Translations under genes and position numbers: made by a program
NCBI GenBank assembly: GCA_002104905.1
Contig: MCFE01000284.1
Span: 39,220-103,219, forward strand
From: Basidiobolus meristosporus CBS 931.73
Taxonomy: Eukaryota; Fungi; Basidiobolomycota
DNA length: 64,000 nucleotides
Direction of reading: 5' to 3'
In this document: positions 1 to 64,000 of the stretch, piece by piece
Numbering within the stretch: position 1 is the stretch's first letter
Layout: each line of letters starts with the position of its first letter
Notes under the pieces: model-generated
Seen by the model: only the letters and a program-made list of their open reading frames with translations
Told to the model about the DNA's origin: nothing
Databases searched by the model: none

Positions 1-1003
1 AAACTTAACCTAGGCCCATTCAGTCCATAATGATGAGCACTAGACTGTGAAAGAGGCCCTAAATAGCCCTCAGATGAAGTTTTGGACATTTGCAATGACT
101 GAGGAATATCAGGCCCCAATGGAGAATCAAACTTGGGACTTAATCAAATTACCAATCAACCAGAGATCAATTGGATGCAGATGAGTCTTTATGACAAAGT
201 ACAAGGCTGATGCTACAATTGAAAGATACCAAACAGGACTTGTGGCCAAAGGATACTCTCAAACAAAAGGACTTGACTACACTGAGACCTTTGCACCTGT
301 TGCCAAGTTTAATTCCTTCAGATTGATATTGGTTATTGCAGCCAAATATTAGTTTTTTATACATCAAATGGATGTAAAAACTACATATTTGAATGGAGAA
401 CTTGATGAGAATGTTTATATGAACCAGCCTGATTGATTTGCTGACCAAGATAACCCGCAATTGGTCTGCAAGCTTAAAAAGTCTCTATATGAACTCATCA
501 ATCACAGAGAGCCTGGAATTGCAAAATAGATTCTTATTTGAAATCTTTGAGTTTCAGAAGGAGTAACACAGACTATAGTACATACTATAAGCCATATAGA
601 ACAAATCCAATTTGATTAGCTCTATATGTAGATGATTGTATTATAGCCACCAATTGTTGTAAAAGTCTGTAATTCCACCTAAATACTCACCTAACTTGGT
701 AACTTAGCTCATTACCTTATAATCCTAGGGAATACTGACCAAATTCCTTGTTGGGATCTACTTGGAATATTCTCACCAAAATACCAGGTACCCACAACAT
801 CAAAATTAGATAAGTTGTCCAAACAGTCCCAAGCTTTGCACACATGCTCTTGGAACCTTCCTTAACCTATTCTACATGCTTCTAATGCTGAGACCATGTA
901 AAAGTATGAATACTACTATTACATTCAATAAAACATTGAGTGAAAACCACATAATCTACTTGTTCTCCAGATCACTTCCAATATCTCCAAGACTCTTACA
1001 ACA

Positions 1004-1015
1004 GGTTATGAGCCC
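1004..1015 (+). other. Primer-binding site GGTTATGAGCCC (half-tRNA iMet type)
   Basis: Directly follows the 5' LTR and is complementary to the initiator tRNA-Met anticodon arm GGGCUCAUAACC. Related PBSs occur on the minus strand at 9992-10003 and 11552-11563. Confidence 0.85.
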
Positions 1016-3347
1016 AAAGTTGTCACTCTCTGCAATGTCTACTATTGCTATGACTGGAATTCTTCCCTCTGCTGAAAAGTTGGATGAATTTAACTACCAA
1101 TTGTAGAAGGTGAAGATGAAGATGCTGCCACAAGAGAGAGACCTTTGAGATATTGTTATGGGAGAAGAATGCCCTCCTAAAAATATTGGAGAGGAAGCCT
1201 TAAAGTACCAGTAGAAAGAACAGAGTGCCTTCAACTGCATTTGCCTTAGTATTAAAGACAAATTGCTAATTCAATGTTTAAGAGCAAAAACAGCAAAGAA
1301 TACCTGCAAGGCATTAGAGGACACCTACCAGTCATGTTTAGCTGCTAAGAATATGTATATGAGACAAAAATTCTATACTGCAAAGATGCAGCTGGGAGAA
1401 GAAATGAAAAATCTAATTAATAGAATTACCCTGCTGGTGGATGAGATGGAATCTGTGGGCATACCAACTACTAGTGAGGATGTGATAGTACCCATTCTGA
1501 ATAGCCTGACAGCCACATTTCAGGGCCTTGTATCAGTCCTAGAGTCCAGAACTGAAGATTTGACCTTGAATTACAAATATGGAAGGCTCCTGGATAAATA
1601 ACTAAGAAAATCAAGTTTCAATAAGAAGGAAGAAGAAAATGCTTCAATAATCAATGATAACCAACAAAGCAGGTACCCAAGGCCCTACTAAGGCAACAGC
1701 AACCTGTTTTGCAACTACTGCAAAAGGAAAGGACACTCATCAGACCATTTTCTCAAAAAGTGAGATAATCAGCAAAAGAAGCCTGAATATGGAACTACTG
1801 CAACAACTGAAGACAGACTATTCTTTGCTGCTCTAAATATGACCACAAGCAAGGATTCTCAGACATGGCATATTAACTCTGGAGTATCTCAGCACTTTAC
1901 ATACCAAAAAGAACTTTTTACTCAACACTATGGAAGTCCAATTAAGAAGGTTTTCATGGGTAACAATAGAGCACTTGATGCAGTGGGGGAAGGAACTATC
2001 AAAGTGAACCCTAAAAACAGTGAAGGAAGTCATACACTGACCTGTTAAGAAGTACTCTATGTACCAGAAATGGCCAAGAACCTACTATCTGAAAGCAAGG
2101 CCACAGCAGAAGGACTCAGTTTCAGCTTTGATAATTATGGATGCAGCATCAATGATCCTAATGGAGCCTGTATTGCTTTGGGTATCAGAGATCATAATCT
2201 ATACAAGCTGACTTATATATCATCATATCTGGCAGCCAATATAAGTAACGTACATGAGAAAACACCAATGCTTTGGCACAGGAGATTTGGGCACATCAAT
2301 TTTGATTATTTGTGCACAATGATCAAAGATCAGCTAATTTCTGGAGTAAAAATTGATCCCCCAGCTGATTGGGGTACTCTGAAGCCAGCATATATGGGAA
2401 ATAAGCAAGACAATTATTCAAGAGCTCTGGGTTAATTAAAACTAAGAAAAAGTAGATCTTACTCACTCAGATCTGTGTGGATCTACCCAAAATATCCCTT
2501 GAGCAGGATAGTGTATTTAATCACTTTTACTCATGAATATGCAAGATAGACATGGGTCTACTTCACAGAGAGAAAGTAAGAAGCTCTGCTTAAGTTCAGG
2601 GAGTTTAAAGCCATGGTGGAGATAGAAACTGGTGAGAAAATCAGGAAAATATGCCCCAACAATGGTGGAGGGTATATCTAAAAACTCTTCATCCACTTTT
2701 TTTGAGAGTAAAGCATACAGACTCTACAGTACTAAAGCAAAGAAGCTAATCAGTCCAGGGATGTGTTGTTAGATGAAAGCTTAAAATTTTCACAAAAAAT
2801 GACATTGGAAGATGATAAAAATCTGATCTCAAGTCCACTAATGGTCAGGATTGAATCAGATCAAAACAATGAAGCCTTTTTCACTCCAGAGGACACTACA
2901 ACCATGGTTCAGCCAAAATCAGTGCCCAGGAAAATCCCAAAAGTGATCATTCCAGTATTAAATGCCATAGATCCAACCAGACCAGAAATAGCCCAAATAC
3001 TATATCAATGAGGGTACAAACTTAGCCTATACCTATTCAGTCCATATTGGTGAGCCCCGGACTGTAAAAGAGGCCCTAGATAGCCCTCAGACAAAGTTTT
3101 GGAGATCCATAATGACTGAGGTATATCAGGCCCTGATGGAAAATCAAACTTGGGACTTAATCAAATTACCAATCAACCAGAAATCAATTGAATGCAGATG
3201 GGCCTTTAAGACTAAGTACAAGGCTGATGGTAAAGTTGAAAGATACCAAGCAAGGCTTGTGGCTAAAAGATACTCTCAAATAAAAGGACTTGACTGCACT
3301 GAGACCTTTGCACCGGTTGCCAAGTTTAATTCCTTCAGATTGATATT

Positions 3348-4081
3348 AGACTTGTTCCATTGGATAGTGCCACATTGAGCCATGAGTGCCAAATGATGCC
3401 ATAGTGTGCCAGAGAGGCCAAGTGAGCCTATACTTGGCCACAGAGTGTGAAACATGGATCTGCATCCTCATGCAAAGCAGCCCCTGTGTTTCACCTATGA
3501 TGTAGGAGAAAATCCATTTTTTGACGTTTTTTTGTGGATCAGTGTTATGCAGGATGTCTAAGAGCACAGAAGAACTGAAGACATGCATCAGGTACTCAAT
3601 ACTCATGGCACTCTGAATCTAGCTCCTGTGGCTTGTAACATGTCACAACAATGCATGGCACTATCTTGGTCCACTGGTACTCTCTGCAACTATAATTAAT
3701 TATTAGCCCTAAAGTAAGATCTATATAAAGCACTTATAGTGCCAGATAGTACCAGTGGACCAAGATAGTGCCATGCATTGTTGTGACATGTTACAAGCCA
3801 CAGGAGCTAGATTCAGAGTGCCATGGGTATTGAGTACCAAATGCATATTTTCAATCCTTTTGTGCTCTTACACATCCTGCACAACATTGACCTAAAAAAA
3901 AAGGTCAGAAAATGGATTTTCTCCAACACAATTGGTGAAACACAGGGGCTGCTTTGCGTGAAGATGCAGATCTATGTTTCACACTCTGTGGCCAAATATA
4001 GGCTCACTTAGCCTCCCTGGCACACTATGGCATCATTTGGCACTCATGGCTCAATATGGCACTATCCAACGGAACAAGTCT
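3348..4081. mobile_element. Non-autonomous foldback/MITE DNA element, about 348-bp inverted arms and about 38-bp spacer
   Basis: Termini AGACTTGTTCC...GGAACAAGTCT; arms about 3348-3695 and 3734-4081; 3-bp TSD ATT (3345-3347, 4082-4084). The interrupted copia RT sequence restores to GATTGATATTGG, as in the copy at about 323-334. Confidence 0.88.
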
Positions 4082-6458
4082 ATTGGCTATTGTAGCCCTA
4101 TATTGGTTTTTTAATCATCAAGTGGATGTAGAAACTACATATTTGAATGGAGAACTTGATGTGGATGTGTATATAGACCAGCCTGACAGGTTTTCTGCCT
4201 AAGACAGCTCCCATATTGGTCTACAAGCTTCAAGAATCTATATATGGTCTCAAACAATCACCAAGAGCCTAGAAATGCAAGAGAGATTTTTATTTGGAAT
4301 CTTTGAATTTCAAAAGGAGTAATGCTGACTCTAGTATATACTATAAGCCAGATAGAGCAAATCCAGCTCTATTAGCTCTATATGTGGATAGTCTTATTAT
4401 AGCTGCCAATAACCTTGCAACATTGGAAGAGACTAAATCCATCCTATCTAAGGAGTTCAAGATGTATAATCTAGGAGAACTCAGTTACTACTTTGGGATT
4501 AAGTTCTCCATAGACAGAAGTACCTAGACTATCACTCTAAGTCAGTCCAAGTATATTCAAAATATACTAAAGTACCAAATGGAAGACTGTAAACTGGCAG
4601 CTACCCCAATGACAATAAACCTTAACTTAATCAAAACTCAACCAAATCAAGAGAGCTTGGTCACATTTGAAAGCCCTGACTTTCCTTATCAGTCTATGGC
4701 TGGCAGTCTGATGTATAGCATGCTTGTAACATGTCCAGATATCTCATATTCAGTGGGAGTTGTCAGCCAGCATAATCAGAACTATGGATCTAATCATATT
4801 GCTGCAGTTAAGCGGATTTTTAGGTACTTGAAAGGAACTGCTGATATCTGCTTAAGATACACTTATAAGGATTCAGAACAGGATCTTGGGGGATATGCTG
4901 ATGATGATTGAGGATAAAACTTGGAAGGCAGAGGATCCACCACAGGATACAGTTTTCTTTACTGTAAAGGAGCAATTTCATATAATTTAAGAAAGCAACC
5001 AACTGTAGCACTCTCAACCACAGAGGCAGAGTATATGGCAGCCTGTGAAGTTACAAAAGAAGCAACAGGGCTAAGAAAGCTTTTTACAGACTGGGCCCTC
5101 TGTCAAAAAACACGTATTACTTTATTTCAGGATAATCAGGAATATATACTATCAGGTAGAAATCCAACTTTTCATGCTAGAACCAAGCACATAGATATTA
5201 GACATCATTTTATATGTGAAGATATAGAGAATATCTTAGTAAGCTTAGTTTACTGTCCTTCAGAAGAAATGATTGCAGAAATACTTACCAAGCCATTAGC
5301 TAGAGACAAGCTTGAATATCTTAGGTCAAAATTAGGGCTATTCAGTATGAACATTCAACTCAGTGGGAGTGTTACAAACATCTCTAATTCCACCTAAATA
5401 CTCACCTAACTTAGTCACTTAGATCATTACCTTCAAATCATAGGGGATACTGACCAAATTCCTTGTTGGTATTTACCTGCAATATTTCACCAAAACACCA
5501 GGCACATAGAACATCAAAATTAGATAAGTTGTCCAAGCAGCCCCCAACTTTGCACACATGCTCATGGGACCTTCCTTTGCTTATTCTATGTGCTTGTAAT
5601 GCCAAGACCATGTAAAAGTATAAGTACTACTTTTACTTTCAATAAATCATTAAGTGAAACCCACATAATCTACTTGTTTTCCCAGTAACTTCCAATATCT
5701 CCAAGACTCTTACAACACCAATAGTCTATAAAATTGGGAGACTAAGTGCAGCCTATCAAAGGAGTTAAGATGTCTGATTGAGGAAAGCTCAGTAACTACT
5801 TAGGGATCAAGTTCTCCATAGACAGAAGTACCCAGACTATCACCCTAAGCCAATCCAAGTATATTCAAGATATACTAAAGTAGTACCAAATGCAAGACTG
5901 TAAACTGGCAGCTACCCCATTGGAGACAAACCTTGAATTAGACAAAACTCAACCAAGCCCAAGAGAGCTTGGTGACATCTGAAAGCCCTGACTTTCCTTA
6001 TCAATCTATGGCTGGGAATTTGATGTATATTATGCTTGGAACATATCCATATATCTCATTTTCAGCTGGAATTGCCAGCCAGCACAATCAGAACTATGGA
6101 TCTGATCATATTACAGCAGTTACATGGACTTTTAGATATCTAAAAGGAACCGCTGATATCTGCTCAAGGTGCACCAAAAAGAATTCAGACACAATCTTGT
6201 GAGAAACTCTGATGCTGATTGGGGACAAAATTTAGATGACAGATGATCCTCCATGGGATATACTTTTGTTTGCTGTAGAGGAGCAATTTCATGGAACTCA
6301 AGAAAGCAACCCACTGTAGCACTTTCTACCTCAGAGGCAGAGTATATGGAAGCTTGTGAAGCTATCAGAGCAGCAATCTGGTTAAGGAAGCTTTTTAAGG
6401 ATTTAGACTTATATCAAAAAATGCCTTATACTTTCTTTCAAGATAGTAAATTATATAC

Positions 6459-9400
6459 TGTTGTACAAGTCTTAGAGAAATTGAAAGTGACTGGGAGGAC
6501 AAGTAGATTATGTGGTTCTCACTTAATGAGTTATTGAATGTAAAAGTAGTATTTATACTTTTACATGGTCTTGGCATAACAAACATGCAGAATAAACTAA
6601 GAAAGGTCCCAAAAGCATGTGTGCAAAGTTTGGGGCTGTTTGGACCACTTTGAGAATATTCATGTTCTGGGTATCTGGTATTATGGTGAAATATTCCAAG
6701 TAAATACCAAAATGGAATTTGGTCAGTATTCTGTAGGATTTGTAGGTAACAATCTAAGTGACTAAGTTAGGTGAGTATTTAGGTGGAATACACATGCTTA
6801 CAACACTCCCACTCAGCTAAATGCTCATACTGACTAGTCCTAATTTTGACCCAAGATATTCAAGTTTGTCTCTAGCTAATGGTTTGGGAAGTATATCTGC
6901 AATTATTTCATCTGAAGGACAGTAAACTAAGCTTACTAAGATTTCTTCAATAGCTTCACATATGAAATGATGTCAAATATCCATGTTTTTAGTTCTAGCA
7001 TAAATGTTGGATTTCTACCTATTTGTATACATCCTTGATTATCTAAAAATCCGCTTAACAGCTGCATTATGATCGGATCCATAGTTCTGATTATGCTGGC
7101 TGACTACTCCCACAGAATATGATATATCTGAATGTGTTCCAAGCATGATATACATCAGACTGCCAACCATAGATTGATAAGGAAAGCTGGGGCTTTCAGA
7201 TGGCACCAAGCTTTCTTGACTTAATTGATTTTAGTCTCTTCCAATGCTTCTAGGTTATTGGTGGCTATAAGATCATCCACATAGAGAGCTAATAGAGCTG
7301 GATTTGCTCTATCTAGCTAATAGTAGATACTATTGTCAGCATTACTCCTTTTGAAACTGAAAGATTACAAATAAGAATCTATCTTGCAATTCCAGGCTCT
7401 TGGTGATTGTTTGAGACCATAAAGAGACTTTTTCAGCTTGCAGACCAAATGAGGGCAATCTTGGCCAACAAGCCCATTGGACTGGTGCTTACACACATCC
7501 TCATTAAGTTCTTTATCCAAAAATGCAGTTTTTACATCCATTTGATGAATAAAAACTTATATTTGGCTGCAATAACCAATATCAATCTGATGAAATTAAA
7601 CTTGGCAACCAGTGCAAAGGTCTCAGTGTAGTCAAATTCTGTTGTTTGAGAGTATCCTTTGGCCACAAGTCTTGCTTGGTATCTTTCAATTGTACCATTA
7701 GCCTTCTCTCTTGTCTTGAAGACCCATCTACATCCAATTGATTTCTGGTTGATTGGCAATTTGACCAAGTCCCAAGTTTGTTTTCCATCAGGGCCTGATA
7801 TTCTTCAGTCATTGCGGATCTCCAAAACTTTGTCTGAGGGCTATTTAGGGCCTCTTGTACAGTCTGGGGTGCATCAATATGGACTGAATAGGTATAGGCC
7901 TAGTTTGTATCCTCATAGATGTAGTAATATGGGCTATATCTTGTCTGATTGGATCTTTGGGCATCTGATACTGGAATGATTATCTCTGGGATATTCCTGG
8001 GCACTGTCTCAAGCTGGGCCACAGCTGTAGAGTCCTCTGGAGTGAAGCAACTTTCATTGTTTTGCTCTGATTCAATCCTGACAATTGGTGGACTTGAGAT
8101 CAGATTTTTGTCACCATCTGATGTCATTTTTTGCAAATATTTTGAATTTTCATCAAACAACACATCCCTGGACTTGATAAGCTTCTTTGCTCTGGTATTG
8201 TAGAGTCTGTATGCTTTACTCTCATTGCAGTAGCCCAAAAATATGCATTTTACACTTTTTGGCTGAAATTTTAACTGATTTCCCGGCAGTTTCTTAGCTT
8301 ATGCTGTACACCCAAATATTCTTAGATGTCCTGCACTTGGTCTGTATCCATACCATGCTTCAAATGGAGTAGAATCATGAAGTATTTTGTTGTAACTCCT
8401 ATTTTTAAGGTATAAAGCTGTAGCAATTGATTCCACCCAAAAATTATAGGATAATTTTTGATCATGGATCATAAATCTTGCCATATCAATTGTTGATCTG
8501 TTTGCATGTTCTGCTACTTCATTTTACTGTGGGGAGTATGGTACAATAGTCTCTTGCTTTATCCCATGAATTTTGCAGAAGTGGATGAAATGTTGTGAGT
8601 TAAATACTCCACCATTGTCAAGTCAAATTTTCTTAATTTTTTCACCAGTTTCTCTCTCCACCATGGCTTTAAACTTCCTGAGCTTAGACAGAGCTTCTTC
8701 CTTTCTCTCCAAGAAGTAGACCCATGTGTATCTTGTAAAATCATCAATGTTTCTTCATATAAGTTACTTATATTGGCTTCCAAATATGATGGAATATAAG
8801 TCAACTTGTATAGATTATGATCTCTGATACCCTAAGCAATATGGGCTCCATTTTGATCAGTAATCTTGCATCCAGAATTTTCAAAGCTGAAACTGAGTCC
8901 TCCTGCAGTAGCCTTGCTTACAGATAGTAGGTTCTTGGCTATTTCTGGTACATAGAGTACTTCTTTAATGGTCAGTGTATGGCTTCCTTCACTGTTTCTA
9001 AGGTTTACTTGAATAGCTCCTTCTCCCACTGCATCAAGTGTTCTATTGTCATGCATGAAAACCTTCTTAATTGGACTTTCTTGGTATTAGGCAAAAAGTA
9101 CTTTATAGTATGCAAAGTGTTGACATACTCCAGAGTCAATATACCATGTCTGAGAATCCTTGTTTGTGGTTATATATAGTGCAGATATGAATAGTCTATC
9201 TTCAGTTGTTGCAGCATTTTCATATTCAGGTTTTTTCTGCTGATTATCTCTCTTTTTGAGGCACTGGTCTGATGTGTGTCCTTTCCTTTGCAGTAGCTAC
9301 AAAACAGGTTGCTATTGCCCTTGAAAGGTCTTAGGTATCTCATTTGTTGGTTATAACTGCTTATTAAAGCATTTTCTTCTTCCTTCTTATTGGTTCTTGA

Positions 9401-10335
9401 TTTTCTTAATTTTTCATCCAGGAGCCTTCTGTATATATAATTTATGGACAAATCTTCAGTTCTGGGCTCTAGGGCTGATACAAGGCCCTGAAACTTGGCT
9501 GTCAGGCTATTCAGGATGGTTACTATGACATCCTCATTGGTAGTAGGTATTCCCACAGATTCCATCTCATCCACCAGCAGGGTATTTCTGTAAATTAGAT
9601 TTTATTTCTTCTCCTGGCAGCATCTTTATAGTGAGGAATTTTTTCTCAGATACATTTTCTTAACAGCTGAACATGACAGGTAGGTGTGTTCTAATGCCTT
9701 CCAGGCATTCTTTGCTGTTTTTGCTCTTGAGCATTGATTAGCACTTTGTCTTTAACATTAAGGCAAATTCAGTTAAAGGCACTTTGTTCTTTCTACTGGT
9801 ACTTTAAGGCTTCCTCTCCCATATTTTTAGAAGGGCATTCTTCTCCCATGACAATATCCTAAAGGGTTCTTTCTTGTAGCAGCATCTTCATCTTCACCTT
9901 CCACACTTGGTAGTTAGATACATCCAACTTTTCAGCAGAGGGAAAAATTCCAGTAATAGCAGTAGTAGACATTGCAGAGAGTGACAGCTTGCGGCTCATA
10001 ACCTGTAGTAAGAGTCTTGGAGATATTGGAAGTGACTGGGAGGACAGGCAGATTATGTTGTTTGCACTTAATATATGATTGAATGTAAAAGTAGTATTTA
10101 TACTTTTGCATGGTCTTGGCATAACAAACATGTAGAATAGATTAAGGAAGGTCCTAAGAGCATGTGTGCAAAGTTTGGGGCTGCCTGGACAACTTACCTA
10201 ATTTTCATGTTCTGGGTAAATATTTCAAGTAAATCCTGACAAGGAATTTGGTCAGTATTCTCTAGGATTTGAAGGTAATGATCTAAGTGACCAAGTTAGG
10301 TGATTATTTAGGTGGAATTACAAGTTTCTACAACA
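6459..10335 (-). mobile_element. Ty1/copia element, minus strand, internally deleted and decayed
   Basis: 3' LTR 6459-6805 next to PPT (CTCCCACT on +); 5' LTR 10004-10335 next to PBS; flanks TATAC/TACAC (TSD with one mismatch); broken gag, integrase and RT frames (8299-8484, 7532-7768). Confidence 0.9.
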
Positions 10336-10375
10336 TACACAATTAAGTAGAAATCCAACTTTTCATGCTAGAACT

Positions 10376-10724
10376 TGTTGTAATTATTGAATTGTCACCT
10401 AAATATTCATGCTAACTTAGTCACATAGATCTTATTCTGTGATTAGCATTCTGTCCTGACTAGATTTCTTGTCGGGATTTACTTAGAATATTTTCACCAA
10501 ATTGTCAGGTACCCAGATTATTATTTTTCTCAAAGTCGTCCAAAAGACCCCAAACTTTGCACACATATTCTTGGGACCTTCCTTAACAAACTCTACACGT
10601 TTGTTTCCTCTACTTTATCAAAAGTATAAATACCATACTTTTGATCAATAAATCTACAAGTGAATAACATGTAAATCCTCTAGTTCTCCACATCACTTCC
10701 AATACTCCTCAGAATATTGCAACA
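10376..10724 (+). mobile_element. Solo copia LTR (second LTR subfamily)
   Basis: TGTTG..CAACA with perfect TSD GAACT (10371-10375, 10725-10729), inserted in the host RNase H; closely similar to the solo LTR at 43900-44248. Confidence 0.9.
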
Positions 10725-11269
10725 GAACTAAGTACATAGTTATTAGACTTCATTACATATGTGAAGCTATAAATATTAACTTAGTTAACCTAGCTTACTG
10801 TCCTACAGATGAAATAATTGCAGACATAATTACCAAACCATTAGCCAGACACAAATTTGAATATCTTAGGTCAAAATTAGGACTAGTTAGTATGAGCATT
10901 AATGGAGTGGGAGTGGCTGTAAAAGCTTGTAATTCCACCTAAATATTCACCTAACATAGTCACTTAGATCATTACCTACAAATCCTAGAGAATACTGACC
11001 AAATTTGTTGTTGGGATTTACTTAAAATATTTGACCATAATACCAGATAACCAGAACATGAAAATTTAGAAAATTAGATAGGATGTCCCAACAGCCCCAA
11101 GCTTTGTACACATGTCATGGGACCATTTTAAACCTATGATATTTGTTTTCTATACCAAGACCATGTAAAGTGTAAATGCTACTTTTGCATTCAATAAATC
11201 ATTAAGTGAAAACCACAAAATCTACTTGTTCTCCAAGTCACTTCCAATATCTCCAAGACTCTTACAACA

Positions 11270-11820
11270 CTCTTTGCTGTTATTGCTCCTGAGCATTGAA
11301 CTAGCAGCTTGTTGTTGACTTCAAGGCAAATGCAGCTCAAAGTAAGTTGTTCTATTCTGTGGTACCTGAGAGCTTCTGCTACAACATTGAGAAAGTATTC
11401 TTCTTCCATAATAACAGCCCAGTAGCTTCTTTTCTATAAAGCCATCCTCAGTTTCACCCACCAGACTTGGTTGCTGGAAGCATCCAGCTTTTCAGCAGAG
11501 GGAGAAGCTCTAGTGATAGCAGTAGTAGACACCCCAGAGAGTGATGACTTAGGGCTCATAGCCTGTTATAGGAATTCAGGTGATGCACAAAGTGATTAGA
11601 AGGACAGGTATAACTCAAGAACATACATGCAAAGTTTGTGACTGTTTGGAAAATTTTGAGCTTTCATGTCCTGGGAACCTCACATTTTGGTGAAATATTC
11701 CAAGTAAACCCCAACAAAGAATTTGGGCAGAATACATCAAGACTTGTAGCCTATGAACCAGGTGACTAAGCTAAGTAAATATTTAGATGCAAATTTATCA
11801 GCATGCGCAGGCCTACACCA
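11270..11820 (-). mobile_element. Older copia 5' fragment (gag start, PBS and degenerate 5' LTR)
   Basis: Gag-like frame similar to that at 9700-9990; PBS-like GGCTATGAGCCC (11552-11563, minus); LTR-like sequence from 11564 to about 11820. Confidence 0.65.
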
Positions 11821-14800
11821 ATAAAGCAAGTCCACACTAACTTTGAGAATAAGAAGAATTAGTTGATATTGACTTGCTTATTTTAATTGATAGATGCAAA
11901 CAGAGAGTTTCACATGCCTTTCTGACTGGCCATTTAGTTTGGAGGGACTAGGCAGTGGACTATTGTACATTGCTGACAGATAGCTTACTATACCAAGCCC
12001 AGCACCAAAGTCAACTGCGTACATGATACATGGGGCCTATGACAAGTCTGCGGACCACTGCACAAAGTAACCCAAAACCTTGAGCGGCTAAAACCTAGGG
12101 GCTTCGTGATTTACCTACAATCAGAGTGTGCCTCACCAGAAATCAATCTGACGGGCCTTGCCTCTAAGGGTAAATCATCGTATCCGGGAATTTGGCACCA
12201 TCACAACACAGACGCTTTGAGGCGGTGCGCATTTCACCATTCAATCACCCAGAATTGAAGGCTCGTCGTGATAGAGGATTTGATCGAAGCAGGTCATTTG
12301 TACCGGGACAACACCTGTTGCACAGCGTTGAAGATCCACCAGAAAGGTTGGGTGGATGATTGTGCGCTGGATCTGCCTTGACAGGCTCTTGGTAACTCCT
12401 TCCGGAATATCCATTCAACCCCGGCAAGGAAAGCGCTAATAAACACAAGAGAGAATCTGCGCATAGTTGTGTATGGCCCATATTGGAGTGATTTGTGCGT
12501 GGTTGAAAGTGCGGAAATCAGGATTCATTAGCGATCTCAAATTGAGCATTTACAGTTCGGCCTAGAGTCAGGGGAGCGGATGGGAGTTTGGGACTTCGTT
12601 AAGCAGGCTGGTCATCAAATGCATTTATGGATGATGCTTCTTCCATATCAAGAAGTGGCATCAAGCAGACGTGTATACGAGATCACTGATGCGATTAGAT
12701 GGAATCTACGGAGGAAATCCGGATTGACCACTTTGTGGATATCTGTCTAGCCTGTTGGCGACAACGTCAATATCCAGGATTGCCTTGCCTTTGCTTACGT
12801 GGTTCGCCTTGTGGCATTTACCATGAGTGTTTGTCACTTCGACCCTGATATCGTAACCGATGTCGAAAGATTCTCAAATTCCCCAGCGCTGCCAACGCCC
12901 CGATCCTTGCTACCATGTACCCAACTGCCACTTGACTCGGCCTAATGCCCGCTACTCGATACATCCTGATGCCCATCCGCCATATTCACAGGTTCTCAAG
13001 AGTATGCATCCTATTTGTTCATCCCAGGCTGGAGATTCCGAGCTGGTTGAATACCAAGCCCTTCCAAGCGTGTCAGAAGATCGCTAGATGGTGGAGTCAA
13101 CAACATAGGGTTCCAGCTTGGGTGTTCAAGTTGATTAACCAGAATCCCGAATGCTGATTGGCCCGCAAAAATGCATCCGTAGGGCGGCAGAGGGTCAGGG
13201 AGATTCCATATTCATGTGGCGAGGAGAGGGCCAGTTTCGAGGGTTAAGCCTCAATCTCCTTTTATGAATCCAAGGTGGGACCTGTACCAGACCTTGGTGG
13301 TTTATGCATCCTCAGGTGGCATTCACGTTGCCGCCTTCTTCAAGAAGACATGTAACCATCGAGCAATCATCGATCCTATGTACCTTGGCAACGGTGGTCA
13401 GGGGGCCAAGCGAGCTTCGCTGACGAGCACTAGGGTAAGGGTCGGACGGAGTAAGACGTGGGATTCCCTAGAATCCAACTGGCTGGTGCCAAGGTGTTTT
13501 GGCGCAGGCGTCTCCTGGAGTGGCTGGAATACTGAAGCGGCGGCACAGCAACGGTATGCGCCCGGTGGTCACCCATCGAACGGATTTGTCCAAGCATCTG
13601 ATGTGAAAGTCGATCCATACTGTTTTGTAACATTCCCGCTCTATGCGGCGCTCGGTGACATGGTTATGACCAAGGCACGATGGCCATACGGGGCCATTGG
13701 TAGACGGGAGAGATTAACAGTCGATTAGATTGACCTCGTATTAGACAATCCGTGATCGAGGTGGGTGATGCGCTATGGCTGCGAGGTGGATGAGTAACTT
13801 GGCGGCGATTCGGATTGGCATTGGAAGTCGATAGTGCGACCGTCTCTGATAAATGTGACATAACCATAGATTATCAAGATTCCACATACTCCGTGGTCTG
13901 TTCATGACCTCCCACTTCAAGCCAGGCTGTCTTGGTCGATGCTCGCATGGCATTCAGGGCTTTTCGTTTGCTCCGGTATCTGCTCCCCAATAGGATCCGA
14001 TCCTTCGACTCGAGCATTGGATGATGACAGCAATTCAATGGTGTCGCTGGCCATCGGCTAGATCTGAATTCGATGGATCCCTCGCTTGTGCAACGCCAGC
14101 CATGTGAGCTGGAAAGAATGCTAGCGCATTGCTAACCATCCAGAGTATACCCGCTCACCTGGATTTGATCCTCCCCCAAGCCTAGTAGATTCGTACGTCG
14201 ATTCTTGAATAGTACTCCTTGCCTTATACAATCTGAACCCTACAACCCTTTGATAGATTATATTTGATGATCCCTGGATGAGCTGTCGCTTCGCTTCCTT
14301 GCTCATGGGAACAATTGAATGATCTTGTCCCACTTCCACCATGAATGGGGTCCGTCAAGGCCACCCCTGTTTCGCCCACCAGTGGGCCATGCTCAGGAAG
14401 CCGATGCTTGTCTCAACGCACTAGCTGGAGGGTGTTGACGGCAGGGCATTACGCGGCACCCAAACCTGACGGAGTGAGCGCCAGGGGCCCGTGCAATGCC
14501 GAAGGGAAGTGGCGGACGGAAACGGGTGAAGCCAGGCATGCGCTGCACTGATCCACATCTAGCAAGGATATCCTTCAGTCGGGAAACCCTCCTCAGCCAT
14601 AAGCTCATACGATCCCATTCGCAATGTGCGACGACCAAAACATCCCGAATTCCTCTGGATGCAGTGACGCTGGATTCGAGATAATCTTGATTTTCTTGAT
14701 TCGTGGTCGCCTTGGCCGCTGGAACGATTGGCTGCCAGGCTTGGGTGATTTTGATAATCTACTTGGCTCAGTAGGCCAACTCACACCCTTGGGCGCTTGG

Positions 14801-15412
14801 TGGCCTTCCTGCAACCTCCATGTCTCAGCTCCATTCGGCTGGACTCGTTGTATGGACAGACACTCCGCCCAGCCCCCTGCTCTACCCGACCGCTTCCAAG
14901 GTGGGAGCGTGGTTTCGGAGAACTGGTAGTCGTGCGGGATCTTGGCCGTGAAAAGTGGCGTGCAGCAAGCGGTTACCGTGATTCCAGCTGGGAATCACTT
15001 GGGTGGCGGAATTGTCTAGCGCAAAAATCCATCAAAATACCAGTATCCCTTGACGAAATGAGAGGCGTGATCGAATATGAAACAATTGATTGCCCGCCTC
15101 ATGACATGTGTGCCAAGTGCCCATGGTACATGCCTTGTCTGCAAGAGAATTCAATGCCTCAGATGGAGCCAAAATGGGTGGCCACCGGTTCACAGGGAAT
15201 CTGAATCCAGCTGGTTGCGATCATTGGTGAATCGTGAACTTCGTTGTGGTGCAACCCGGCTGCCATATTGGCTCTGCGGGTGGCCGATTTGGGAATTTCC
15301 TTTTTATGGCAGTCGACTTAACTGCCGATATATAAGCGGATGTGGGGCCGGGGTTGTCAGTCATACTCTCCACGTCCATTCTTGCAGATATATTCGAAGT
15401 TTCTTGTACAAA

Positions 15413-17332
15413 ATGTCTCCACAGCTATACACCGACTCAGCCGACACTTCTTTTAAAGGTATTTCGTCGTGGAGTCGGCCTCTATTTGGAGCCGTTTGAC
15501 TGATTGTGAATTAGTACCAAAAGGCAAGAAGATCCTGAGGATCGATTCCATCAACCCTCAAGTAAGGGAGGTACAATACGCAGTTCGTGGTGAGATTGCC
15601 ATCCGTGCGGAAGAGTTGAAGAACGTAGGTCGTTGATGCTCACCCTGATCTGTATCTGCACTGACTAAACCTCCAACAGGAGCTCGACACAAAGGGATCC
15701 AATCTTCCATTCAAGGAGATCGTCAACATCAACATTGGCAACCCTCAGCAGCTAAAGCAGAAGCCAATTACCTTCTTCAGACAGGTTAGCGCGCGGGCAC
15801 TTCTCTTGCGTTTGATCAGCTCTTAACTGTGTTTATTAAGGTGGCCTCTCTGGTGGAATATCCCGACTTATTGTTGGAGGAGAACCAAGAGAAGGTGAAG
15901 ACCTTGTTCGCCACAGATGCCATCGTAAGGGCAAAGCTGCTTGTTGATGCATGTGGCGGTAGTGTTGGTGCCTACAGCCATTCGCAAGGAATCCCCCATA
16001 TTCGCAAAAATGTTGCCAAATTCATCGCAGGTAGGTAGCAATGCAACCTCTATCTTTTGGTTGGATGTTAATGGCTATATTCCAGAACGGGACGGCTTCC
16101 CCGCTGATGCTAGCAAGATCTTCTTAACCATGGGGTAAGTCATTGCTGAGTTGTGTTGAGAGTGGCCCTGAAGATTCTAATGGATGATCTCCGAAGCGCT
16201 TCCGCCGGTGTCCAATTAGCCTTGCGCTTCATCATCGAGAACTCAAAGGTTGGAATCATGATTCCGATCCCCCAATACCCACTCTATACCGCCACACTTT
16301 CCCTGTACGAAGGCCAAGCTGTCCCTTACTACCTGGATGAAGAGAAGGACTGGGGCATGGATGTACGTTAGACTCAACAGAATCTTGTCGTGTTCATCTT
16401 ACTAAATCCGTCTTGATATAGATCGGAGAACTGAAGAAGTCCATTGATGAGGCTCGTCAGAACGGCGTTGATGTAAGGGCTCTGTGCATCATCAACCCCG
16501 GTAACCCTACTGGACAATGCCTTGCTGAGCAAAATATGCGTGAGGTCATCGCATTCTGCCAGCAGGAAAGAGTCGTTCTATTAGCCGACGAAGTCTACCA
16601 GGAGAATATCTACATGCCTAGCACCAGGCCTTTCCACTCGTTCAAGAAGGTCCTGAAGTCCATGGGCCCCTCCTATGACGATGTGGAGCTTATCTCCTTC
16701 CATTCGATCTCCAAAGGAATGATCGGTGAATGTGGTCGCCGTGGTGGCTACTTCGAGTGTGAGGGGATCGAACAGGAAGTAATTGATGAAATGTACAAGA
16801 TTTCCTCTGTTTCCTTGTGCCCCAATGTTCAAGGACAGATCATGGTGGATCTCATGGTGAATCCACCAAAGCGTGGTGACGAGTCATACGAATCTTACCA
16901 GAAGGAAATCGATGATATCTACCAGTCCCTTAAGCGTAGAAGCAGTAGACTCTGCGACGCCTTCAATGAGCTGGAGGGTGTGACTTGTAATAAGGCCGAG
17001 GGGGCACTCTATTTATTCCCCAAGGTCAGACTTCCGGCAGGGGCTATCAAAGCGGCTCAAGACGTTGGCAAGAACCCTGATGATCTCTACTCCTTGGCCA
17101 TGCTTAACGAAACTGGAGTGGTAAGTTGATGATCTTGGATGAATTAGCTGCATGGTATTTGAAATTGACTTATTATTGGTTCCAGTGTGTAGTCCCAGGC
17201 AGTGGCTTTGGACAAGAAGAGGGTACCACTCACTTCCGTGCTACTTTCCTACCTCCTGAACATCTTTTCAGCGAGTTCATTGAGCTACTGAAACGCTTCC
17301 ATCAAGGGTTTATGGATAAATACCGGGATTAA
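15413..17332 (+). CDS. ALT1: Alanine aminotransferase (PLP-dependent, class I/II), multi-exon
   Basis: Exons give INPQVREVQYAVRGE, NIGNPQQL, IPQYPLY, INPGNPTG, LADEVYQEN, FHSISKG (PLP lysine) and VPGSGFGQ; GT-AG introns. The start codon is inferred. Confidence 0.92.
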
Positions 17333-19574
17333 ATCTTGGGATCTGCCTTCTATACCAGTTTCCCCACCAGAAGATCAGCATATTTATATAACGCTCACTC
17401 GTATAGCAGCATTATATGACCTTTCATTTATGTATTGTATTAATCTATAATCTTTGAAGTAAACCCAATGGAATCGGTGTAATTAGACTTCATAACTCAG
17501 TACAATTGATTGATCTGAAAGGGACTTTCTATTATATTATGGTTTGTGTGCCGGGTACCAATTTGGTGGTATTAGACAACTAGTGTGTGATTGAGGGCTG
17601 CTCATTACCACATACAAAATTATATGATTGTACCCTGCCCAGGTAACCCATATAGCTTACATAAAACAGCTTATACCGATGATTGGACATTAGAAAGTTT
17701 TAGCAGTCTATCGGAGGTGAAAGAAAGCAGAGCTCACGACTCTTTCTACTTGAAATGCAGGCATTAATCAGGGTACGTGCTCAAGGTAGAACCCCTTCTT
17801 ATTCAACATCGCTTTCCTTTATGGCAAATGCTGAACACAAAAGGCAGTAAAAAACTAAGCTCACCTACCATACAGACGCAATGCTTGCCTTGATCAGCAA
17901 CTCCACAATTAATTCAAAACCATATCTGATGACAATACTGATCTCCACCTCGTAGATATAGGCATTGATTCCTTTGATAAGATTATATTGAAAGGTGAAT
18001 GATATAGGTAAAGATGAAGGCCATTAATTGGATGAGCTTTTTTTAAGTTGGTCTTTCCATGAAACAACAACACGTGAAGAGGAAATGAGGGTGGCTAATT
18101 TGCAGAGGGGAATTACACCATTGCTTTTCTGAACTAGAAATCCTCTGGCTGGTGGTTGCCTCGTTGTGATTCTCTCATCATAATTATCATAAACAACAGC
18201 GGCCATCGGATCAGGAGCTGGTAGAGAAGAGTACTATGAGATATTGTTAACAAATATATGTCTAAATGTACATTGCCAAAAGCTGGTACATTGCACTTTG
18301 GTCAGCTTGTAGGTAAGGTGGTTTATCAGTCACATTTACATAGTCAATATCGCCTATACCATGTAAGAAATTGTTACAGGTGTATGTAGTGTTGCTTACA
18401 TAGTCTAAGAAAGACTATACTGAGATTGACTTGTGAATGACTCAAGCACATTGGAGGATTATTTACTGAAGCAAATCCAATGTAGGTGAATTTTGGTTAC
18501 AAGAATTGGAACTAGCTGAAGTATACTTGCTAGTGTAATAGATGCAAAGCAAAAGGACCCTAGTATGTTTACTTTGAGCACCTTACTACTGAGATCATTA
18601 GTCTTAAACTTCAATGTTGATTGCAAGAGAATCGAGTAGTTCTATGGCTCAGGTAAAATCCATATTGCTCTTGGTTATTCAAAATCATTTTGAGTCCTCA
18701 TATTTGGTCTGATGGATAGAGTTGTAACCCTTGGTTCCAGGTAAATAATTCTGATGGGTGCCATCAGAATACCATACAAAAATCAGCAAAAACCCAACCA
18801 CATTCCAAAAACCAGGGGACACTATTAAATGCGATATGTGTGCCCTCGTATACTCTTTCCATGAGGAAGCTGTAGATGTTTACCACTGACTTTTGTATTG
18901 ATCATGTGCAGCATGAAATATTTGGTTGTTAAAGGAGCGGAATACCATGAAGAACCCACAGGGCAAATGTTGAGGTACCGGCCAAAACCGAAGTTTGAAT
19001 TGCACTACATGAGAATGGTTGAAAACTAGCAAGCATTCAACGATCACTGAAGTGGCGATTCTGCACCTTCATAAAATTCTCAAATCCGGAGATTGCTGCA
19101 CATGTGCAGGGATTTTTGTATATCATACAGAGACGCCTTAGATATCCTCATACTCCCAGCTGCCAGCTTTCGAACTGCCACTGCTGCGCATAGTACCTCT
19201 AGGCGTATGTGGAACAGAGCGGGGTTCTTGTGTATGTGGGGACACGAAACGATTTACCGGGCGAGTTTCTAAAAAACATATTTATTTGCTTGTCATCCCA
19301 TCCAAGCGGTAAAGTTGGACAGCAATGAGTGGAAGGAAAGAGGAAAATATATAAAATCTTACATACATTCTAAAGATACGAAGATCACGTCAAGTGGTAG
19401 GGGGTGGAGAAGAAGGAGCCTTCACTTACGTGGATGAGTCAAACAATCCCATCTTCGCATGTCCACAGAGTGGGTAGATGGATGAGGGTCAAAAGAGAAT
19501 GAATGTGGAAAGAATGTTGCGAGAGGATAGCATTATAAATCATTATAAACGTTGGGAAGCAAAGACTGGACGCT

Positions 19575-21197
19575 CTATTCGGACTTCTTCTTCTTCTTCT
19601 TGTCCTTCTTCTCCTTCTTTGGCTCCTCGTCGTCGGACTCGGCCTTTCTCTTCTTCTCCTTCTTTTCCTTCTTCTCTTTCTTCTCCTTCTTCTCGGTCTT
19701 AGGGGTTTCAACGGCAGCCTCGCTGACCTCAGATTTGGATGGAGTGGTGGGGATGACTGCGTCAGTCTTGGCGTTGTAGCTATCGGTGTTGTTGTTGAAC
19801 TCGAACTTCTTCTGTCCCTTGGGGGTCTTGTTGGGGGTTCTGGCAGCTCCAGCAGCGAAGCGGCCCTCCAACTGACGAAGACGAGCCTCAACCTTGGCGC
19901 GGTTCTCCATACCAACCTCGGGTGTATCCTTGTCACCCAAAGCATCAACACGAATGGAGATGGCGGCCTTGGTAGCAAGCATACGAGCAATCTTACCCTT
20001 CATCTTGGGACCAGCTTGACCAATCAAGGAAGCATGGTAGATGAGACCGTACTTGGGTGTGTCGTGCTTGGTCTTGAGGGCTCTGAACAAAGCCTTCTCA
20101 GCACCAAGGATCTGGACAGTAGAGGCAGGATGCTTGGCAAGGTTCATGAGGGAACCGGCGTGTGCGATCAAACGAGCACCAACAAGCTCACCAACAAGGG
20201 TGGTAAGGTTGGGGGCGATGGCGACCATACGGTTCTTGAGGTATTCGTAAAGCTGGGTACGGTACTCGGTGATGGAGATGACCTGCTCACACAAGTGGGT
20301 GATGTTCATGATATCCTCGTCGGAGATTTCAGTACCCATAGAGATCTCAGCAGCATCCTTGAGTTCCTTCTCGAGCTCCTCAGGAAGAATGTTGGAGAGA
20401 TCAGTCTTGGAAGCATTGGTACGGAAGCCCATGGCCTTGACGACACGGGCGAAAGCCAAGTTGTCAACAATGATCTTGGCCATTTCAGGGAAATGCCATC
20501 CGTACCATTCCTTGGCGCGCATGGCGTAGGTGTTCAACTCCTTGTCCAAGTCATCAAGCAAAGCGATAGCCTGAACGATCATAGTATCAACCTTGTCGGG
20601 GGAGAACTTAAGCTTGTAACGAGAGAGGGAGTGGGAGAGACCAAGGGCCATAGCGTTCATATCCGATTGAGGGATACCGGTGAGGAGGGAAGAGATTTGA
20701 CTACGGATACCACGGTAAAGCTCGTTCACAGTAGAGTCGGAAAGGACCTTGATACCAAGCTTCTTGGAGATGGAACCACCTTGGGTATGGGGTTAGTAAA
20801 CGCGTGTGGGGCTGGAGCAGCAGGCGGTAGGAGAATATCTTACCAAGCTTGGAGTCGGCGACAATCAAACTCTCCTTCTTCATTTCTTTCTCGCTAATCT
20901 CGTCACTCAAGAATTTCTTCAAGCTTTTGTCGAGTTTGCCCTCAACGATGGCGGTGGCGGCGGACAAAGCCTCGATGGTGTTCTCGAATTTTTGGAACGC
21001 CTTCAATTTGATACTACGGAAAAGAAAGTGGGTTGAGTCAAAGGCAAAGGTACGCAGCATACAGTACACACTCACGCTTGGTTGGCCTTCTCGGCGGTCT
21101 CAAACTCCTTATACAGGTCATCGGGTTTCTCTATTTTACCGTCGTCCAAGAGTTTGAACAAGGCGTAACCGGCCGGGGTTTCGTGGAGGACCAACAT
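19575..21197 (-). CDS. NOP58: Box C/D snoRNP protein Nop58
   Basis: N-terminus [42 protein letters not shown]-like motif, [14 protein letters not shown]-rich tail; two short introns. Confidence 0.93.
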
Positions 21198-22654
21198 GTT
21201 CTAGCAAGACTGCAAAAGTGTACTAAACACTGTGGGGAGAAATCAAAAGGCTGTGTTTCGAGACAATACGAGCCTTGAAGTGATGGCGAAAAAAAAATCA
21301 AATAAAGAAAAAAAAACTAGCGAAAAAAATTCGTTTTTCATGCGCGGGATGATTGGCGATTTTCAGTGGTAACGTTGATATTTTAAGCTACAAATGAATC
21401 GAAATCAGGGTAAAGTTAACCAAGTTTCATGCTGGCATCAAATCTACTGTCAGGCCACATCACTGCGAAGCCTGCAATTTGTCCCGATTCTTTATTAATT
21501 GGTTGAACTGATCGAAAAATATATGCCAGAATTATAAAATTGGTTGCAGCAGTGATTCACCGCGAAATATTTGGTCGATTTCAACGGCGGTTTGATAGTT
21601 GGTTCTGCTTAGGATGGATATATTCACAAAGATGCATATACAGAAAAGGCGAACAGGAAGAGTCACTCAGTGTCCGAAGCCAACGTGAAATATATTCTTT
21701 CACACAGAATCGCTTTGTAACGACAGCTCCAGGTCGTTCCATTTGTTATCAGCCTCTTTGTCAACCGGCAAATCGTCCAGATGGGGCGGCTCAAGATTTT
21801 CAGGGATTGCGATGTCTGTTGGGGGGAAAGGTCAATACAATGGCTCTATTCATAGTGTGGCAGAAATACCCACCATCTGCGGGGAGCTCATCTTTGCGCC
21901 ATTTTTCATCAACGATGTCAATGAAGTTGCTAGAACGCTGGTGGAGATAAGTGAACTGGCTATCCTTGTAAATCCAAGAGTAATTAGGCAAGGCAAAGGT
22001 GGGTCGATAAGATATTGAGGTTTACCATGCTGTGAAGCAAGCTAAGGAAAGGAGTTTCGGGAAGAACACTGGGTAGAAGTGGATGTACTTATGACGGGGC
22101 TCTTTTCAACAAATTCACCCGAACAATAAACAAACACATCGTTTGTTGCCCGTTCTACGGATTTTAATTGGCGCAGCATCTGATTGATTTGTTAAAATAT
22201 TGGAAATGATGGGATTCGGAATAGGATATATATTAAAATATATGTCGGCCCCTTGTTTGGTTACAGCGTAATTACCAATATTATCGTCTCCAAACAAGGT
22301 TATGTGGAGTATAGGACTTGCTATGGAATCCGCTGGTAAAATTCATCACTAGCTCCTAAGCTGTATTCTTTTACATTTTGATATTCCGTACTGATAATAG
22401 ATATAGATGATTGCTAGCTATCTGATGTGCCGGCTTGCGGGTTTAGCTTGAGTAGAGGCAAGTCTAATGATGCTCGATTCGAGATTTATATCCCGAGCAA
22501 TACCACTGACAAAATTCATGACATGTGGTTCGTCGAGAATGAGGGGAGGGGAGGGTAGGGGAAACGGCTGAATAGCAATGTCAGAGTGCTGAATTTATCC
22601 AATAGATATATACAGAGGCGAGTTGCCTACAAATACAACACTTGTAAACAGTCT

Positions 22655-23663
22655 CTAGGATAGTGTTTTGAACTGAGGCTCTATGTGGAGCAGGGGAGGA
22701 TGTCGTTTTCGTGTGAGTGTATAGTGCTCGGACGTCGGCAAGTCCTCGTTGACTTTGTACCGGTTATTGTCAGGCCGAAGAAGCAAGATGATTCCATCGC
22801 TGCAGGATATGGCCACGGCGTGAAGACTCAGCACACCATACCCTGGTGAGAGAAAATTCACCGGAAAGGATGTCATCGATTGATGAGATTTGATGATAAA
22901 AAACGCATGATCTACAGTATCCATATCCTCAGGCTCGATGTATGTAAGGAGCGGGACACCAATCATCTCCTCTGGCATGATCCCAAGCAGATTTTCTGTA
23001 GCGTTCGAAGCAAACAAGATGGCGTGTTTTAATGTAAATCGATTGATGACGAGACACACCCTAGGCTCTGGGGTAAGGTCTCTAAATGCGGAATCCACGT
23101 TGGGATATCTTATGAGAGCAACCGGCCGGTTGAAGGAGTCCTATGCAACTTGGTCAGAAATGGTAAAGACTGGTCGTAAGAAGTGGAGAGTACCATTGTC
23201 TCTAGCCCCTTGGTGAGTATTCTGGTCCTCTCGATTGGCGCCACACGGCGATTTGCTACAGAAAAGATAGTATGGTTCGTGAATCCGTGTGCTCGTTCAA
23301 GGCAATAAATCCAGTAGACTTACGTATGAGTTGACACTTGAAGCGGGGTGGGCCGGTGATGAGAGAATAATACACCACCATCATGTCATGACATATGACG
23401 CCTATCACTTCAGCATAAACGTAGAAGCCCGTTTTGTGTCTGGTTCGACATAGAATTACTGAAAATAATTTGTCCTCCTTGAGTGCTGCGTGATACACGA
23501 TCTTAACACCTTCTTTGTCATCAGGATGGTACAGGAAGTCCCATTTTTGCCCAACAATGTCTTCAGGTTGAAAGCCTAACACTTCAGTTACATTGGACGA
23601 AACAAACAAATAGGTTGCATCGGGACTTGAATCTAGGAAAGTCATAAAATCAGGCTCTATCAT
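22655..23663 (-). CDS. Tandem PAS-domain protein (two introns)
   Basis: PAS 1: YLFVSSNVTEVLGFQPEDIVGQ...HPDD. PAS 2: EPRVCLVINRFT...FASNATENLLGIMPEEMIG...IEPED. Exons can be joined through GT-AG introns at about 23324-23251 and 23193-23141. Confidence 0.8.
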
Positions 23664-24728
23664 TGCGTTTGTCAGTGGGGAGACTCTGGGATATTGTTGG
23701 ATGGGTGTGCGCAAAGAAGTCGTGGATATCGGGGGAAATAGTAATAGGTGGTTATAAATACAGAGGCAAGTTTTCCAAGAAAAGAGTAACGAAATACAGC
23801 CTCAGCCTACTCGCTGTTGACCATGTTCAGATGAACCCGTATTATATTTAGATCACACTGTTACAATACTTGTTCACATAGATTCTGCTTGTAACGGTAT
23901 TCGTCCTATGATATCGCTTTTGACCTCATATACTCGGCAAAATATATATTAATTACCGTAGGATTCTAGAGATCAGTGGATGTTACCTTTCCACATTGGG
24001 TTGATGCATGACCCACAGAAGATGGGTGTTACCTGATTAATGGCAAGAGTAGGAATATTTGTTACAGTGACTGCTCCGCCTTCGCGGAACCCTCGGCACG
24101 CCGCAGAGAAGATTCTACAATGAATCACTCGTCATGCGTAATAAGAGCTGTCCATGTCTCTTCGAGGAGAAGACCCCAGTGTCAGAAACGAGTGGTATGG
24201 TGGAGTTTACTGCTGCCGAATAGATCATGTTTCAAGCGTGTCCAAGTCACAAGAGCCCGACGCCTGATTGGACTGCCGATTCTATTTAGTTTAGATTAGC
24301 AATAACTCAAGTTTCCTGGATGTCCACCACAAATCAACCCATGTCTCTCATCTGGCTGCCAGCAGCGAGTCGATTTGTCCGCCTTGTTGCACCAGCCGAG
24401 GCGAATTTCCTTATCAAAAACCCAACAGCTCACTGGTGAAAACAATGAAAAAGAGATGGTACCCAGGAGTCCACGTTCCGTGTTGCTGAACACTTGTTTA
24501 ATCCAAGGATTTGCCCTAACGCGACCACAATCCAGCTTGCACTTGCCATCGATACAAAGCCAATCACCCTCGTACATACCACGCATTCAATCAATGCGTA
24601 CCCGCCGTAAAATAGCGACCTCTTTAAATATACGTTATACTCAGCAATTTTGGAAATTTTATTTCCTTCTGTATGTACAGCAAGTTCGTTACAACCAAAA
24701 AGCCGGCAGTACTCAATGTGCAATAATA

Positions 24729-25328
24729 TTAACGGTTAGACTTGGCAACGCGTTCCAATTCGTCCTTCTTCTTGATAGCGTAAGAGTTGGAGGAACCCTT
24801 AGCGGCGTTGATGAGCTCATCAGCCAAACATTCAGCGATGGTCTTCACGTTTCTGAAGGCAGATTCACGAGTACCGGTGGTCAACAGGTGAATGGCTTGG
24901 TTAACTCTTCTCAAGGGAGAGACATCGACAGCTTGTCTGCGGACAGTACCCGAGCTACCGATACGAGTAGAGTCTTCACGAGGACCTGAGTTGATGATGG
25001 CATCAATGAGGACTTGGAGGGGGTTTTGGTCAGTCAAGAGGTTGATGATCTCGAATGCGTGCTTGACAATGCGGACAGCCATAAGCTTCTTGCCGTTGTT
25101 GCGACCGTGCATCATAAGAGAGTTGGTCAAACGCTCAACAATGGGGCATTGGGCCTTTCTGAACTTCTTGGTTGCATATCTGCCGGCGGTATGAGGCAGA
25201 TAGACAGGGGAGCGAATCTGAAGGTAGTCAGTCAAGGAGATATCCTTGATTTCGAGGTCTTCATAAGACCACTTGTTGAAAAGCATGATGCCTTGCGCGT
25301 CACCGACGATTTCAGCTGGAAGGGCCAT
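24729..25328 (-). CDS. RPS5: 40S ribosomal protein S5 (uS7)
   Basis: KLFxKWS-like start, [32 protein letters not shown]-terminus. Confidence 0.97.
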
Positions 25329-25765
25329 AGTTCTTCAAACCTACGTAGGGAAGCCGAGTTTAGATGGATGTCATTTATTTGCGCACAGATGATTCTTCCG
25401 ACAGTTCAAGACTTACCGAACAATTCCAAATGGATAGAACTAACAGTGAAAGAAGGCTCATACAATCCAATACACAGGCATTTCTATCATCACGGACTCT
25501 AGGGTGCCACCCCAGATGATCCTGACCTTTTTTTCATTTTTTTCTACAAGTCGATCCACACCCACTCGACTGCAGCACGGCCAGAGCATGTGAGGAACGC
25601 CGTCAGATTAGTCGATCTTGCTGCTTAGCGCGGTTTAAGTTAACCATCCACCACGGGCGGATTTAATTGGCTCCCGGATTTTTTTTCATTCCACGAAGAT
25701 ATATGTCAACGGGATATGACATTTGCAACTCTCTCTCCTTTAGACCTCAGTTATCCATATAGAAA

Positions 25766-26003
25766 ATGGCCCACGAAGCTGTCTGGTTCTCTCGTCCCCG
25801 TAACTTTGGCAAAGGTTCCCGCGAATGGTAAATATACACTGAGGAATTGAGCTTTCATGAGATGGTTCGTGTCAAATAACCCATAAATTCATAGCCGTGT
25901 TTGCACTCACCGTGCCGGTCTTATCCGCAAGTACGGCTTGAACGTCTGCAGACAGTGTTTCCGTCAATATGCTAGCGATATCGGCTTCGCCAAGTATCGT
26001 TAA
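25766..26003 (+). CDS. RPS29: 40S ribosomal protein S29 (uS14), one intron; absent from the ORF track
   Basis: Manual splice gives [56 protein letters not shown]; intron GTAAAT...ATAG. Confidence 0.95.
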
Positions 26004-27927
26004 GGACCAGCTTGATGTGATGGCGATCAAGCCCATGTATTGAACGTTCAACCAGGAGTCGCTTGAATCATCTTTGAATAAATCCAGTTGAAGCAGTATG
26101 TGATGTATATTCGGAAGTGCGGACACTCAATCATCCTCACTGGTGCCCTAAAGACCTTCATCTATGTTTATATCGCGGGGCTCTAATCCATCGCCGCTCT
26201 CTAGGAAGTGATTGGTGGATGGATTGCGTTGTAGATTGCTCCCAACTAACATTGGCTTTGTTCCAATCGGCCATTGGGTGCTCAGGATATCGTTGATCAA
26301 TTGCATCACCCGTTGTAGGCACCCTTGCAAATCACTATCATCCAAACTGTTTATCAATGTTTCCAAACCCATGTGGGATGTCTGAGTCTCAATATACAAA
26401 TCAAAACACCATGTGCTAACCACACCCGACCCCGTCTGGCTAACACCGGGTTGACCTCGGACGGTTGACAATCCCCAAACCGCTACTTTAATCCAGGATA
26501 CCAAAGTGCCACACAACGTCAGACCAATTTAAGTCAGATGATGCTCAACAAGGATATAGCTTCGTCATTCCGTGTGCTCCGACACACACACGCGCGCTCG
26601 AGTACAGCTCGAAAGTCGGCCTTGGTTGCTCAACAAGCGTACGCTTAATATGGCACAGTCTATATGTGCGCTGTCTCTATATATAAGCTTTATGCGTTTA
26701 ATCAATGTCACCTCCTCAATACTAGGTTTGGCTAACATCAGCGTCAGCACGATCAGTTGTTAGGGTGATCTCTTCAGCCTCGGATTTCCCCGAGTGATGT
26801 CATTGTGGGTCCTCCGACGCTGAAATGAATACGATGGCAGGTTCTGGCTGAAACATGTGATATCACGGAGCATCCGGACTTGGTGCTTGGAACAGGGTGG
26901 GTTGGATGCAAGCTAGATAGGTGACAACTCCGAACAGTCGAGCGAGGCCATGATCACCTTAATCTCTATCAACGCTTAACATATTTATCGATCATCACCT
27001 GGTCCATTGGCTTCGGCCTTAATTTCCCGGGAAAGTCAAGATGATTTTTCACATCATGATACTCGTTATTGGGTTTGATTTCAAGGATGATGTATTCATG
27101 ACGAGATGCCGGCCAATCAAAGCCCGGACGATTACATCACCGCTAGGTGATTTCATCATGCTTGCCAACTTTCCCCAAATGGCTAACATGGTGTACACAA
27201 TGATTCTTGATGCTCCATTAATAAGAGAGAGCTGGAGATACAGAAACCGAGTCATGGAGCCGAAATGGCATGGTAACATGGTGCCTCAACTGCTGAATGG
27301 TCTCCGACGTTAGCCAGAAGAGGAAACAGCATCCATTTGAGTAGATGCCTGTCTCCAGTTGGGGTGAAGCGCTTTGCAGTAGCCATCTAATCTGTTGCGT
27401 ATTCAGAGCCCCATATAGTAAGCTTTAATTTAGCGGAATCCCAAGATGGGCTGGACCTGCGGCAGACTTGGGAATGGAGGTATTCTCTCAGCTGTGGATG
27501 GTGCTGAGGTTATATGGGGTGAATATTCATTCAATAAAATGTACAGGTTGTGGGGTGACACACCACTAATTCGCTTTTGGATTTGATCAACTTGATATCA
27601 ACTGAATTAGCTGCATTTTTGAGTCAGAGCATATGGATGTTGCGGTGAACATGCGATTTCGTACAGGAGGATTTCAGTTAGCCTGGCATTGGAAGTTGCA
27701 TTAATTGGACAACGAGCCAATCTACAGATTTATGTGGATCACAATGGACATAATGAGATTACTGCATTTGGAAGCGCATCCCAACGGAATCTAGTATATA
27801 AGCCTTGCGCATCTCCTGATGAAATCACCAACACTTGACTGTCCAAGATATACAGGCTTTGCCAATTGTTTGTTCTCACAAAATATCGTAATCATTAGAC
27901 AACCCCAAGTACCTAATCACCACCAAC

Positions 27928-28878
27928 ATGAGCGAAACTGTTACTCGACTTGGCATTCCGCGCTCGGACTTTCCTGAAGGTTCGTCAGCGGCCACGCTTT
28001 GAAGCGCCCTCAAACGATACTAATTTTGTTTGTATTTCACATCAGATGTGGGCGCGCCAACCCCAACTCGATTCCTACTTGAGTGCGGTGAGTATCGATT
28101 GACCCCTAGCCTTTCGTCATTGGGAGAGATCAATCCATTCGAAGCAAGTTTTACAACCTGTGGGAAGAAGGACCCGCTACCAGGGCTTAACCCCACACAT
28201 AGTACCTTCACTGTCCCAACTTCCAACGTCAGCACCACAATTCACAATGAACCAGTGTCCGTTGCTCCCTCTCTGTCGGCGAAAGCCACGATGCCGTTCA
28301 TGGCAGAGAGGCAGCCGTATGAGTCTTCAACATCGTTTATCCCCGAAAAGCTGCCACAAATGTCCAAGCCACCCGCTTCGGTAGAGGAATACCAGGATCG
28401 CGACAGTAGCTCCGATGAAAGAAAAGAGCCATCCTCAGGGTCGAAAAGAAAAGGGTCTACTCATTCAGAGAAGGACGAGGAGAAGCGCAAACGCTTTTTG
28501 GAACGGAACAGAGTGGCGGCCTCCAAGTGCAGGCAGAAGAAGAAGGTATGGGTTAAAGAGCTGGAGCACAAATCGGACGAAATAACCGCAAGAAACAAGC
28601 AACTGCAACATATCGTAGGCCAGTTGAAGGAGGAGCTACTGCAGCTCAAGAGTCAACTACTCGGCCATCGCAATTGCAACTGTAACGTTATTCAGCAGTA
28701 CGTCCAAACCAGTGGGCATTTCAGTCAAGTTCCTGATGCGATTGGTGGGCCGGTCAACACCATCGTAGGAGCACCTCTTCCTGGGCTACTTTCTACCGGT
28801 CCGCATGGTATGCATCCAGAGATCTCTGGGCCAAAGATGAGCTCAGTGGCTGGTGCCCCATCTTTTGTTACAAATTAA
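27928..28878 (+). CDS. ATF2/Atf1-like bZIP transcription factor
   Basis: PTPTRFL...NPFEASF motif and basic region EKRKRFLERNRVAASKCRQKKK with a leucine zipper; first exon and intron (GTTCGT...CTAAT...CAG) inferred. Confidence 0.88.
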
Positions 28879-29461
28879 TAAGTCTTGTCGTATTTTTTGA
28901 CCGCTATTGTTACCACACCTCTAGCTTATAGCGAACAAAAACCTGTAAATAATACAATAGTTAAAAGAGAATACCAACTGACATCATTGGACTTTGATTA
29001 CATCATCGTTTCTGTATCTCGGTTCGCGCGAGACAAACTGTACTTCATCCAAATGAGCTTCAGAAGTGTCTATCAATCCTTGATGAATGTATGGAGCAGT
29101 GCAGATCATTACAGCTGCTACCCATTCACGACCGCACTTACTCGGCCACGATCGGGCTTGGATCCCTGTTGCCGGGATAAGGGGCCGGGGTTTCAGTGGG
29201 TCAGCATATCCGTACCTACCCATCGAATGCAGCTATAAGCACACAGCAGAAAAGACAAGGCGTTCGGCGCCAACGATGCTTACTTCCATCGTAGGCGCGG
29301 AAACCAAGTGGCCATCTGTTCGGGTTGCAAGGCGAATTGTGTTTATTATGAAGTTCTCTTGGAGTGCATGAATTGTGAAGTGTATGTGATACGAAAAGTC
29401 CGTGAACCGGTTATTCGGCAGGAACGGTCTTGGTTGGTCTTCCAACTGCTTTACTTCAGAC

Positions 29462-29892
29462 TTATTGAAGCCCAGCGAAAAGTTTAGGGGCAACCTAGAA
29501 ACACGGTGAACATCAAGTCAAGGACATATCAAGAGGAATCCTGCTTACACAAGTATCAATGCAATGTTGTAGGTGGAAGAATTCTTCAACACAGTTCTCG
29601 TTGGAGCCATTGGCCACTCTGGCAGCACATTCTTCAAGATGGTGCTTGTAGGAAGCGCACTTGGAAGAATTGCCACATTCTGGTTGAGGATATTAAGGAG
29701 TCAATGAAACGTTATGAAACCATTTATGATAATCAACAAGTTCCCACCTTCTTCAAGTTGTGGTTTAGTGTCCTCGGGCTCTTCCTCCTCCTCCTCCTCC
29801 TCCACCTCTTCTTCGACTTGCTCTTCTACGTCTTGAGACTCTTCTTCAGCGAAAACAGTAGGGAACAATTCTTCAAAAGCCTTGAAAATCAT
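29462..29892 (-). CDS. QCR6: Cytochrome bc1 complex hinge subunit (Qcr6/UQCRH), two introns
   Basis: Acidic N-terminus, then ECGNSSKC...HLEECAARV...ENCVEEFFHLQHCIDTC|VAPKLF. Confidence 0.9.
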
Positions 29893-30475
29893 TGTAAGTG
29901 CGCAGATGCTAAGGGTGATAGTAACAGCCAAGAAAGGTCAAGTGATGTATTTTGCACTTATGAGTGGGTAGAGTAAAATATTTGTTAAACATTTTGGGGT
30001 GATGATATCCACCTTCCCCCACATCAAAATTTATTCCCATTTCATGTCCCGAAATGCCAGTGATGGGAGAGGGTGGGCGATTCAACATCGATCGATCCTC
30101 AAATGAATTGTCGGATCCGAATGCGACAGTTGGCCAGGCACGAGGAACAACCGACTCGGGAAATATACAGACATCGTTTAACTGATGTATTCTCCAGCCT
30201 AAGATGACGGGTCCATTCCCAATTTATTGTTGGTAACAAATTACACACAGGACACTATATTGCTTGAAAGCATCACAAAATAGAGGTAAACGACAGTATA
30301 GCATAATCGCTGAGGCACTTCGGGATTTCTGGCGCATATGATTCATGAATTGGAAATGATGCTTTACCAAGAGTGTTTGGAATCATACAGAAATTGTCGG
30401 ATATATTAATAAATAGTGGTGTAGTATCAACCAAGGAACACGCGTGAGTTATGCAAAACAAAATGGGCTCCCAGA

Positions 30476-33086
30476 TCAGTAGCGTCTTCTCGCGTTGTTA
30501 CTCATTAACACGTGTTTCTTTTTGCCTTTCTTTCCAACCAAGACTTCCTCTTTGCCATACTCGAGTTGGCTTGAGGACTCCAAAGCCTTTGCAAAGGTAC
30601 CCCCCTGATTACCACTAGCCCAGTTCTGAGCTTGTGCACTTGGCAAGTGACCTGTTTCGGGCGCGACTGCAGGTTGTAGAGGGGCCGGAGAACTCAGACT
30701 GGTAATTGGTGCCTGAAAAAATGGGTCGTTCTTGATAAATTCGTCTTCGGCAGGGGTTCTGTTCGACTTGTATAACGGCTCCTGTGCAAGCAGGCGCTGC
30801 CTTTCCTCCTTGCGTTCTTTCTGCTTTCTTTTGCTTTTGCGTTGACGAAGTTCATCTAAAATTGTTTATCATTTAGTATGGTCAACCCCAACAGACATTA
30901 GGCATGATACTTACTTGCGAACATATTAAAAGTTTTCTTGGAAACGATGTTCTTCAAGTCAATCTCGACAAAAGTGATATCACAGCTAACCGGGAGATGA
31001 CTTAAATACTTGAATCTCTTGCGTAATTCCTAGGATCATGAAGGTACGTCGGTAGGTGCTCTACACACGCAGCGTCAAGATGGCACTTACCGGATTAATA
31101 GTGGATTCCTCAAGGCTAATCATGGGTGCAGATATCTCATCCGGGAAGTTCTCGTATGCGCCAAACTCTTCCCTTAGAATTTTGATGTCCAGTGGGTGTA
31201 GGTACACATGCTGCCCATCAGCTGCCTGGTAAAAGAAGTAATTCCCATCCGCAACAGAGGAATCCTGCTTTACATTGCCTTTTGATTCCGAGGATTCCAT
31301 GACTGTGTCCGTTTTCGAATAAATATGCGCATCATGCATGGCACCATAGGGAATCGAGCTCGATGTCTCTATATAGTGTGTATGATTGAGGTTCTTGTGA
31401 TTTGAATCCTCTGATTCATCGTCTTCGCAGTCTGAGAAAGCTGGTTCATGCTCCTAAAACACATCGATGTTAGCCCATAGCCCATGACACAATGTCTCTC
31501 TTTAGTACTACTTGATTGTTTTCGTGGTAGGCTTTTATGACTGATTCGAATTCATCAATGTGTGCTTTGCTTGCCGGCTCATTGGCTGGGGAGGTGAGCT
31601 CTGGTAACTGAGCATCAGGCAGCATGTTAGCAGCTGCCCTTTTCTCAATGCTATCTCTAACTGGGCTTAGACGGAGGAGCTCGAGTTGACTCTAAACAAA
31701 AATAATGTTCGTTATCTGCCATAGTGCGATCAATGCCAACCCAGAGGTTACCTTCACTTTTTCGAGAGCACTATTGATGAATGGCATCTCCTCCTGTGCG
31801 CCCCAACCCTTGGCGTCCTCCAATGCGCCCTCTAACTCGGATATATTACGAAGATACTCTTTTTCCATATACGAAGTGGTAGGAAGGACCAGTCTTGCAT
31901 ACGACAAAGCACAGGGGGTGAAGTCCCAAGGTATGAATGGGGCTTCGGAAAATTTCTCTGGGTTCAATTTGGCCATAGCTACTCGAGGTAGGACTATATT
32001 TGAGATTGGCGCCTTCTGCATTAAATTGAATATGATCGAGTCGTTCTTGATCTCTTTGTTGGTTAAAAACAAGCCTTCTATATGCTGTACACTCTTCAAG
32101 TCTTTTTCATAGATGGCGTCCCAACACACCGGGCATTTCCTCCATTTTTTCTTTTCTTCGCCAACACTAAGGTAATGCAAGACACATTGATAGCAGTAGA
32201 TATGGCCACACTTGGTAACACGCGCAGCACACGGCTCCGAAAGACAGATCGGACAGGTAACTGGTGATTGACTAGTGATGATCACTTGCTCAATATCTTC
32301 CCAGTTAATATTGACATCTGAAGTGACCAGCAAGCATGTTGGTGAGTATGGCATTGGCATGGCCGGTAAGGGATTAGGTAATACCTGGGTCGACAGATTG
32401 CACAGTGTAGTCTCCAGTAGGATTGACCAAGAATCGGAAGCTTGGTGAATTCGATATCCATTACTACACATATCAACGCTAAACCGCCATGGATAGTCAC
32501 TTACTTGGCATTGATAAAGCGCTCTTTGTTGAAAGGTTGATGATTAGAGCTCTTAGACTTTCTAGGAAGGTGGCTAATAGGGCGTTGGCGAGGGGGTAAG
32601 GAGAAATTCAACAAGTGATTCATGGAAATTTGGCCGCGCTTATTAGGTGCCCCGATCTATGTCAAAACAAAAGGTCAAACTAGCCACCTCTGGAGGATCC
32701 TGATTCGACGAAAAACCCACCTCCAATTGATCAAACGACAAGCCAGAAATGGAATCGGAAACGGAATCAGGATCAGACGTCTTTCTATGTCTTGAAGGCG
32801 CGTGGTCATTGCTGGCTTTTCGTTCTTGTTGGTTACTGTTTCTATTCCTGTGACCGTGGTTCTGGGAGGAACCTGATCCTAATGAATAAAGAAGACAGTA
32901 AATACACAGTTGTGGGGGCTCGAAATAGGTGAAATGCCAAGCCCCCTAGGTACCTCGTTGATTATTCGATCCTCTCGAAGGGCGTTCTTGGTTTTGTCTA
33001 TGGCCAGTTCGCTTTGATAAATCGGGAGTTTTTTTTATGTTTTGAGGAGTAAGTGTAGGTGTAAATACAGGTGCGTTAACGTTCAT
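30476..33086 (-). CDS. MAG2: RING E3 ligase RNF10/Mag2-like, multi-exon
   Basis: ISMNHLLNF...FNKERFINAN, C3HC4 RING CPIC..CGHIYC..C..WRKCPVC, FYQAADGQHVYLHPLDIKIL, C-terminal KKGKKKHVLMSNN. Confidence 0.85.
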
Positions 33087-34488
33087 TTCTATGAGGTGTG
33101 GTTGAAGTATAGAAAGTAAATGATTTTGTTGGCAAGTTGATATTAACAAAACTACAGGTCTAAAGGTGGAGTATAGTATCAATGAGTTTCGACAAATGGG
33201 AAATAACTGCTACTTGAAAGAAACTAGAGTTATCTGCTGAAAGCTATTGGGATAGTGTGTACGTGGAGTGAAAGAAGCTCAAAGACGCAGGAAAGCGGAA
33301 AGGACAGTTAAAAGATACCCGAATGATGCTACCCTCATTGGTAGAAATCCATATGTGGTTGAGTAATTCAACCTGAGCTCGTTTTAGCAGTGAGCGGAGC
33401 GGTAACAAGGCCAAATCCATACCCTGTGTCAGGGTAATTTCGACTCATTCCCCAAAGCGATGTTTTTTGAGGCATGCCTCAATGTTCAAAACATACGGAA
33501 TATCGGTAAACAAGATAATTTTCAGTATTCCAACACCCGTGCTGCGGATTGGATGAGAAATCTCGGGCATTCTCTGAACCAAAGATCTCCTAGATTCAAG
33601 CAATGCGACGGACAGAGAGTGAGAATCTCATCACTGGTTGGAAGATACAAGGCGAATAGAAAGTAAGTTACTCAGCACGAAGCAGTCTATAGATCTTATT
33701 GAATGCGCATAGCTGATTGACAGAGAGGTTGATACGATTTAGGGTCCCTTGATCCCATCAGACCGTTGAATGCTTAAACAAAGTGCTCACTATAGTCTGA
33801 GCCGAGATGGGCTTGGGGGTAAGCTAAGGGATTCACATTAAATCTAGCCAGGTGACATTCCTCGGGGTAAATGCTTGAAAGGCTGATCCATACACGTCAA
33901 TTATGTGAGAAGCAATACGATTCGCCCATCGTATGACTAATGATTTCATGACTTCAACGTCACTCTATCGCAGTCAGATGGCAGTGGGGCTTGGGGACGC
34001 AAGGCTTTGTAGCTCGACACTCGATATATAGGCAAGATCAACGCGGTAGGTAGCCCATGCTGTGAGGAATCGCATAGATGTAGTTTAATCGTACACCTGG
34101 AGAGGAGGGGTGCACCGGGTATGGAATGGAAAGGTCGACCTCTGGGAGTTTTCTCACCAGATCTCTTGGACGATATGCATTTGTTTCGGAACCCATTGCG
34201 CATATCAGGTAGATTGGTACTCTAAGCTAGTCTTGATTCGGGATTCCATTGATTTGCTGGCGACTGTTGAATTTCAACTCTGCCAAAGGAGGTGGAGGAA
34301 ATCCGAACAAGAACTAGCCATACCTTAGATTAAGGTCGCGTAAGTAAGATGTAGGACTAGGAATACAACTCTACTTTTTAGGTGGACAGCTCACGACAAG
34401 CTGTATCCACGATATTTAATGCTTTACTCATTTTCCTTAAAGACAACACATTCTTGGTTTAGAAGATACATCAACAAACACCGGAGGC

Positions 34489-34755
34489 CTAAGCAATTTG
34501 TACATATCTACTGCCATGATATTTCGTGATAATATACCATGCGTGGAAAACGGGTATCAGCCCAATGGTCCATTCGAAGCCATATAGGAAGTGATTTCCA
34601 AGATAGTATGGCATGTAGACTGGAACCGTAATTGCCAAAGTCAAGCAAAGATTGATCCAAAAATCCGCTCTAAACTCTCTTCGTATGTACACTGCCAAAG
34701 GTGGGATGAGGAGGCCAACGATTAAAAGTAAAATATCAGATTGATTATAGCGCAT
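34489..34755 (-). CDS. PMP3/RCI2-family small membrane proteolipid
   Basis: DILLLIVGLLIPPLAVY..DFWINLCLTL...HAWYII; an internal intron or insertion is unresolved. Confidence 0.75.
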   Translation of the reverse strand: MRYNQSDILLLIVGLLIPPLAVYIRREFRADFWINLCLTLAITVPVYMPYYLGNHFLYGFEWTIGLIPVFHAWYIITKYHGSRYVQIA

Positions 34756-35854
34756 AGGTGGCAAATAAATCGCTTCCCTTATCAGTGTCGCTATTATATA
34801 CGCAAATCCAGTCAAGGACACGTGTTAAAGACCTCGCCAACGTAAGTAAGGTTTTAATTATCGAGTGACGAGGACACATGTGCTAAAACCATGTCTCCCT
34901 TCATAGGGGGAAATTGGATCAACCTCGTATATGCACGCAAATAGGTTTCTGTTGGGATTCATTCTTATTTAAAATGATGCTGACACGGAAACCATGAGCA
35001 CCCGGGCGAAAACAGCTTGGGAGGATTTACGTAAGCCGCCTGCAACTCTACACGGTTGGAATCCCATTCTGAAGGTTCAAGACGACAGCTTTCTTTTTCG
35101 ATTTTGTTTGCCATGTTTGGGATGAGACATTGTCGCATGTGTTAGTCTTATTGTATCCACTCTTCTGCTGAATAGGGGAGGGCGAAGCTTATTCTGAAGT
35201 CACCTGCTTTTCTCCTGTGTATTTGTGTGCCTTTCCTGAGGCAGGGCGTCCCTGTTTGGGATCACATGAGCCTCACCAACAGGTAGCTGTTGGTTGGTCG
35301 GCTTAGAGGTTGAAGCACGCGAATAGAGATGTATCACCATAGCTGGAGGGAGCGGGAGGTCTTACACACCATCTCATACGCACTGACATTGCCGTTTAAT
35401 TTCGGTTATTTCTGATAAAAGCAACTGGCATAGATTAAGTTGTATGTATGCCTTCTAGATAACCATAAAGCAGCACGGCGGTAACGCATGTGATGTGAAG
35501 GGACTCTTACCGCCATCTCAGTTGCATTGGATTTAATTGGCCAGCATTTGCAATCTTGAACCCTGCTTAAAAATATTCATTTTACAATAGAGGCAGAGGT
35601 CATCTCAGAGCGCACTCCCATCGCCCCAAATTGGTTACAATGGGATGCATTCCACTAAGCTGATCATTTCCAGGATTTGGTAACTTCGAAGAAATATCAA
35701 TTTCATTGTATGATGGCGAACACAGTGGTATCCATAAATTTTCGATCGGAAAAAAAAAACGTGACCTAGGGAACAAGCCAGATTATAAGCAATTGCGGGT
35801 CTTAGAGAGCTCCTTCTCCCGGTTGATTAGTTACTTTGGTCACAAGAGCTCAAA

Positions 35855-37084
35855 ATGGACACTCTTATCTTACGTGGAACCCTTGAAGGTTAGTTTTGAC
35901 AGATTCTGTTACATGATCCTCCAGATCTCATCCCTGACATCCACCAGATGGATGGATACATCATATTCAATCGATTCTAACTCTATGTAACAGGTCATAC
36001 TGGATGGGTCACTGCCATCGCTACCTCCTCTGAAAACCCTGACATGATTTTGTCTGCTTCCCGCGACAAGTCAATCCTCATCTGGCATTTGACTCGCGAT
36101 GAGACCCAATACGGTGTCCCTCGCAAGTCTCTTCGTGGCCACAACCACTTCGTTTCTGACGTTGCCATCTCCTCTGACGGCCAATTTGCCCTCTCTGCCT
36201 CTTGGGATAAAACCCTTCGCCTGTGGGACCTCAACACTGGTGCCACTACCCGTAGATTCGTCGGTCACGATAAGGATGTCACCACTGTTGCTTTCTCTGC
36301 TGACAACCGCCAAATTGTCTCCGGTTCCCGCGACAAGAGCATCAAGTTGTGGAACACCCTTGGTGAATGTAAATACAACCTTACCGAGAACGGCCACTCC
36401 GAGTGGGTCTCCTGCGTGAGATTCTCTCCCAACCCTGCCAACCCTGTCATTGTTTCTGCTGGATGGGATAAGCTTGTTAAGGTATGCCTTCTCCCAAGAC
36501 ATCACTCCCCCTTCCTCTCGATGATGTTTCTATATATTTGCTACTTCAGACGAGGGTCGCTCCTCAAATGAGACAAATTTCACCAAAATTCTGATGCTTT
36601 CTTGCATTTCCACCAATCACTAGTTGGAGTATCCATGTTAACACACTCTTTGATCGTATAGGTCTGGGATCTCTCCAAGTGCAAGATCCGCACCAACCAC
36701 ATTGGCCACACCGGTTATGTCAACACCGTTACCATCTCCCCTGATGGCTCCCTTTGCGCCTCTGGCGGTAAGGATGGTGTTGTTATGCTGTGGGATCTTA
36801 ACGAAGGCAAGCACCTTTACTCTTTGGAGGCTGGTGATGAAATCAACGCTTTGATTTTCAGCCCCAACAGATACTGGCTCTGCGCTGCCACCTCCTCCGG
36901 CATCAAGATCTGGGATTTGGAGTCCAAATCTATTGTCGATGAGCTTCGTCCTGAGTTTGTTGGTGTTGGCCGTAAATCTGCCGATCCCCAATGCGTCTCC
37001 CTCGCCTGGTCCGCTGATGGTAACACTCTCTTCTCTGGTTATACCGACAACCTGATCCGTGTCTGGCAAGTCATCAGAGCTTAA
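35855..37084 (+). CDS. ASC1: RACK1/Asc1/Cpc2 WD40 ribosomal scaffold
   Basis: [60 protein letters not shown]; two introns. Confidence 0.96.
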
Positions 37085-37343
37085 GTTAATTTATCTTTTA
37101 GCTCGTACTTATTACAGTGTAAAAATAAATTCTATTGAACCACCATTTTCATGGCCAAACTTTCTTCAAAACCACGAATTCTGAATGACCCTACGCATCA
37201 TGATGCCCTGCATTTGATCAATGCGATACGACGATCGATTGGTAGCCTGATCAAAAAATACGCTTCACAGACACTGGTTACATTGCAGCCACGATAATAC
37301 TTGCGTGCGATATGCTGTACTTGGAAGTACTCTCTCCTCGAAC

Positions 37344-37875
37344 ATGTCTACTTCTCGCCAAAGGATCTCTACGACCACCAGTAAAGCAAGTTTTGATGAG
37401 AAGGTGGTTGGTATACACCAGGTAGAAAAGGAGAAGCAGAAGAAATCCCCTCTCCTCAAAAAGCTGGAGCAACTCGGATTCGTCTTATTTGCCGTGTGGT
37501 TTGGCTGGATATTTGAAGTATTGGAGGTTCCCTACGACCCACGTCTATACGAGTAGAGTTAGATTTCTATTATGACTTGTGGGCATTACTGATTTTTCCT
37601 TTAGCCTATTTTTCAAAGCAGGGATCTTTTCCTTTGGTTTATCCGTCCTAATCTTCGTCTACGTTGCTGTATATCTTCCATATATTGCTGGTACCCCGGT
37701 GGATATGAAGAACTGGCGTATAACCATCCCTCGACACGTACAGGCGTCTACTTTCTCTGGGGTTGTTTCGTATTTCTCATTTACAATCGCTTGTTGGCCA
37801 ATCTGGGGCTTTATGAGCCCTTTGATCGTGTTTGTAGAAGCTATAGGATTTCTCGCATTGTTTAGTATGTTTTAA
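37344..37875 (+). CDS. TMEM128-like multi-pass membrane protein
   Basis: Two exons; hydrophobic helices with C-terminal WPIWGFMSPLIVF resembling the TMEM128 family (recalled similarity, not searched). Confidence 0.6.
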
Positions 37876-38589
37876 AGATTTCCGCATACCAAGCTCGCTC
37901 CCCTAAGGCACTTACCTAGTTAGAAGAAATCCTACCTGCCTTCTTGAAGGGTTTCCTTGCCAATTCCTTTGAACACAAACCGTGGTTTACTGTGGTTCTT
38001 GGATATTTTGAAAAGTAAAGCCTCAAGCACGCAATGACAATGCTTTAGACGTAAAAAGACGATGATGGGGAACTCAAGGACTTAGGCCATAGTAGGCGTT
38101 GAGTAGGTTATTTGTACATCGATGGAATACCGAAGTATGGGATACAAGTGTATGATGTGTTGATTGTAGCCCGCTATGCATACAGCTGATGATTCGATTA
38201 AAGGGATACTTTTCAGAGGTTGTCATGTAATAACAATAATGGCCTTGACAACCAGGGATGGTAGCCCAGGTCTTAGTGCTGCTATAAAGAATCTCAATCT
38301 ACTTCACATTCCTCTAGATTATTCCCACAAAGCATCGTGGTTTCTGATGATTTTATCTTTAATATGATAGATACAGTAAGAGCACACCAGTGCAACCTAC
38401 TATGGCTAGCTGGTACTAGTACCATAAACCCATACACACATTGATGTCTATTAGAGGTTGAAGTGATTTGGCACAGGAAGAGATCAATCCTCCTGGCATA
38501 TGGGGAGCATAGTGGCCTCCAATACGAGAGGCTTCACATAGAATGTCGGAATTCACTGGCATCTGGAGCAGAGATATTGGGTCGTTTGC

Positions 38590-39219
38590 CTAGAATTCTC
38601 GATACAAGAAATCCAGCCAAATGAATAATGTAGCTAGAATCCAACCTCCAAACCCTATCAACATCAAGGTTTTTCCTGTGGAGCAAGCTAGCCCAAGAGG
38701 GCCGCTTTGCAGATGAATGAGGCACCAGCCTTCTGTGAGCATCAGAGAAAACATCACCACACTCCATGCCAGACTCATGCTCAGATGGATCACAAGCTGC
38801 ACGATCCTGTAACGTCTTTTTGTTGATACGTAGTATAGCAAGGGTGTTTCCTCCATATCTGGATCGACTGCTGCCGGCGATTCGGGGGAAATCACATCAT
38901 TTCGGTTAACCGCTTTTAGAAATCCCTCAGCAAGATAGTATGCGGATATTATCCACGAGAAAGCCACGATACAGCATAGCAAGCCATGGAGAAAGCATGG
39001 GCGTGAATAGACAAGGGCTAGAGTGATTCTGAATAGGATGAAGCCGATCACCAAGATGATGGCCCGAAGAAACACCAGTGGTCGCCTATGAAATCGGTTG
39101 CGTTTGCGATCGAGCTGGGGAGACAGGTATTCTGGAGACACGAAGGAGATATACTGCGATCGAAGAGGAATGTCGATTCTCATGGGTGTCCTTCGTTCGT
39201 TCGACTTTGGAAGCGTCAT
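38590..39219 (-). CDS. Uncharacterised 4-TM membrane protein, paralogue 1
   Basis: Intronless ORF with four hydrophobic segments; shares YxSFVSPExLSPQLxRKR and ESPA..D.EE.PL.Y with 40989-41645. Confidence 0.75.
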   Translation of the reverse strand: MTLPKSNERRTPMRIDIPLRSQYISFVSPEYLSPQLDRKRNRFHRRPLVFLRAIILVIGFILFRITLALVYSRPCFLHGLLCCIVAFSWIISAYYLAEGFLKAVNRNDVISPESPAAVDPDMEETPLLYYVSTKRRYRIVQLVIHLSMSLAWSVVMFSLMLTEGWCLIHLQSGPLGLACSTGKTLMLIGFGGWILATLFIWLDFLYREF

Positions 39220-40988
39220 GCTTTGTATTCCGGGCGATGACTGGGAGGGCAAGCCCCTTATTTATACCTCACATAGAATCTGACACAGTCAAGAGTAGCC
39301 GGAGAGAGGAACGCTTGGGGTGAGATCCAAAACGTGTCTATATAATGCGTGTTGTAGCACCATCAGGCCAATGACCTCGATGACCAAAATCATCTTCGCG
39401 GACGGTACATGACTTGGTCTAAGACTTGCCAATTTCCAATCCAAAGAACTGGTGGGCTTTCTGTTTTAAACTAAATCACATAAGCACGCTTCGCAGGCAG
39501 GCCCTTTAAGAGGTCACCATACCATTCAATGAATCTAAATGTATTCCATTTGCAGGATTGTTCAGCCGCCCTTCAAACCAACCACATCCATTGGTCCATG
39601 GGGCTAGGGAGCAGTAATGCATGCAATTGTCCCATATTAGGTAACTGCTTGGACAGCAATGATTCGATACATCCAGAACATTCAGAGATCACAGAGTAGT
39701 AAGAACGGCCCATTGTAGAACCGACGGATGTGGATTTCGGATCAATGAGATGGTTCGACTGGTGCGCAGCGGTGCGGAAAAGAGCGTGCCACAGATCCTG
39801 CAGAATCTGGAGGGCATGGCTCGAGAATAGAGCGATCACCGCCCGGTGTTTGTACACAGGCTCCATTCGCTTGCTGTGCGCGACATCAGTTAGCTGGCCA
39901 GAGGGTGCATCCTCACTACGCCTGATTACCAATTAGGTTGCTATGTAATGGTGCTGGTTCGGCTCGCAAGCTGGCAGCATCCGGAGGTGCACCAGGGTTC
40001 GAGAATGCAGCGGACATGCTTTGTGTTATAAAACACGCTTCCTGTTTAGCGCCATGGAATGAATGTGGTAAGCACGGTTGAGCGTCCCATAATTTAGTGG
40101 GCAATTAGCAAACAGGTAATCATATAATTATTTAAGACATCATTTACGAGAATACGGATCTGGATGAATGATAGGGTACTGTGTCTCCTTGTGACGGGAG
40201 CTTGGTAATTAATTTAGAATTCAATCAGTTTCTTCCAGCCAGCCTAGAGGCATACCGGAGCAGGCCACCTGAATTCTAGGGAATAACATGCCGGGTTGGA
40301 TGGCACGAATTTTCTGGGATTCGGGTAACGGCCGTGTCCGCCCAACCCCCACCCGAGCGAGATTTCTTGTTGGAAAACCAGTTGCTGGAGTGGGGCATAT
40401 TGGGCAGGCCCGTAGATGCTTATATCCACAGATAAGCGAGTTTCCAATTAAATCACCAGCGTCCGAGCACCAGAGCTCTCCCCGAGAGAAGGATTTCACC
40501 CGGCCTCGGCCATGTGACCTGGGGTTTTTGGGTTTCAAACTAATTCAACCTAGAAAATGGGAAGTGGGATACAAATGCCCCTTTCGCCATGGATGTGGTG
40601 GCTTCATTAAGGCTGATGCGGTAGCCTAACCTCTTACCAGTTTCCTGTTTTGTTGTTGTCAGACCAAGGGTTTTGTAGCGCAACGGGTGCCATCATGAAG
40701 TATGAGGTTCGGCAGATGTAACCACCGCTGTGTGAATGGATATGGATCTGATTCATAATTCATGAGCAATAATCGTTGCATGGTGGTCTCGATGGCTATG
40801 CTTTAGTTCCCTATCTCAGGGAATTACACGATCCATACCTGCTGTCCATATTAAGTATTTGATTTTGGACTAGGACCTACCTAATGGGAACCAGGGACAA
40901 GCCAGAAGGTATAAAAGTAGGAGGGGCCGGCGGTGGTAGTTAGAATTCTTTCTCTTAACCTAAAGCCGGTACTCCCAGTCATTTCGAG

Positions 40989-41645
40989 ATGGTTTCGGAA
41001 CCCAAACACACGACATCTGAAAAACCTCGGCCCCTACACGTATCCATCCCACCGCGCCCCAAACGTCCGCATTATGTTTCATTTGTATCGCCCGAGTTCT
41101 TATCTCCACAGCTCGAGCGGAAGCGCAAAATTTTATATCGCACACCACTACTCCTGCTACGAATCCTAACCATATCCTTGAGTAGCGTTATATTGCACCA
41201 GGTCCACCAATTGCTCCCTAAGATCCAAAATAAAGGCGAGCTCTACGCCTTGCTGAGCATTGGGATAGTTTCCATTGTGGCAAACAGCGTGTGCATATTA
41301 AACTGGGTCTGGACGCAGGTGCGGTGCCAATCGCGCCAAATGTTGTTGGAGTCTCCGGCGGTAGACCTTGAGCAGACGGAAGAATCCCCCTTGGTGTACC
41401 ATATGACCAGAAGGAGAAGTAGAAAATGGCTTCTATTCTATTTTCATTTGATCATTTGTGTAGCATGGTCCTGCGTTGGCATCAAGCTCTTAGGTACCAA
41501 TTGGAGATGCCCGATTAGTACCCACAGCCTAGACCCGCAATGCAAGACGCCTTGGATGCTCATCCACCTTAGCTTCGGATCCACACTATCCTGGCTACTG
41601 GGGCTTGTGTTGATTTGGATGGATCTTCAGCGGTGTGTCTTCTGA
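40989..41645 (+). CDS. Uncharacterised 4-TM membrane protein, paralogue 2
   Basis: 218-aa ORF with the same motifs and topology as 38590-39219. Confidence 0.75.
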   Translation: MVSEPKHTTSEKPRPLHVSIPPRPKRPHYVSFVSPEFLSPQLERKRKILYRTPLLLLRILTISLSSVILHQVHQLLPKIQNKGELYALLSIGIVSIVANSVCILNWVWTQVRCQSRQMLLESPAVDLEQTEESPLVYHMTRRRSRKWLLFYFHLIICVAWSCVGIKLLGTNWRCPISTHSLDPQCKTPWMLIHLSFGSTLSWLLGLVLIWMDLQRCVF

Positions 41646-43899
41646 GATGTCTTCCAGCTGAGCACAACCCTTCCTCGACGGAAGCCTTGGGAACACTCAC
41701 CAGCGATGGTTGTCCCCGTGGCATCAATGTCACCATCAGTGTTACCGGTTAGCACGCCAAAATCAGTCGATGGCTTGGAGCTTGTAATCCCCTCTACCCA
41801 TGTGTACATAAGCTTGCTTGTAAATATAATAAAGCAAATCCCACTTGATCCACGCGCGCCTCAAGAGTTGTGAGCCTGAAACAGTATCTGAGCTAATGCT
41901 TAGCATCGGGATTTAGATTTGATCTTGCGAATTTGATCAGATGAAGGATATATAAATACAGATTGCAGCCACTTTCGCCATCGTGTATTCTAGTCTCCAG
42001 TCAGTCGGTGCTTGTTTCCTCCCCAAACCTTACTTGGATTCCCGAACGATGTCAAATCGGACCTTTATCCGGCTTCATTGGTCAATGCTGGATATATTGG
42101 AATTCTGATGAAATGCGCGAACCTCACCATTGGATTGATGAGACAAGCCTTTGGTAATTCCCCTTCACCTGCTCCCATTCTAAAAAGGTTCGGTGGCCTA
42201 TCCATAGGCCCGTGGGTTTTCGATGCGCATGCTCAGTTTGCGAATGGCCGAATGCCGGTGCTTGGAAGATAAGCCACCGGGATACCACAAAGTACTTATG
42301 GGAAGTGTGCTACAATCATCTCTCTGCACCTGGCCTCACCATTGTCAGGCCAGTTTTTCTGTTTTACCAAATCCCAGATGCTGCAAATCCTCTGGTCAAG
42401 CTAATCATTAGTGGGATGGCCGTCCGAAGGGATGAAGCCTTCAGCAACATATGTAGCCTGCGCTTTCGGTCCGTGACCACCTTCGAGTCTTGGATGAGAC
42501 TGGCGCTCACAACGAGCATCTCTTGGCATGGATCCTGTTGGAATTTCAGGACAACCTACATTCCCATTGTGGAAAGAATGGCGAACCATGCTGAAGCCAA
42601 TCACTGTATTCACCCGGCCAAAATCGGATATGTAGACTGGGATGATACCTTTTGGCTTAAATTGAAGCTACTTTTCAATTTATCCTGTAGCTACTCTTGC
42701 ACATGGCAGATCTTCGCAGCCTAGTTCAAGTGAAGTGATTTTTCCGTGTCACATCACTGGTAGCGATTATTTAAGGCGGCGATATACTGATAACATCTGT
42801 TATGTATGAAATATGGCCATAAGAGTCAGGAAATGCTTGTGGTCTTTTCCGTGGTAACAGAAAAGTTGTGGTCATGGACTCATGAGAGCAACCACCACTG
42901 ATACCAGAGTTACCGATAAAAGTTGTGTACAATCACTCATAACATGGGTGAGTTTGATAAACTACATTGTTCCTTTGCCATATTTGCAGTAAGGTGTACA
43001 ACATATGCCTGAGTTGAATACATTGGAGTGAAATTGAACGTAGTGTCACGAGGTACAGAGAGTGTACCTGGGTACTACGGGCTAGGTAGACCAAATATCA
43101 TAAGGTGATGGGGCGATTACGGATTCTTATCCAGTAGGTGGGACAGCTCGTTTGTTAGCTTGGATTCTGGTATGGAGACACTATGATGTGAAAACATAGA
43201 TACGCACAAAGTACATCATAGTTATGGTGTGAGGTACAACGACTCTGAACTGGTTTCCACGCTCCAGCTTAGCACGTGAAGCCCCCAGTAGGTTACTTAA
43301 ATCCAAGTTTGCACTATATGCTGTGTGTAGTATTCTTCAAGCATCGCTTTATTTGTAAAAGCCTGATATAGTTCTGGAGTCATTTGGGTTCTTCATATAT
43401 TGCCTAACATCTACCTAGAAGCGTTATAGATATTTACAACAAATAACTTATTAATCATTGCCAAATGAATTTTGCTGAAAAATGGTGAGGAAAATACATT
43501 GCAAGATCTGAGCTTATGTATTTATTAGTTTTACCTAGAAGCTGAAGTACTTAGGTACCATGATCATGCATAAGTTGTGCAAGAAAAGAATATAGCTTCT
43601 AAATGAAATGTACTTGTGTATAACACTTCAACTTCCATATATAATAAGCTCACCTTTAGTAATAAAACACATCTGCCATAAGTTGCTATCTTTCCTGCAT
43701 AAGGCCCTATGAGAAGCTTTAGGTTTGCATTGTAGCAGCAATCTACTGGTAACATTTGTTGCAATATTCTAGTGTGTACTGGTATTGATTTTGAGAACTA
43801 GAAGAATTGCAAGATATTCACTTGCTGTATTATTGAGCTCAAATTAAGTTTTATACTTCTATGGGAGTCTGGTAGACTGGTGATAAGAATGCTTCATGG

Positions 43900-44248
43900 T
43901 GTTGCAATACTCTGAGGTGTATTGGAAGTGATGTGGAGAATTAGAGGATTTACATGTTATTCACTTGTAGATTTATTGATCAAAAGTATGGGATTTACAC
44001 TTTTGATAAAGTAGAGAAAACAAACAAGCAAAGTGTGTTAAGAAAGGTCCCCAGAATATGTGTGCAAAGTTACGGGGCTTTTGGACAACTTTGAGAAAAA
44101 TCATAATCTGGGTACCTGATAATTTGGTGAAAATATTCTAAGTAAATCACGACAAGAAATTTGGTCAGGACAGAATGCTAATCAAAGAATAAGATCTATG
44201 TGGCAAAGTTAGCATGAAAGTTTAGGTGACAACATAATAATTCCAACA
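43900..44248 (-). mobile_element. Solo copia LTR (second subfamily)
   Basis: TGTTG..CAACA with perfect TSD CATGG. Confidence 0.9.
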
Positions 44249-44696
44249 CATGGAAGGCCTTAGGAAGCTGTGAGTAAGATAGGGGGCTTTTGGACAAGCT
44301 TGAACATAGTGAGAACTCCCAGACCTTTAGTAATTCCTTGAGCTAGATAATACTGTACAAACCTAATCTTTAGTGAATATTTCAGAGCTTAGCAATCAGC
44401 CTAATTGAATCTCATTTCATATCAATGGCCAAGGTGTAAAATAAATACTGACAATAAGATTTTGACTTGGCTCTTTAGATGAATATAACTTAAAATCAGT
44501 GAGCTGGTTGATATCAAATCTGGCATAGAGCCTACTCCAATTGTAGTCCTCCTGGAGGACTTGTCTATCTGTCTTCAAGATAGTTCAAATTCAAGGTGTT
44601 CAAAGCGGTTGCTTCAGGAAACATAATATATATATACATAAATATATATAATATCTGTTTTTGCAATATTTACAGATGTTGCTCACTCCATACTCA

Positions 44697-45041
44697 TGTT
44701 GAAAAAATTTGTAATTTCACCTAAATAATCACCTAACTTAGTCACTTAGATCATTACCTACAAATCTTAGAGAATACTGACCAGATTCCTTGATGGGATT
44801 TGCCCATAATATTTTCACCAAAAGATCAGGTACCCAGAACATGAAAATACTCAAAGTTGTTCAAACAGCCCCAAACTTTACATACATGTTTTTGAGACCT
44901 TTCTAAATTTATTCTGTGTTTGTTATACCATACCATAAAGAGAATAAATACTACTTTTACATTCCATAAATCATTAAGTGAAAACCACACAATCTACTTG
45001 TTCTCCAAATCACTTCCAGTATCCCCAAGACTCTTACAACA
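44697..45041 (+). mobile_element. Solo copia LTR (main subfamily)
   Basis: TGTTG..CAACA with perfect TSD ACTCA; similar to 655-1003. Confidence 0.9.
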
Positions 45042-47264
45042 ACTCAAGCCCAAGTAACTCCGTAGACTCTTACTTCTAACCTCACTCTTCCCTGGATAAT
45101 TCTGTATTCAGGGGTTGCTCCATATACCTTTTGCAAATGTAGCATTCTGAGATTTCTTAAGGCATCTGATGAAACTGATATACCTAACAAGCTCTGTGTT
45201 TTACCTCCATTATCTTCACAAACCCTGTGGAAAATCTCAAAGGTGGAATTCATTGGATTTTGAGCTGGCATTCAGCTGGTATTTTGCTGGTTTTTCTGCT
45301 TCAAGTTCTGAGTTGCAATTCATGGTAGATGTAGTGAGCAGCTGATTACCAAGTTTGATATGTAGGCTAGTTTGCCTAGTCTCCATCTGGAAAGAATATC
45401 TGCTTGACTACTCTGATGATAATACCTGAGATGTTGAGAGTTGTTACTTTTGCAAAAGTTAGAACTCAGTTGATATTTTTGCAGTTTTCTGCTAGCCTTG
45501 TTTTAACCCTTTTAGGGAAAGCTAGCAATAATCAGCATAACTAATAGAACTAGATTGATTTGAATGTGGCATGACCTCTTCTGACTTGCCCAATCAAGTC
45601 TTATGACATTGACCTGGCTATTTAGATGATGCTTATCATTTCTCCCCATGTTTATTGTATGAATTTGCTTTCACTATTTATAATGGAATATTGGGTACCC
45701 TGAACCTCAATGATTAGCTTTGTGCAAAGCTCCCAAGCTTTGCATCCAAACTCTCAGGACCTTGCTAAGCATATTTGGGATCCTGGTAAGAGTATAGATC
45801 CACTCTAGCAGGTTGTACAGCATTAGATGAAAATTGATTAAAGTCACATACTAGCATATGAGTATCAGATTATCATAGCACATATATACAAGCTTGCAAC
45901 CATCAATTTTTTGGTCCCAATCACTATTTAGATCTACATTGAGTAATATACTAGAATGTCAGAGCTCATATCATCAGCATTGTCAAAGCTCTCTAAAGAC
46001 TCCAACAAACTTCACACAGGTTCTTAGGACCTTTTCAGGCATGCTTTACATGCTTATCAATTTTACATTTAGAAAATTGCCAAGTGAAGCCCACACAATC
46101 TAATATTTCCTCCAATACCTCCAAATTCTTGTATCATAAATGCCTTAGCCCCTACCCTGTGCATCATTTTATGGCATCAAGTGTATGTATTGCAGCATAA
46201 TTTGCCTGAAAGCAAATATAGGTAATGGAGCTCAATAACTAACAAGTACATTGTCTGCCTTCTGCAATACCGATTGCACTCTCAGGACCTACTTGATCTA
46301 AGCTTTAATCTTACTACTCAATTGGAACCACATATCTTTGCCAATTCTTAATGAATAGTACTCATCAGTGCTTATAAAGCATTGATATGTGTATGCTAAG
46401 ACTTGTACACATTTCCTTGGCACTGGATCCCATATGAACTTCTGCTTCAAATAGCTATATCCTACAATTGGTATAGGATGTACACTATTACATAGCATTT
46501 AATAATGTCAAATTAATTGCAACTAAGCAGGTATCCAATTTCTATTCACAACTATCAGGAAAAAGCAATGTAAGCTTGATGCAAGGATTCCTGTTATGTA
46601 AAGTCATCCACTGAAACATGCCAAGTAAGGGGGCTTTGGATAAATATAAATATATTCTAAATCCCATACATGAAATATTCTTTTAAATTGTACAATAATG
46701 ATTAAAGGATCTAAGGAATTTTATCAATGGGCTGCTGATTTTCAAGCAAGACTCCATTGGTGAATTGAGAATCACCTTTGACCATTTATCTGGCTCATCG
46801 GGGCTGCGGCTGCTGGGTGATCTAAAACTGAGAAGGATAGCAAAATCTCCATAACTGAAGTAGCTCATGATATCAAAGGAGCAAAGGAAGCATAAATCTT
46901 AATGCGGGATTGTCTCATTGGTACAAATCATCTCACAGTGAACAAATTTGCGAGATCAGCATATGTGTCAAACATAGAGGTGCTGAGGTCCAGAAATGTG
47001 CGTTGGCATCATATAGCATGGCCACAGTACTATGTAGCCTCTGGATATATTCAAGGTGCAGCTCATGTTACAAGAATAAAGCTTGGGTTCAATGAGTAAG
47101 TTTATTTGACAAACTAAGGATGGGATCAGTTTTTTGGATTTTACATAATTCACAGATACAGGTATGTTATAGCCAGGAATGTACTAAAGATTAAATATTA
47201 CATGCGTTACAGTATGCATAGATCTCCAGGGTCCACGGAGAAATGCGGTGATGAAACCATTCCG

Positions 47265-47711
47265 CTAGTTACAAATGGTGTAGTTGCCGTTAGGGTCCGG
47301 AGTTAACTCGAAAGGGGGAGTTTGGGCTGAACAATCTCCATCGTTGCCTGGGGTGCTTGAATAGACTCTGACATAGTATTCTCCCTCTCTTTGCAAACAA
47401 AGTGGGACGGAGAGGTTAAAGGCGTAGTGCCCGATAGAAGCATCAACACCAGGGTAGCTACGGAATTGCGTGTGCAAGAATTCGTCGGTTTTCGCGCTGA
47501 AGAGGCCAATCTCTCTGATGTACTGGACTTTGGAATGGCGAACTGTCCATTTCACGGAAACTTCATCATTGGCAGCAAAGTCAGTACTGTTGCCCTCGGT
47601 ATGACGAAGAGGGGCAACACGAAAGCCTCGGCATTTATCGCTCGCTCCAATAGGAGCAGCTGAAATTTGAGCAGCCAAAGCGACCAGAATGCAGGTGAAG
47701 AAGGATTTCAT
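47265..47711 (-). CDS. Small secreted protein (148 aa, beta-rich, Cys-containing)
   Basis: Signal peptide MKSFFTCILVALAAQISA; four Cys in the mature part; N-glycosylation sequons NST, NLS, NYT; normal CpG content and biased codon usage. Confidence 0.8.
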   Translation of the reverse strand: MKSFFTCILVALAAQISAAPIGASDKCRGFRVAPLRHTEGNSTDFAANDEVSVKWTVRHSKVQYIREIGLFSAKTDEFLHTQFRSYPGVDASIGHYAFNLSVPLCLQREGEYYVRVYSSTPGNDGDCSAQTPPFELTPDPNGNYTICN

Positions 47712-49656
47712 GTGTATAGTGTGGAGTGTGGAGGGTGAAGTGAGAAGTCAGGAATGTAAGAAAATGGTTAATGTGGTTTTGAAATACACAAGATCGCTTA
47801 TATACGCAAACAAATCCATGAAGGAGCCCCGAATATAGCCAGCACAAATCGAGTCAGCTGACACTGGGGACTATTTTTAGCGAGATGGCTGTTGGAGGTA
47901 AGCTTGAATACTTGGTAACAAGAAATGGACTCCAGTGCATGTAATTGATAAACAAGGAAGTCTCATCCCCATTTGCTTGGGATCTACCGGAGGCAATGGC
48001 ATATCGTAAAGTATAACATATGTGTTGGCAGTGAATTACGTAAATTCGTCAGGTATTTTTATTCTGGCCAATTGCAGTGGAGCGGATGGTGCCAAGCTAT
48101 TAATACCATCCTCGTAGCCAAACCTGAGGCCAACTGCTGAATTGGTTATGTAGAACGTCACACAGATGGTTCCAAATAGTAAGCACCTTACGTTATTGCA
48201 GCGTACCGCCGGCCAAATCGTTCCCACAAAAACTCAGGGCGCACGACCTATGGTATCCTGACTCAAGTGAAGCTTGTTTGTTTGGGAAATGAAACTAAGT
48301 GCTTCCTTCCGATAGACCTCATCTGGACGCCTAGGTCAAAGGCTAAGGAGACACTCTGTACTGCTGTCAAAAAGCGGTCTACTGGTGCTGGTGAGGAGAG
48401 CTGCCAAACAAGCAACGAACCCCCGCGATGACAGCTCCAACGCAGAAAATGGTCAGCGGATGGCGTCCACCTTCCGCAGAGAAGTCTAGCTCTACCGCCG
48501 TCCCCTTCTCATTGGCCCATCCCATCGTTATTTGTTGATGATGAGGTGTACCTTTCTATTGAACCAGATCATACGGAGTATTCGATCACCTGGCTGGCGT
48601 CCTCCCTAAAACAAGCGTAGTGCAGAGCAGCAAGCCTCATTGGCTCACAGATGACGACCAAGAAAGACCTGTCGGGCAATTTGATTGGTGTCCTGGCAAC
48701 TCTCTTGGCCATATTGGGGATGTACGATTAGTTCTTTAGTAGTCAGTTTAAATCTCTCATCAGTGCAGCCTCATATGGGCACACTGCGCAGATCACTGGT
48801 CAAAGACAGCTATCGGCCCAACGGAAAAAACTAACAGTTCGGTTAGTATCGCCATCGGAAATCCGGAGCGGATAGCTTGATCAGCAATGCACATTGGAAT
48901 TCCATCCGGAAACTGTGTAGTGAGTGTGTGCTTGACTCGATGTTCTTTTCAACTAAAGGATGCTCCTGAGGCTAGAGCTGTACAACCAATATCCATCTCC
49001 GCTAAGGTCCAGATGCTGTTGGTGGTGGGTAGTCGTCAGCACTTGACCACCTGAGCCCAATCGATATACCAGTATATAGGCTTTCGGGAAGGCTTAGTTC
49101 GAGTCCTGGAATATACAAACACTTGTCTTGAATTTGGTAGGATAAAAGCCTGTATTGGGATGCAACTAAGTCAGTCCTGTGACTTGTGGTCAGAACAAGA
49201 ATTTGTTGCAAAACAGATGAAACGTTTCAGTCTGCTACTCTCCAAATATGGTCAAATAGCCATCGCCTTCTTGTTCTAGGGGTAGTCAAGATCACCATAT
49301 GATGCGACCAACTCGTACCAGGCTGGTGGGTTGAATGACACCGCTATCTGCAACAACACTATCCCTATGCATCGTACATTACACAGTGCGGTTGGAGCTC
49401 CATATATCTGGCCAGTGATTCATCCAATTTCTTAGACTTCAATAACTGTGTCAGCGATCCATCCTGAAGCCTAGGCAACTAAGTACCTTACTCAGCTGCA
49501 ATTGATGTCAACTGATTGCTCTAGGCATGGTTTGCTAATAGTAGGTTTATGCTAGATATTGCTTTCTCCTTACAAATGCCTTACCTACCAACTACTAATT
49601 TTTCTATATTTGAAGGGAACTGATTCTTTGGTTTGATATTGACCATAGGTTGTAGT

Positions 49657-50003
49657 TGTTGTAAGAGTCTTGGAGATATTGGAAGTGTTTTGGAGAACAA
49701 GTAGATTATGTGGTTTTCACTTAATAATCTATTGGATGTAAAAGTAGTAGTTATACTGTTACATGGTCTTGGCATAACAAACACATAGAGTAGGTTTAAG
49801 AAGGTCCCAAGAACATGTGTGCAAAGTTTGGGGCTGTTTGGACAGCTTTGAGAATATTCATGTTCTGGGTACCTGATATTTTGGTGAAATATATTAGGTA
49901 AATCCCAACAAGCAATTTGGTCAGTATTCCCTAGGATTGAAGGTTATGATGTAAGTGACCAAGTTTGGTGAATATTTAGGTGGTATTACAAATTCTTACA
50001 ACA
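49657..50003 (-). mobile_element. Copia LTR with non-matching flanks
   Basis: TGTTG..CAACA; flanks on the element strand are CCAAT and ACTAC; adjacent to an RT fragment at 50004-50163. Confidence 0.85.
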
Positions 50004-50163
50004 ATTGGTGGCTATGATAAGACATCCACATATCAAGCTAATAGAACTGGATTTGCTCTCTCTGGCTTATAGTATATACTATAGTCAGCATTACTCCTTT
50101 TGAAACTCAAAGATTCCAAATAAAAATCTATCCTGCAATTCCAGGCTCTTGGTAATTGTTTTA

Positions 50164-51621
50164 TGTTGTAAGAGTCTTGGAGATATTGGAAGTGATTGGG
50201 AGAACAAGTAGATTATGTGGTTTTCACTTAATGATTTATTGAATGTAAAAGTAGTATTTATACTTTTACCTGGTCTTGGCATTACAAACACGTAGAATAG
50301 GTTAAGGAAGGTCCCAAGAACATGTGTGCAAGGTTTGGGGCTGTTTGGACAATTTTGAGAATTCTCATGTTCTGGGTACCTGGTATTTTGGTGAAAATAT
50401 TCTAAGTAAATCCCAACAAGGAATTTGGTCAGTATTCTCTAGGATATGAAGGTAATGATCTAAGTGACTAAGTTAGGTGAATATTTAGGTGGAAATACAA
50501 ATTTTTACAACACTCCCACTCAGCTAAATGTTCATACTGACTAGTCCTAATTTTGACCTAAGATATTCAAACTTGTCTCTAGCTAATGATTTGGTAAATA
50601 TGTCTGCAATCATTTCATCAGTAGGACAGTAAACTAAGCTAACTAGGTTATTCTCTATAGCTTCACATATGAAATGATGTCTAATATCCATGTGCTTGGT
50701 TCTAGCATGAAAAGTTGGATTTCTGCCTAAGAGTATACATCCTGGATTATCTTGAAACAAAGTAATAGGCATTTTTGACATAGGCCTAAGTCTGTAAAAG
50801 GTTTTCTAAACCACATTTCTTCTTTTTTAGCTTCACAGGCTGCCATATACTCTGCTTCTGTGGTAGAAAGTGCTACGGTTGGTTGCTTTCTTGAATTCCA
50901 TGAAATTGCTCCTTGACAGTAAAGAAAGGTGTATCCTGTGGTGGATCTTCTGTCTTCTAAATTTTGTCCCCAATCTGCATCAGAGTATCCCACAAGAGCT
51001 TGTTCTGAATCCTTATAAGTGTATCTTAAGCAGATATCAGCAGTTCCTTTTAGGTATCTAAATATCTGCTTAACTGCTGCAATATGATCAGATCCATAGT
51101 TTTGATTATGTTGGCTGACAACTTCCACTGAATATGAGATATCTGGACGTGTTCCAAGCATGATATACATCCAACTGCGGACCATGGATTGATAAGGAAA
51201 GTCAGGGCTTTCAGATGGCACCAAGCTCTCTTGATTTGGTTGAGTTTTGACCAAGTTAAGGTTTGTCTCCATTGGGGTAGCTGCCGGTTTACAGTCTTCC
51301 ATTTGGTACTTCTTTAGTATATCTTGAATATACTTGGATTGACTTAGGGTGATAGTCTGGGTACTTCTGTCTATGGAGAACTTAATCCCTAAGTAGTAAC
51401 TAAGTTCTCCTAGATTGAACATCTTGAACTCCTTAGATAGGCTGGATTTAGTCTCTTCCAATGTTTCTAGGTTATTGGTGGCTATAATAAGATCATCCAT
51501 ATATAGAGCTAATAGAACTGGATTTGCTCTATCTGGCTTATAGTATATACTATAGTCAGCATTACTCCTTTTGAATCTCAAAGAATCCAAATAAGAATCT
51601 ATCTTGCAATTCCAGGCTCTC
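50164..51621 (-). mobile_element. 3' half of a copia element (RT/RNase H, PPT, 3' LTR 50164-50512)
   Basis: ORFs 50727-51590 (LYMDDL, LGTRPDISYSV, SRKQPTVALSTTEAEY) and 50524-50781 (RTKHMDIRHHF); PPT next to the LTR; truncated at 51621. Confidence 0.9.
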
Positions 51622-52317
51622 TGTTGTGCATCAACATTTAAAACTTAGCCAATTTTACTTCGTTTGAAAATCTAGTACCCTAACTGATTTTCCCTAACCC
51701 AGACATAACAAATCCCAGTTACAGTTTATTTTATCCCACCTCAGAATCTATTTTTAGCTATCACACCTGATCTATTTCAAATGGTCATTACGTTATCAAC
51801 CTATCTGCCAAGCCTTCCCAGGTGATTAGTCATCTGAGATCTATCCAACCACTGTGCAGTTGCCAAGACATCAGTTGATTAATGATGTAATTTTCATTTA
51901 TCTTATGCACCTATGAACACCCATATTGATTTCAATCAATCCAGTCCCTTAGCGCTTACTAATTCAACTTGATCAGAAAAGTATAAATAAAGTTTACTGA
52001 ACCTTTTGGTTTAGTGTGTGTCTCAACGGAATTAAGATTCTGTCTCAGCAAAAATAAGAATCCAACAATTCTGTTCTAGTTTCTATCCAAGCCTAGTATA
52101 TCTAGCACCCCAAAGAACACCAAGCCTAGCCTGCCTAGCAAACAAATATCATTGTCTTTATAGCCAACCCAGCTATATCCAAGACCAATATTAGATCAGA
52201 ATCTTTCTGCTAATATTTCCGCCACTCTCTGACAATTCTAAGATTCTGCACTTAATTGTCCCTTTGGTTCAGTTAAACCATTCAAGAGCTTTATTACACT
52301 TTCTCTTGGATACAACA
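51622..52317. mobile_element. Candidate 696-bp LTR of a different family, with non-matching flanks
   Basis: Begins TGTTG and ends CAACA exactly where the copia RT (left) and the LINE RT frame (right) break off; TATAAATAAA inside; flanks CTCTC and ATAAG. Confidence 0.5.
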
Positions 52318-53222
52318 ATAAGTGGTAGATTGCATATTTGGATGCAAAATGTAGGCCTTTGAGTCCTGATATAAAGCCATGATAAGAGCTGTAATTGAAG
52401 GTCCAGCAAAAGCTTCAAGATTTCTCCAAAGTAGGTTACGGTCAACTGCATCAAATGCACGGGTAATATCCAAGAGTACTGCTGGAAATTTGTTACAGAG
52501 TGTGTGGTCATGGCTTAGCATGACAGCCATTTCTAGCAAGACTCTAGGTATAAAACCAAACTGATTTGCTACAAACAAGCCACTAGATGAGAGTTGCAAA
52601 GCAATTAACAGTTCCAATACCTTTCTGCAAGCTGATAAGAGGGAAACAGGGCAATAGGATTCTGCCAGTTTGGCTGAGCCTCTACCTTTGTATAGAGGAA
52701 TCACCTTTGCAACCAGCCATTCCAATGGCATTTGCACATGTGAAATACACTGCAAATAGAATGGGAGCAATATATGTGCCATGGCAGCAGGTGCCAGCTT
52801 CAAGATTTCATATGTTATATTGTCATGACCTGGTGCGGTATTGTTGGGTAGCTTATGAAGAGTTGCCTCTAAAGTAGCTGCATCCAGGTTAATTGCGTGA
52901 GAGCAATCTCTTGAAGTAGCTGTATAGGGCTTGGAGCTGTATATGTCTTGCACAAAGAAAGCAGCAGCTAAAAGATTGGGACTTGGTAGATCTTTTGAAG
53001 CTGGCTGTAGAGCTTGATATATTCTTGATATGCTTCTAGTGGTGTCTGCAGCAGTCTTCAGTGGTAGAGAGTGCATTATATGATTCCAGTAGGATGCATG
53101 TTTTTGAAGATTTTGAAGTTTCACATATTTGCCTGCATCATCCAATAGCTGCTTTGGTGAGGGGTTAGGGAATTGGCAATAGCTCTGGGACAGTGCATAC
53201 ACTATGTTATGCCACTTAGGGG
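52318..53222 (-). pseudogene. RT fragment of a second, divergent telomeric LINE family
   Basis: About 300 open codons colinear with ORF2 (APGHDNITYE, IPLYKGRG, QFGF, LDITRAFDAVDRNLLW); cut before the QG motif by the LTR candidate. Confidence 0.85.
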
Positions 53223-53330
53223 CTAGGGGAGGGAAAGTCACCAAGGTAGGTGAAATCTTTATTTGATTTAGGGGGGAGACAGTCACCAACAGGTGAAATC
53301 TTTATTTCAGTTGAAACAAAGAAGCCAGCG

Positions 53331-56099
53331 CTACTGTTGTAGCTTTGATACAAGAGTGTGTAGCTGAGGGGAATTTGTAGGTAAGTTAATAAGAAGTGAT
53401 GATAGTTCTTCAGTGCTCAAGACACTGTTCAGTGGGAAGGGGGGTAGCATGAGAGGTAAGAATGCCTTGTGAACAACATTAATGAGGGGAATGTGATAAG
53501 GATTGATATTCATCATAAAGGGAGTGTGCTGCTGCAGATATTGCTGCCAAAGGTCTGTCAAGTACTTCAGGTAGGCCAGCTTGGGTTTTTCTGACTGCAG
53601 AATATAGTGAGCAAACTTCTTGACTTCAGGATCTCCAAGTATAGTTCTCCAGCAGGAGTCAGGTGTTGTGTGGTGTGTTCTCTTCCAGGCCTTAATCAGT
53701 GGGTTGTTGCAGTTGTGAAGTCTGAGGTATAATCTGGTTCTAAGGTAGAGAAGTCTGATCTTATAGGGCATAAACCCAAAAGCACCAAGAATAGCATGTC
53801 TGTAGGGGCATTCAGGCAAATGAGGCACCAAGGAGGTAATGCACCATACTGCAAACTTGTCAAGCTTAGTGCAGTCTCTAGAAGTAAGAGAGAGAAGTGG
53901 TAAGCCAAATTCCAGGACAGGGAAGACAAACTGCTTGAGTAGAAGGAGGCAGCTGGGAGCTGAAGTTGTAGGAGGAGTAACAGCCAGTAGCTTGTGGAGT
54001 GCCTGTCTTGCCAGGATAATTCTCTTCTTCAGGTGTGCTCCAGAGTCTAGTCCAGTAGGAAGGAAAGGAAAGCCAAGATATGTAGCAGAAACCTGAGCAG
54101 GTAGAGTGGAGTTCTCCAAGTTGATGGGAGAGCCCAAAGGTACTGTCTTTGCAATGGAAAGCTGGAGATTATTCTTCTGCAGATACTGGTGGATGGTCTG
54201 GGAGTCTTGTTGCACATTGGAGGAGGATATTCTGATGTCATCAGCAAAGAGAGTAACCAGGCAGTCAGCTGAGAGTCTTGGGAAATCATTCAGGAAGATG
54301 GCAAACAGTATAGGACCAAGCACAGAGCCTTGAACCACTCCATTAGGAACTGAGAACACAGCTGATTGCTCACTTGGGTGCAGAATTCTTGCTTGTGGAT
54401 CCAGAAACAGAGATCTGACAAGGAGGGTGAGAGAGGTACTGGAGAAGCATTGCAACTTGGACCAAAGCAGATTTCTGTCAACTGAATCAAAGGCCTTAGT
54501 AATATCAAACAGAACAGAGGGATACTTGCACTGGAGAGAGTGATCTTGGCTAAGTATGACTGCATATTCCAAGGAGAGGCCAGGAACAAAGCCAAACTGT
54601 GCAGGATGAAACTTGAGGGAGTCAGAGTAGAGCTCCTGAGCAAGCAGAAGCTCAAACACCTTTCTGCAGGTGGGCAGCAGAGATATTGGCCTGTAGGAGC
54701 TAGGATCCAGGTGCTTTCCTTTACCCTTGTACAGTGGCAGAACATTTGCAAAGGACCATTCCTCAGGAGTAGAAAGCTGGGCTGAGCATTGCTGAAACAG
54801 TGGAAGCAGAAGTGCAGACATGGCCTTGGTACTAGTCTTCAGAAGCTCATAAGAGATTGTGTCCACACCTGGAGCAGTAGAGTTGGGAAGCCTCTTGAGC
54901 ACATTATGGATTCTCCTTTGATCAAGTGCAAGTGGGATGGGCAGAGTCTTGAAGTCAGGATGAAAGCCAGGAGTTGAGTACTGCTTTGTAGAGAAGAAGA
55001 TGTTAGCCAGCTGTTCTGTTGAAGGTAACTTCCTGGAAGAGGGCCTCATTGCCCTGTAGAGTCTTGATACTGTTCTTGTTATAGAGTTGGAAGATTGCAG
55101 AGGCAAAGAACTCATAATATGATCCCAGAGCTGAGTATGCAGAGTGTGGTGAATTGCCTTGGAGTGGTGTATTGCTGTCAGGAGGAGTTTCTCTGTTTTT
55201 GGGTTAGGGAAACTCAGGTAGCTTTGTTGCAGGGCTGAAACAATGGATTCCCATTTTCTTGAGGTAACAGCAGTAGTCTTGCATGGCAGTGAGAGGGAGG
55301 CAGACACCAGAATCAGATGCTTCACAAAGAGCCAGGCATAGTTGAGATCATCTGGCAGAGAAAGTAGCAAACTGGCAAGCTTCAAGTAGTTCCCAAAGTC
55401 TTTCTTCTGATTCTTGGTAGCTTTGTGGGTGAGCACAGTAAGTTTTGGCAGCTTCTTCTTCACAACTGGTTGCATAGAAAGGGACCAGGCTGGGTGGTCA
55501 GAGGCTCTCAAGGATCCTAGCTCAGCTCCAGAGAATTGCTTAACTTCATTCACAAAGTAGAGGGCAGCAGCAGAAGGGCAGATCCAGTCAACACATCTTT
55601 TCTCAGATTGAGCACCTAGTGCTAGCAGGTGGCTTTCTCTCAGGAAGTTCAGTAGGAATGTAGACCTTGGCTTCATTCTTGCAGTCAGAGTAGTCTTGTT
55701 CTCAGGATGGGGAATGTTGAGATCTCCAAGCAAGATAACAGGTGTTGATATAGATTGTTGGTATTGCTGAACCTTCTGGCATATAACTTGCACTTCCTGA
55801 AGGGCAAGACTTGGAGGCAGATAGCAGAGCACCAGACTGATAGTTGGCAACTGGAGAGCAGCACAGTAAGGGGAGTAAAGAGGAACACAGAGCTGAGGAG
55901 TATTGATGGTAGAAGAGATGAAGCAGATAGAGGAGGTATTCTTTGTTCTAGGAGTAGAAAAGCAATATAGATTAGTCAAAAGTATAGAGGGTAGCTGGAC
56001 ATCAATCAAACACAGGAGGGAAAATCTTGAAAGAAGTCTCTCTAGAGTTGGTCTTGATGGCTGTATGCTGTTGCAGTTAAGCAACAGAACTTCAGGTAG
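53331..56099 (-). CDS. ORF2: APE-type endonuclease plus LINE-type reverse transcriptase
   Basis: APE motifs LLLNCNS, CYLPPS, LGDLN, VDWI, SDH; RT motifs APGVDTI, YRPISLL, QFGF, FDITKAFDSVDR, GVVQGSVLGP, LFADDI, YLGF. No ATG precedes the APE domain. Confidence 0.93.
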   Translation of the reverse strand, partial: LPEVLLLNCNSIQPSRPTLERLLSRFSLLCLIDVQLPSILLTNLYCFSTPRTKNTSSICFISSTINTPQLCVPLYSPYCAALQLPTISLVLCYLPPSLALQEVQVICQKVQQYQQSISTPVILLGDLNIPHPENKTTLTARMKPRSTFLLNFLRESHLLALGAQSEKRCVDWICPSAAALYFVNEVKQFSGAELGSLRASDHPAWSLSMQPVVKKKLPKLTVLTHKATKNQKKDFGNYLKLASLLLSLPDDLNYAWLFVKHLILVSASLSLPCKTTAVTSRKWESIVSALQQSYLSFPNPKTEKLLLTAIHHSKAIHHTLHTQLWDHIMSSLPLQSSNSITRTVSRLYRAMRPSSRKLPSTEQLANIFFSTKQYSTPGFHPDFKTLPIPLALDQRRIHNVLKRLPNSTAPGVDTISYELLKTSTKAMSALLLPLFQQCSAQLSTPEEWSFANVLPLYKGKGKHLDPSSYRPISLLPTCRKVFELLLAQELYSDSLKFHPAQFGFVPGLSLEYAVILSQDHSLQCKYPSVLFDITKAFDSVDRNLLWSKLQCFSSTSLTLLVRSLFLDPQARILHPSEQSAVFSVPNGVVQGSVLGPILFAIFLNDFPRLSADCLVTLFADDIRISSSNVQQDSQTIHQYLQKNNLQLSIAKTVPLGSPINLENSTLPAQVSATYLGFPFLPTGLDSGAHLKKRIILARQALHKLLAVTPPTTSAPSCLLLLKQFVFPVLEFGLPLLSLTSRDCTKLDKFAVWCITSLVPHLPECPYRHAILGAFGFMPYKIRLLYLRTRLYLRLHNCNNPLIKAWKRTHHTTPDSCWRTILGDPEVKKFAHYILQSEKPKLAYLKYLTDLWQQYLQQHTPFMMNINPYHIPLINVVHKAFLPLMLPPFPLNSVLSTEELSSLLINLPTNSPQLHTLVSKLQQ

Positions 56100-57608
56100 T
56101 CAGGCAGAGGTTGTAGCTTCTTCAGAGGCAGCATTGACAATGTGACCTGCAGAGTCCCAGAGCTCTTCAAATGGTGCATCACTTAAGTCAGCAAGGAGGG
56201 AAATGGCATGATTCTTGAGGAAGTATGCCACATCATAGGAGGGGGCTTGTCTCTTGATGGCAGCAAAGAAAGACAGAATGGCAACATGGGCTGGAGGCTT
56301 GTTGAACAGTAGAGAGTCAGAGGATTCAGATTCTTCAGGCACTATCTTGAAGTCAGTTTTCAGCCAGTTAAGGTTCTTCTCCACAAAGGCAACAAATGGG
56401 TCAGCAATGTTTTGGTCTAGGATAACCTCCAGAATCTTCCCTTTTCTCCAGGCCAGGTTGACAATTCTTGAGAGCTGAATATTGCATGCCTTGAGTGCTT
56501 TCCTGATGTTGGAAATGGGAGTCCAGGGAACTTGCTTCAAGTACACCACAGTCCAGGTAGAAGCTGGTGGTAGGTTTGCTGGGGGCTTGTAAGTCCTTCT
56601 GTGTTGCAATGGAGCTGCAGTAGTCAGATTGGAGTCCACATTCTCAGTAGAAGGTTTTCTTGATGTGTCTTGCTGAATAGTACTGGAGCTGGATGTGCTG
56701 ATAATTCTTGCTAGAACCTTGCCTGCATAAGTCTGAGGTATAGCTGAGGTGACTGTAGAGGTGGTGGCAGCTGGTGCAGGTGGAGAGGCAGAGACTGAAG
56801 CAGGAACTGAGGTCACCTGGGAGAAGGCAGTAGAAGCAGGTTTTCTGGGAGGAACAGAGTTCACTATCCAGTTGTTCTGTAAAACACTGGAGTAGCTTTT
56901 CTGTGGAACAGGATCTTGCTCTTGAACAGGAACAGAAGCAGGAGGCTGGGGCTGAGCAGTAGTGGTAAGGCAGTGGCACTCCAAGGAAGCTTTTTGCAAG
57001 GCATCTCTGGCAGTTTTCAGGGCAGTATTGGCTTCATTCTTGAGCTTCTTGCATTGGGCATCCAGTCTCTTGTTTTCAATAGCCAGGGCAGTATTGGCAG
57101 CCTCTAAATCAGCAATTCTCTTCTCAATTGCAAGGAATCTCTGAAGAAATGCATCAGTAGAAGTGCTGGCATCTGGGAGAGCAGTGGCAGGAATAGAGTC
57201 CATTGACAGTGGGCTTCTTGGAGGCAAGGAAAGTGGACTGGCAGATTCAGGCACAAAAGGAGATATCCTGGCAGGAGGAGAAGGAGTATCCAAGGCAGTA
57301 ACAGAGGCAATTCTTGTTGGTGAAGCAGCAGCAGGGGAGGCAAGCCTGTTCAGAAACTGGGCAGGAGAGAGTGCTTGAGGAGAGGGAGTCTTCAGCTTGC
57401 CAAGCATGTCTTCCATCAGAGTGATACCAATATTCCTGGTGCATTTGCAGAGAAAAGTAAGCTTCCTGAGTCTGCCAGCTCTTCCATTCCTTCTGATAGT
57501 TCCTTTGTTTCCACAGTTGGGGCAAGAAATCTTCTTGACAGACTTGTCAAAGCAATCAAGAACCTTCCTTTCAGGTGTAGTGGGCTCCTGTTGAGGTTTT
57601 GGTGGCAT
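56100..57608 (-). CDS. ORF1 (502 aa): N-terminal Cys4 motif, coiled coil, Ser/Pro/Thr-rich linker, conserved C-terminal domain
   Basis: ATG at 57608; CPNC-x21-CKC; heptad stretch LAIEKRIADLEAANTALAIENKRL; C-terminal domain homologous to the ORFs at 58500 and 60596. Confidence 0.88.
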   Translation of the reverse strand: MPPKPQQEPTTPERKVLDCFDKSVKKISCPNCGNKGTIRRNGRAGRLRKLTFLCKCTRNIGITLMEDMLGKLKTPSPQALSPAQFLNRLASPAAASPTRIASVTALDTPSPPARISPFVPESASPLSLPPRSPLSMDSIPATALPDASTSTDAFLQRFLAIEKRIADLEAANTALAIENKRLDAQCKKLKNEANTALKTARDALQKASLECHCLTTTAQPQPPASVPVQEQDPVPQKSYSSVLQNNWIVNSVPPRKPASTAFSQVTSVPASVSASPPAPAATTSTVTSAIPQTYAGKVLARIISTSSSSTIQQDTSRKPSTENVDSNLTTAAPLQHRRTYKPPANLPPASTWTVVYLKQVPWTPISNIRKALKACNIQLSRIVNLAWRKGKILEVILDQNIADPFVAFVEKNLNWLKTDFKIVPEESESSDSLLFNKPPAHVAILSFFAAIKRQAPSYDVAYFLKNHAISLLADLSDAPFEELWDSAGHIVNAASEEATTSA

Positions 57609-57838
57609 ATCCAGAGTTTCAGCTTCAAATTTCAATTTTTGAGATTTTTGGGTGATTTTTGATGGGCGGGATCAAAATTAGGGTTAGGGTTGCGCGCTGT
57701 GACTGCTTTTTACGATCGCAAGGTCAGAACCTAGGAAAAAATAAAAATAGTTAGTAAAGGTGATTTAATGGATGGATGGATGGATTGGAGTCAGATTCAA
57801 TCAAAAAATCAAATCGTTGACTAATTTAAAGAGGGTTA

Positions 57839-58364
57839 GGGGGGGAGGAAAGTCACCAAGTGGTGAAATCTTTATTTACTTATGACAAGTATCTAAAGAA
57901 GCCAAGTTAATCTGAAGTAATTCCTAGAAAGCTAGGTCTGAGAGATATCTTCCTGGTAAGCCAGGTCTGAGAGTTGAGAAGCTGAGTGGTACTATATTTC
58001 CTAGTTAGCTAGGTCTGAGAGAGGTTTCCTGGAAAGCCAGGCCTGAGAAGTGAGAATCTGAATATATCTGAGCTAAGTTATACTGGTTTGCGGTAGCTGA
58101 ATTGTGGCCGGAATGGCCAGTAGACTGGGGGAACTGAGATGAATTTCTGGGCGATCACTGGCCAAATTTACTAGGCAAATCTGACCAATTAGCATTTCAA
58201 GGATTTCAGCCAATCAGAGCCTTTACTTTGCCCGATGGTTGATCAAGCCATCTCCCAATGAGCACACATCAATTTATTGATCAAATTTTGCTGGATCCAG
58301 GATTTGAACCCACAACCATGGGTATGGAAGGGTTAGGGATAACCACAAGGCTAAGTGTTCTTGG
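57839..58364 (-). mobile_element. tRNA-headed SINE-like element, copy 1
   Basis: A-box-like TAGCCTTGTGG (58343-58353) and B box GGTTCAAATCC (58300-58310) 32 nt apart; no ORF; four-hairpin body; LINE-type 3' double hairpin; flanked by TTAGGG units. Confidence 0.82.
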
Positions 58365-58373
58365 TTAGGGTTA

Positions 58374-59205
58374 GGGGAGGGAAAGTCACCAAGGTAGGTG
58401 AAATCTTTATTTGATTTCAGACAAGTCTAACTACAAATAAAGAAGCCAGCTGGGAATAGAAGATTCCCAAAGTAAACACTAAGTTGAATATGAATAAATC
58501 TAAGCTAAAGTTAAGGCAGTATCCCAGAGTACACTGGAGTTCAGGTTCATGGGGGAGTGAAGTAGATAAGCTTGAGAGATATAATAATCTTTGAGGAAGT
58601 GGGTAACAGCAGGTGAAGGGGAGTTTTTGATAAGTGAAGTGAATCTTGAGAGCAGAGATTCCTCTAATGAGAAGGTCTTGTAAACTGGAGAATCAGGAAA
58701 CTCTTTAAAGGCATGGTCAGTAGGTTCCCAGTAAAACTGGTCAGAGACATTTTGAGAGAATTGTGTTGCAATACTTTTGTCAAGTACTACCTCCAGAGTG
58801 TGATGGTTGATAAATCTCATGTTAACAATTTTGGATAAATTGTAACCTTGTTGCTTGAGATACATCCTATGCTCAGATATGGGAATAAACTCCACATTGG
58901 CAAAGTAGCAGACAGTCCAGTCAGTAGCAGGAGGTAAATCAGAATTGGCAGGAAACTTTCTTTTAGTCTTGGGAGGAGCAGCAGCATGTCTTGAGGGAGC
59001 AGGAACAGGCTTTTTGACAGCTTCAGAGTAGGAAGAGTGAGCAGGAGCAGGTGATTCTTGGGGAGTCTTGTTGACAGGAAGAGTTGGCACAGGGACAATA
59101 GATTCTTGCAGATCAGAAAAGGCAGAGAACAACTTTTGAACTTGTTTCTTGAGTAGAGCATTTTCAGCTTCAACAAGTGCAAGCCTTTCCTCAAGGAAGG
59201 AAATC
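58374..59205 (-). mobile_element. ORF1-only module A (5'-truncated), CDS 58500 to about 59205
   Basis: Coiled coil (FLEERLALVEAENALL) plus ORF1-type C-terminal domain (LPPATDWTVCY..PISEHR..KIVN..LEVVLD); own 3' UTR and hairpin; no RT. Confidence 0.85.
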
Positions 59206-59214
59206 TTAGGGTTA

Positions 59215-59977
59215 GGGGGGGAGACAGTCACCAACAGGTGAAATCTTTATTTCAGTTGAAACAAAGAAGCCAGCGCTACTGTTGTAGCTTTGATACAAGA
59301 GTGTGTAGCTGAGGGGAATTTGTAGGTAAGTTAATAAGAAGTGATGATAGTTCTTCAGTGCTAAACACACTGTTCAGTGGGAAGGGGGGTAGCAAGAGAG
59401 GTAAGAATGACTTGTGAACAACATTAATGAGGGGAATGTGATAAGGATTGATATTCATCATAAAGGGAGTGTGCTGCTGCAGATATTGCTGCCAAAGGTC
59501 TGTCAAGTACTTTAGGTAGGCCAGCTTGGGCTTTTCTGACTGCAGAATAAATTCAGCAAACTTCTTGACTTCAGGATCTCCAAGTATAGTTCTCCAGCAG
59601 GAGTCAGGTGTAGTGTGGTGTGTTCTCTTCCAGGCCTTAATCAGTGGGTTGTTGCAGTTGTGAAGTCTGAGGTATAATCTGGTTCTAAGGTAGAGAAGTC
59701 TGATCTTATAGGGCATAAACCCAAAAGCACCAAGAATAGCATGTCTGTAGGGCATTCAGGCAAATGAGGCACCAAGGAGGTAATGCACCATACTGCAAAC
59801 TTGTCAAGCTTAGTGCAGTCTCTAGAAGTAAGAGAGAGAAGCGTAAGCCAAATTCCAGAACAGGGAAGACAAACTGCTTGAGTAGAAGGAGGCAGCTTGG
59901 AGCTGAAGTTGTAGGAGGAGTAACAGCCAGTAGCTTGTGGAGTGCCTGTCTTGCCAGGATAATTCTCTTCTTCAGGT
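59215..59977 (-). mobile_element. 5'-truncated copy of the APE-RT LINE (3' about 760 bp, frameshifted)
   Basis: Near-identical to 53270-54034; 1-bp deletion at about 59750; ends TTCAGGT then TAGGG. Confidence 0.93.
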
Positions 59978-59980
59978 TAG

Positions 59981-60501
59981 GGAGGAAAGTCACCAAGTGG
60001 TGAAATCTTTATTTACTTATGACAAGTATCTAAAGAAGCCAAGTTAATCTGAAGTTACTCCTAGAAAGCTAGGTCTGAGAGATATCTTCCTGGTAAGCCA
60101 GGTCTGAGAGTTGAGAAGCTGAGTGGTACTATATTTCCTAGTTAGCTAGGTCTGAGAGAGGTTTCCTGGAAAGCCAGGCCTGAGAAGTGAGAATCTGAAT
60201 ATATCTGAGCTAAGTTATACTGGTTTGCGGTAGCTGAATTGTGGCCGGAATGGCCAGTAGACTGGGGGAACTGAGATGAATTTCTGGGCGATCACTGGCC
60301 AAATTTACTAGGCAAATCTGACCAATTAGCATTTCAAGGATTTCAGCCAATCAGAGCCTTTACTTTGCCCGATGGTTGATCAAGCCATCTCCCAATGAGC
60401 ACACATCAATTTATTGAACAAATTTTGCTGGATCCAGGATTTGAACCCACAACCATGAGTATGGAAGGGTTAGGGATAACCACAAGGCTAAGTGTTCTTG
60501 G
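59981..60501 (-). mobile_element. tRNA-headed SINE-like element, copy 2
   Basis: Same ends as copy 1 with about 4 substitutions seen; B box 60437-60447, A-box-like 60480-60490. Confidence 0.82.
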
Positions 60502-60504
60502 TTA

Positions 60505-61808
60505 GGGGGATGATAATCACCACAGGGTGAAATCTTTATTTAAATTGTAAATAAAGAAGCCAAGTTTGAATATGAATATCTGAGATAAAGTAAGCCTACA
60601 AGATAAACTTGGACTTTGCTGTATCCCAGATATCCTCAATATCAAAGTTTAGAGGAGAATGTAGCAAAACTGCTTGTTCACTGTAGTATTTCTTGAGGAA
60701 GTTTGTGACTTGAAGGGAAGGAGAGTTTTTCAACAAGCTGGTAAACCTTTTGAGGAGTTCTTTTTCCAGAGAGAATGGTACAAAGAGTGGAATGTCTAAA
60801 TGATGTCTGAATATATGCTCTGAGAGCTCCCAATCCAGCATATTTTTGACTTCCTCTGTAAAATCTTCCACAATATCTTTGTCAAGAATGACTTCCAAGA
60901 GATCCCTGGCAATGTACTGAATGTTAATAATCTTGGGCATATGAATACCTAGGTCCTTGAGGTAGTTTCTTTGTTCTGAAATTGGAAGATAGCCAGCATT
61001 TCTGAAATAGCAAACAGCCCAATTGGCAGTGGGAGGAGTATCAGGGCTGACAGGAAATCTTCTTCTGGCTTTAGGGTGCACTGGCTTAGGTGGCTGTCTT
61101 ATTGGGAGAACAGTGGACTTTGGATGAGCTTGAAGTGCTTGGGAGTATGTCTGAGTATGAATGGCAGGAGTTGCTGGTTGCTGACAGTGTTCAGATTGAC
61201 TGGAAGAAGTGCTGGTTGAGGGGTTGCAAGGTAAGGAAGTAGCTGAAAGAGAAGTAGAGAGTGCTGGGTGAAGTTCAGAGAGAGTTTTGAAAAGAACCTG
61301 GATCTGAGATTTCAACATTGAGTTTTCAGCTTCAAGAAGAGAAACTCTTTGTTCAAGGTAAGAAGTCTGTAAAGAGTGAAAGTTGGGTAAAGACATGGAA
61401 GAAGTAGATAATAAGAAGAAATGAGTAGTTGGGGTGGGAGGGAGGGAAAATAGTTAAGAAGAAAAGAGAGGAAAGATCTGAAATTGAAAATCTCAGAATT
61501 TATAGATGGATGGACAAGGGTAAAGGATAGATTAATCCAGGGTTAGGGAAAAATAGTTAAGAAGAAAAGAGAGGAAAGATCTGAAATTGAAAATCTCAGA
61601 ATTTATAGATGGATGGACAAGGGTAAAGGATAGATTAATCCAGGGTTAGGGAAAAATAGTTAAGAAGAAAAGAGAGGAAAGATCTGAAATTGAAAATCTC
61701 AGAATTTATAGATGGATGGACAAGGGTAAAGGATAGATTAATCCAGGGTTAGGGAAAAATAGTTAAGAAGAAAAGAGAGGGAAAAATAGTTAAGAAGAAA
61801 AGAGAGGG
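60505..61808 (-). mobile_element. ORF1-only module B (complete 266-aa CDS 60596-61396 with repeated 5' leader)
   Basis: ATG-initiated ORF: coiled coil YLEQRVSLLEAENSML plus ORF1-type domain (TPPTANWAVCY..PISEQR..KIIN..LEVILD); 3' double hairpin; no RT. Confidence 0.87.
61447..61808. repeat. 103-bp tandem repeat x3 plus two 27-bp partial units; each full unit ends in GGGTTAGGG
   Basis: The TAGTTAAG marker recurs at 61451, 61554, 61657, 61760 and 61787. Confidence 0.95.
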
Positions 61809-61813
61809 ATTTA

Positions 61814-63807
61814 GGGGGGAGACAGTCACCAACAGGTGAAATCTTTATTTCAGTTGAAACAAAGAAGCCAGCGCTACTGTTGTAGCTTTGATACAAGAGT
61901 GTGTAGCTGAGGGGAATTAGTAGGTAAGTTAATAAGAAGTGATGATAGTTCTTCAGTGCTCAAGACACTGTTCAGTGGGAAGGGGGGTAGCAAGAGAGGT
62001 AAGAATGACTTGTGAACAACATTAATGAGGGGAATGTGATAAGGATTGATATTCATCATAAAGGGAGTGTGCTGCTGCAGATATTGCTGCCAAAGGTCTG
62101 TCAAGTACTTCAGGTAGGCCAGCTTGGGTTTTTCTGACTGCAGAATAAATTCAGCAAACTTCTTGACTTCAGGATCTCCAAGTATGGTTCTCCAGCAGGA
62201 GCCAGGTGTTGTGTGGTGTGTTCTCTTCCAGGCCTTAATCAGTGGGTTGTTGCAGTTGTGAAGTCTGAGGTATAATCTGGTTCTTAGGTAGAGAAGTCTG
62301 ATCTTATAGGGCATAAACCCAAAAGCACCAAGAATAGCATGTCTGTAGGGGCATTCAGGCAAATGAGGCACCAAGGAGGTAATGCACCATACTGCAAACT
62401 TGTCAAGCTTAGTGCAGTCTCTAGAAGTAAGAGAGAGAAGTGGTAAGCCAAATTCCAGGACAGGGAAGACAAACTGCTTGAGTAGAAGGAGGCAGCTGGG
62501 AGCTGAAGTTGTAGGAGGAGTAACAGCCAGTAGCTTGTGGAGTGCCTGTCTTGCTAGGATAATTCTCTTCTTCATGTGTGCTCCAGAGTCTAGTCCAGTA
62601 GGAAGGAAAGGAAAGCCAAGATATGTAGCAGAAACCTGAGCAGGTAGAGTGGAGTTCTCCAAGTTGATGGGAGTGCCCAAAGGTACTGTCTTTGCAATGG
62701 AAAGCTGGAGATTATTCTTCTGCAGATACTGGTGGATGGTCTGGGAGTCTTGTTGCACATTGGAGGAGGATATTCTGATGTCATCAGCAAAGAGAGTAAC
62801 CAGGCAGTCAGCTGAGAGTCTTGGGAAATCATTCAGGAAGATGGCAAACAGTATAGGACCAAGCACAGAGCCTTGAACGACTCCATTAGGAACTGAGAAC
62901 ACTGGTGATTGCTCACTTGGGTGCAGAATTCTTGCTTGTGGATCCAGAAACAGAGACCTGACAAGGAGGGTGAGAGAGGTACTGGAGAAGCATTGCAACT
63001 TGGACCAAAGCAGATTTCTGTCAACTGAATCAAAGGCCTTAGTAATATCAAACAGAACAGAGGGATACTTGCACTGGAGAGAGTGATCTTGGCTAAGTAT
63101 GACTGCATATTCCAAGGAGAGGCCAGGAACAAAGCCAAACTGTGCAGGATGAAACTTGAGGGAGTCAGAGTAGAGCTCCTGAGCAAGCAGAAGCTCAAAC
63201 ACCTTTCTGCAGGTGGGCAGCAGAGATATTGGTCTGTAGGAGCTAGGATCCAGGTGCTTTCCTTTACCCTTGTACAGTGGCAGAACATTTGCAAAGGACC
63301 ATTCCTCAGGAGTAGAAAGCTGGGCTGAGCATTGCTGAAACAGTGGAAGCAGAAGTGCAGACATGGCCTTGGTACTAGTCTTCAGAAGCTCATAGGAGAT
63401 TGTGTCCACACCTGGAGCAGTAGAGTTGGGAAGCCTCTTGAGCACATTATGGATTCTCCCTTGATCAAGTGCAAGTGGGATGGGCAGAGTCTTGAAGTCA
63501 GGATGAAAGCCAGGAGTTGAGTACTGCTTTGTAGAGAAGAAGATGTTAGCCAGCTGTTCTGTTGAAGGTAACTTCCTGGAAGAGGGCCTCATTGCCCTGT
63601 AGAGTCTTGATACTGTTCTTGTTATAGAGTTGGAAGATTGCAGAGGCAAGGAACTCATAATATGATCCCAGAGCTGAGTATGCAGAGTGTGGTGAATTGC
63701 CTTGGAGTGGTGTATTGCTGTCAGGAGGAGTTTCTCTGTTTTTGGGTTAGGGAAACTCAGGTAGCTTTGTTGCAGGGCTGAAACAATGGATTCCCATTTT
63801 CTTGAGG
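61814..63807 (-). mobile_element. Terminal 5'-truncated LINE copy (open RT frame 61874 to about 63806, no APE or ORF1)
   Basis: Near-identical to 53270-55263; frame open; capped directly by telomeric repeats. Confidence 0.94.
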
Positions 63808-64000
63808 GTTAGGGTAGGGTTAGGGTTAGGGTTAGGGTTAGGGTTAGGGTTAGGGTTAGGGTTAGGGTTAGGGTTAGGGTTAGGGTTAGGGTTAGGGTTA
63901 GGGTTAGGGTTAGGGTTAGGGTTAGGGTTAGGGTTAGGGTTAGGGTTAGGGTTAGGGTTAGGGTTAGGGTTAGGGTTAGGGTTAGGGTTAGGGTTAGGGT
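63808..64000 (+). repeat. Telomere (TTAGGG)n, about 32 units
   Basis: Uninterrupted TTAGGG to the window end, with one TAGGG variant at 63815-63819. Confidence 0.98.

Follow-up and report, generated by a model that had tools for sequence, protein, structure and literature searches.

What kind of genetic system has stacked nine retroelement pieces, all in one orientation, against the telomere repeats at the end of a fungal contig, and by what route did they arrive there? Telomere-specific retrotransposons occur in insects, Giardia, Chlorella, rotifers, and ascomycete and basidiomycete fungi, and to our knowledge each of these cases shows only part of the combination described here. The contig belongs to Basidiobolus meristosporus CBS 931.73, and all coordinates refer to the plus strand of the 64,000-nt stretch that was analyzed (MCFE01000284.1:39,220-103,219), hereafter the window. 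The reading that we favor, with a probability of about 0.8, is that Basidiobolus possesses a telomere-specialized set of non-LTR retroelements that adds its copies at chromosome ends.

The array takes up the last 11.7 kb of the contig and consists of nine retroelement pieces, all encoded on the minus strand (window 52306-63807; Table 1), whose 3' ends all face the centromere and after which at least 31 TTAGGG units close the contig. Sequence reading and self-comparison bear out the first-pass annotation, which had proposed nine co-oriented modules with their 3' ends toward the centromere at a TTAGGG end, with two amendments: the leader (U) of the full-length LINE was absent from its list of modules, and the telomere units that do join the modules number one or two, not zero to two, each being fused to a G-run of variable length. 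Leader U sits beyond the LINE body in five of five full-length copies inspected, and a U-like leader adjoins the 5' end of a relative with 63% amino acid identity; the idea that U is a separate mini-element was rejected, since it lacks the common tail and always accompanies full-length LINE copies. On the proximal side the array is bordered by the lineage 2 fragment, whose 3' part is cut off. Eight other lineage 2 copies (94-99% identity) cover 52306-53216 and run on 3' into their own tail, and because they align straight across it, the TTAGGG at 53165 is internal to the lineage 2 element.

Table 1. Features of the terminal array, mapped by sequence reading and self-comparison (window coordinates).
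Feature	Position	Strand	Basis or remark
LINE lineage 2 fragment, RT region	52306-53215	-	Pfam RVT_1 match on ORF 52294-53289
Element A stub, last ~42 nt of tail only	53226-53267	-	53216-53269 vs 58365-58417, 96%
Full-length LINE including leader U	53274-57835	-	at least 30 full-length copies, 99-100% identity
LINE body	53274-57677	-	internal (TTAGGG)2 5'-ward of body at 57678-57689
LINE leader U, 146 bp	57690-57835	-	
LINE ORF1, 502 aa from ATG	56100-57608	-	translation, alignment with relatives, conserved stop context
LINE ORF2, 922 aa, APE then RT	53331-56099	-	Pfam RVT_1, E=2.6e-25
SINE, 523 nt, non-coding	57842-58364	-	minus-strand reading; A-/B-box-like motifs in head, LINE-type tail
Element A, 5'-incomplete copy	58377-59205	-	ORF1-like gene only
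LINE 3' fragment, 759 nt	59218-59976	-	97.9% identical to 53268-54034
Second SINE copy	59983-60501	-	99.2% identical to 57843-58370
Element B, ORF1-like gene only	60508-61810	-	tail, intact 266-aa ORF, 5' tandem monomers
Element B ORF, 266 aa	60596-61396	-	intact
Element B 5' monomers, 103 bp, about 3.5 copies	61443-61810	-	GGGTTAGGG in each
Outermost LINE without 5' end, RT and C-terminal region only	61817-63807	-	RVT_1 match; 99.0% identity over 2000 nt to 53265-55264 of full copy
Terminal telomere tract, at least 31 TTAGGG units	63809-64000	+	reaches end of contig (C573)

The intact autonomous member in the window is the lineage 1 LINE, and 808 LINE 3' ends were counted in the genome. Its ORF1 combines a zinc-ribbon-like CxxC...CxC motif, a coiled coil, and a conserved C-terminal domain, and its RT is of the non-LTR type, the best solved relative being human L1 ORF2p (E=6e-13). 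The APE is N-terminal in ORF2, where the Pfam match to Exo_endo_phos_2 is weak and below cut-off. A single APE sequence gave no match among solved structures; only a profile, built with canonical APE-LINEs included, succeeded, retrieving the L1 endonuclease (2e-17) and the TRAS1 endonuclease (1.7e-9). In the alignment with canonical APE-LINEs, the motifs N, Y, D-x-N, H, D, and D-H are kept in all lineages and the catalytic E has become D, likewise in all, while a dN/dS of about 0.14 (a rough value, as are all dN/dS values given here, because dS between lineages is saturated) indicates purifying selection. Judged by its sequence, ORF2 carries an APE in which the catalytic residues are kept. At least three RT lineages in the genome, with 46-52% amino acid identity among them, bear this type of tail, so that the original proposal of one RT mobilizing all partners was too narrow. 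Beyond five close relatives, the next database matches are at most 32% identical and are mostly insect APE-LINEs.

Elements A and B each carry an ORF1 paralogue only. The A copy in the window has lost its 5' monomers and, from its ORF, the start codon and a few initial codons; full-length A elsewhere has an intact 242-aa ORF, and all 21 of the 21 ungapped full-length A ORFs are intact. With a similarly rough dN/dS of 0.29, and with variable sites distributed 33/13/48 over the three codon positions, element A is, on these substitution patterns, under purifying selection. The A and B proteins are 43% identical (E=1e-68), and both resemble the C-terminal domain of LINE ORF1 (30-36% identity, E=1e-17 to 2e-22), which agrees with the first-pass view of two gag-only paralogues and makes them true paralogues of that domain. 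Because A, B, and LINE ORF1 have the domain in common, the module bodies are not all unrelated, and of the claim that four unrelated bodies share one tail it is the tail that stands. An AlphaFold model of the B protein contains a helix at residues 6-42, a beta-alpha-beta-beta-alpha-beta domain at residues 126-192 (pLDDT about 90), and a helical C-terminus. It gave middling matches to many RRMs (Z 6-7.8 by VIA-align) and no match at E<=1e-3 in a Foldseek search, and there was no Pfam Transposase_22 match. On the strength of the B model, the ORF1-like proteins of A and B would combine a coiled coil with an RRM-like fold. The presence of an ORF1 paralogue only, intact and under selection in A, and the location in telomeric arrays are features reminiscent of the Gag-only element HeT-A, a likeness that we regard as functional and not as one of shared descent.

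The SINE matches the A box at 10 of 11 positions (element nt 12-22) and the B box at 10 of 11 (nt 55-65), its full-length copies have one defined 5' end, and its 46-nt tail is 91% identical to that of the LINE; no ORF is present in its 523 nt, and 461 SINE 3' ends were counted in the genome. The A-box and B-box matches point to a Pol III-type non-autonomous member. Its earlier classification as a tRNA-SINE holds as regards the boxes and the LINE-like tail, but not as regards a tRNA, for which there was no homology by ARAGORN, relaxed thresholds included, and no Rfam match at E<=1. The sole Rfam match in the region, mir-318, scored 29.8 bits against a cut-off of 70 and was dismissed as chance.

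The modules are united by a 3' tail of about 45-70 nt, common to all families, that ends in a C-run and UAA, with no poly(A). In self-comparison, the tails of the LINE, SINE, A, and B can be aligned for 46-66 nt at 83-92% identity, in keeping with the single 3' terminal structure first proposed for them, and lineage 2 copies elsewhere end in a related tail. A chance origin of the tail is excluded, because its 16-nt core is present in 1739 copies (1589 + 150) in the 89-Mb genome, in which the reversed core, used as a control, has none. The 3' module in the RNA of every member would start with a box, GCUUCUUU(A/G)UUU, able to pair with AAAUAAAGA, and continue with a UCACC-loop-GGUGA hairpin, a short spacer, the C-run, and UAA. 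Neither tail hairpin shows covariation, because the arms are nearly invariant, and the hairpin structure is compatible with the data and as yet unproven. The tails of A and the SINE are closer to that of lineage C than to that of the LINE in the window, and the B tail resembles a lineage-2-like tail.

The arrangement seen in the window recurs throughout the genome. At 48 other loci, all 165 fragments were co-oriented, and 128 of the 139 that were not cut by the edge of a locus begin at the 3' end of an element, with variable 5' ends; 26 of the 165 were cut by the locus edge, and about five are truly 3'-truncated, such that about 96% of fragments have intact 3' ends. Tail-bearing elements were nowhere nested in one another at these loci, and in the two elements that are split, a SINE in L008 and a LINE in L006, the insert is unrelated. 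Terminal TTAGGG tracts follow the arrays at contigs C1, C2, and C21 and at 15 of another 29 loci with A, and the orientation is reversed at left-hand contig ends (C27, C80, and C291). The modules also recur at many other contig ends in fresh combinations, the absence of which would, by the first-pass annotation, have refuted the proposal. Collapse or chaining of repeats at contig ends during assembly might be thought to produce such a picture, given that many short contigs are arrays only and that the tail core has an odd strand bias (1589 forward against 150 reverse). This explanation is, however, very improbable, as the same rules hold at more than 40 independent loci with unique junctions, and the same architecture is present in contigs assembled independently from other samples: in those of at least three independent public runs, elements are stacked head to tail and their tail, again the same, is followed by CCCTAA.

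The junctions between modules are highly uniform. Of 115 analyzed, 108 have (T)TA and a G-run of 3-11, 84 (73%) contain exactly one telomere unit, and none has poly(A). The preceding element and the unit share 2 nt or more of microhomology at 40 of 91 junctions, where about 6 are expected by chance, and 3 nt or more at 22 of them, where about 1.4 are expected. Microhomology of 1-3 nt is likewise enriched at the junctions. Taken with the co-orientation, the intact 3' ends, and the lack of nesting, the one-unit junctions and the microhomology fit stepwise addition of cDNA to G-strand 3' ends. Since the SINE, A, and B encode no RT and have the LINE-type tail and the junction signature in common, their mobilization in trans is the only reasonable reading. 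These sequences support the view of the modules as a telomere-specialized retroelement set with a trans-mobilized SINE, A, and B, and in part the first-pass interpretation as a whole.

In the mechanism that we propose, the LINE RT would recognize the 3' module, as in stringent-type LINE/SINE pairs, and the C-run/UAA end of the RNA would align on the 3'-OH of the G strand, so that the cDNA would be a direct extension of that strand. Copies would join the physical end one by one, generating a head-to-tail array with 5' ends outward, and telomerase-type TTAGGG would then cap the outermost copy. The single TTA+G(n) junction unit would most simply be copied from the incoming RNA, and if so the primer would usually be an end without a repeat tract, whereby each addition would heal an eroded end. 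The APE might serve in making or trimming the primer, or in nicking the first repeat. An intact APE under purifying selection is nonetheless superfluous in a pure end-priming model and counts against this explanation. Nor do the arrays show an age gradient: the copy in the distal position was closer to the others in eight pairs and further from them in six, and a pattern of youngest copies outermost was not reproducible in this sample.

Both of these observations are accommodated by site-specific insertion of the kind performed by TRAS1 of Bombyx, in which G-strand priming places the 3' end toward the centromere. The APE would nick the G strand in a TTAGGG unit, which may be the first repeat beside the last element or a junction unit, and target-primed reverse transcription (TPRT) would start there; arrays would also grow from within, and one-unit junctions would be self-perpetuating. 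The retention of catalytic residues under purifying selection in all lineages, the long terminal tracts that adjoin one-unit internal junctions, and the TRAS1-like orientation are all in accord with such an account. On the other hand, the perfect (TTAGGG)2 in the LINE leader is unbroken in five of five copies, as are the units in the B monomers, and the preceding element's own bases often supply part of the junction unit; furthermore, a repeat-specific enzyme should leave proximal tracts of widely varying length, whereas 73% of junctions have a single unit. We therefore hold insertion by APE nicking to be possible but doubtful.

A role for recombination must also be considered, and it does shape the arrays to some degree, because some are interrupted by copia elements or by segments with host-like genes. 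In its strong form, this explanation sees the elements as largely fossils, in arrays whose present spread is due mainly to recombination from one chromosome end to another, through ALT-like break-induced replication or gene conversion, and it can draw on copies that differ by 1-2.5% and are not identical, on array segments parted by repeated Kelch/SNF2-related ORF segments and copia elements, and on the border of the window array, which is a break inside an element. Module order and truncation points nevertheless differ at nearly every locus, A ORFs have remained intact under purifying selection without exception, and full-length LINE copies at 99-100% identity are abundant, while the preservation of 3' ends together with 5' truncation at variable points is a signature of reverse transcription and not of recombination. 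Recombination as the main present means of spread is thus improbable. Stepwise addition at chromosome ends, the reading that we prefer, would operate next to telomerase-type repeats: a TERT RBD is present in the genome, the RBD being the part of TERT that was located, and together with the long terminal tracts it argues for the coexistence that the first-pass annotation had suggested.

Several known systems share parts of this organization. TRAS1 and SART1 of Bombyx mori (R1 clade) are likewise LINEs with APE and RT that occupy telomeric repeats only, in fixed orientation, and coexist with telomerase-type repeats. They have a poly(A) end and a CCHC ORF1, whereas the Basidiobolus elements have a C-run and UAA and an ORF1 with a coiled coil and a putative RRM-like domain, in which neither Pfam nor the translation of the LINE ORF1 revealed CCHC knuckles; direct stacking with one or two units between copies is also a Basidiobolus feature. 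The reviews consulted (PMC10088271, PMC4700185) mention neither a SINE nor an ORF1-only partner of TRAS/SART. The present set is distinguished from them by tail and ORF1 features. HeT-A, TART, and TAHRE of Drosophila also lie head to tail, their 3' ends facing the centromere, in arrays of strand-biased composition; HeT-A, being Gag-only and dependent on the RT of a partner, can be compared with A and B, and TART and TAHRE keep an APE domain despite attaching to ends, as do the LINEs here. Drosophila, however, has no telomerase, no TTAGGG-type repeats, oligo(A) junctions, and no SINE member, in contrast to the long terminal TTAGGG tracts and TERT RBD of Basidiobolus.

Among fungi, MoTeR1/2, Cnl1, and FoTeR are confined to telomeres and have telomere motifs at their junctions, and their 5' ends carry variable tandem repeats and telomere-like motifs, with MoTeR2 as a non-autonomous partner; in their single ORF the RT is followed C-terminally by a REL endonuclease, and they cluster with CRE and SLACS (PMC12857005). 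The Basidiobolus LINEs, which have two ORFs, an APE that is N-terminal, and both a SINE and ORF1-only elements as partners, differ from this CRE-type organization, which argues for an independent origin. Athena/Coprina and the rotifer Terminons resemble the present set in orientation and in the short repeats between copies, and are added to ends by way of 3' telomere-repeat stretches able to pair with the G overhang, but they have a Penelope-like RT without endonuclease, where Basidiobolus has a LINE-type RT (RVT_1) and a conserved APE. Stringent-type LINE/SINE pairs such as eel UnaL2/UnaSINE1, in which the SINE copies the stem-loop tail of the LINE and is read by its RT, insert genome-wide, in contrast to a set that is confined to chromosome ends and whose tail ends in a telomere unit. 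Zebrafish LINEs provide another stringent-type example (PMC4176376).

Our search of the literature found no paper describing such a system in Basidiobolus or other early-diverging fungi, which sustains the earlier impression that the combination is undescribed in fungi. It comprises several old APE-LINE lineages, ORF1-only partners under purifying selection, an end-confined SINE, telomere-unit 3' ends in place of poly(A), normal TTAGGG caps, and a TERT gene. Because this early-diverging fungus combines all these features, it offers a culturable system in which to ask how a retroelement RT picks a chromosome end, whether an APE is needed at a natural end, and how a Drosophila-like telomere could evolve from a telomerase telomere. 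A bolder and rather unlikely proposition is that the set forms a working second arm of telomere maintenance beside telomerase, in which tract-less ends would be healed by LINE, SINE, or ORF1-only cDNA with its RNA-borne unit, and the TTAGGG seeds built into the 5' region of every element would recall telomerase or capping proteins. If true, Basidiobolus would represent a living intermediate between telomerase-only telomeres and the transposon-only telomeres of Drosophila and would hold the first SINE specialized for chromosome ends, and the set might be related to the many small telomere-bearing Basidiobolus contigs.

The full-length LINE is of interest beyond the telomere for the way in which its two ORFs are connected. 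The stop of ORF1 is a UGA at 56100-56102, after which ORF2 continues in the same frame, and this one conserved in-frame UGA, which takes the form UGA-CUN in four relatives of 45-63% identity, is all that parts them. ORF2 is probably made by read-through of the single UGA, which makes the element a clear example of a LINE whose ORF1:ORF2 ratio is probably controlled in this way.

Known telomeric retroelements, as surveyed in 2023, comprise SART/TRAS, GilM/GilT, Zepp, MoTeR, Tx1-1_ACar, Athena, and the Drosophila elements (PMC10088271), and those of fungi, including the FoTeRs described in 2025, belong to the CRE clade with a REL endonuclease (PMC12857005), whereas the LINE of Basidiobolus carries an APE endonuclease. 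A literature search, with subscription journals outside its reach, turned up no publication about telomeric elements of Basidiobolus or about a telomere-specific SINE, in keeping with the first-pass annotation, to which no such combination was known in fungi. The elements at the distal end of the window are therefore classed as an independent system of telomeric retroelements, APE-type and with multiple members, belonging to an early-diverging fungus with telomerase-type repeats as well.

The array was mapped by reading window positions 52001-64000 and comparing that stretch with itself. It holds nine retroelement pieces in one orientation, all on the minus strand, followed by terminal TTAGGG units, and the window ends where the contig ends. 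The nine co-oriented modules and telomere proposed earlier are thus borne out, with three corrections: a leader (U) had been missed, a TTAGGG at 53165 belongs inside the lineage 2 fragment, and the window junctions hold one or two telomere units, never zero. GC skew is +0.17 to +0.35 over 52000-64000 and about 0 in the remaining window, the telomeric G strand of the array being G-rich; the same has been reported for other telomeric retroelements (PMC10088271).

Features of the window and of one further locus (window coordinates unless a locus is named)
Feature	Position	Strand	Remark
Nop58 exon	19575-20729		95% identity to Nop58 of B. meristosporus CBS 931.73 and B. ranarum, confirming the genus
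LINE lineage 2 fragment	52306-53215	-	most proximal piece
A stub	53226-53267	-	42 nt
Full LINE body (lineage 1)	53274-57677	-	distal neighbours (TTAGGG)2, then U
(TTAGGG)2	57678-57689		between LINE body and leader
Leader U	57690-57835	-	146 bp
SINE, first copy	57842-58364	-	
GGGTTAGGG	58331-58339		within SINE head
A without its 5' end	58377-59205	-	
LINE 3' fragment	59218-59976	-	759 nt
SINE, second copy	59983-60501	-	
B	60508-61810	-	ORF intact; about 3.5 monomers of 103 bp
5' monomers of B	61443-61810		one telomere unit per 101-103-bp monomer, in A and B
LINE without 5' end	61817-63807	-	2 kb; most distal piece
Telomere tract	63809-64000		at least 31 TTAGGG units, at contig end
Lineage C element	L008:3314-6281		about 3 kb; RT-only ORF 3733-5154 (-), 119-bp 5' monomers, A-like tail

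Across the genome, the core of the 3' tail shared by all families (it ends in a C-run plus UAA, with no poly(A)) occurs 1589 times forward and 150 times reverse, against 0 in the control, a strand bias that puts the arrays nearly always at right contig ends. There are 808 LINE and 461 SINE 3' ends, and full-length copies of the LINE number at least 30, at 99-100% identity. Three other contigs (C1, C2, and C21) terminate in an array and then a TTAGGG tract, left-end arrays being inverted; contig C291, with inverted arrays at both ends (~2-3 kb and ~155-157 kb), may be a small telomere-to-telomere contig. The first-pass annotation had staked its proposal on modules recurring in new combinations at other chromosome ends, and module order indeed differs at all 29 other loci holding A, at 15 of which the terminal tract is reached within 1.5 kb.

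At the other array loci all 165 fragments are co-oriented; 128 of them start from the 3' terminus of the element, the locus boundary cuts 26, and only about five show a real 3' truncation. No tail-bearing element lay within another in the array loci examined. Of 115 3' junctions, 108 show (T)TA followed by a run of 3-11 G (exactly one unit in 84, two in 15, more in nine). An overlap of 2 nt or more between the unit and the element before it is seen in 40 of 91 junctions, and one of 3 nt or more in 22, where about 6 and 1.4, respectively, were calculated for chance. Orientation and junctions together require that first-strand cDNA extends a G-strand 3'-OH. Because co-orientation is universal, 3' ends are intact, and tail-bearing elements are never nested, new copies would be added stepwise at the chromosome end. 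The junction unit would be copied from the C(n)UAA terminus of the RNA itself, as suggested by three features: most junctions hold one unit, to which the neighbour contributes some of the bases; the G-run varies; and a long tract is restricted to the very end. The receiving ends would have lost their repeats and would be capped afterwards by telomerase, a TERT RBD being present in the genome. Telomere units lie near the 5' end in every family, where they may seed capping or provide a start for telomerase.

A serious rival is a TRAS1-like APE nick in the first repeat or in the junction units, since the conserved APE counts against pure end priming. Also against pure end priming, no age gradient was found along the arrays. 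LINE ORF2 matches RVT_1 (E=2.6e-25) and, weakly, APE; aligned with canonical APE-LINEs, it retains all APE catalytic motifs except the usual E, replaced by D (LIDV) in every lineage. A profile built from this alignment, canonical APE-LINEs included, finds the endonucleases of L1 (2e-17) and TRAS1 (1.7e-9), and APE dN/dS against the relatives is ~0.14, near the RT value, both being rough because dS is saturated.

Each of the five full-length copies visible has U next to the LINE body, and in a relative with 63% amino acid identity a homologue lies immediately against the 5' end; U is therefore read as a 5' leader that belongs to the LINE itself and has two telomere units embedded in it. ORF1 and ORF2 share one frame, with a single UGA then CUN between them (56100-56102, minus strand), a layout kept in four relatives of 45-63% amino acid identity (loci L051, L052, L053, and L054), which makes programmed stop-codon read-through likely.

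The protein of A has 242 aa at full length and that of B 266 aa; they share 43% identity, and each matches the last 155 residues of LINE ORF1 at 30-36%, so that their description as gag-only paralogues holds and the module bodies are not all unrelated as proposed. The A ORF is intact in 21 of 21 ungapped full-length copies sampled, with a dN/dS of 0.29 and variation biased to third codon positions. The AlphaFold model of B comprises a long N-terminal helix, a disordered linker, a beta-alpha-beta-beta-alpha-beta domain (pLDDT ~90), and a helical end; many RRMs match the domain at Z 6-7.8, and a Foldseek search with the model gave no significant match. The SINE is 523 nt, non-coding, and has one defined 5' end. 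Its A and B boxes each match at 10 of 11 positions, spaced as in a tRNA gene, and neither ARAGORN nor Rfam recognises a tRNA, leaving a tRNA derivation, as in the earlier label tRNA-SINE, plausible.

In an alignment of ten distinct tails, three of them from a related organism and the others from LINE, SINE, A, B, B', lineage C, and lineage 2, every tail has GCUUCUUU(A/G)UUU ... AAAUAAAGAUU(U/A)CACC - loop - GGUG(A/G) - spacer - C-run. Two hairpins are predicted (z about -5 for LINE and B); 96% of cells in the hairpin alignment pair, with invariant arms that cannot confirm the fold by covariation. The tails of A and SINE resemble that of lineage C, and that of B a lineage-2-like tail.

Where a single RT had been supposed, the genome holds at least three lineages; the three are 46-52% identical to each other. 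Lineage C shares 52% identity with the LINE of the window and 67% with one relative from another sample; given these divergences, the lineages are old. Five related proteins (48-80% identity) come from ENA and Logan assemblies, where they lie on short contigs, database matches beyond these reaching at most 32%. Contigs from at least three of the source runs carry the tail, then CCCTAA units, then the next element, so that the system is conserved beyond this assembly.

Recombination also acts on the arrays, since the window's array starts at a break inside an element and copia elements and Kelch/SNF2-related segments interrupt arrays elsewhere. At the border (49800-52306), the lineage-2 LINE is truncated at 52306 on its 3' side, and beside it lie the remnant of a copia RT (50727-51590) and a segment of ~480 bp that is duplicated; the array was therefore joined to the chromosome arm by break or recombination, not insertion. 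Three loci (L009:5455-6729; L007:2932-4260; L004:1548-6774) show such interruptions: on two contigs, Kelch and SNF2-related ORFs turn up repeatedly between stretches of array and might represent a subtelomeric helicase-like gene family, and on contig C14 an array is interrupted by a copia LTR element. In a SINE (L008:6286-7164) and in a LINE (L006, C27:1949-5185), an unrelated insert of 350-690 bp splits the element, with a short overlap resembling a target-site duplication, so that other transposons also land in the arrays.

Follow-up and report, generated by a model that had tools for sequence, protein, structure and literature searches.

The telomeric array of Basidiobolus meristosporus CBS 931.73 combines a LINE, a SINE and two ORF1-only elements (modules A and B). 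It raises the question of what these elements share and whether the shared part could let one reverse transcriptase (RT) copy them all. The array is located in the window, the 64,000-nt stretch of contig MCFE01000284.1 analysed here, which ends in a (TTAGGG)n telomere tract (63807..64000, + strand). An initial annotation had described a covarying 3′ double stem-loop on all module types and interpreted it as an RT-recognition ‘address tag’. The described structure was confirmed, with corrections, and this interpretation is partly supported by the sequence comparisons.

Elements of the array

The LINE ORF2 (53331..56084, − strand) encodes an AP-type endonuclease and a reverse transcriptase (Pfam RVT_1, E 2.6e-25; Exo_endo_phos_2, E 3e-4). 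The AP-type endonuclease is N-terminal and retains GDLN and SDH motifs. The best relative with a solved structure was human L1 ORF2p (E 6e-13), a generic match. Among 1.84 billion proteins, ORF2 matched five family members and fragments with 49–97% identity. The next match, outside the family, covered the RT core only (31% identity, E 4e-115), and further matches had E values of 2e-51 and weaker at 27–41% identity. A word-index protein search revealed the same gap between the LINE family and other proteins. The exhaustive search of the 1.84 billion proteins gave no more distant members of the LINE clade, so that comparisons reach no further than Basidiobolus-like sources.

ORF1 (56100..57635, − strand) was assigned a coiled coil and a C-terminal domain by domain search and similarity. 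Modules A and B encode paralogues of the C-terminal domain (30–36% identity, E 1e-17 and 2e-22). The module A ORF had no matches in a protein search, and ARAGORN detected no intact tRNA in the SINE.

All copies have minus-strand orientation and join the telomeric repeat in a TTAGGG register; short TTAGGG remnants lie between elements. In blastn comparisons of the LINE, the SINE and modules A and B, the 3′-terminal 38–78 nt were the sole common DNA; modules A and B also have a weak coding similarity.

Tail copies in the window

The TCACC-loop-GGTGA hairpin is present at eight element 3′ ends between 53226 and 61869. Because the elements are on the minus strand, the motif forms the predicted 3′ end of their RNA. 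GGTGAAATCTTTATTT has eight exact occurrences in the window, all at these tails and nowhere else. The annotated stem starts (53238, 53283, 57853, 58386, 59228, 59990, 60517 and 61826) were all exact. The plus-strand loops AAGGTA (module A), AACA (LINE), AAGT (SINE) and ACAG (module B) were found as described, as was the second stem followed by AGCCA. The pattern TCACC-N3-8-GGTGA matches the window nine times, where shuffling predicts 0.24 matches; the ninth match stands alone at 27137 and is due to chance. A covariance model run with filters off found no further copy in the rest of the window (about 53 kb), where the next best match scored 10 bits.

The second hairpin, stem 1 of the sense RNA, is complete in seven of the eight tails. 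The copy at 53238 is 5′-truncated and keeps only the 3′ arm of stem 1, so the eight annotated double stem-loops become seven complete ones and a partial one.

All tails are on the minus strand. The full-length LINE has a complete tail at 53271..53326 (covariance model R1, 71 bits, E 1e-15), with stem 1 at about 53299–53322, hairpin 2 at 53283–53296 and a C-tract at 53271–53276. This tail begins 4 nt past the ORF2 stop and is essentially the entire LINE 3′ UTR. An identical copy at 61808–61875 was folded as its proxy. The partial copy is a 45-nt module A tail remnant (53226..53270), recognised by sequence and a weak model match of 18 bits; hairpin 2 and the C-rich end are present, but of stem 1 only the 3′ arm is left. 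SINE tail copy 1 (57839..57903; 68.7 bits) folds with a 2×2 internal loop in stem 1, the hairpin 2 loop ACUU and C7. The tail of the ORF1-only module A (58374..58447; 71.1 bits, fold z −3.6) has a stem 1 of 10 bp with a structured loop of 20 nt and the hairpin 2 loop UACCUU. LINE tail copy 2 (59215..59271; 71 bits) belongs to a 5′-truncated LINE. SINE tail copy 2 (59978..60040; 60 bits and sequence) has a C-tract of only three C, followed by TAACC. The tail of the ORF1-only module B (60505..60561; 72.7 bits and fold) is characterised by the hairpin 2 loop CUGU and the spacer UUAUCAU. LINE tail copy 3 is located at 61814..61869 (71 bits, fold z −3.9). Inside the window, tails are near-identical per module type.

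Architecture of the tail RNA

The tail consists of two small hairpins and a run of C within about 60 nt at the extreme 3′ end. In the sense RNA, stem 1 is A/U-rich, has 10–14 bp and holds the hexamer AAUAAA in its 3′ arm. A GAUU linker connects it to hairpin 2, a CACC/GGUG stem of 4–5 bp with a free loop ending in U. A pyrimidine spacer of 6–8 nt follows, then an oligo-C, single-stranded in the predicted fold, in register into CCCUAA. Both hairpins were the minimum-energy structure in all nine single-sequence folds, with the C-tail unpaired, and RNAalifold independently recovered the same two hairpins. The only mismatch in the LINE stem, A·C on the plus strand, is a G·U pair in the minus-strand RNA, in line with the initial annotation. 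Across tails, loops vary from 4 to 6 nt in hairpin 2 and from 4 to about 30 nt in stem 1.

All tails end with C3–C9 and then TAACCC, and every element 3′ end of the window (8/8, the 45-nt remnant included) runs into TAA(CCC). A poly(A) or A-run after the C-tract was found in none of the more than 25 copies inspected. Rfam had no family for the tail and gave only a sub-threshold chance microRNA match in 53000–64000.

Covariation and selection

Related tails were obtained from Basidiobolus ranarum, assembly GCA_002104905.1 and environmental contigs. The window, B. ranarum and ENA/Logan contigs together supplied the comparison set of 15 distinct tails; a version with 14 sequences was also used. 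About 230 loci with the 19-nt core in metagenome and genome contigs were chance matches and an unrelated bacterial repeat, none with the extended tail. The 100 of these control loci scored with the covariance model reached at most 26 bits, versus 60–86 bits in genuine tails.

In the 15 tails, the proposed pairs are formed in 95.0% of cells versus 42–52% with the partner slid, although the structure was tested on the same sequences it was derived from. The covariation score was 0.290 versus 0.090 after shuffling (0/500 shuffles). Double-sided compensatory changes occur at six pairs (2/500 shuffles), together with 13 further pair types (0/500 shuffles); as the tails represent few related species and lineages, the independent double-sided events number about six to eight, fewer than the cells. 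Compensatory pairs beyond the AAUAAA hexamer are 5–50, 6–49, 13–42, 14–41 and 15–40. The tail L242:308-374, left out of model building, changes the otherwise invariant pair 5–50 from U-A to A-U. The 5-bp stem of hairpin 2, described as invariant, is so within the window; relatives replace the closing U-A by A-U, A·G or A·C and have the inner 4 bp fixed. Since four of its five pairs are constant across tails, apart from one broken cell, the pairing of hairpin 2 rests on palindromy, free loops and the one covarying closing pair.

Comparison of LINE orthologues gave 96% tail identity at 72–78% identity of the ORF2 DNA, and 83% tail identity at 63–72% identity of the ORF2 DNA. G·U pairs number 11 on the sense strand versus 3 on the antisense strand. 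Decayed inner copies have stem mutations without compensation. As far as can be judged from sequence, the tail is shown to be an RNA structure kept by selection across species. Compensatory change, conservation above coding DNA and the sense bias of G·U pairs are the comparative features classically expected of a 3′ recognition tail in stringent-type LINEs.

The tail is carried by at least two LINE lineages, one SINE and two ORF1-only elements. The module A tail shares 95% identity with the tail of another LINE (‘LINE-A’, locus L243) and 84% with that of the LINE in the window. This refines the notion of one system-wide tag: a shared, selected 3′ RNA structure stands, but its subtypes follow separate LINE lineages, with module A matching LINE-A and not the LINE of the window.

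Function of the tail

AAUAAA is invariant in 15/15 tails and lies 23–28 nt ahead of the terminal C-tract (mode 25 nt), close to the predicted RNA end as the initial annotation had noted. In the six pairs involving the hexamer, all 11 wobble or mismatch cells are on the opposite (5′) arm. This pattern points to a putative sequence-specific role beyond pairing, in 3′-end formation or protein contact, and makes a role in 3′-end processing also likely. Much of the tail conservation could serve polyadenylation or termination instead of RT binding. Taken to its end, this argument makes the tail mainly a signal for cleavage/polyadenylation or termination, in which the hairpins only present or mask the hexamer. 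AAUAAA would be the positioning element with U-rich flanks, and cleavage would occur about 25 nt downstream at the C-tract; each module in a head-to-tail array would need such a signal, ending transcripts ahead of the next element. The invariant hexamer, its spacing and the one-sided irregularities speak for it, but poly(A) follows the C-tract in no copy, compensatory changes extend to pairs that do not involve the hexamer, and such a signal does not explain hairpin 2 or the lineage-specific loops and spacers. As a full account of the tail this is unlikely; a role in 3′-end formation is compatible with an RT handle as a second function beside it, not as its replacement.

Common descent could also account for the sharing, if non-autonomous modules acquired a LINE 3′ end through template switching or recombination and the tail persisted because copying starts there, with no structural requirement. 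Reverse transcription of all modules must begin at the 3′ end, so that every copy inherits any 3′ sequence, and the tails of the window are indeed near-identical per module. Conservation above coding DNA across species, however, and 95% pairing with double-sided changes at six pairs, despite free divergence of loop sequence and length, make descent without structural constraint quite improbable, and dead copies decay without compensation. Very improbable, too, is that the inverted repeats act as DNA, either as a palindromic site for a capping or silencing protein that binds double-stranded DNA or as a hairpin of the G-strand cDNA priming the second strand. TCACC/GGTGA is a perfect palindrome on both strands, and 217/240 cells are Watson-Crick and hence strand-neutral. 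Against this, the wobble pairs favour the sense RNA (11 versus 3), and loops varying over the ranges given above suit a hairpin, not a dimeric duplex site with fixed half-site spacing.

Proposed mechanism

The tail is probably a cis-acting 3′ module of telomere-targeted AP-endonuclease LINEs in Basidiobolus and of their parasitic SINE and ORF1-only elements, providing an RT handle for the choice of RNA and the start at the telomere. The presumed reader is the LINE ORF2 protein. Its binding to the hairpins would rely on the stems for general recognition and on the loop and spacer for lineage specificity; ORF1 proteins could be the binders instead. The C-rich RNA end may pair with the 3′ end of the G-strand (…TTAGGG-3′), at a natural chromosome end or a nick, and reverse transcription would begin at this pairing. 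In this proposal, new copies would therefore be added 3′-end-first and without poly(A). The hexamer AAUAAA is probably also a signal for making the RNA 3′ end, some 25 nt further downstream. We infer protein binding, priming and 3′-end processing at a tail whose structure, selection, position and exclusive sharing between the modules are observed.

A possible, though doubtful, extension is that the tail resembles a telomerase RNA as a priming module, its hairpin being the anchor and its C-rich end the template, with a fixed spacer in between. LINE RTs would extend the natural G-strand end alongside telomerase, and loop and spacer subtypes would be a code that assigns every parasite one LINE lineage among several that compete, as with module A and LINE-A.

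Comparison with known systems

The stringent LINE/SINE 3′-tail principle is already known, and the tail is a new variant of it. In the stringent-type elements UnaL2/UnaSINE1 and ZfL2-1/-2 of the L2 clade, recognition by ORF2 is general for the stem but specific for the loop (PMC4176376, PMC1636434). As in these pairs, LINE and non-autonomous partner share only a short stem-loop tail, poly(A) is lacking and the RNA ends in a short specific sequence, which is used at initiation there. Unlike them, the present tail has two hairpins with an embedded invariant AAUAAA, and its end is not a microsatellite but an oligo-C complementary to the telomere. Different are also the fungal host, the telomere target and the wider sharing, by two or more LINE lineages together with a SINE and both ORF1-only modules.

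Bombyx SART1/TRAS1 likewise combine an AP endonuclease with an RT and insert in one orientation into telomeric repeats, alongside telomerase repeats. To our knowledge, no SINE or ORF1-only partners of SART1 have been described. The 3′ UTR of SART1 is required for a precise start of reverse transcription, and a long poly(A) is needed and carried (PMC7265360). In contrast, poly(A) is found at none of the present junctions, and the likeness is functional only. HeT-A, TART and TAHRE of Drosophila are likewise arrayed head to tail, their 3′ ends facing the centromere. Telomerase repeats are missing in Drosophila, and these elements end in poly(A); we know of no shared covarying 3′ hairpin tag among them. 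In Basidiobolus, by contrast, neighbouring elements are set apart by TTAGGG tracts, which also cap the array. The ORF1(Gag)-only element of Drosophila relies on RT in trans (PMC5537684).

In fungi, MoTeR and FoTeR are non-LTR elements confined to TTAGGG chromosome ends (PMC12857005, PMC7367193). Their endonuclease is C-terminal and restriction-enzyme-like, versus N-terminal and AP-type here, and ‘stem-loop’ and ‘SINE’ are both absent from the text of the FoTeR paper. The Penelope-like Athena and Coprina use a 3′ end complementary to the telomeric G-strand for terminal addition. They differ from the Basidiobolus elements in RT class, in having no endonuclease and in forming no consortium of LINE, SINE and ORF1-only elements. 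Terminal addition to chromosome ends has been described for these endonuclease-deficient elements (PMC8557442). The literature search found no account of a telomeric LINE in fungi that has an AP endonuclease and is accompanied by SINE and ORF1-only elements.

If the resemblance to a telomerase RNA is real, the array of this early-diverging fungus would represent an address-coded consortium of several lineages that extends telomeres, and a convergent counterpart of the Drosophila system, with telomerase still present. With about 60 nt, natural compensatory stem variants, lineage-tied loop subtypes and a defined putative priming end, the tail is a compact, testable handle. The system could inform on template choice by RTs, on the copying of an address by parasites and on the sharing of chromosome ends between retroelements and telomerase. 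The covariance model offers a simple finder of all consortium members, non-coding modules included.

Telomeric array and its 3′ tails

The terminal (TTAGGG)n at 63807-64000 shows that the window reaches a chromosome end. Inside it lies a head-to-tail stack of retroelements (~52300-63800), all on the minus strand, with 0-2 telomere repeats between neighbours. The full-length LINE (53271-57838, -) encodes ORF1 (56100-57635, -) and ORF2 (53331-56084, -). ORF2 matches a reverse transcriptase domain (RVT_1, E 2.6e-25) and, weakly, an AP endonuclease. Modules A and B encode ORFs paralogous to the LINE ORF1 C-terminal domain.

Every element carries a motif of two hairpins at its low-coordinate end, which is the 3′ end of its sense RNA. 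The pattern TCACC-N3-8-GGTGA was found nine times against 0.24 expected. Eight of the nine are the stem sites located by the initial annotation (53238, 53283, 57853, 58386, 59228, 59990, 60517 and 61826), and GGTGAAATCTTTATTT is present exactly eight times, confined to these sites. The module-specific loops, the second stem, the AGCCA flank, the AAUAAA position and the single G.U pair of the LINE (A.C on the plus strand) agree with that annotation. Seven of the eight copies are complete double stem-loops; the one at 53238 is partial, a 5′-truncated module A remnant of 45 nt lacking the 5′ arm of stem 1.

Structure and conservation of the tail

The tail is a genuine, non-random feature that selection maintains as an RNA structure. 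For the structure test, 15 distinct tails were aligned in MAFFT with no structural guidance. Stem 1 pairs columns 5-15 with 40-50; in hairpin 2, columns 53-57 pair with 64-68. Standard pairs filled 95.0% of the cells in this structure, which was derived from the same sequences, and 42-52% in controls with slid 3′ partners. The covariation score was 0.290 (control 0.090) and was attained by 0 of 500 shuffles. Thirteen further pair types were likewise attained by none, and six pairs with double-sided changes by 2 of 500; with few lineages sampled, these changes represent an estimated 6-8 independent events. C-G changes to A-U at 6-49. U-A changes to A-U at 13-42, at the pair that closes hairpin 2 and, in a tail left out of the model, at 5-50. 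Columns 14-41 and 15-40 show four or five types of pair; in hairpin 2, the four inner pairs are almost invariant.

RNAalifold alone yielded the same two hairpins, and in nine of nine single folds they formed the minimum-energy structure with an unpaired C-rich end (z-scores -1.5 to -3.9). Sense RNA has 11 wobble pairs versus 3 in antisense. Among LINE orthologues, the tail retains 96% identity where ORF2 DNA has 72-78%, and 83% where it has 63-72%. Old inner copies carry stem mutations without compensation.

The 3′ arm of stem 1 contains AAUAAA, which is invariant across all 15 tails. In the six pairs to which it contributes, each of the 11 wobble or mismatch cells lies on the 5′ arm. The hexamer is 23-28 nt away from the C-tract. 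The hexamer is therefore constrained as a sequence, beyond pairing, and likely has an added role in RNA 3′-end formation or a specific protein contact.

Specificity

In blastn comparisons, the similarity between LINE, SINE, A and B was limited to the 3′-terminal 38-78 nt, apart from a faint coding similarity of A and B. The LINE tail begins 4 nt past the ORF2 stop and thus constitutes the whole 3′ UTR. A covariance model of 14 distinct tails gave scores of 60-73 bits for the seven full copies and 18 bits for the remnant; no other match in the window rose above 10 bits (filters off). One hundred unrelated loci, pre-selected for a 19-nt core, reached at most 26 bits. No Rfam family matches the tail.

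A dispersed ~100-nt bacterial repeat with two adjacent hairpins was observed in rumen 'Neisseriaceae' MAGs (loci L133, L145, L157, L170, L175, L179, L189, L195, L198 and L208). It has no relation to the fungal tail, with which it shares the 19-nt AATAAAGATTTCACC...GGTG core by chance. L133 and L145, both in the control set, scored 25-26 bits.

Relatives and tail subtypes

Five close relatives of ORF2 (48-80% identity) are encoded on short environmental ENA/Logan contigs; the next match had E 4e-26 and ~30% identity. An exhaustive protein search reproduced this gap, with family members and fragments at 49-97% identity and then a match of the RT core only (31%). A gene model of GCA_002104905.1 is 97% identical to the C-terminus of the window's ORF2, and the module B ORF shares 60% identity with hypothetical proteins of Basidiobolus ranarum. 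At all relative loci, the elements again finish with this tail, which leads into CCCTAA, and head-to-tail stacks are frequent.

The assembly also contains a second LINE lineage, LINE-A (L243:3995-6182, contig MCFE01000090, near the contig end). Its ORF2 protein (L243:3995-6097) is 50% identical to that of the window and 67% to P0005, a related ORF2 model. From AAUAAA to the end, the module A tail is 95% identical to the LINE-A tail and only 84% to the tail of the window's LINE. This closest match suggests cognate LINE/parasite pairs. The SINE tail is slightly closer to LINE-A; B matches neither lineage. The proposed common address tag is not uniform: subtypes differ by LINE lineage, and their loops and spacers may encode cognate pairing. 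Such a code would resemble zebrafish L2, whose ORF2 recognises the stem as a general feature and the loop as a specific one (PMC4176376).

Proposed function

The cDNA strand of every element runs on from the G-strand. At the junctions, a C-tract (C3-C9) passes in register into TAACCC; no tail examined had poly(A) there. Judged from sequence, recognition by the reverse transcriptase is the best-supported reading of the tail and on balance the favoured one, with 3′-end processing as a probable co-function. The LINE ORF2 protein would bind the hairpins, and the single-stranded C-rich end would pair with ...TTAGGG-3′ at the chromosome end or a nick. Reverse transcription could start at this pairing site, and the eroded 5′ end might later be re-capped by telomerase.

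The principle is known from stringent LINE/SINE 3′ tails (UnaL2, ZfL2; PMC1636434, PMC4176376). Different from these are the double hairpin, the embedded AAUAAA, the telomere-complementary end and the sharing among several LINE lineages, a SINE and two ORF1-only elements. Literature searches found no description of this fungal telomeric system of LINE, SINE and ORF1-only elements. The elements do not belong to SART1/TRAS1, which require poly(A) (PMC7265360), to MoTeR/FoTeR, which have a restriction-enzyme-like endonuclease where the window's ORF2 is of AP type (weak match, GDLN/SDH), or to Penelope-like elements.

Further features of the array

The AP-endonuclease (55900-56084, -) and its relatives retain GDLN and SDH and have an aspartate (LCLIDV) in place of the usual glutamate of L-T-E, as counted in the three family members with gene models reaching this region; the P0005 model starts downstream. 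The innermost member (52294-53220, -) is a fragment, truncated at its 3′ end, that represents a third and older LINE lineage and shares 47% and 44% identity with the two others. It lacks its own tail and adjoins unrelated sequence near 52318.

The SINE head (57839-58373 and 59978-60504, -) has a T-arm-like GGTTCAAATCC box. ARAGORN called no tRNA in the SINE; a tRNA origin is plausible, not confirmed. CCATCCATCC-type motifs occur in the 5′ regions of the LINE (57740-57800, -) and of module B (61460-61810, -), the latter consisting of three tandem ~103-bp copies. The next element in a relative's contig begins with such a motif (L004:5040-5075), possibly a 5′ promoter or end motif common to the elements. 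Within the 117-kb contig MCFE01000243, 13-28 kb from its end (L244:7700-12450), the same LINE and SINE tails recur in a stack together with CCCTAA repeats. This stack may derive from a former chromosome end that is now interstitial, or from an assembly join.
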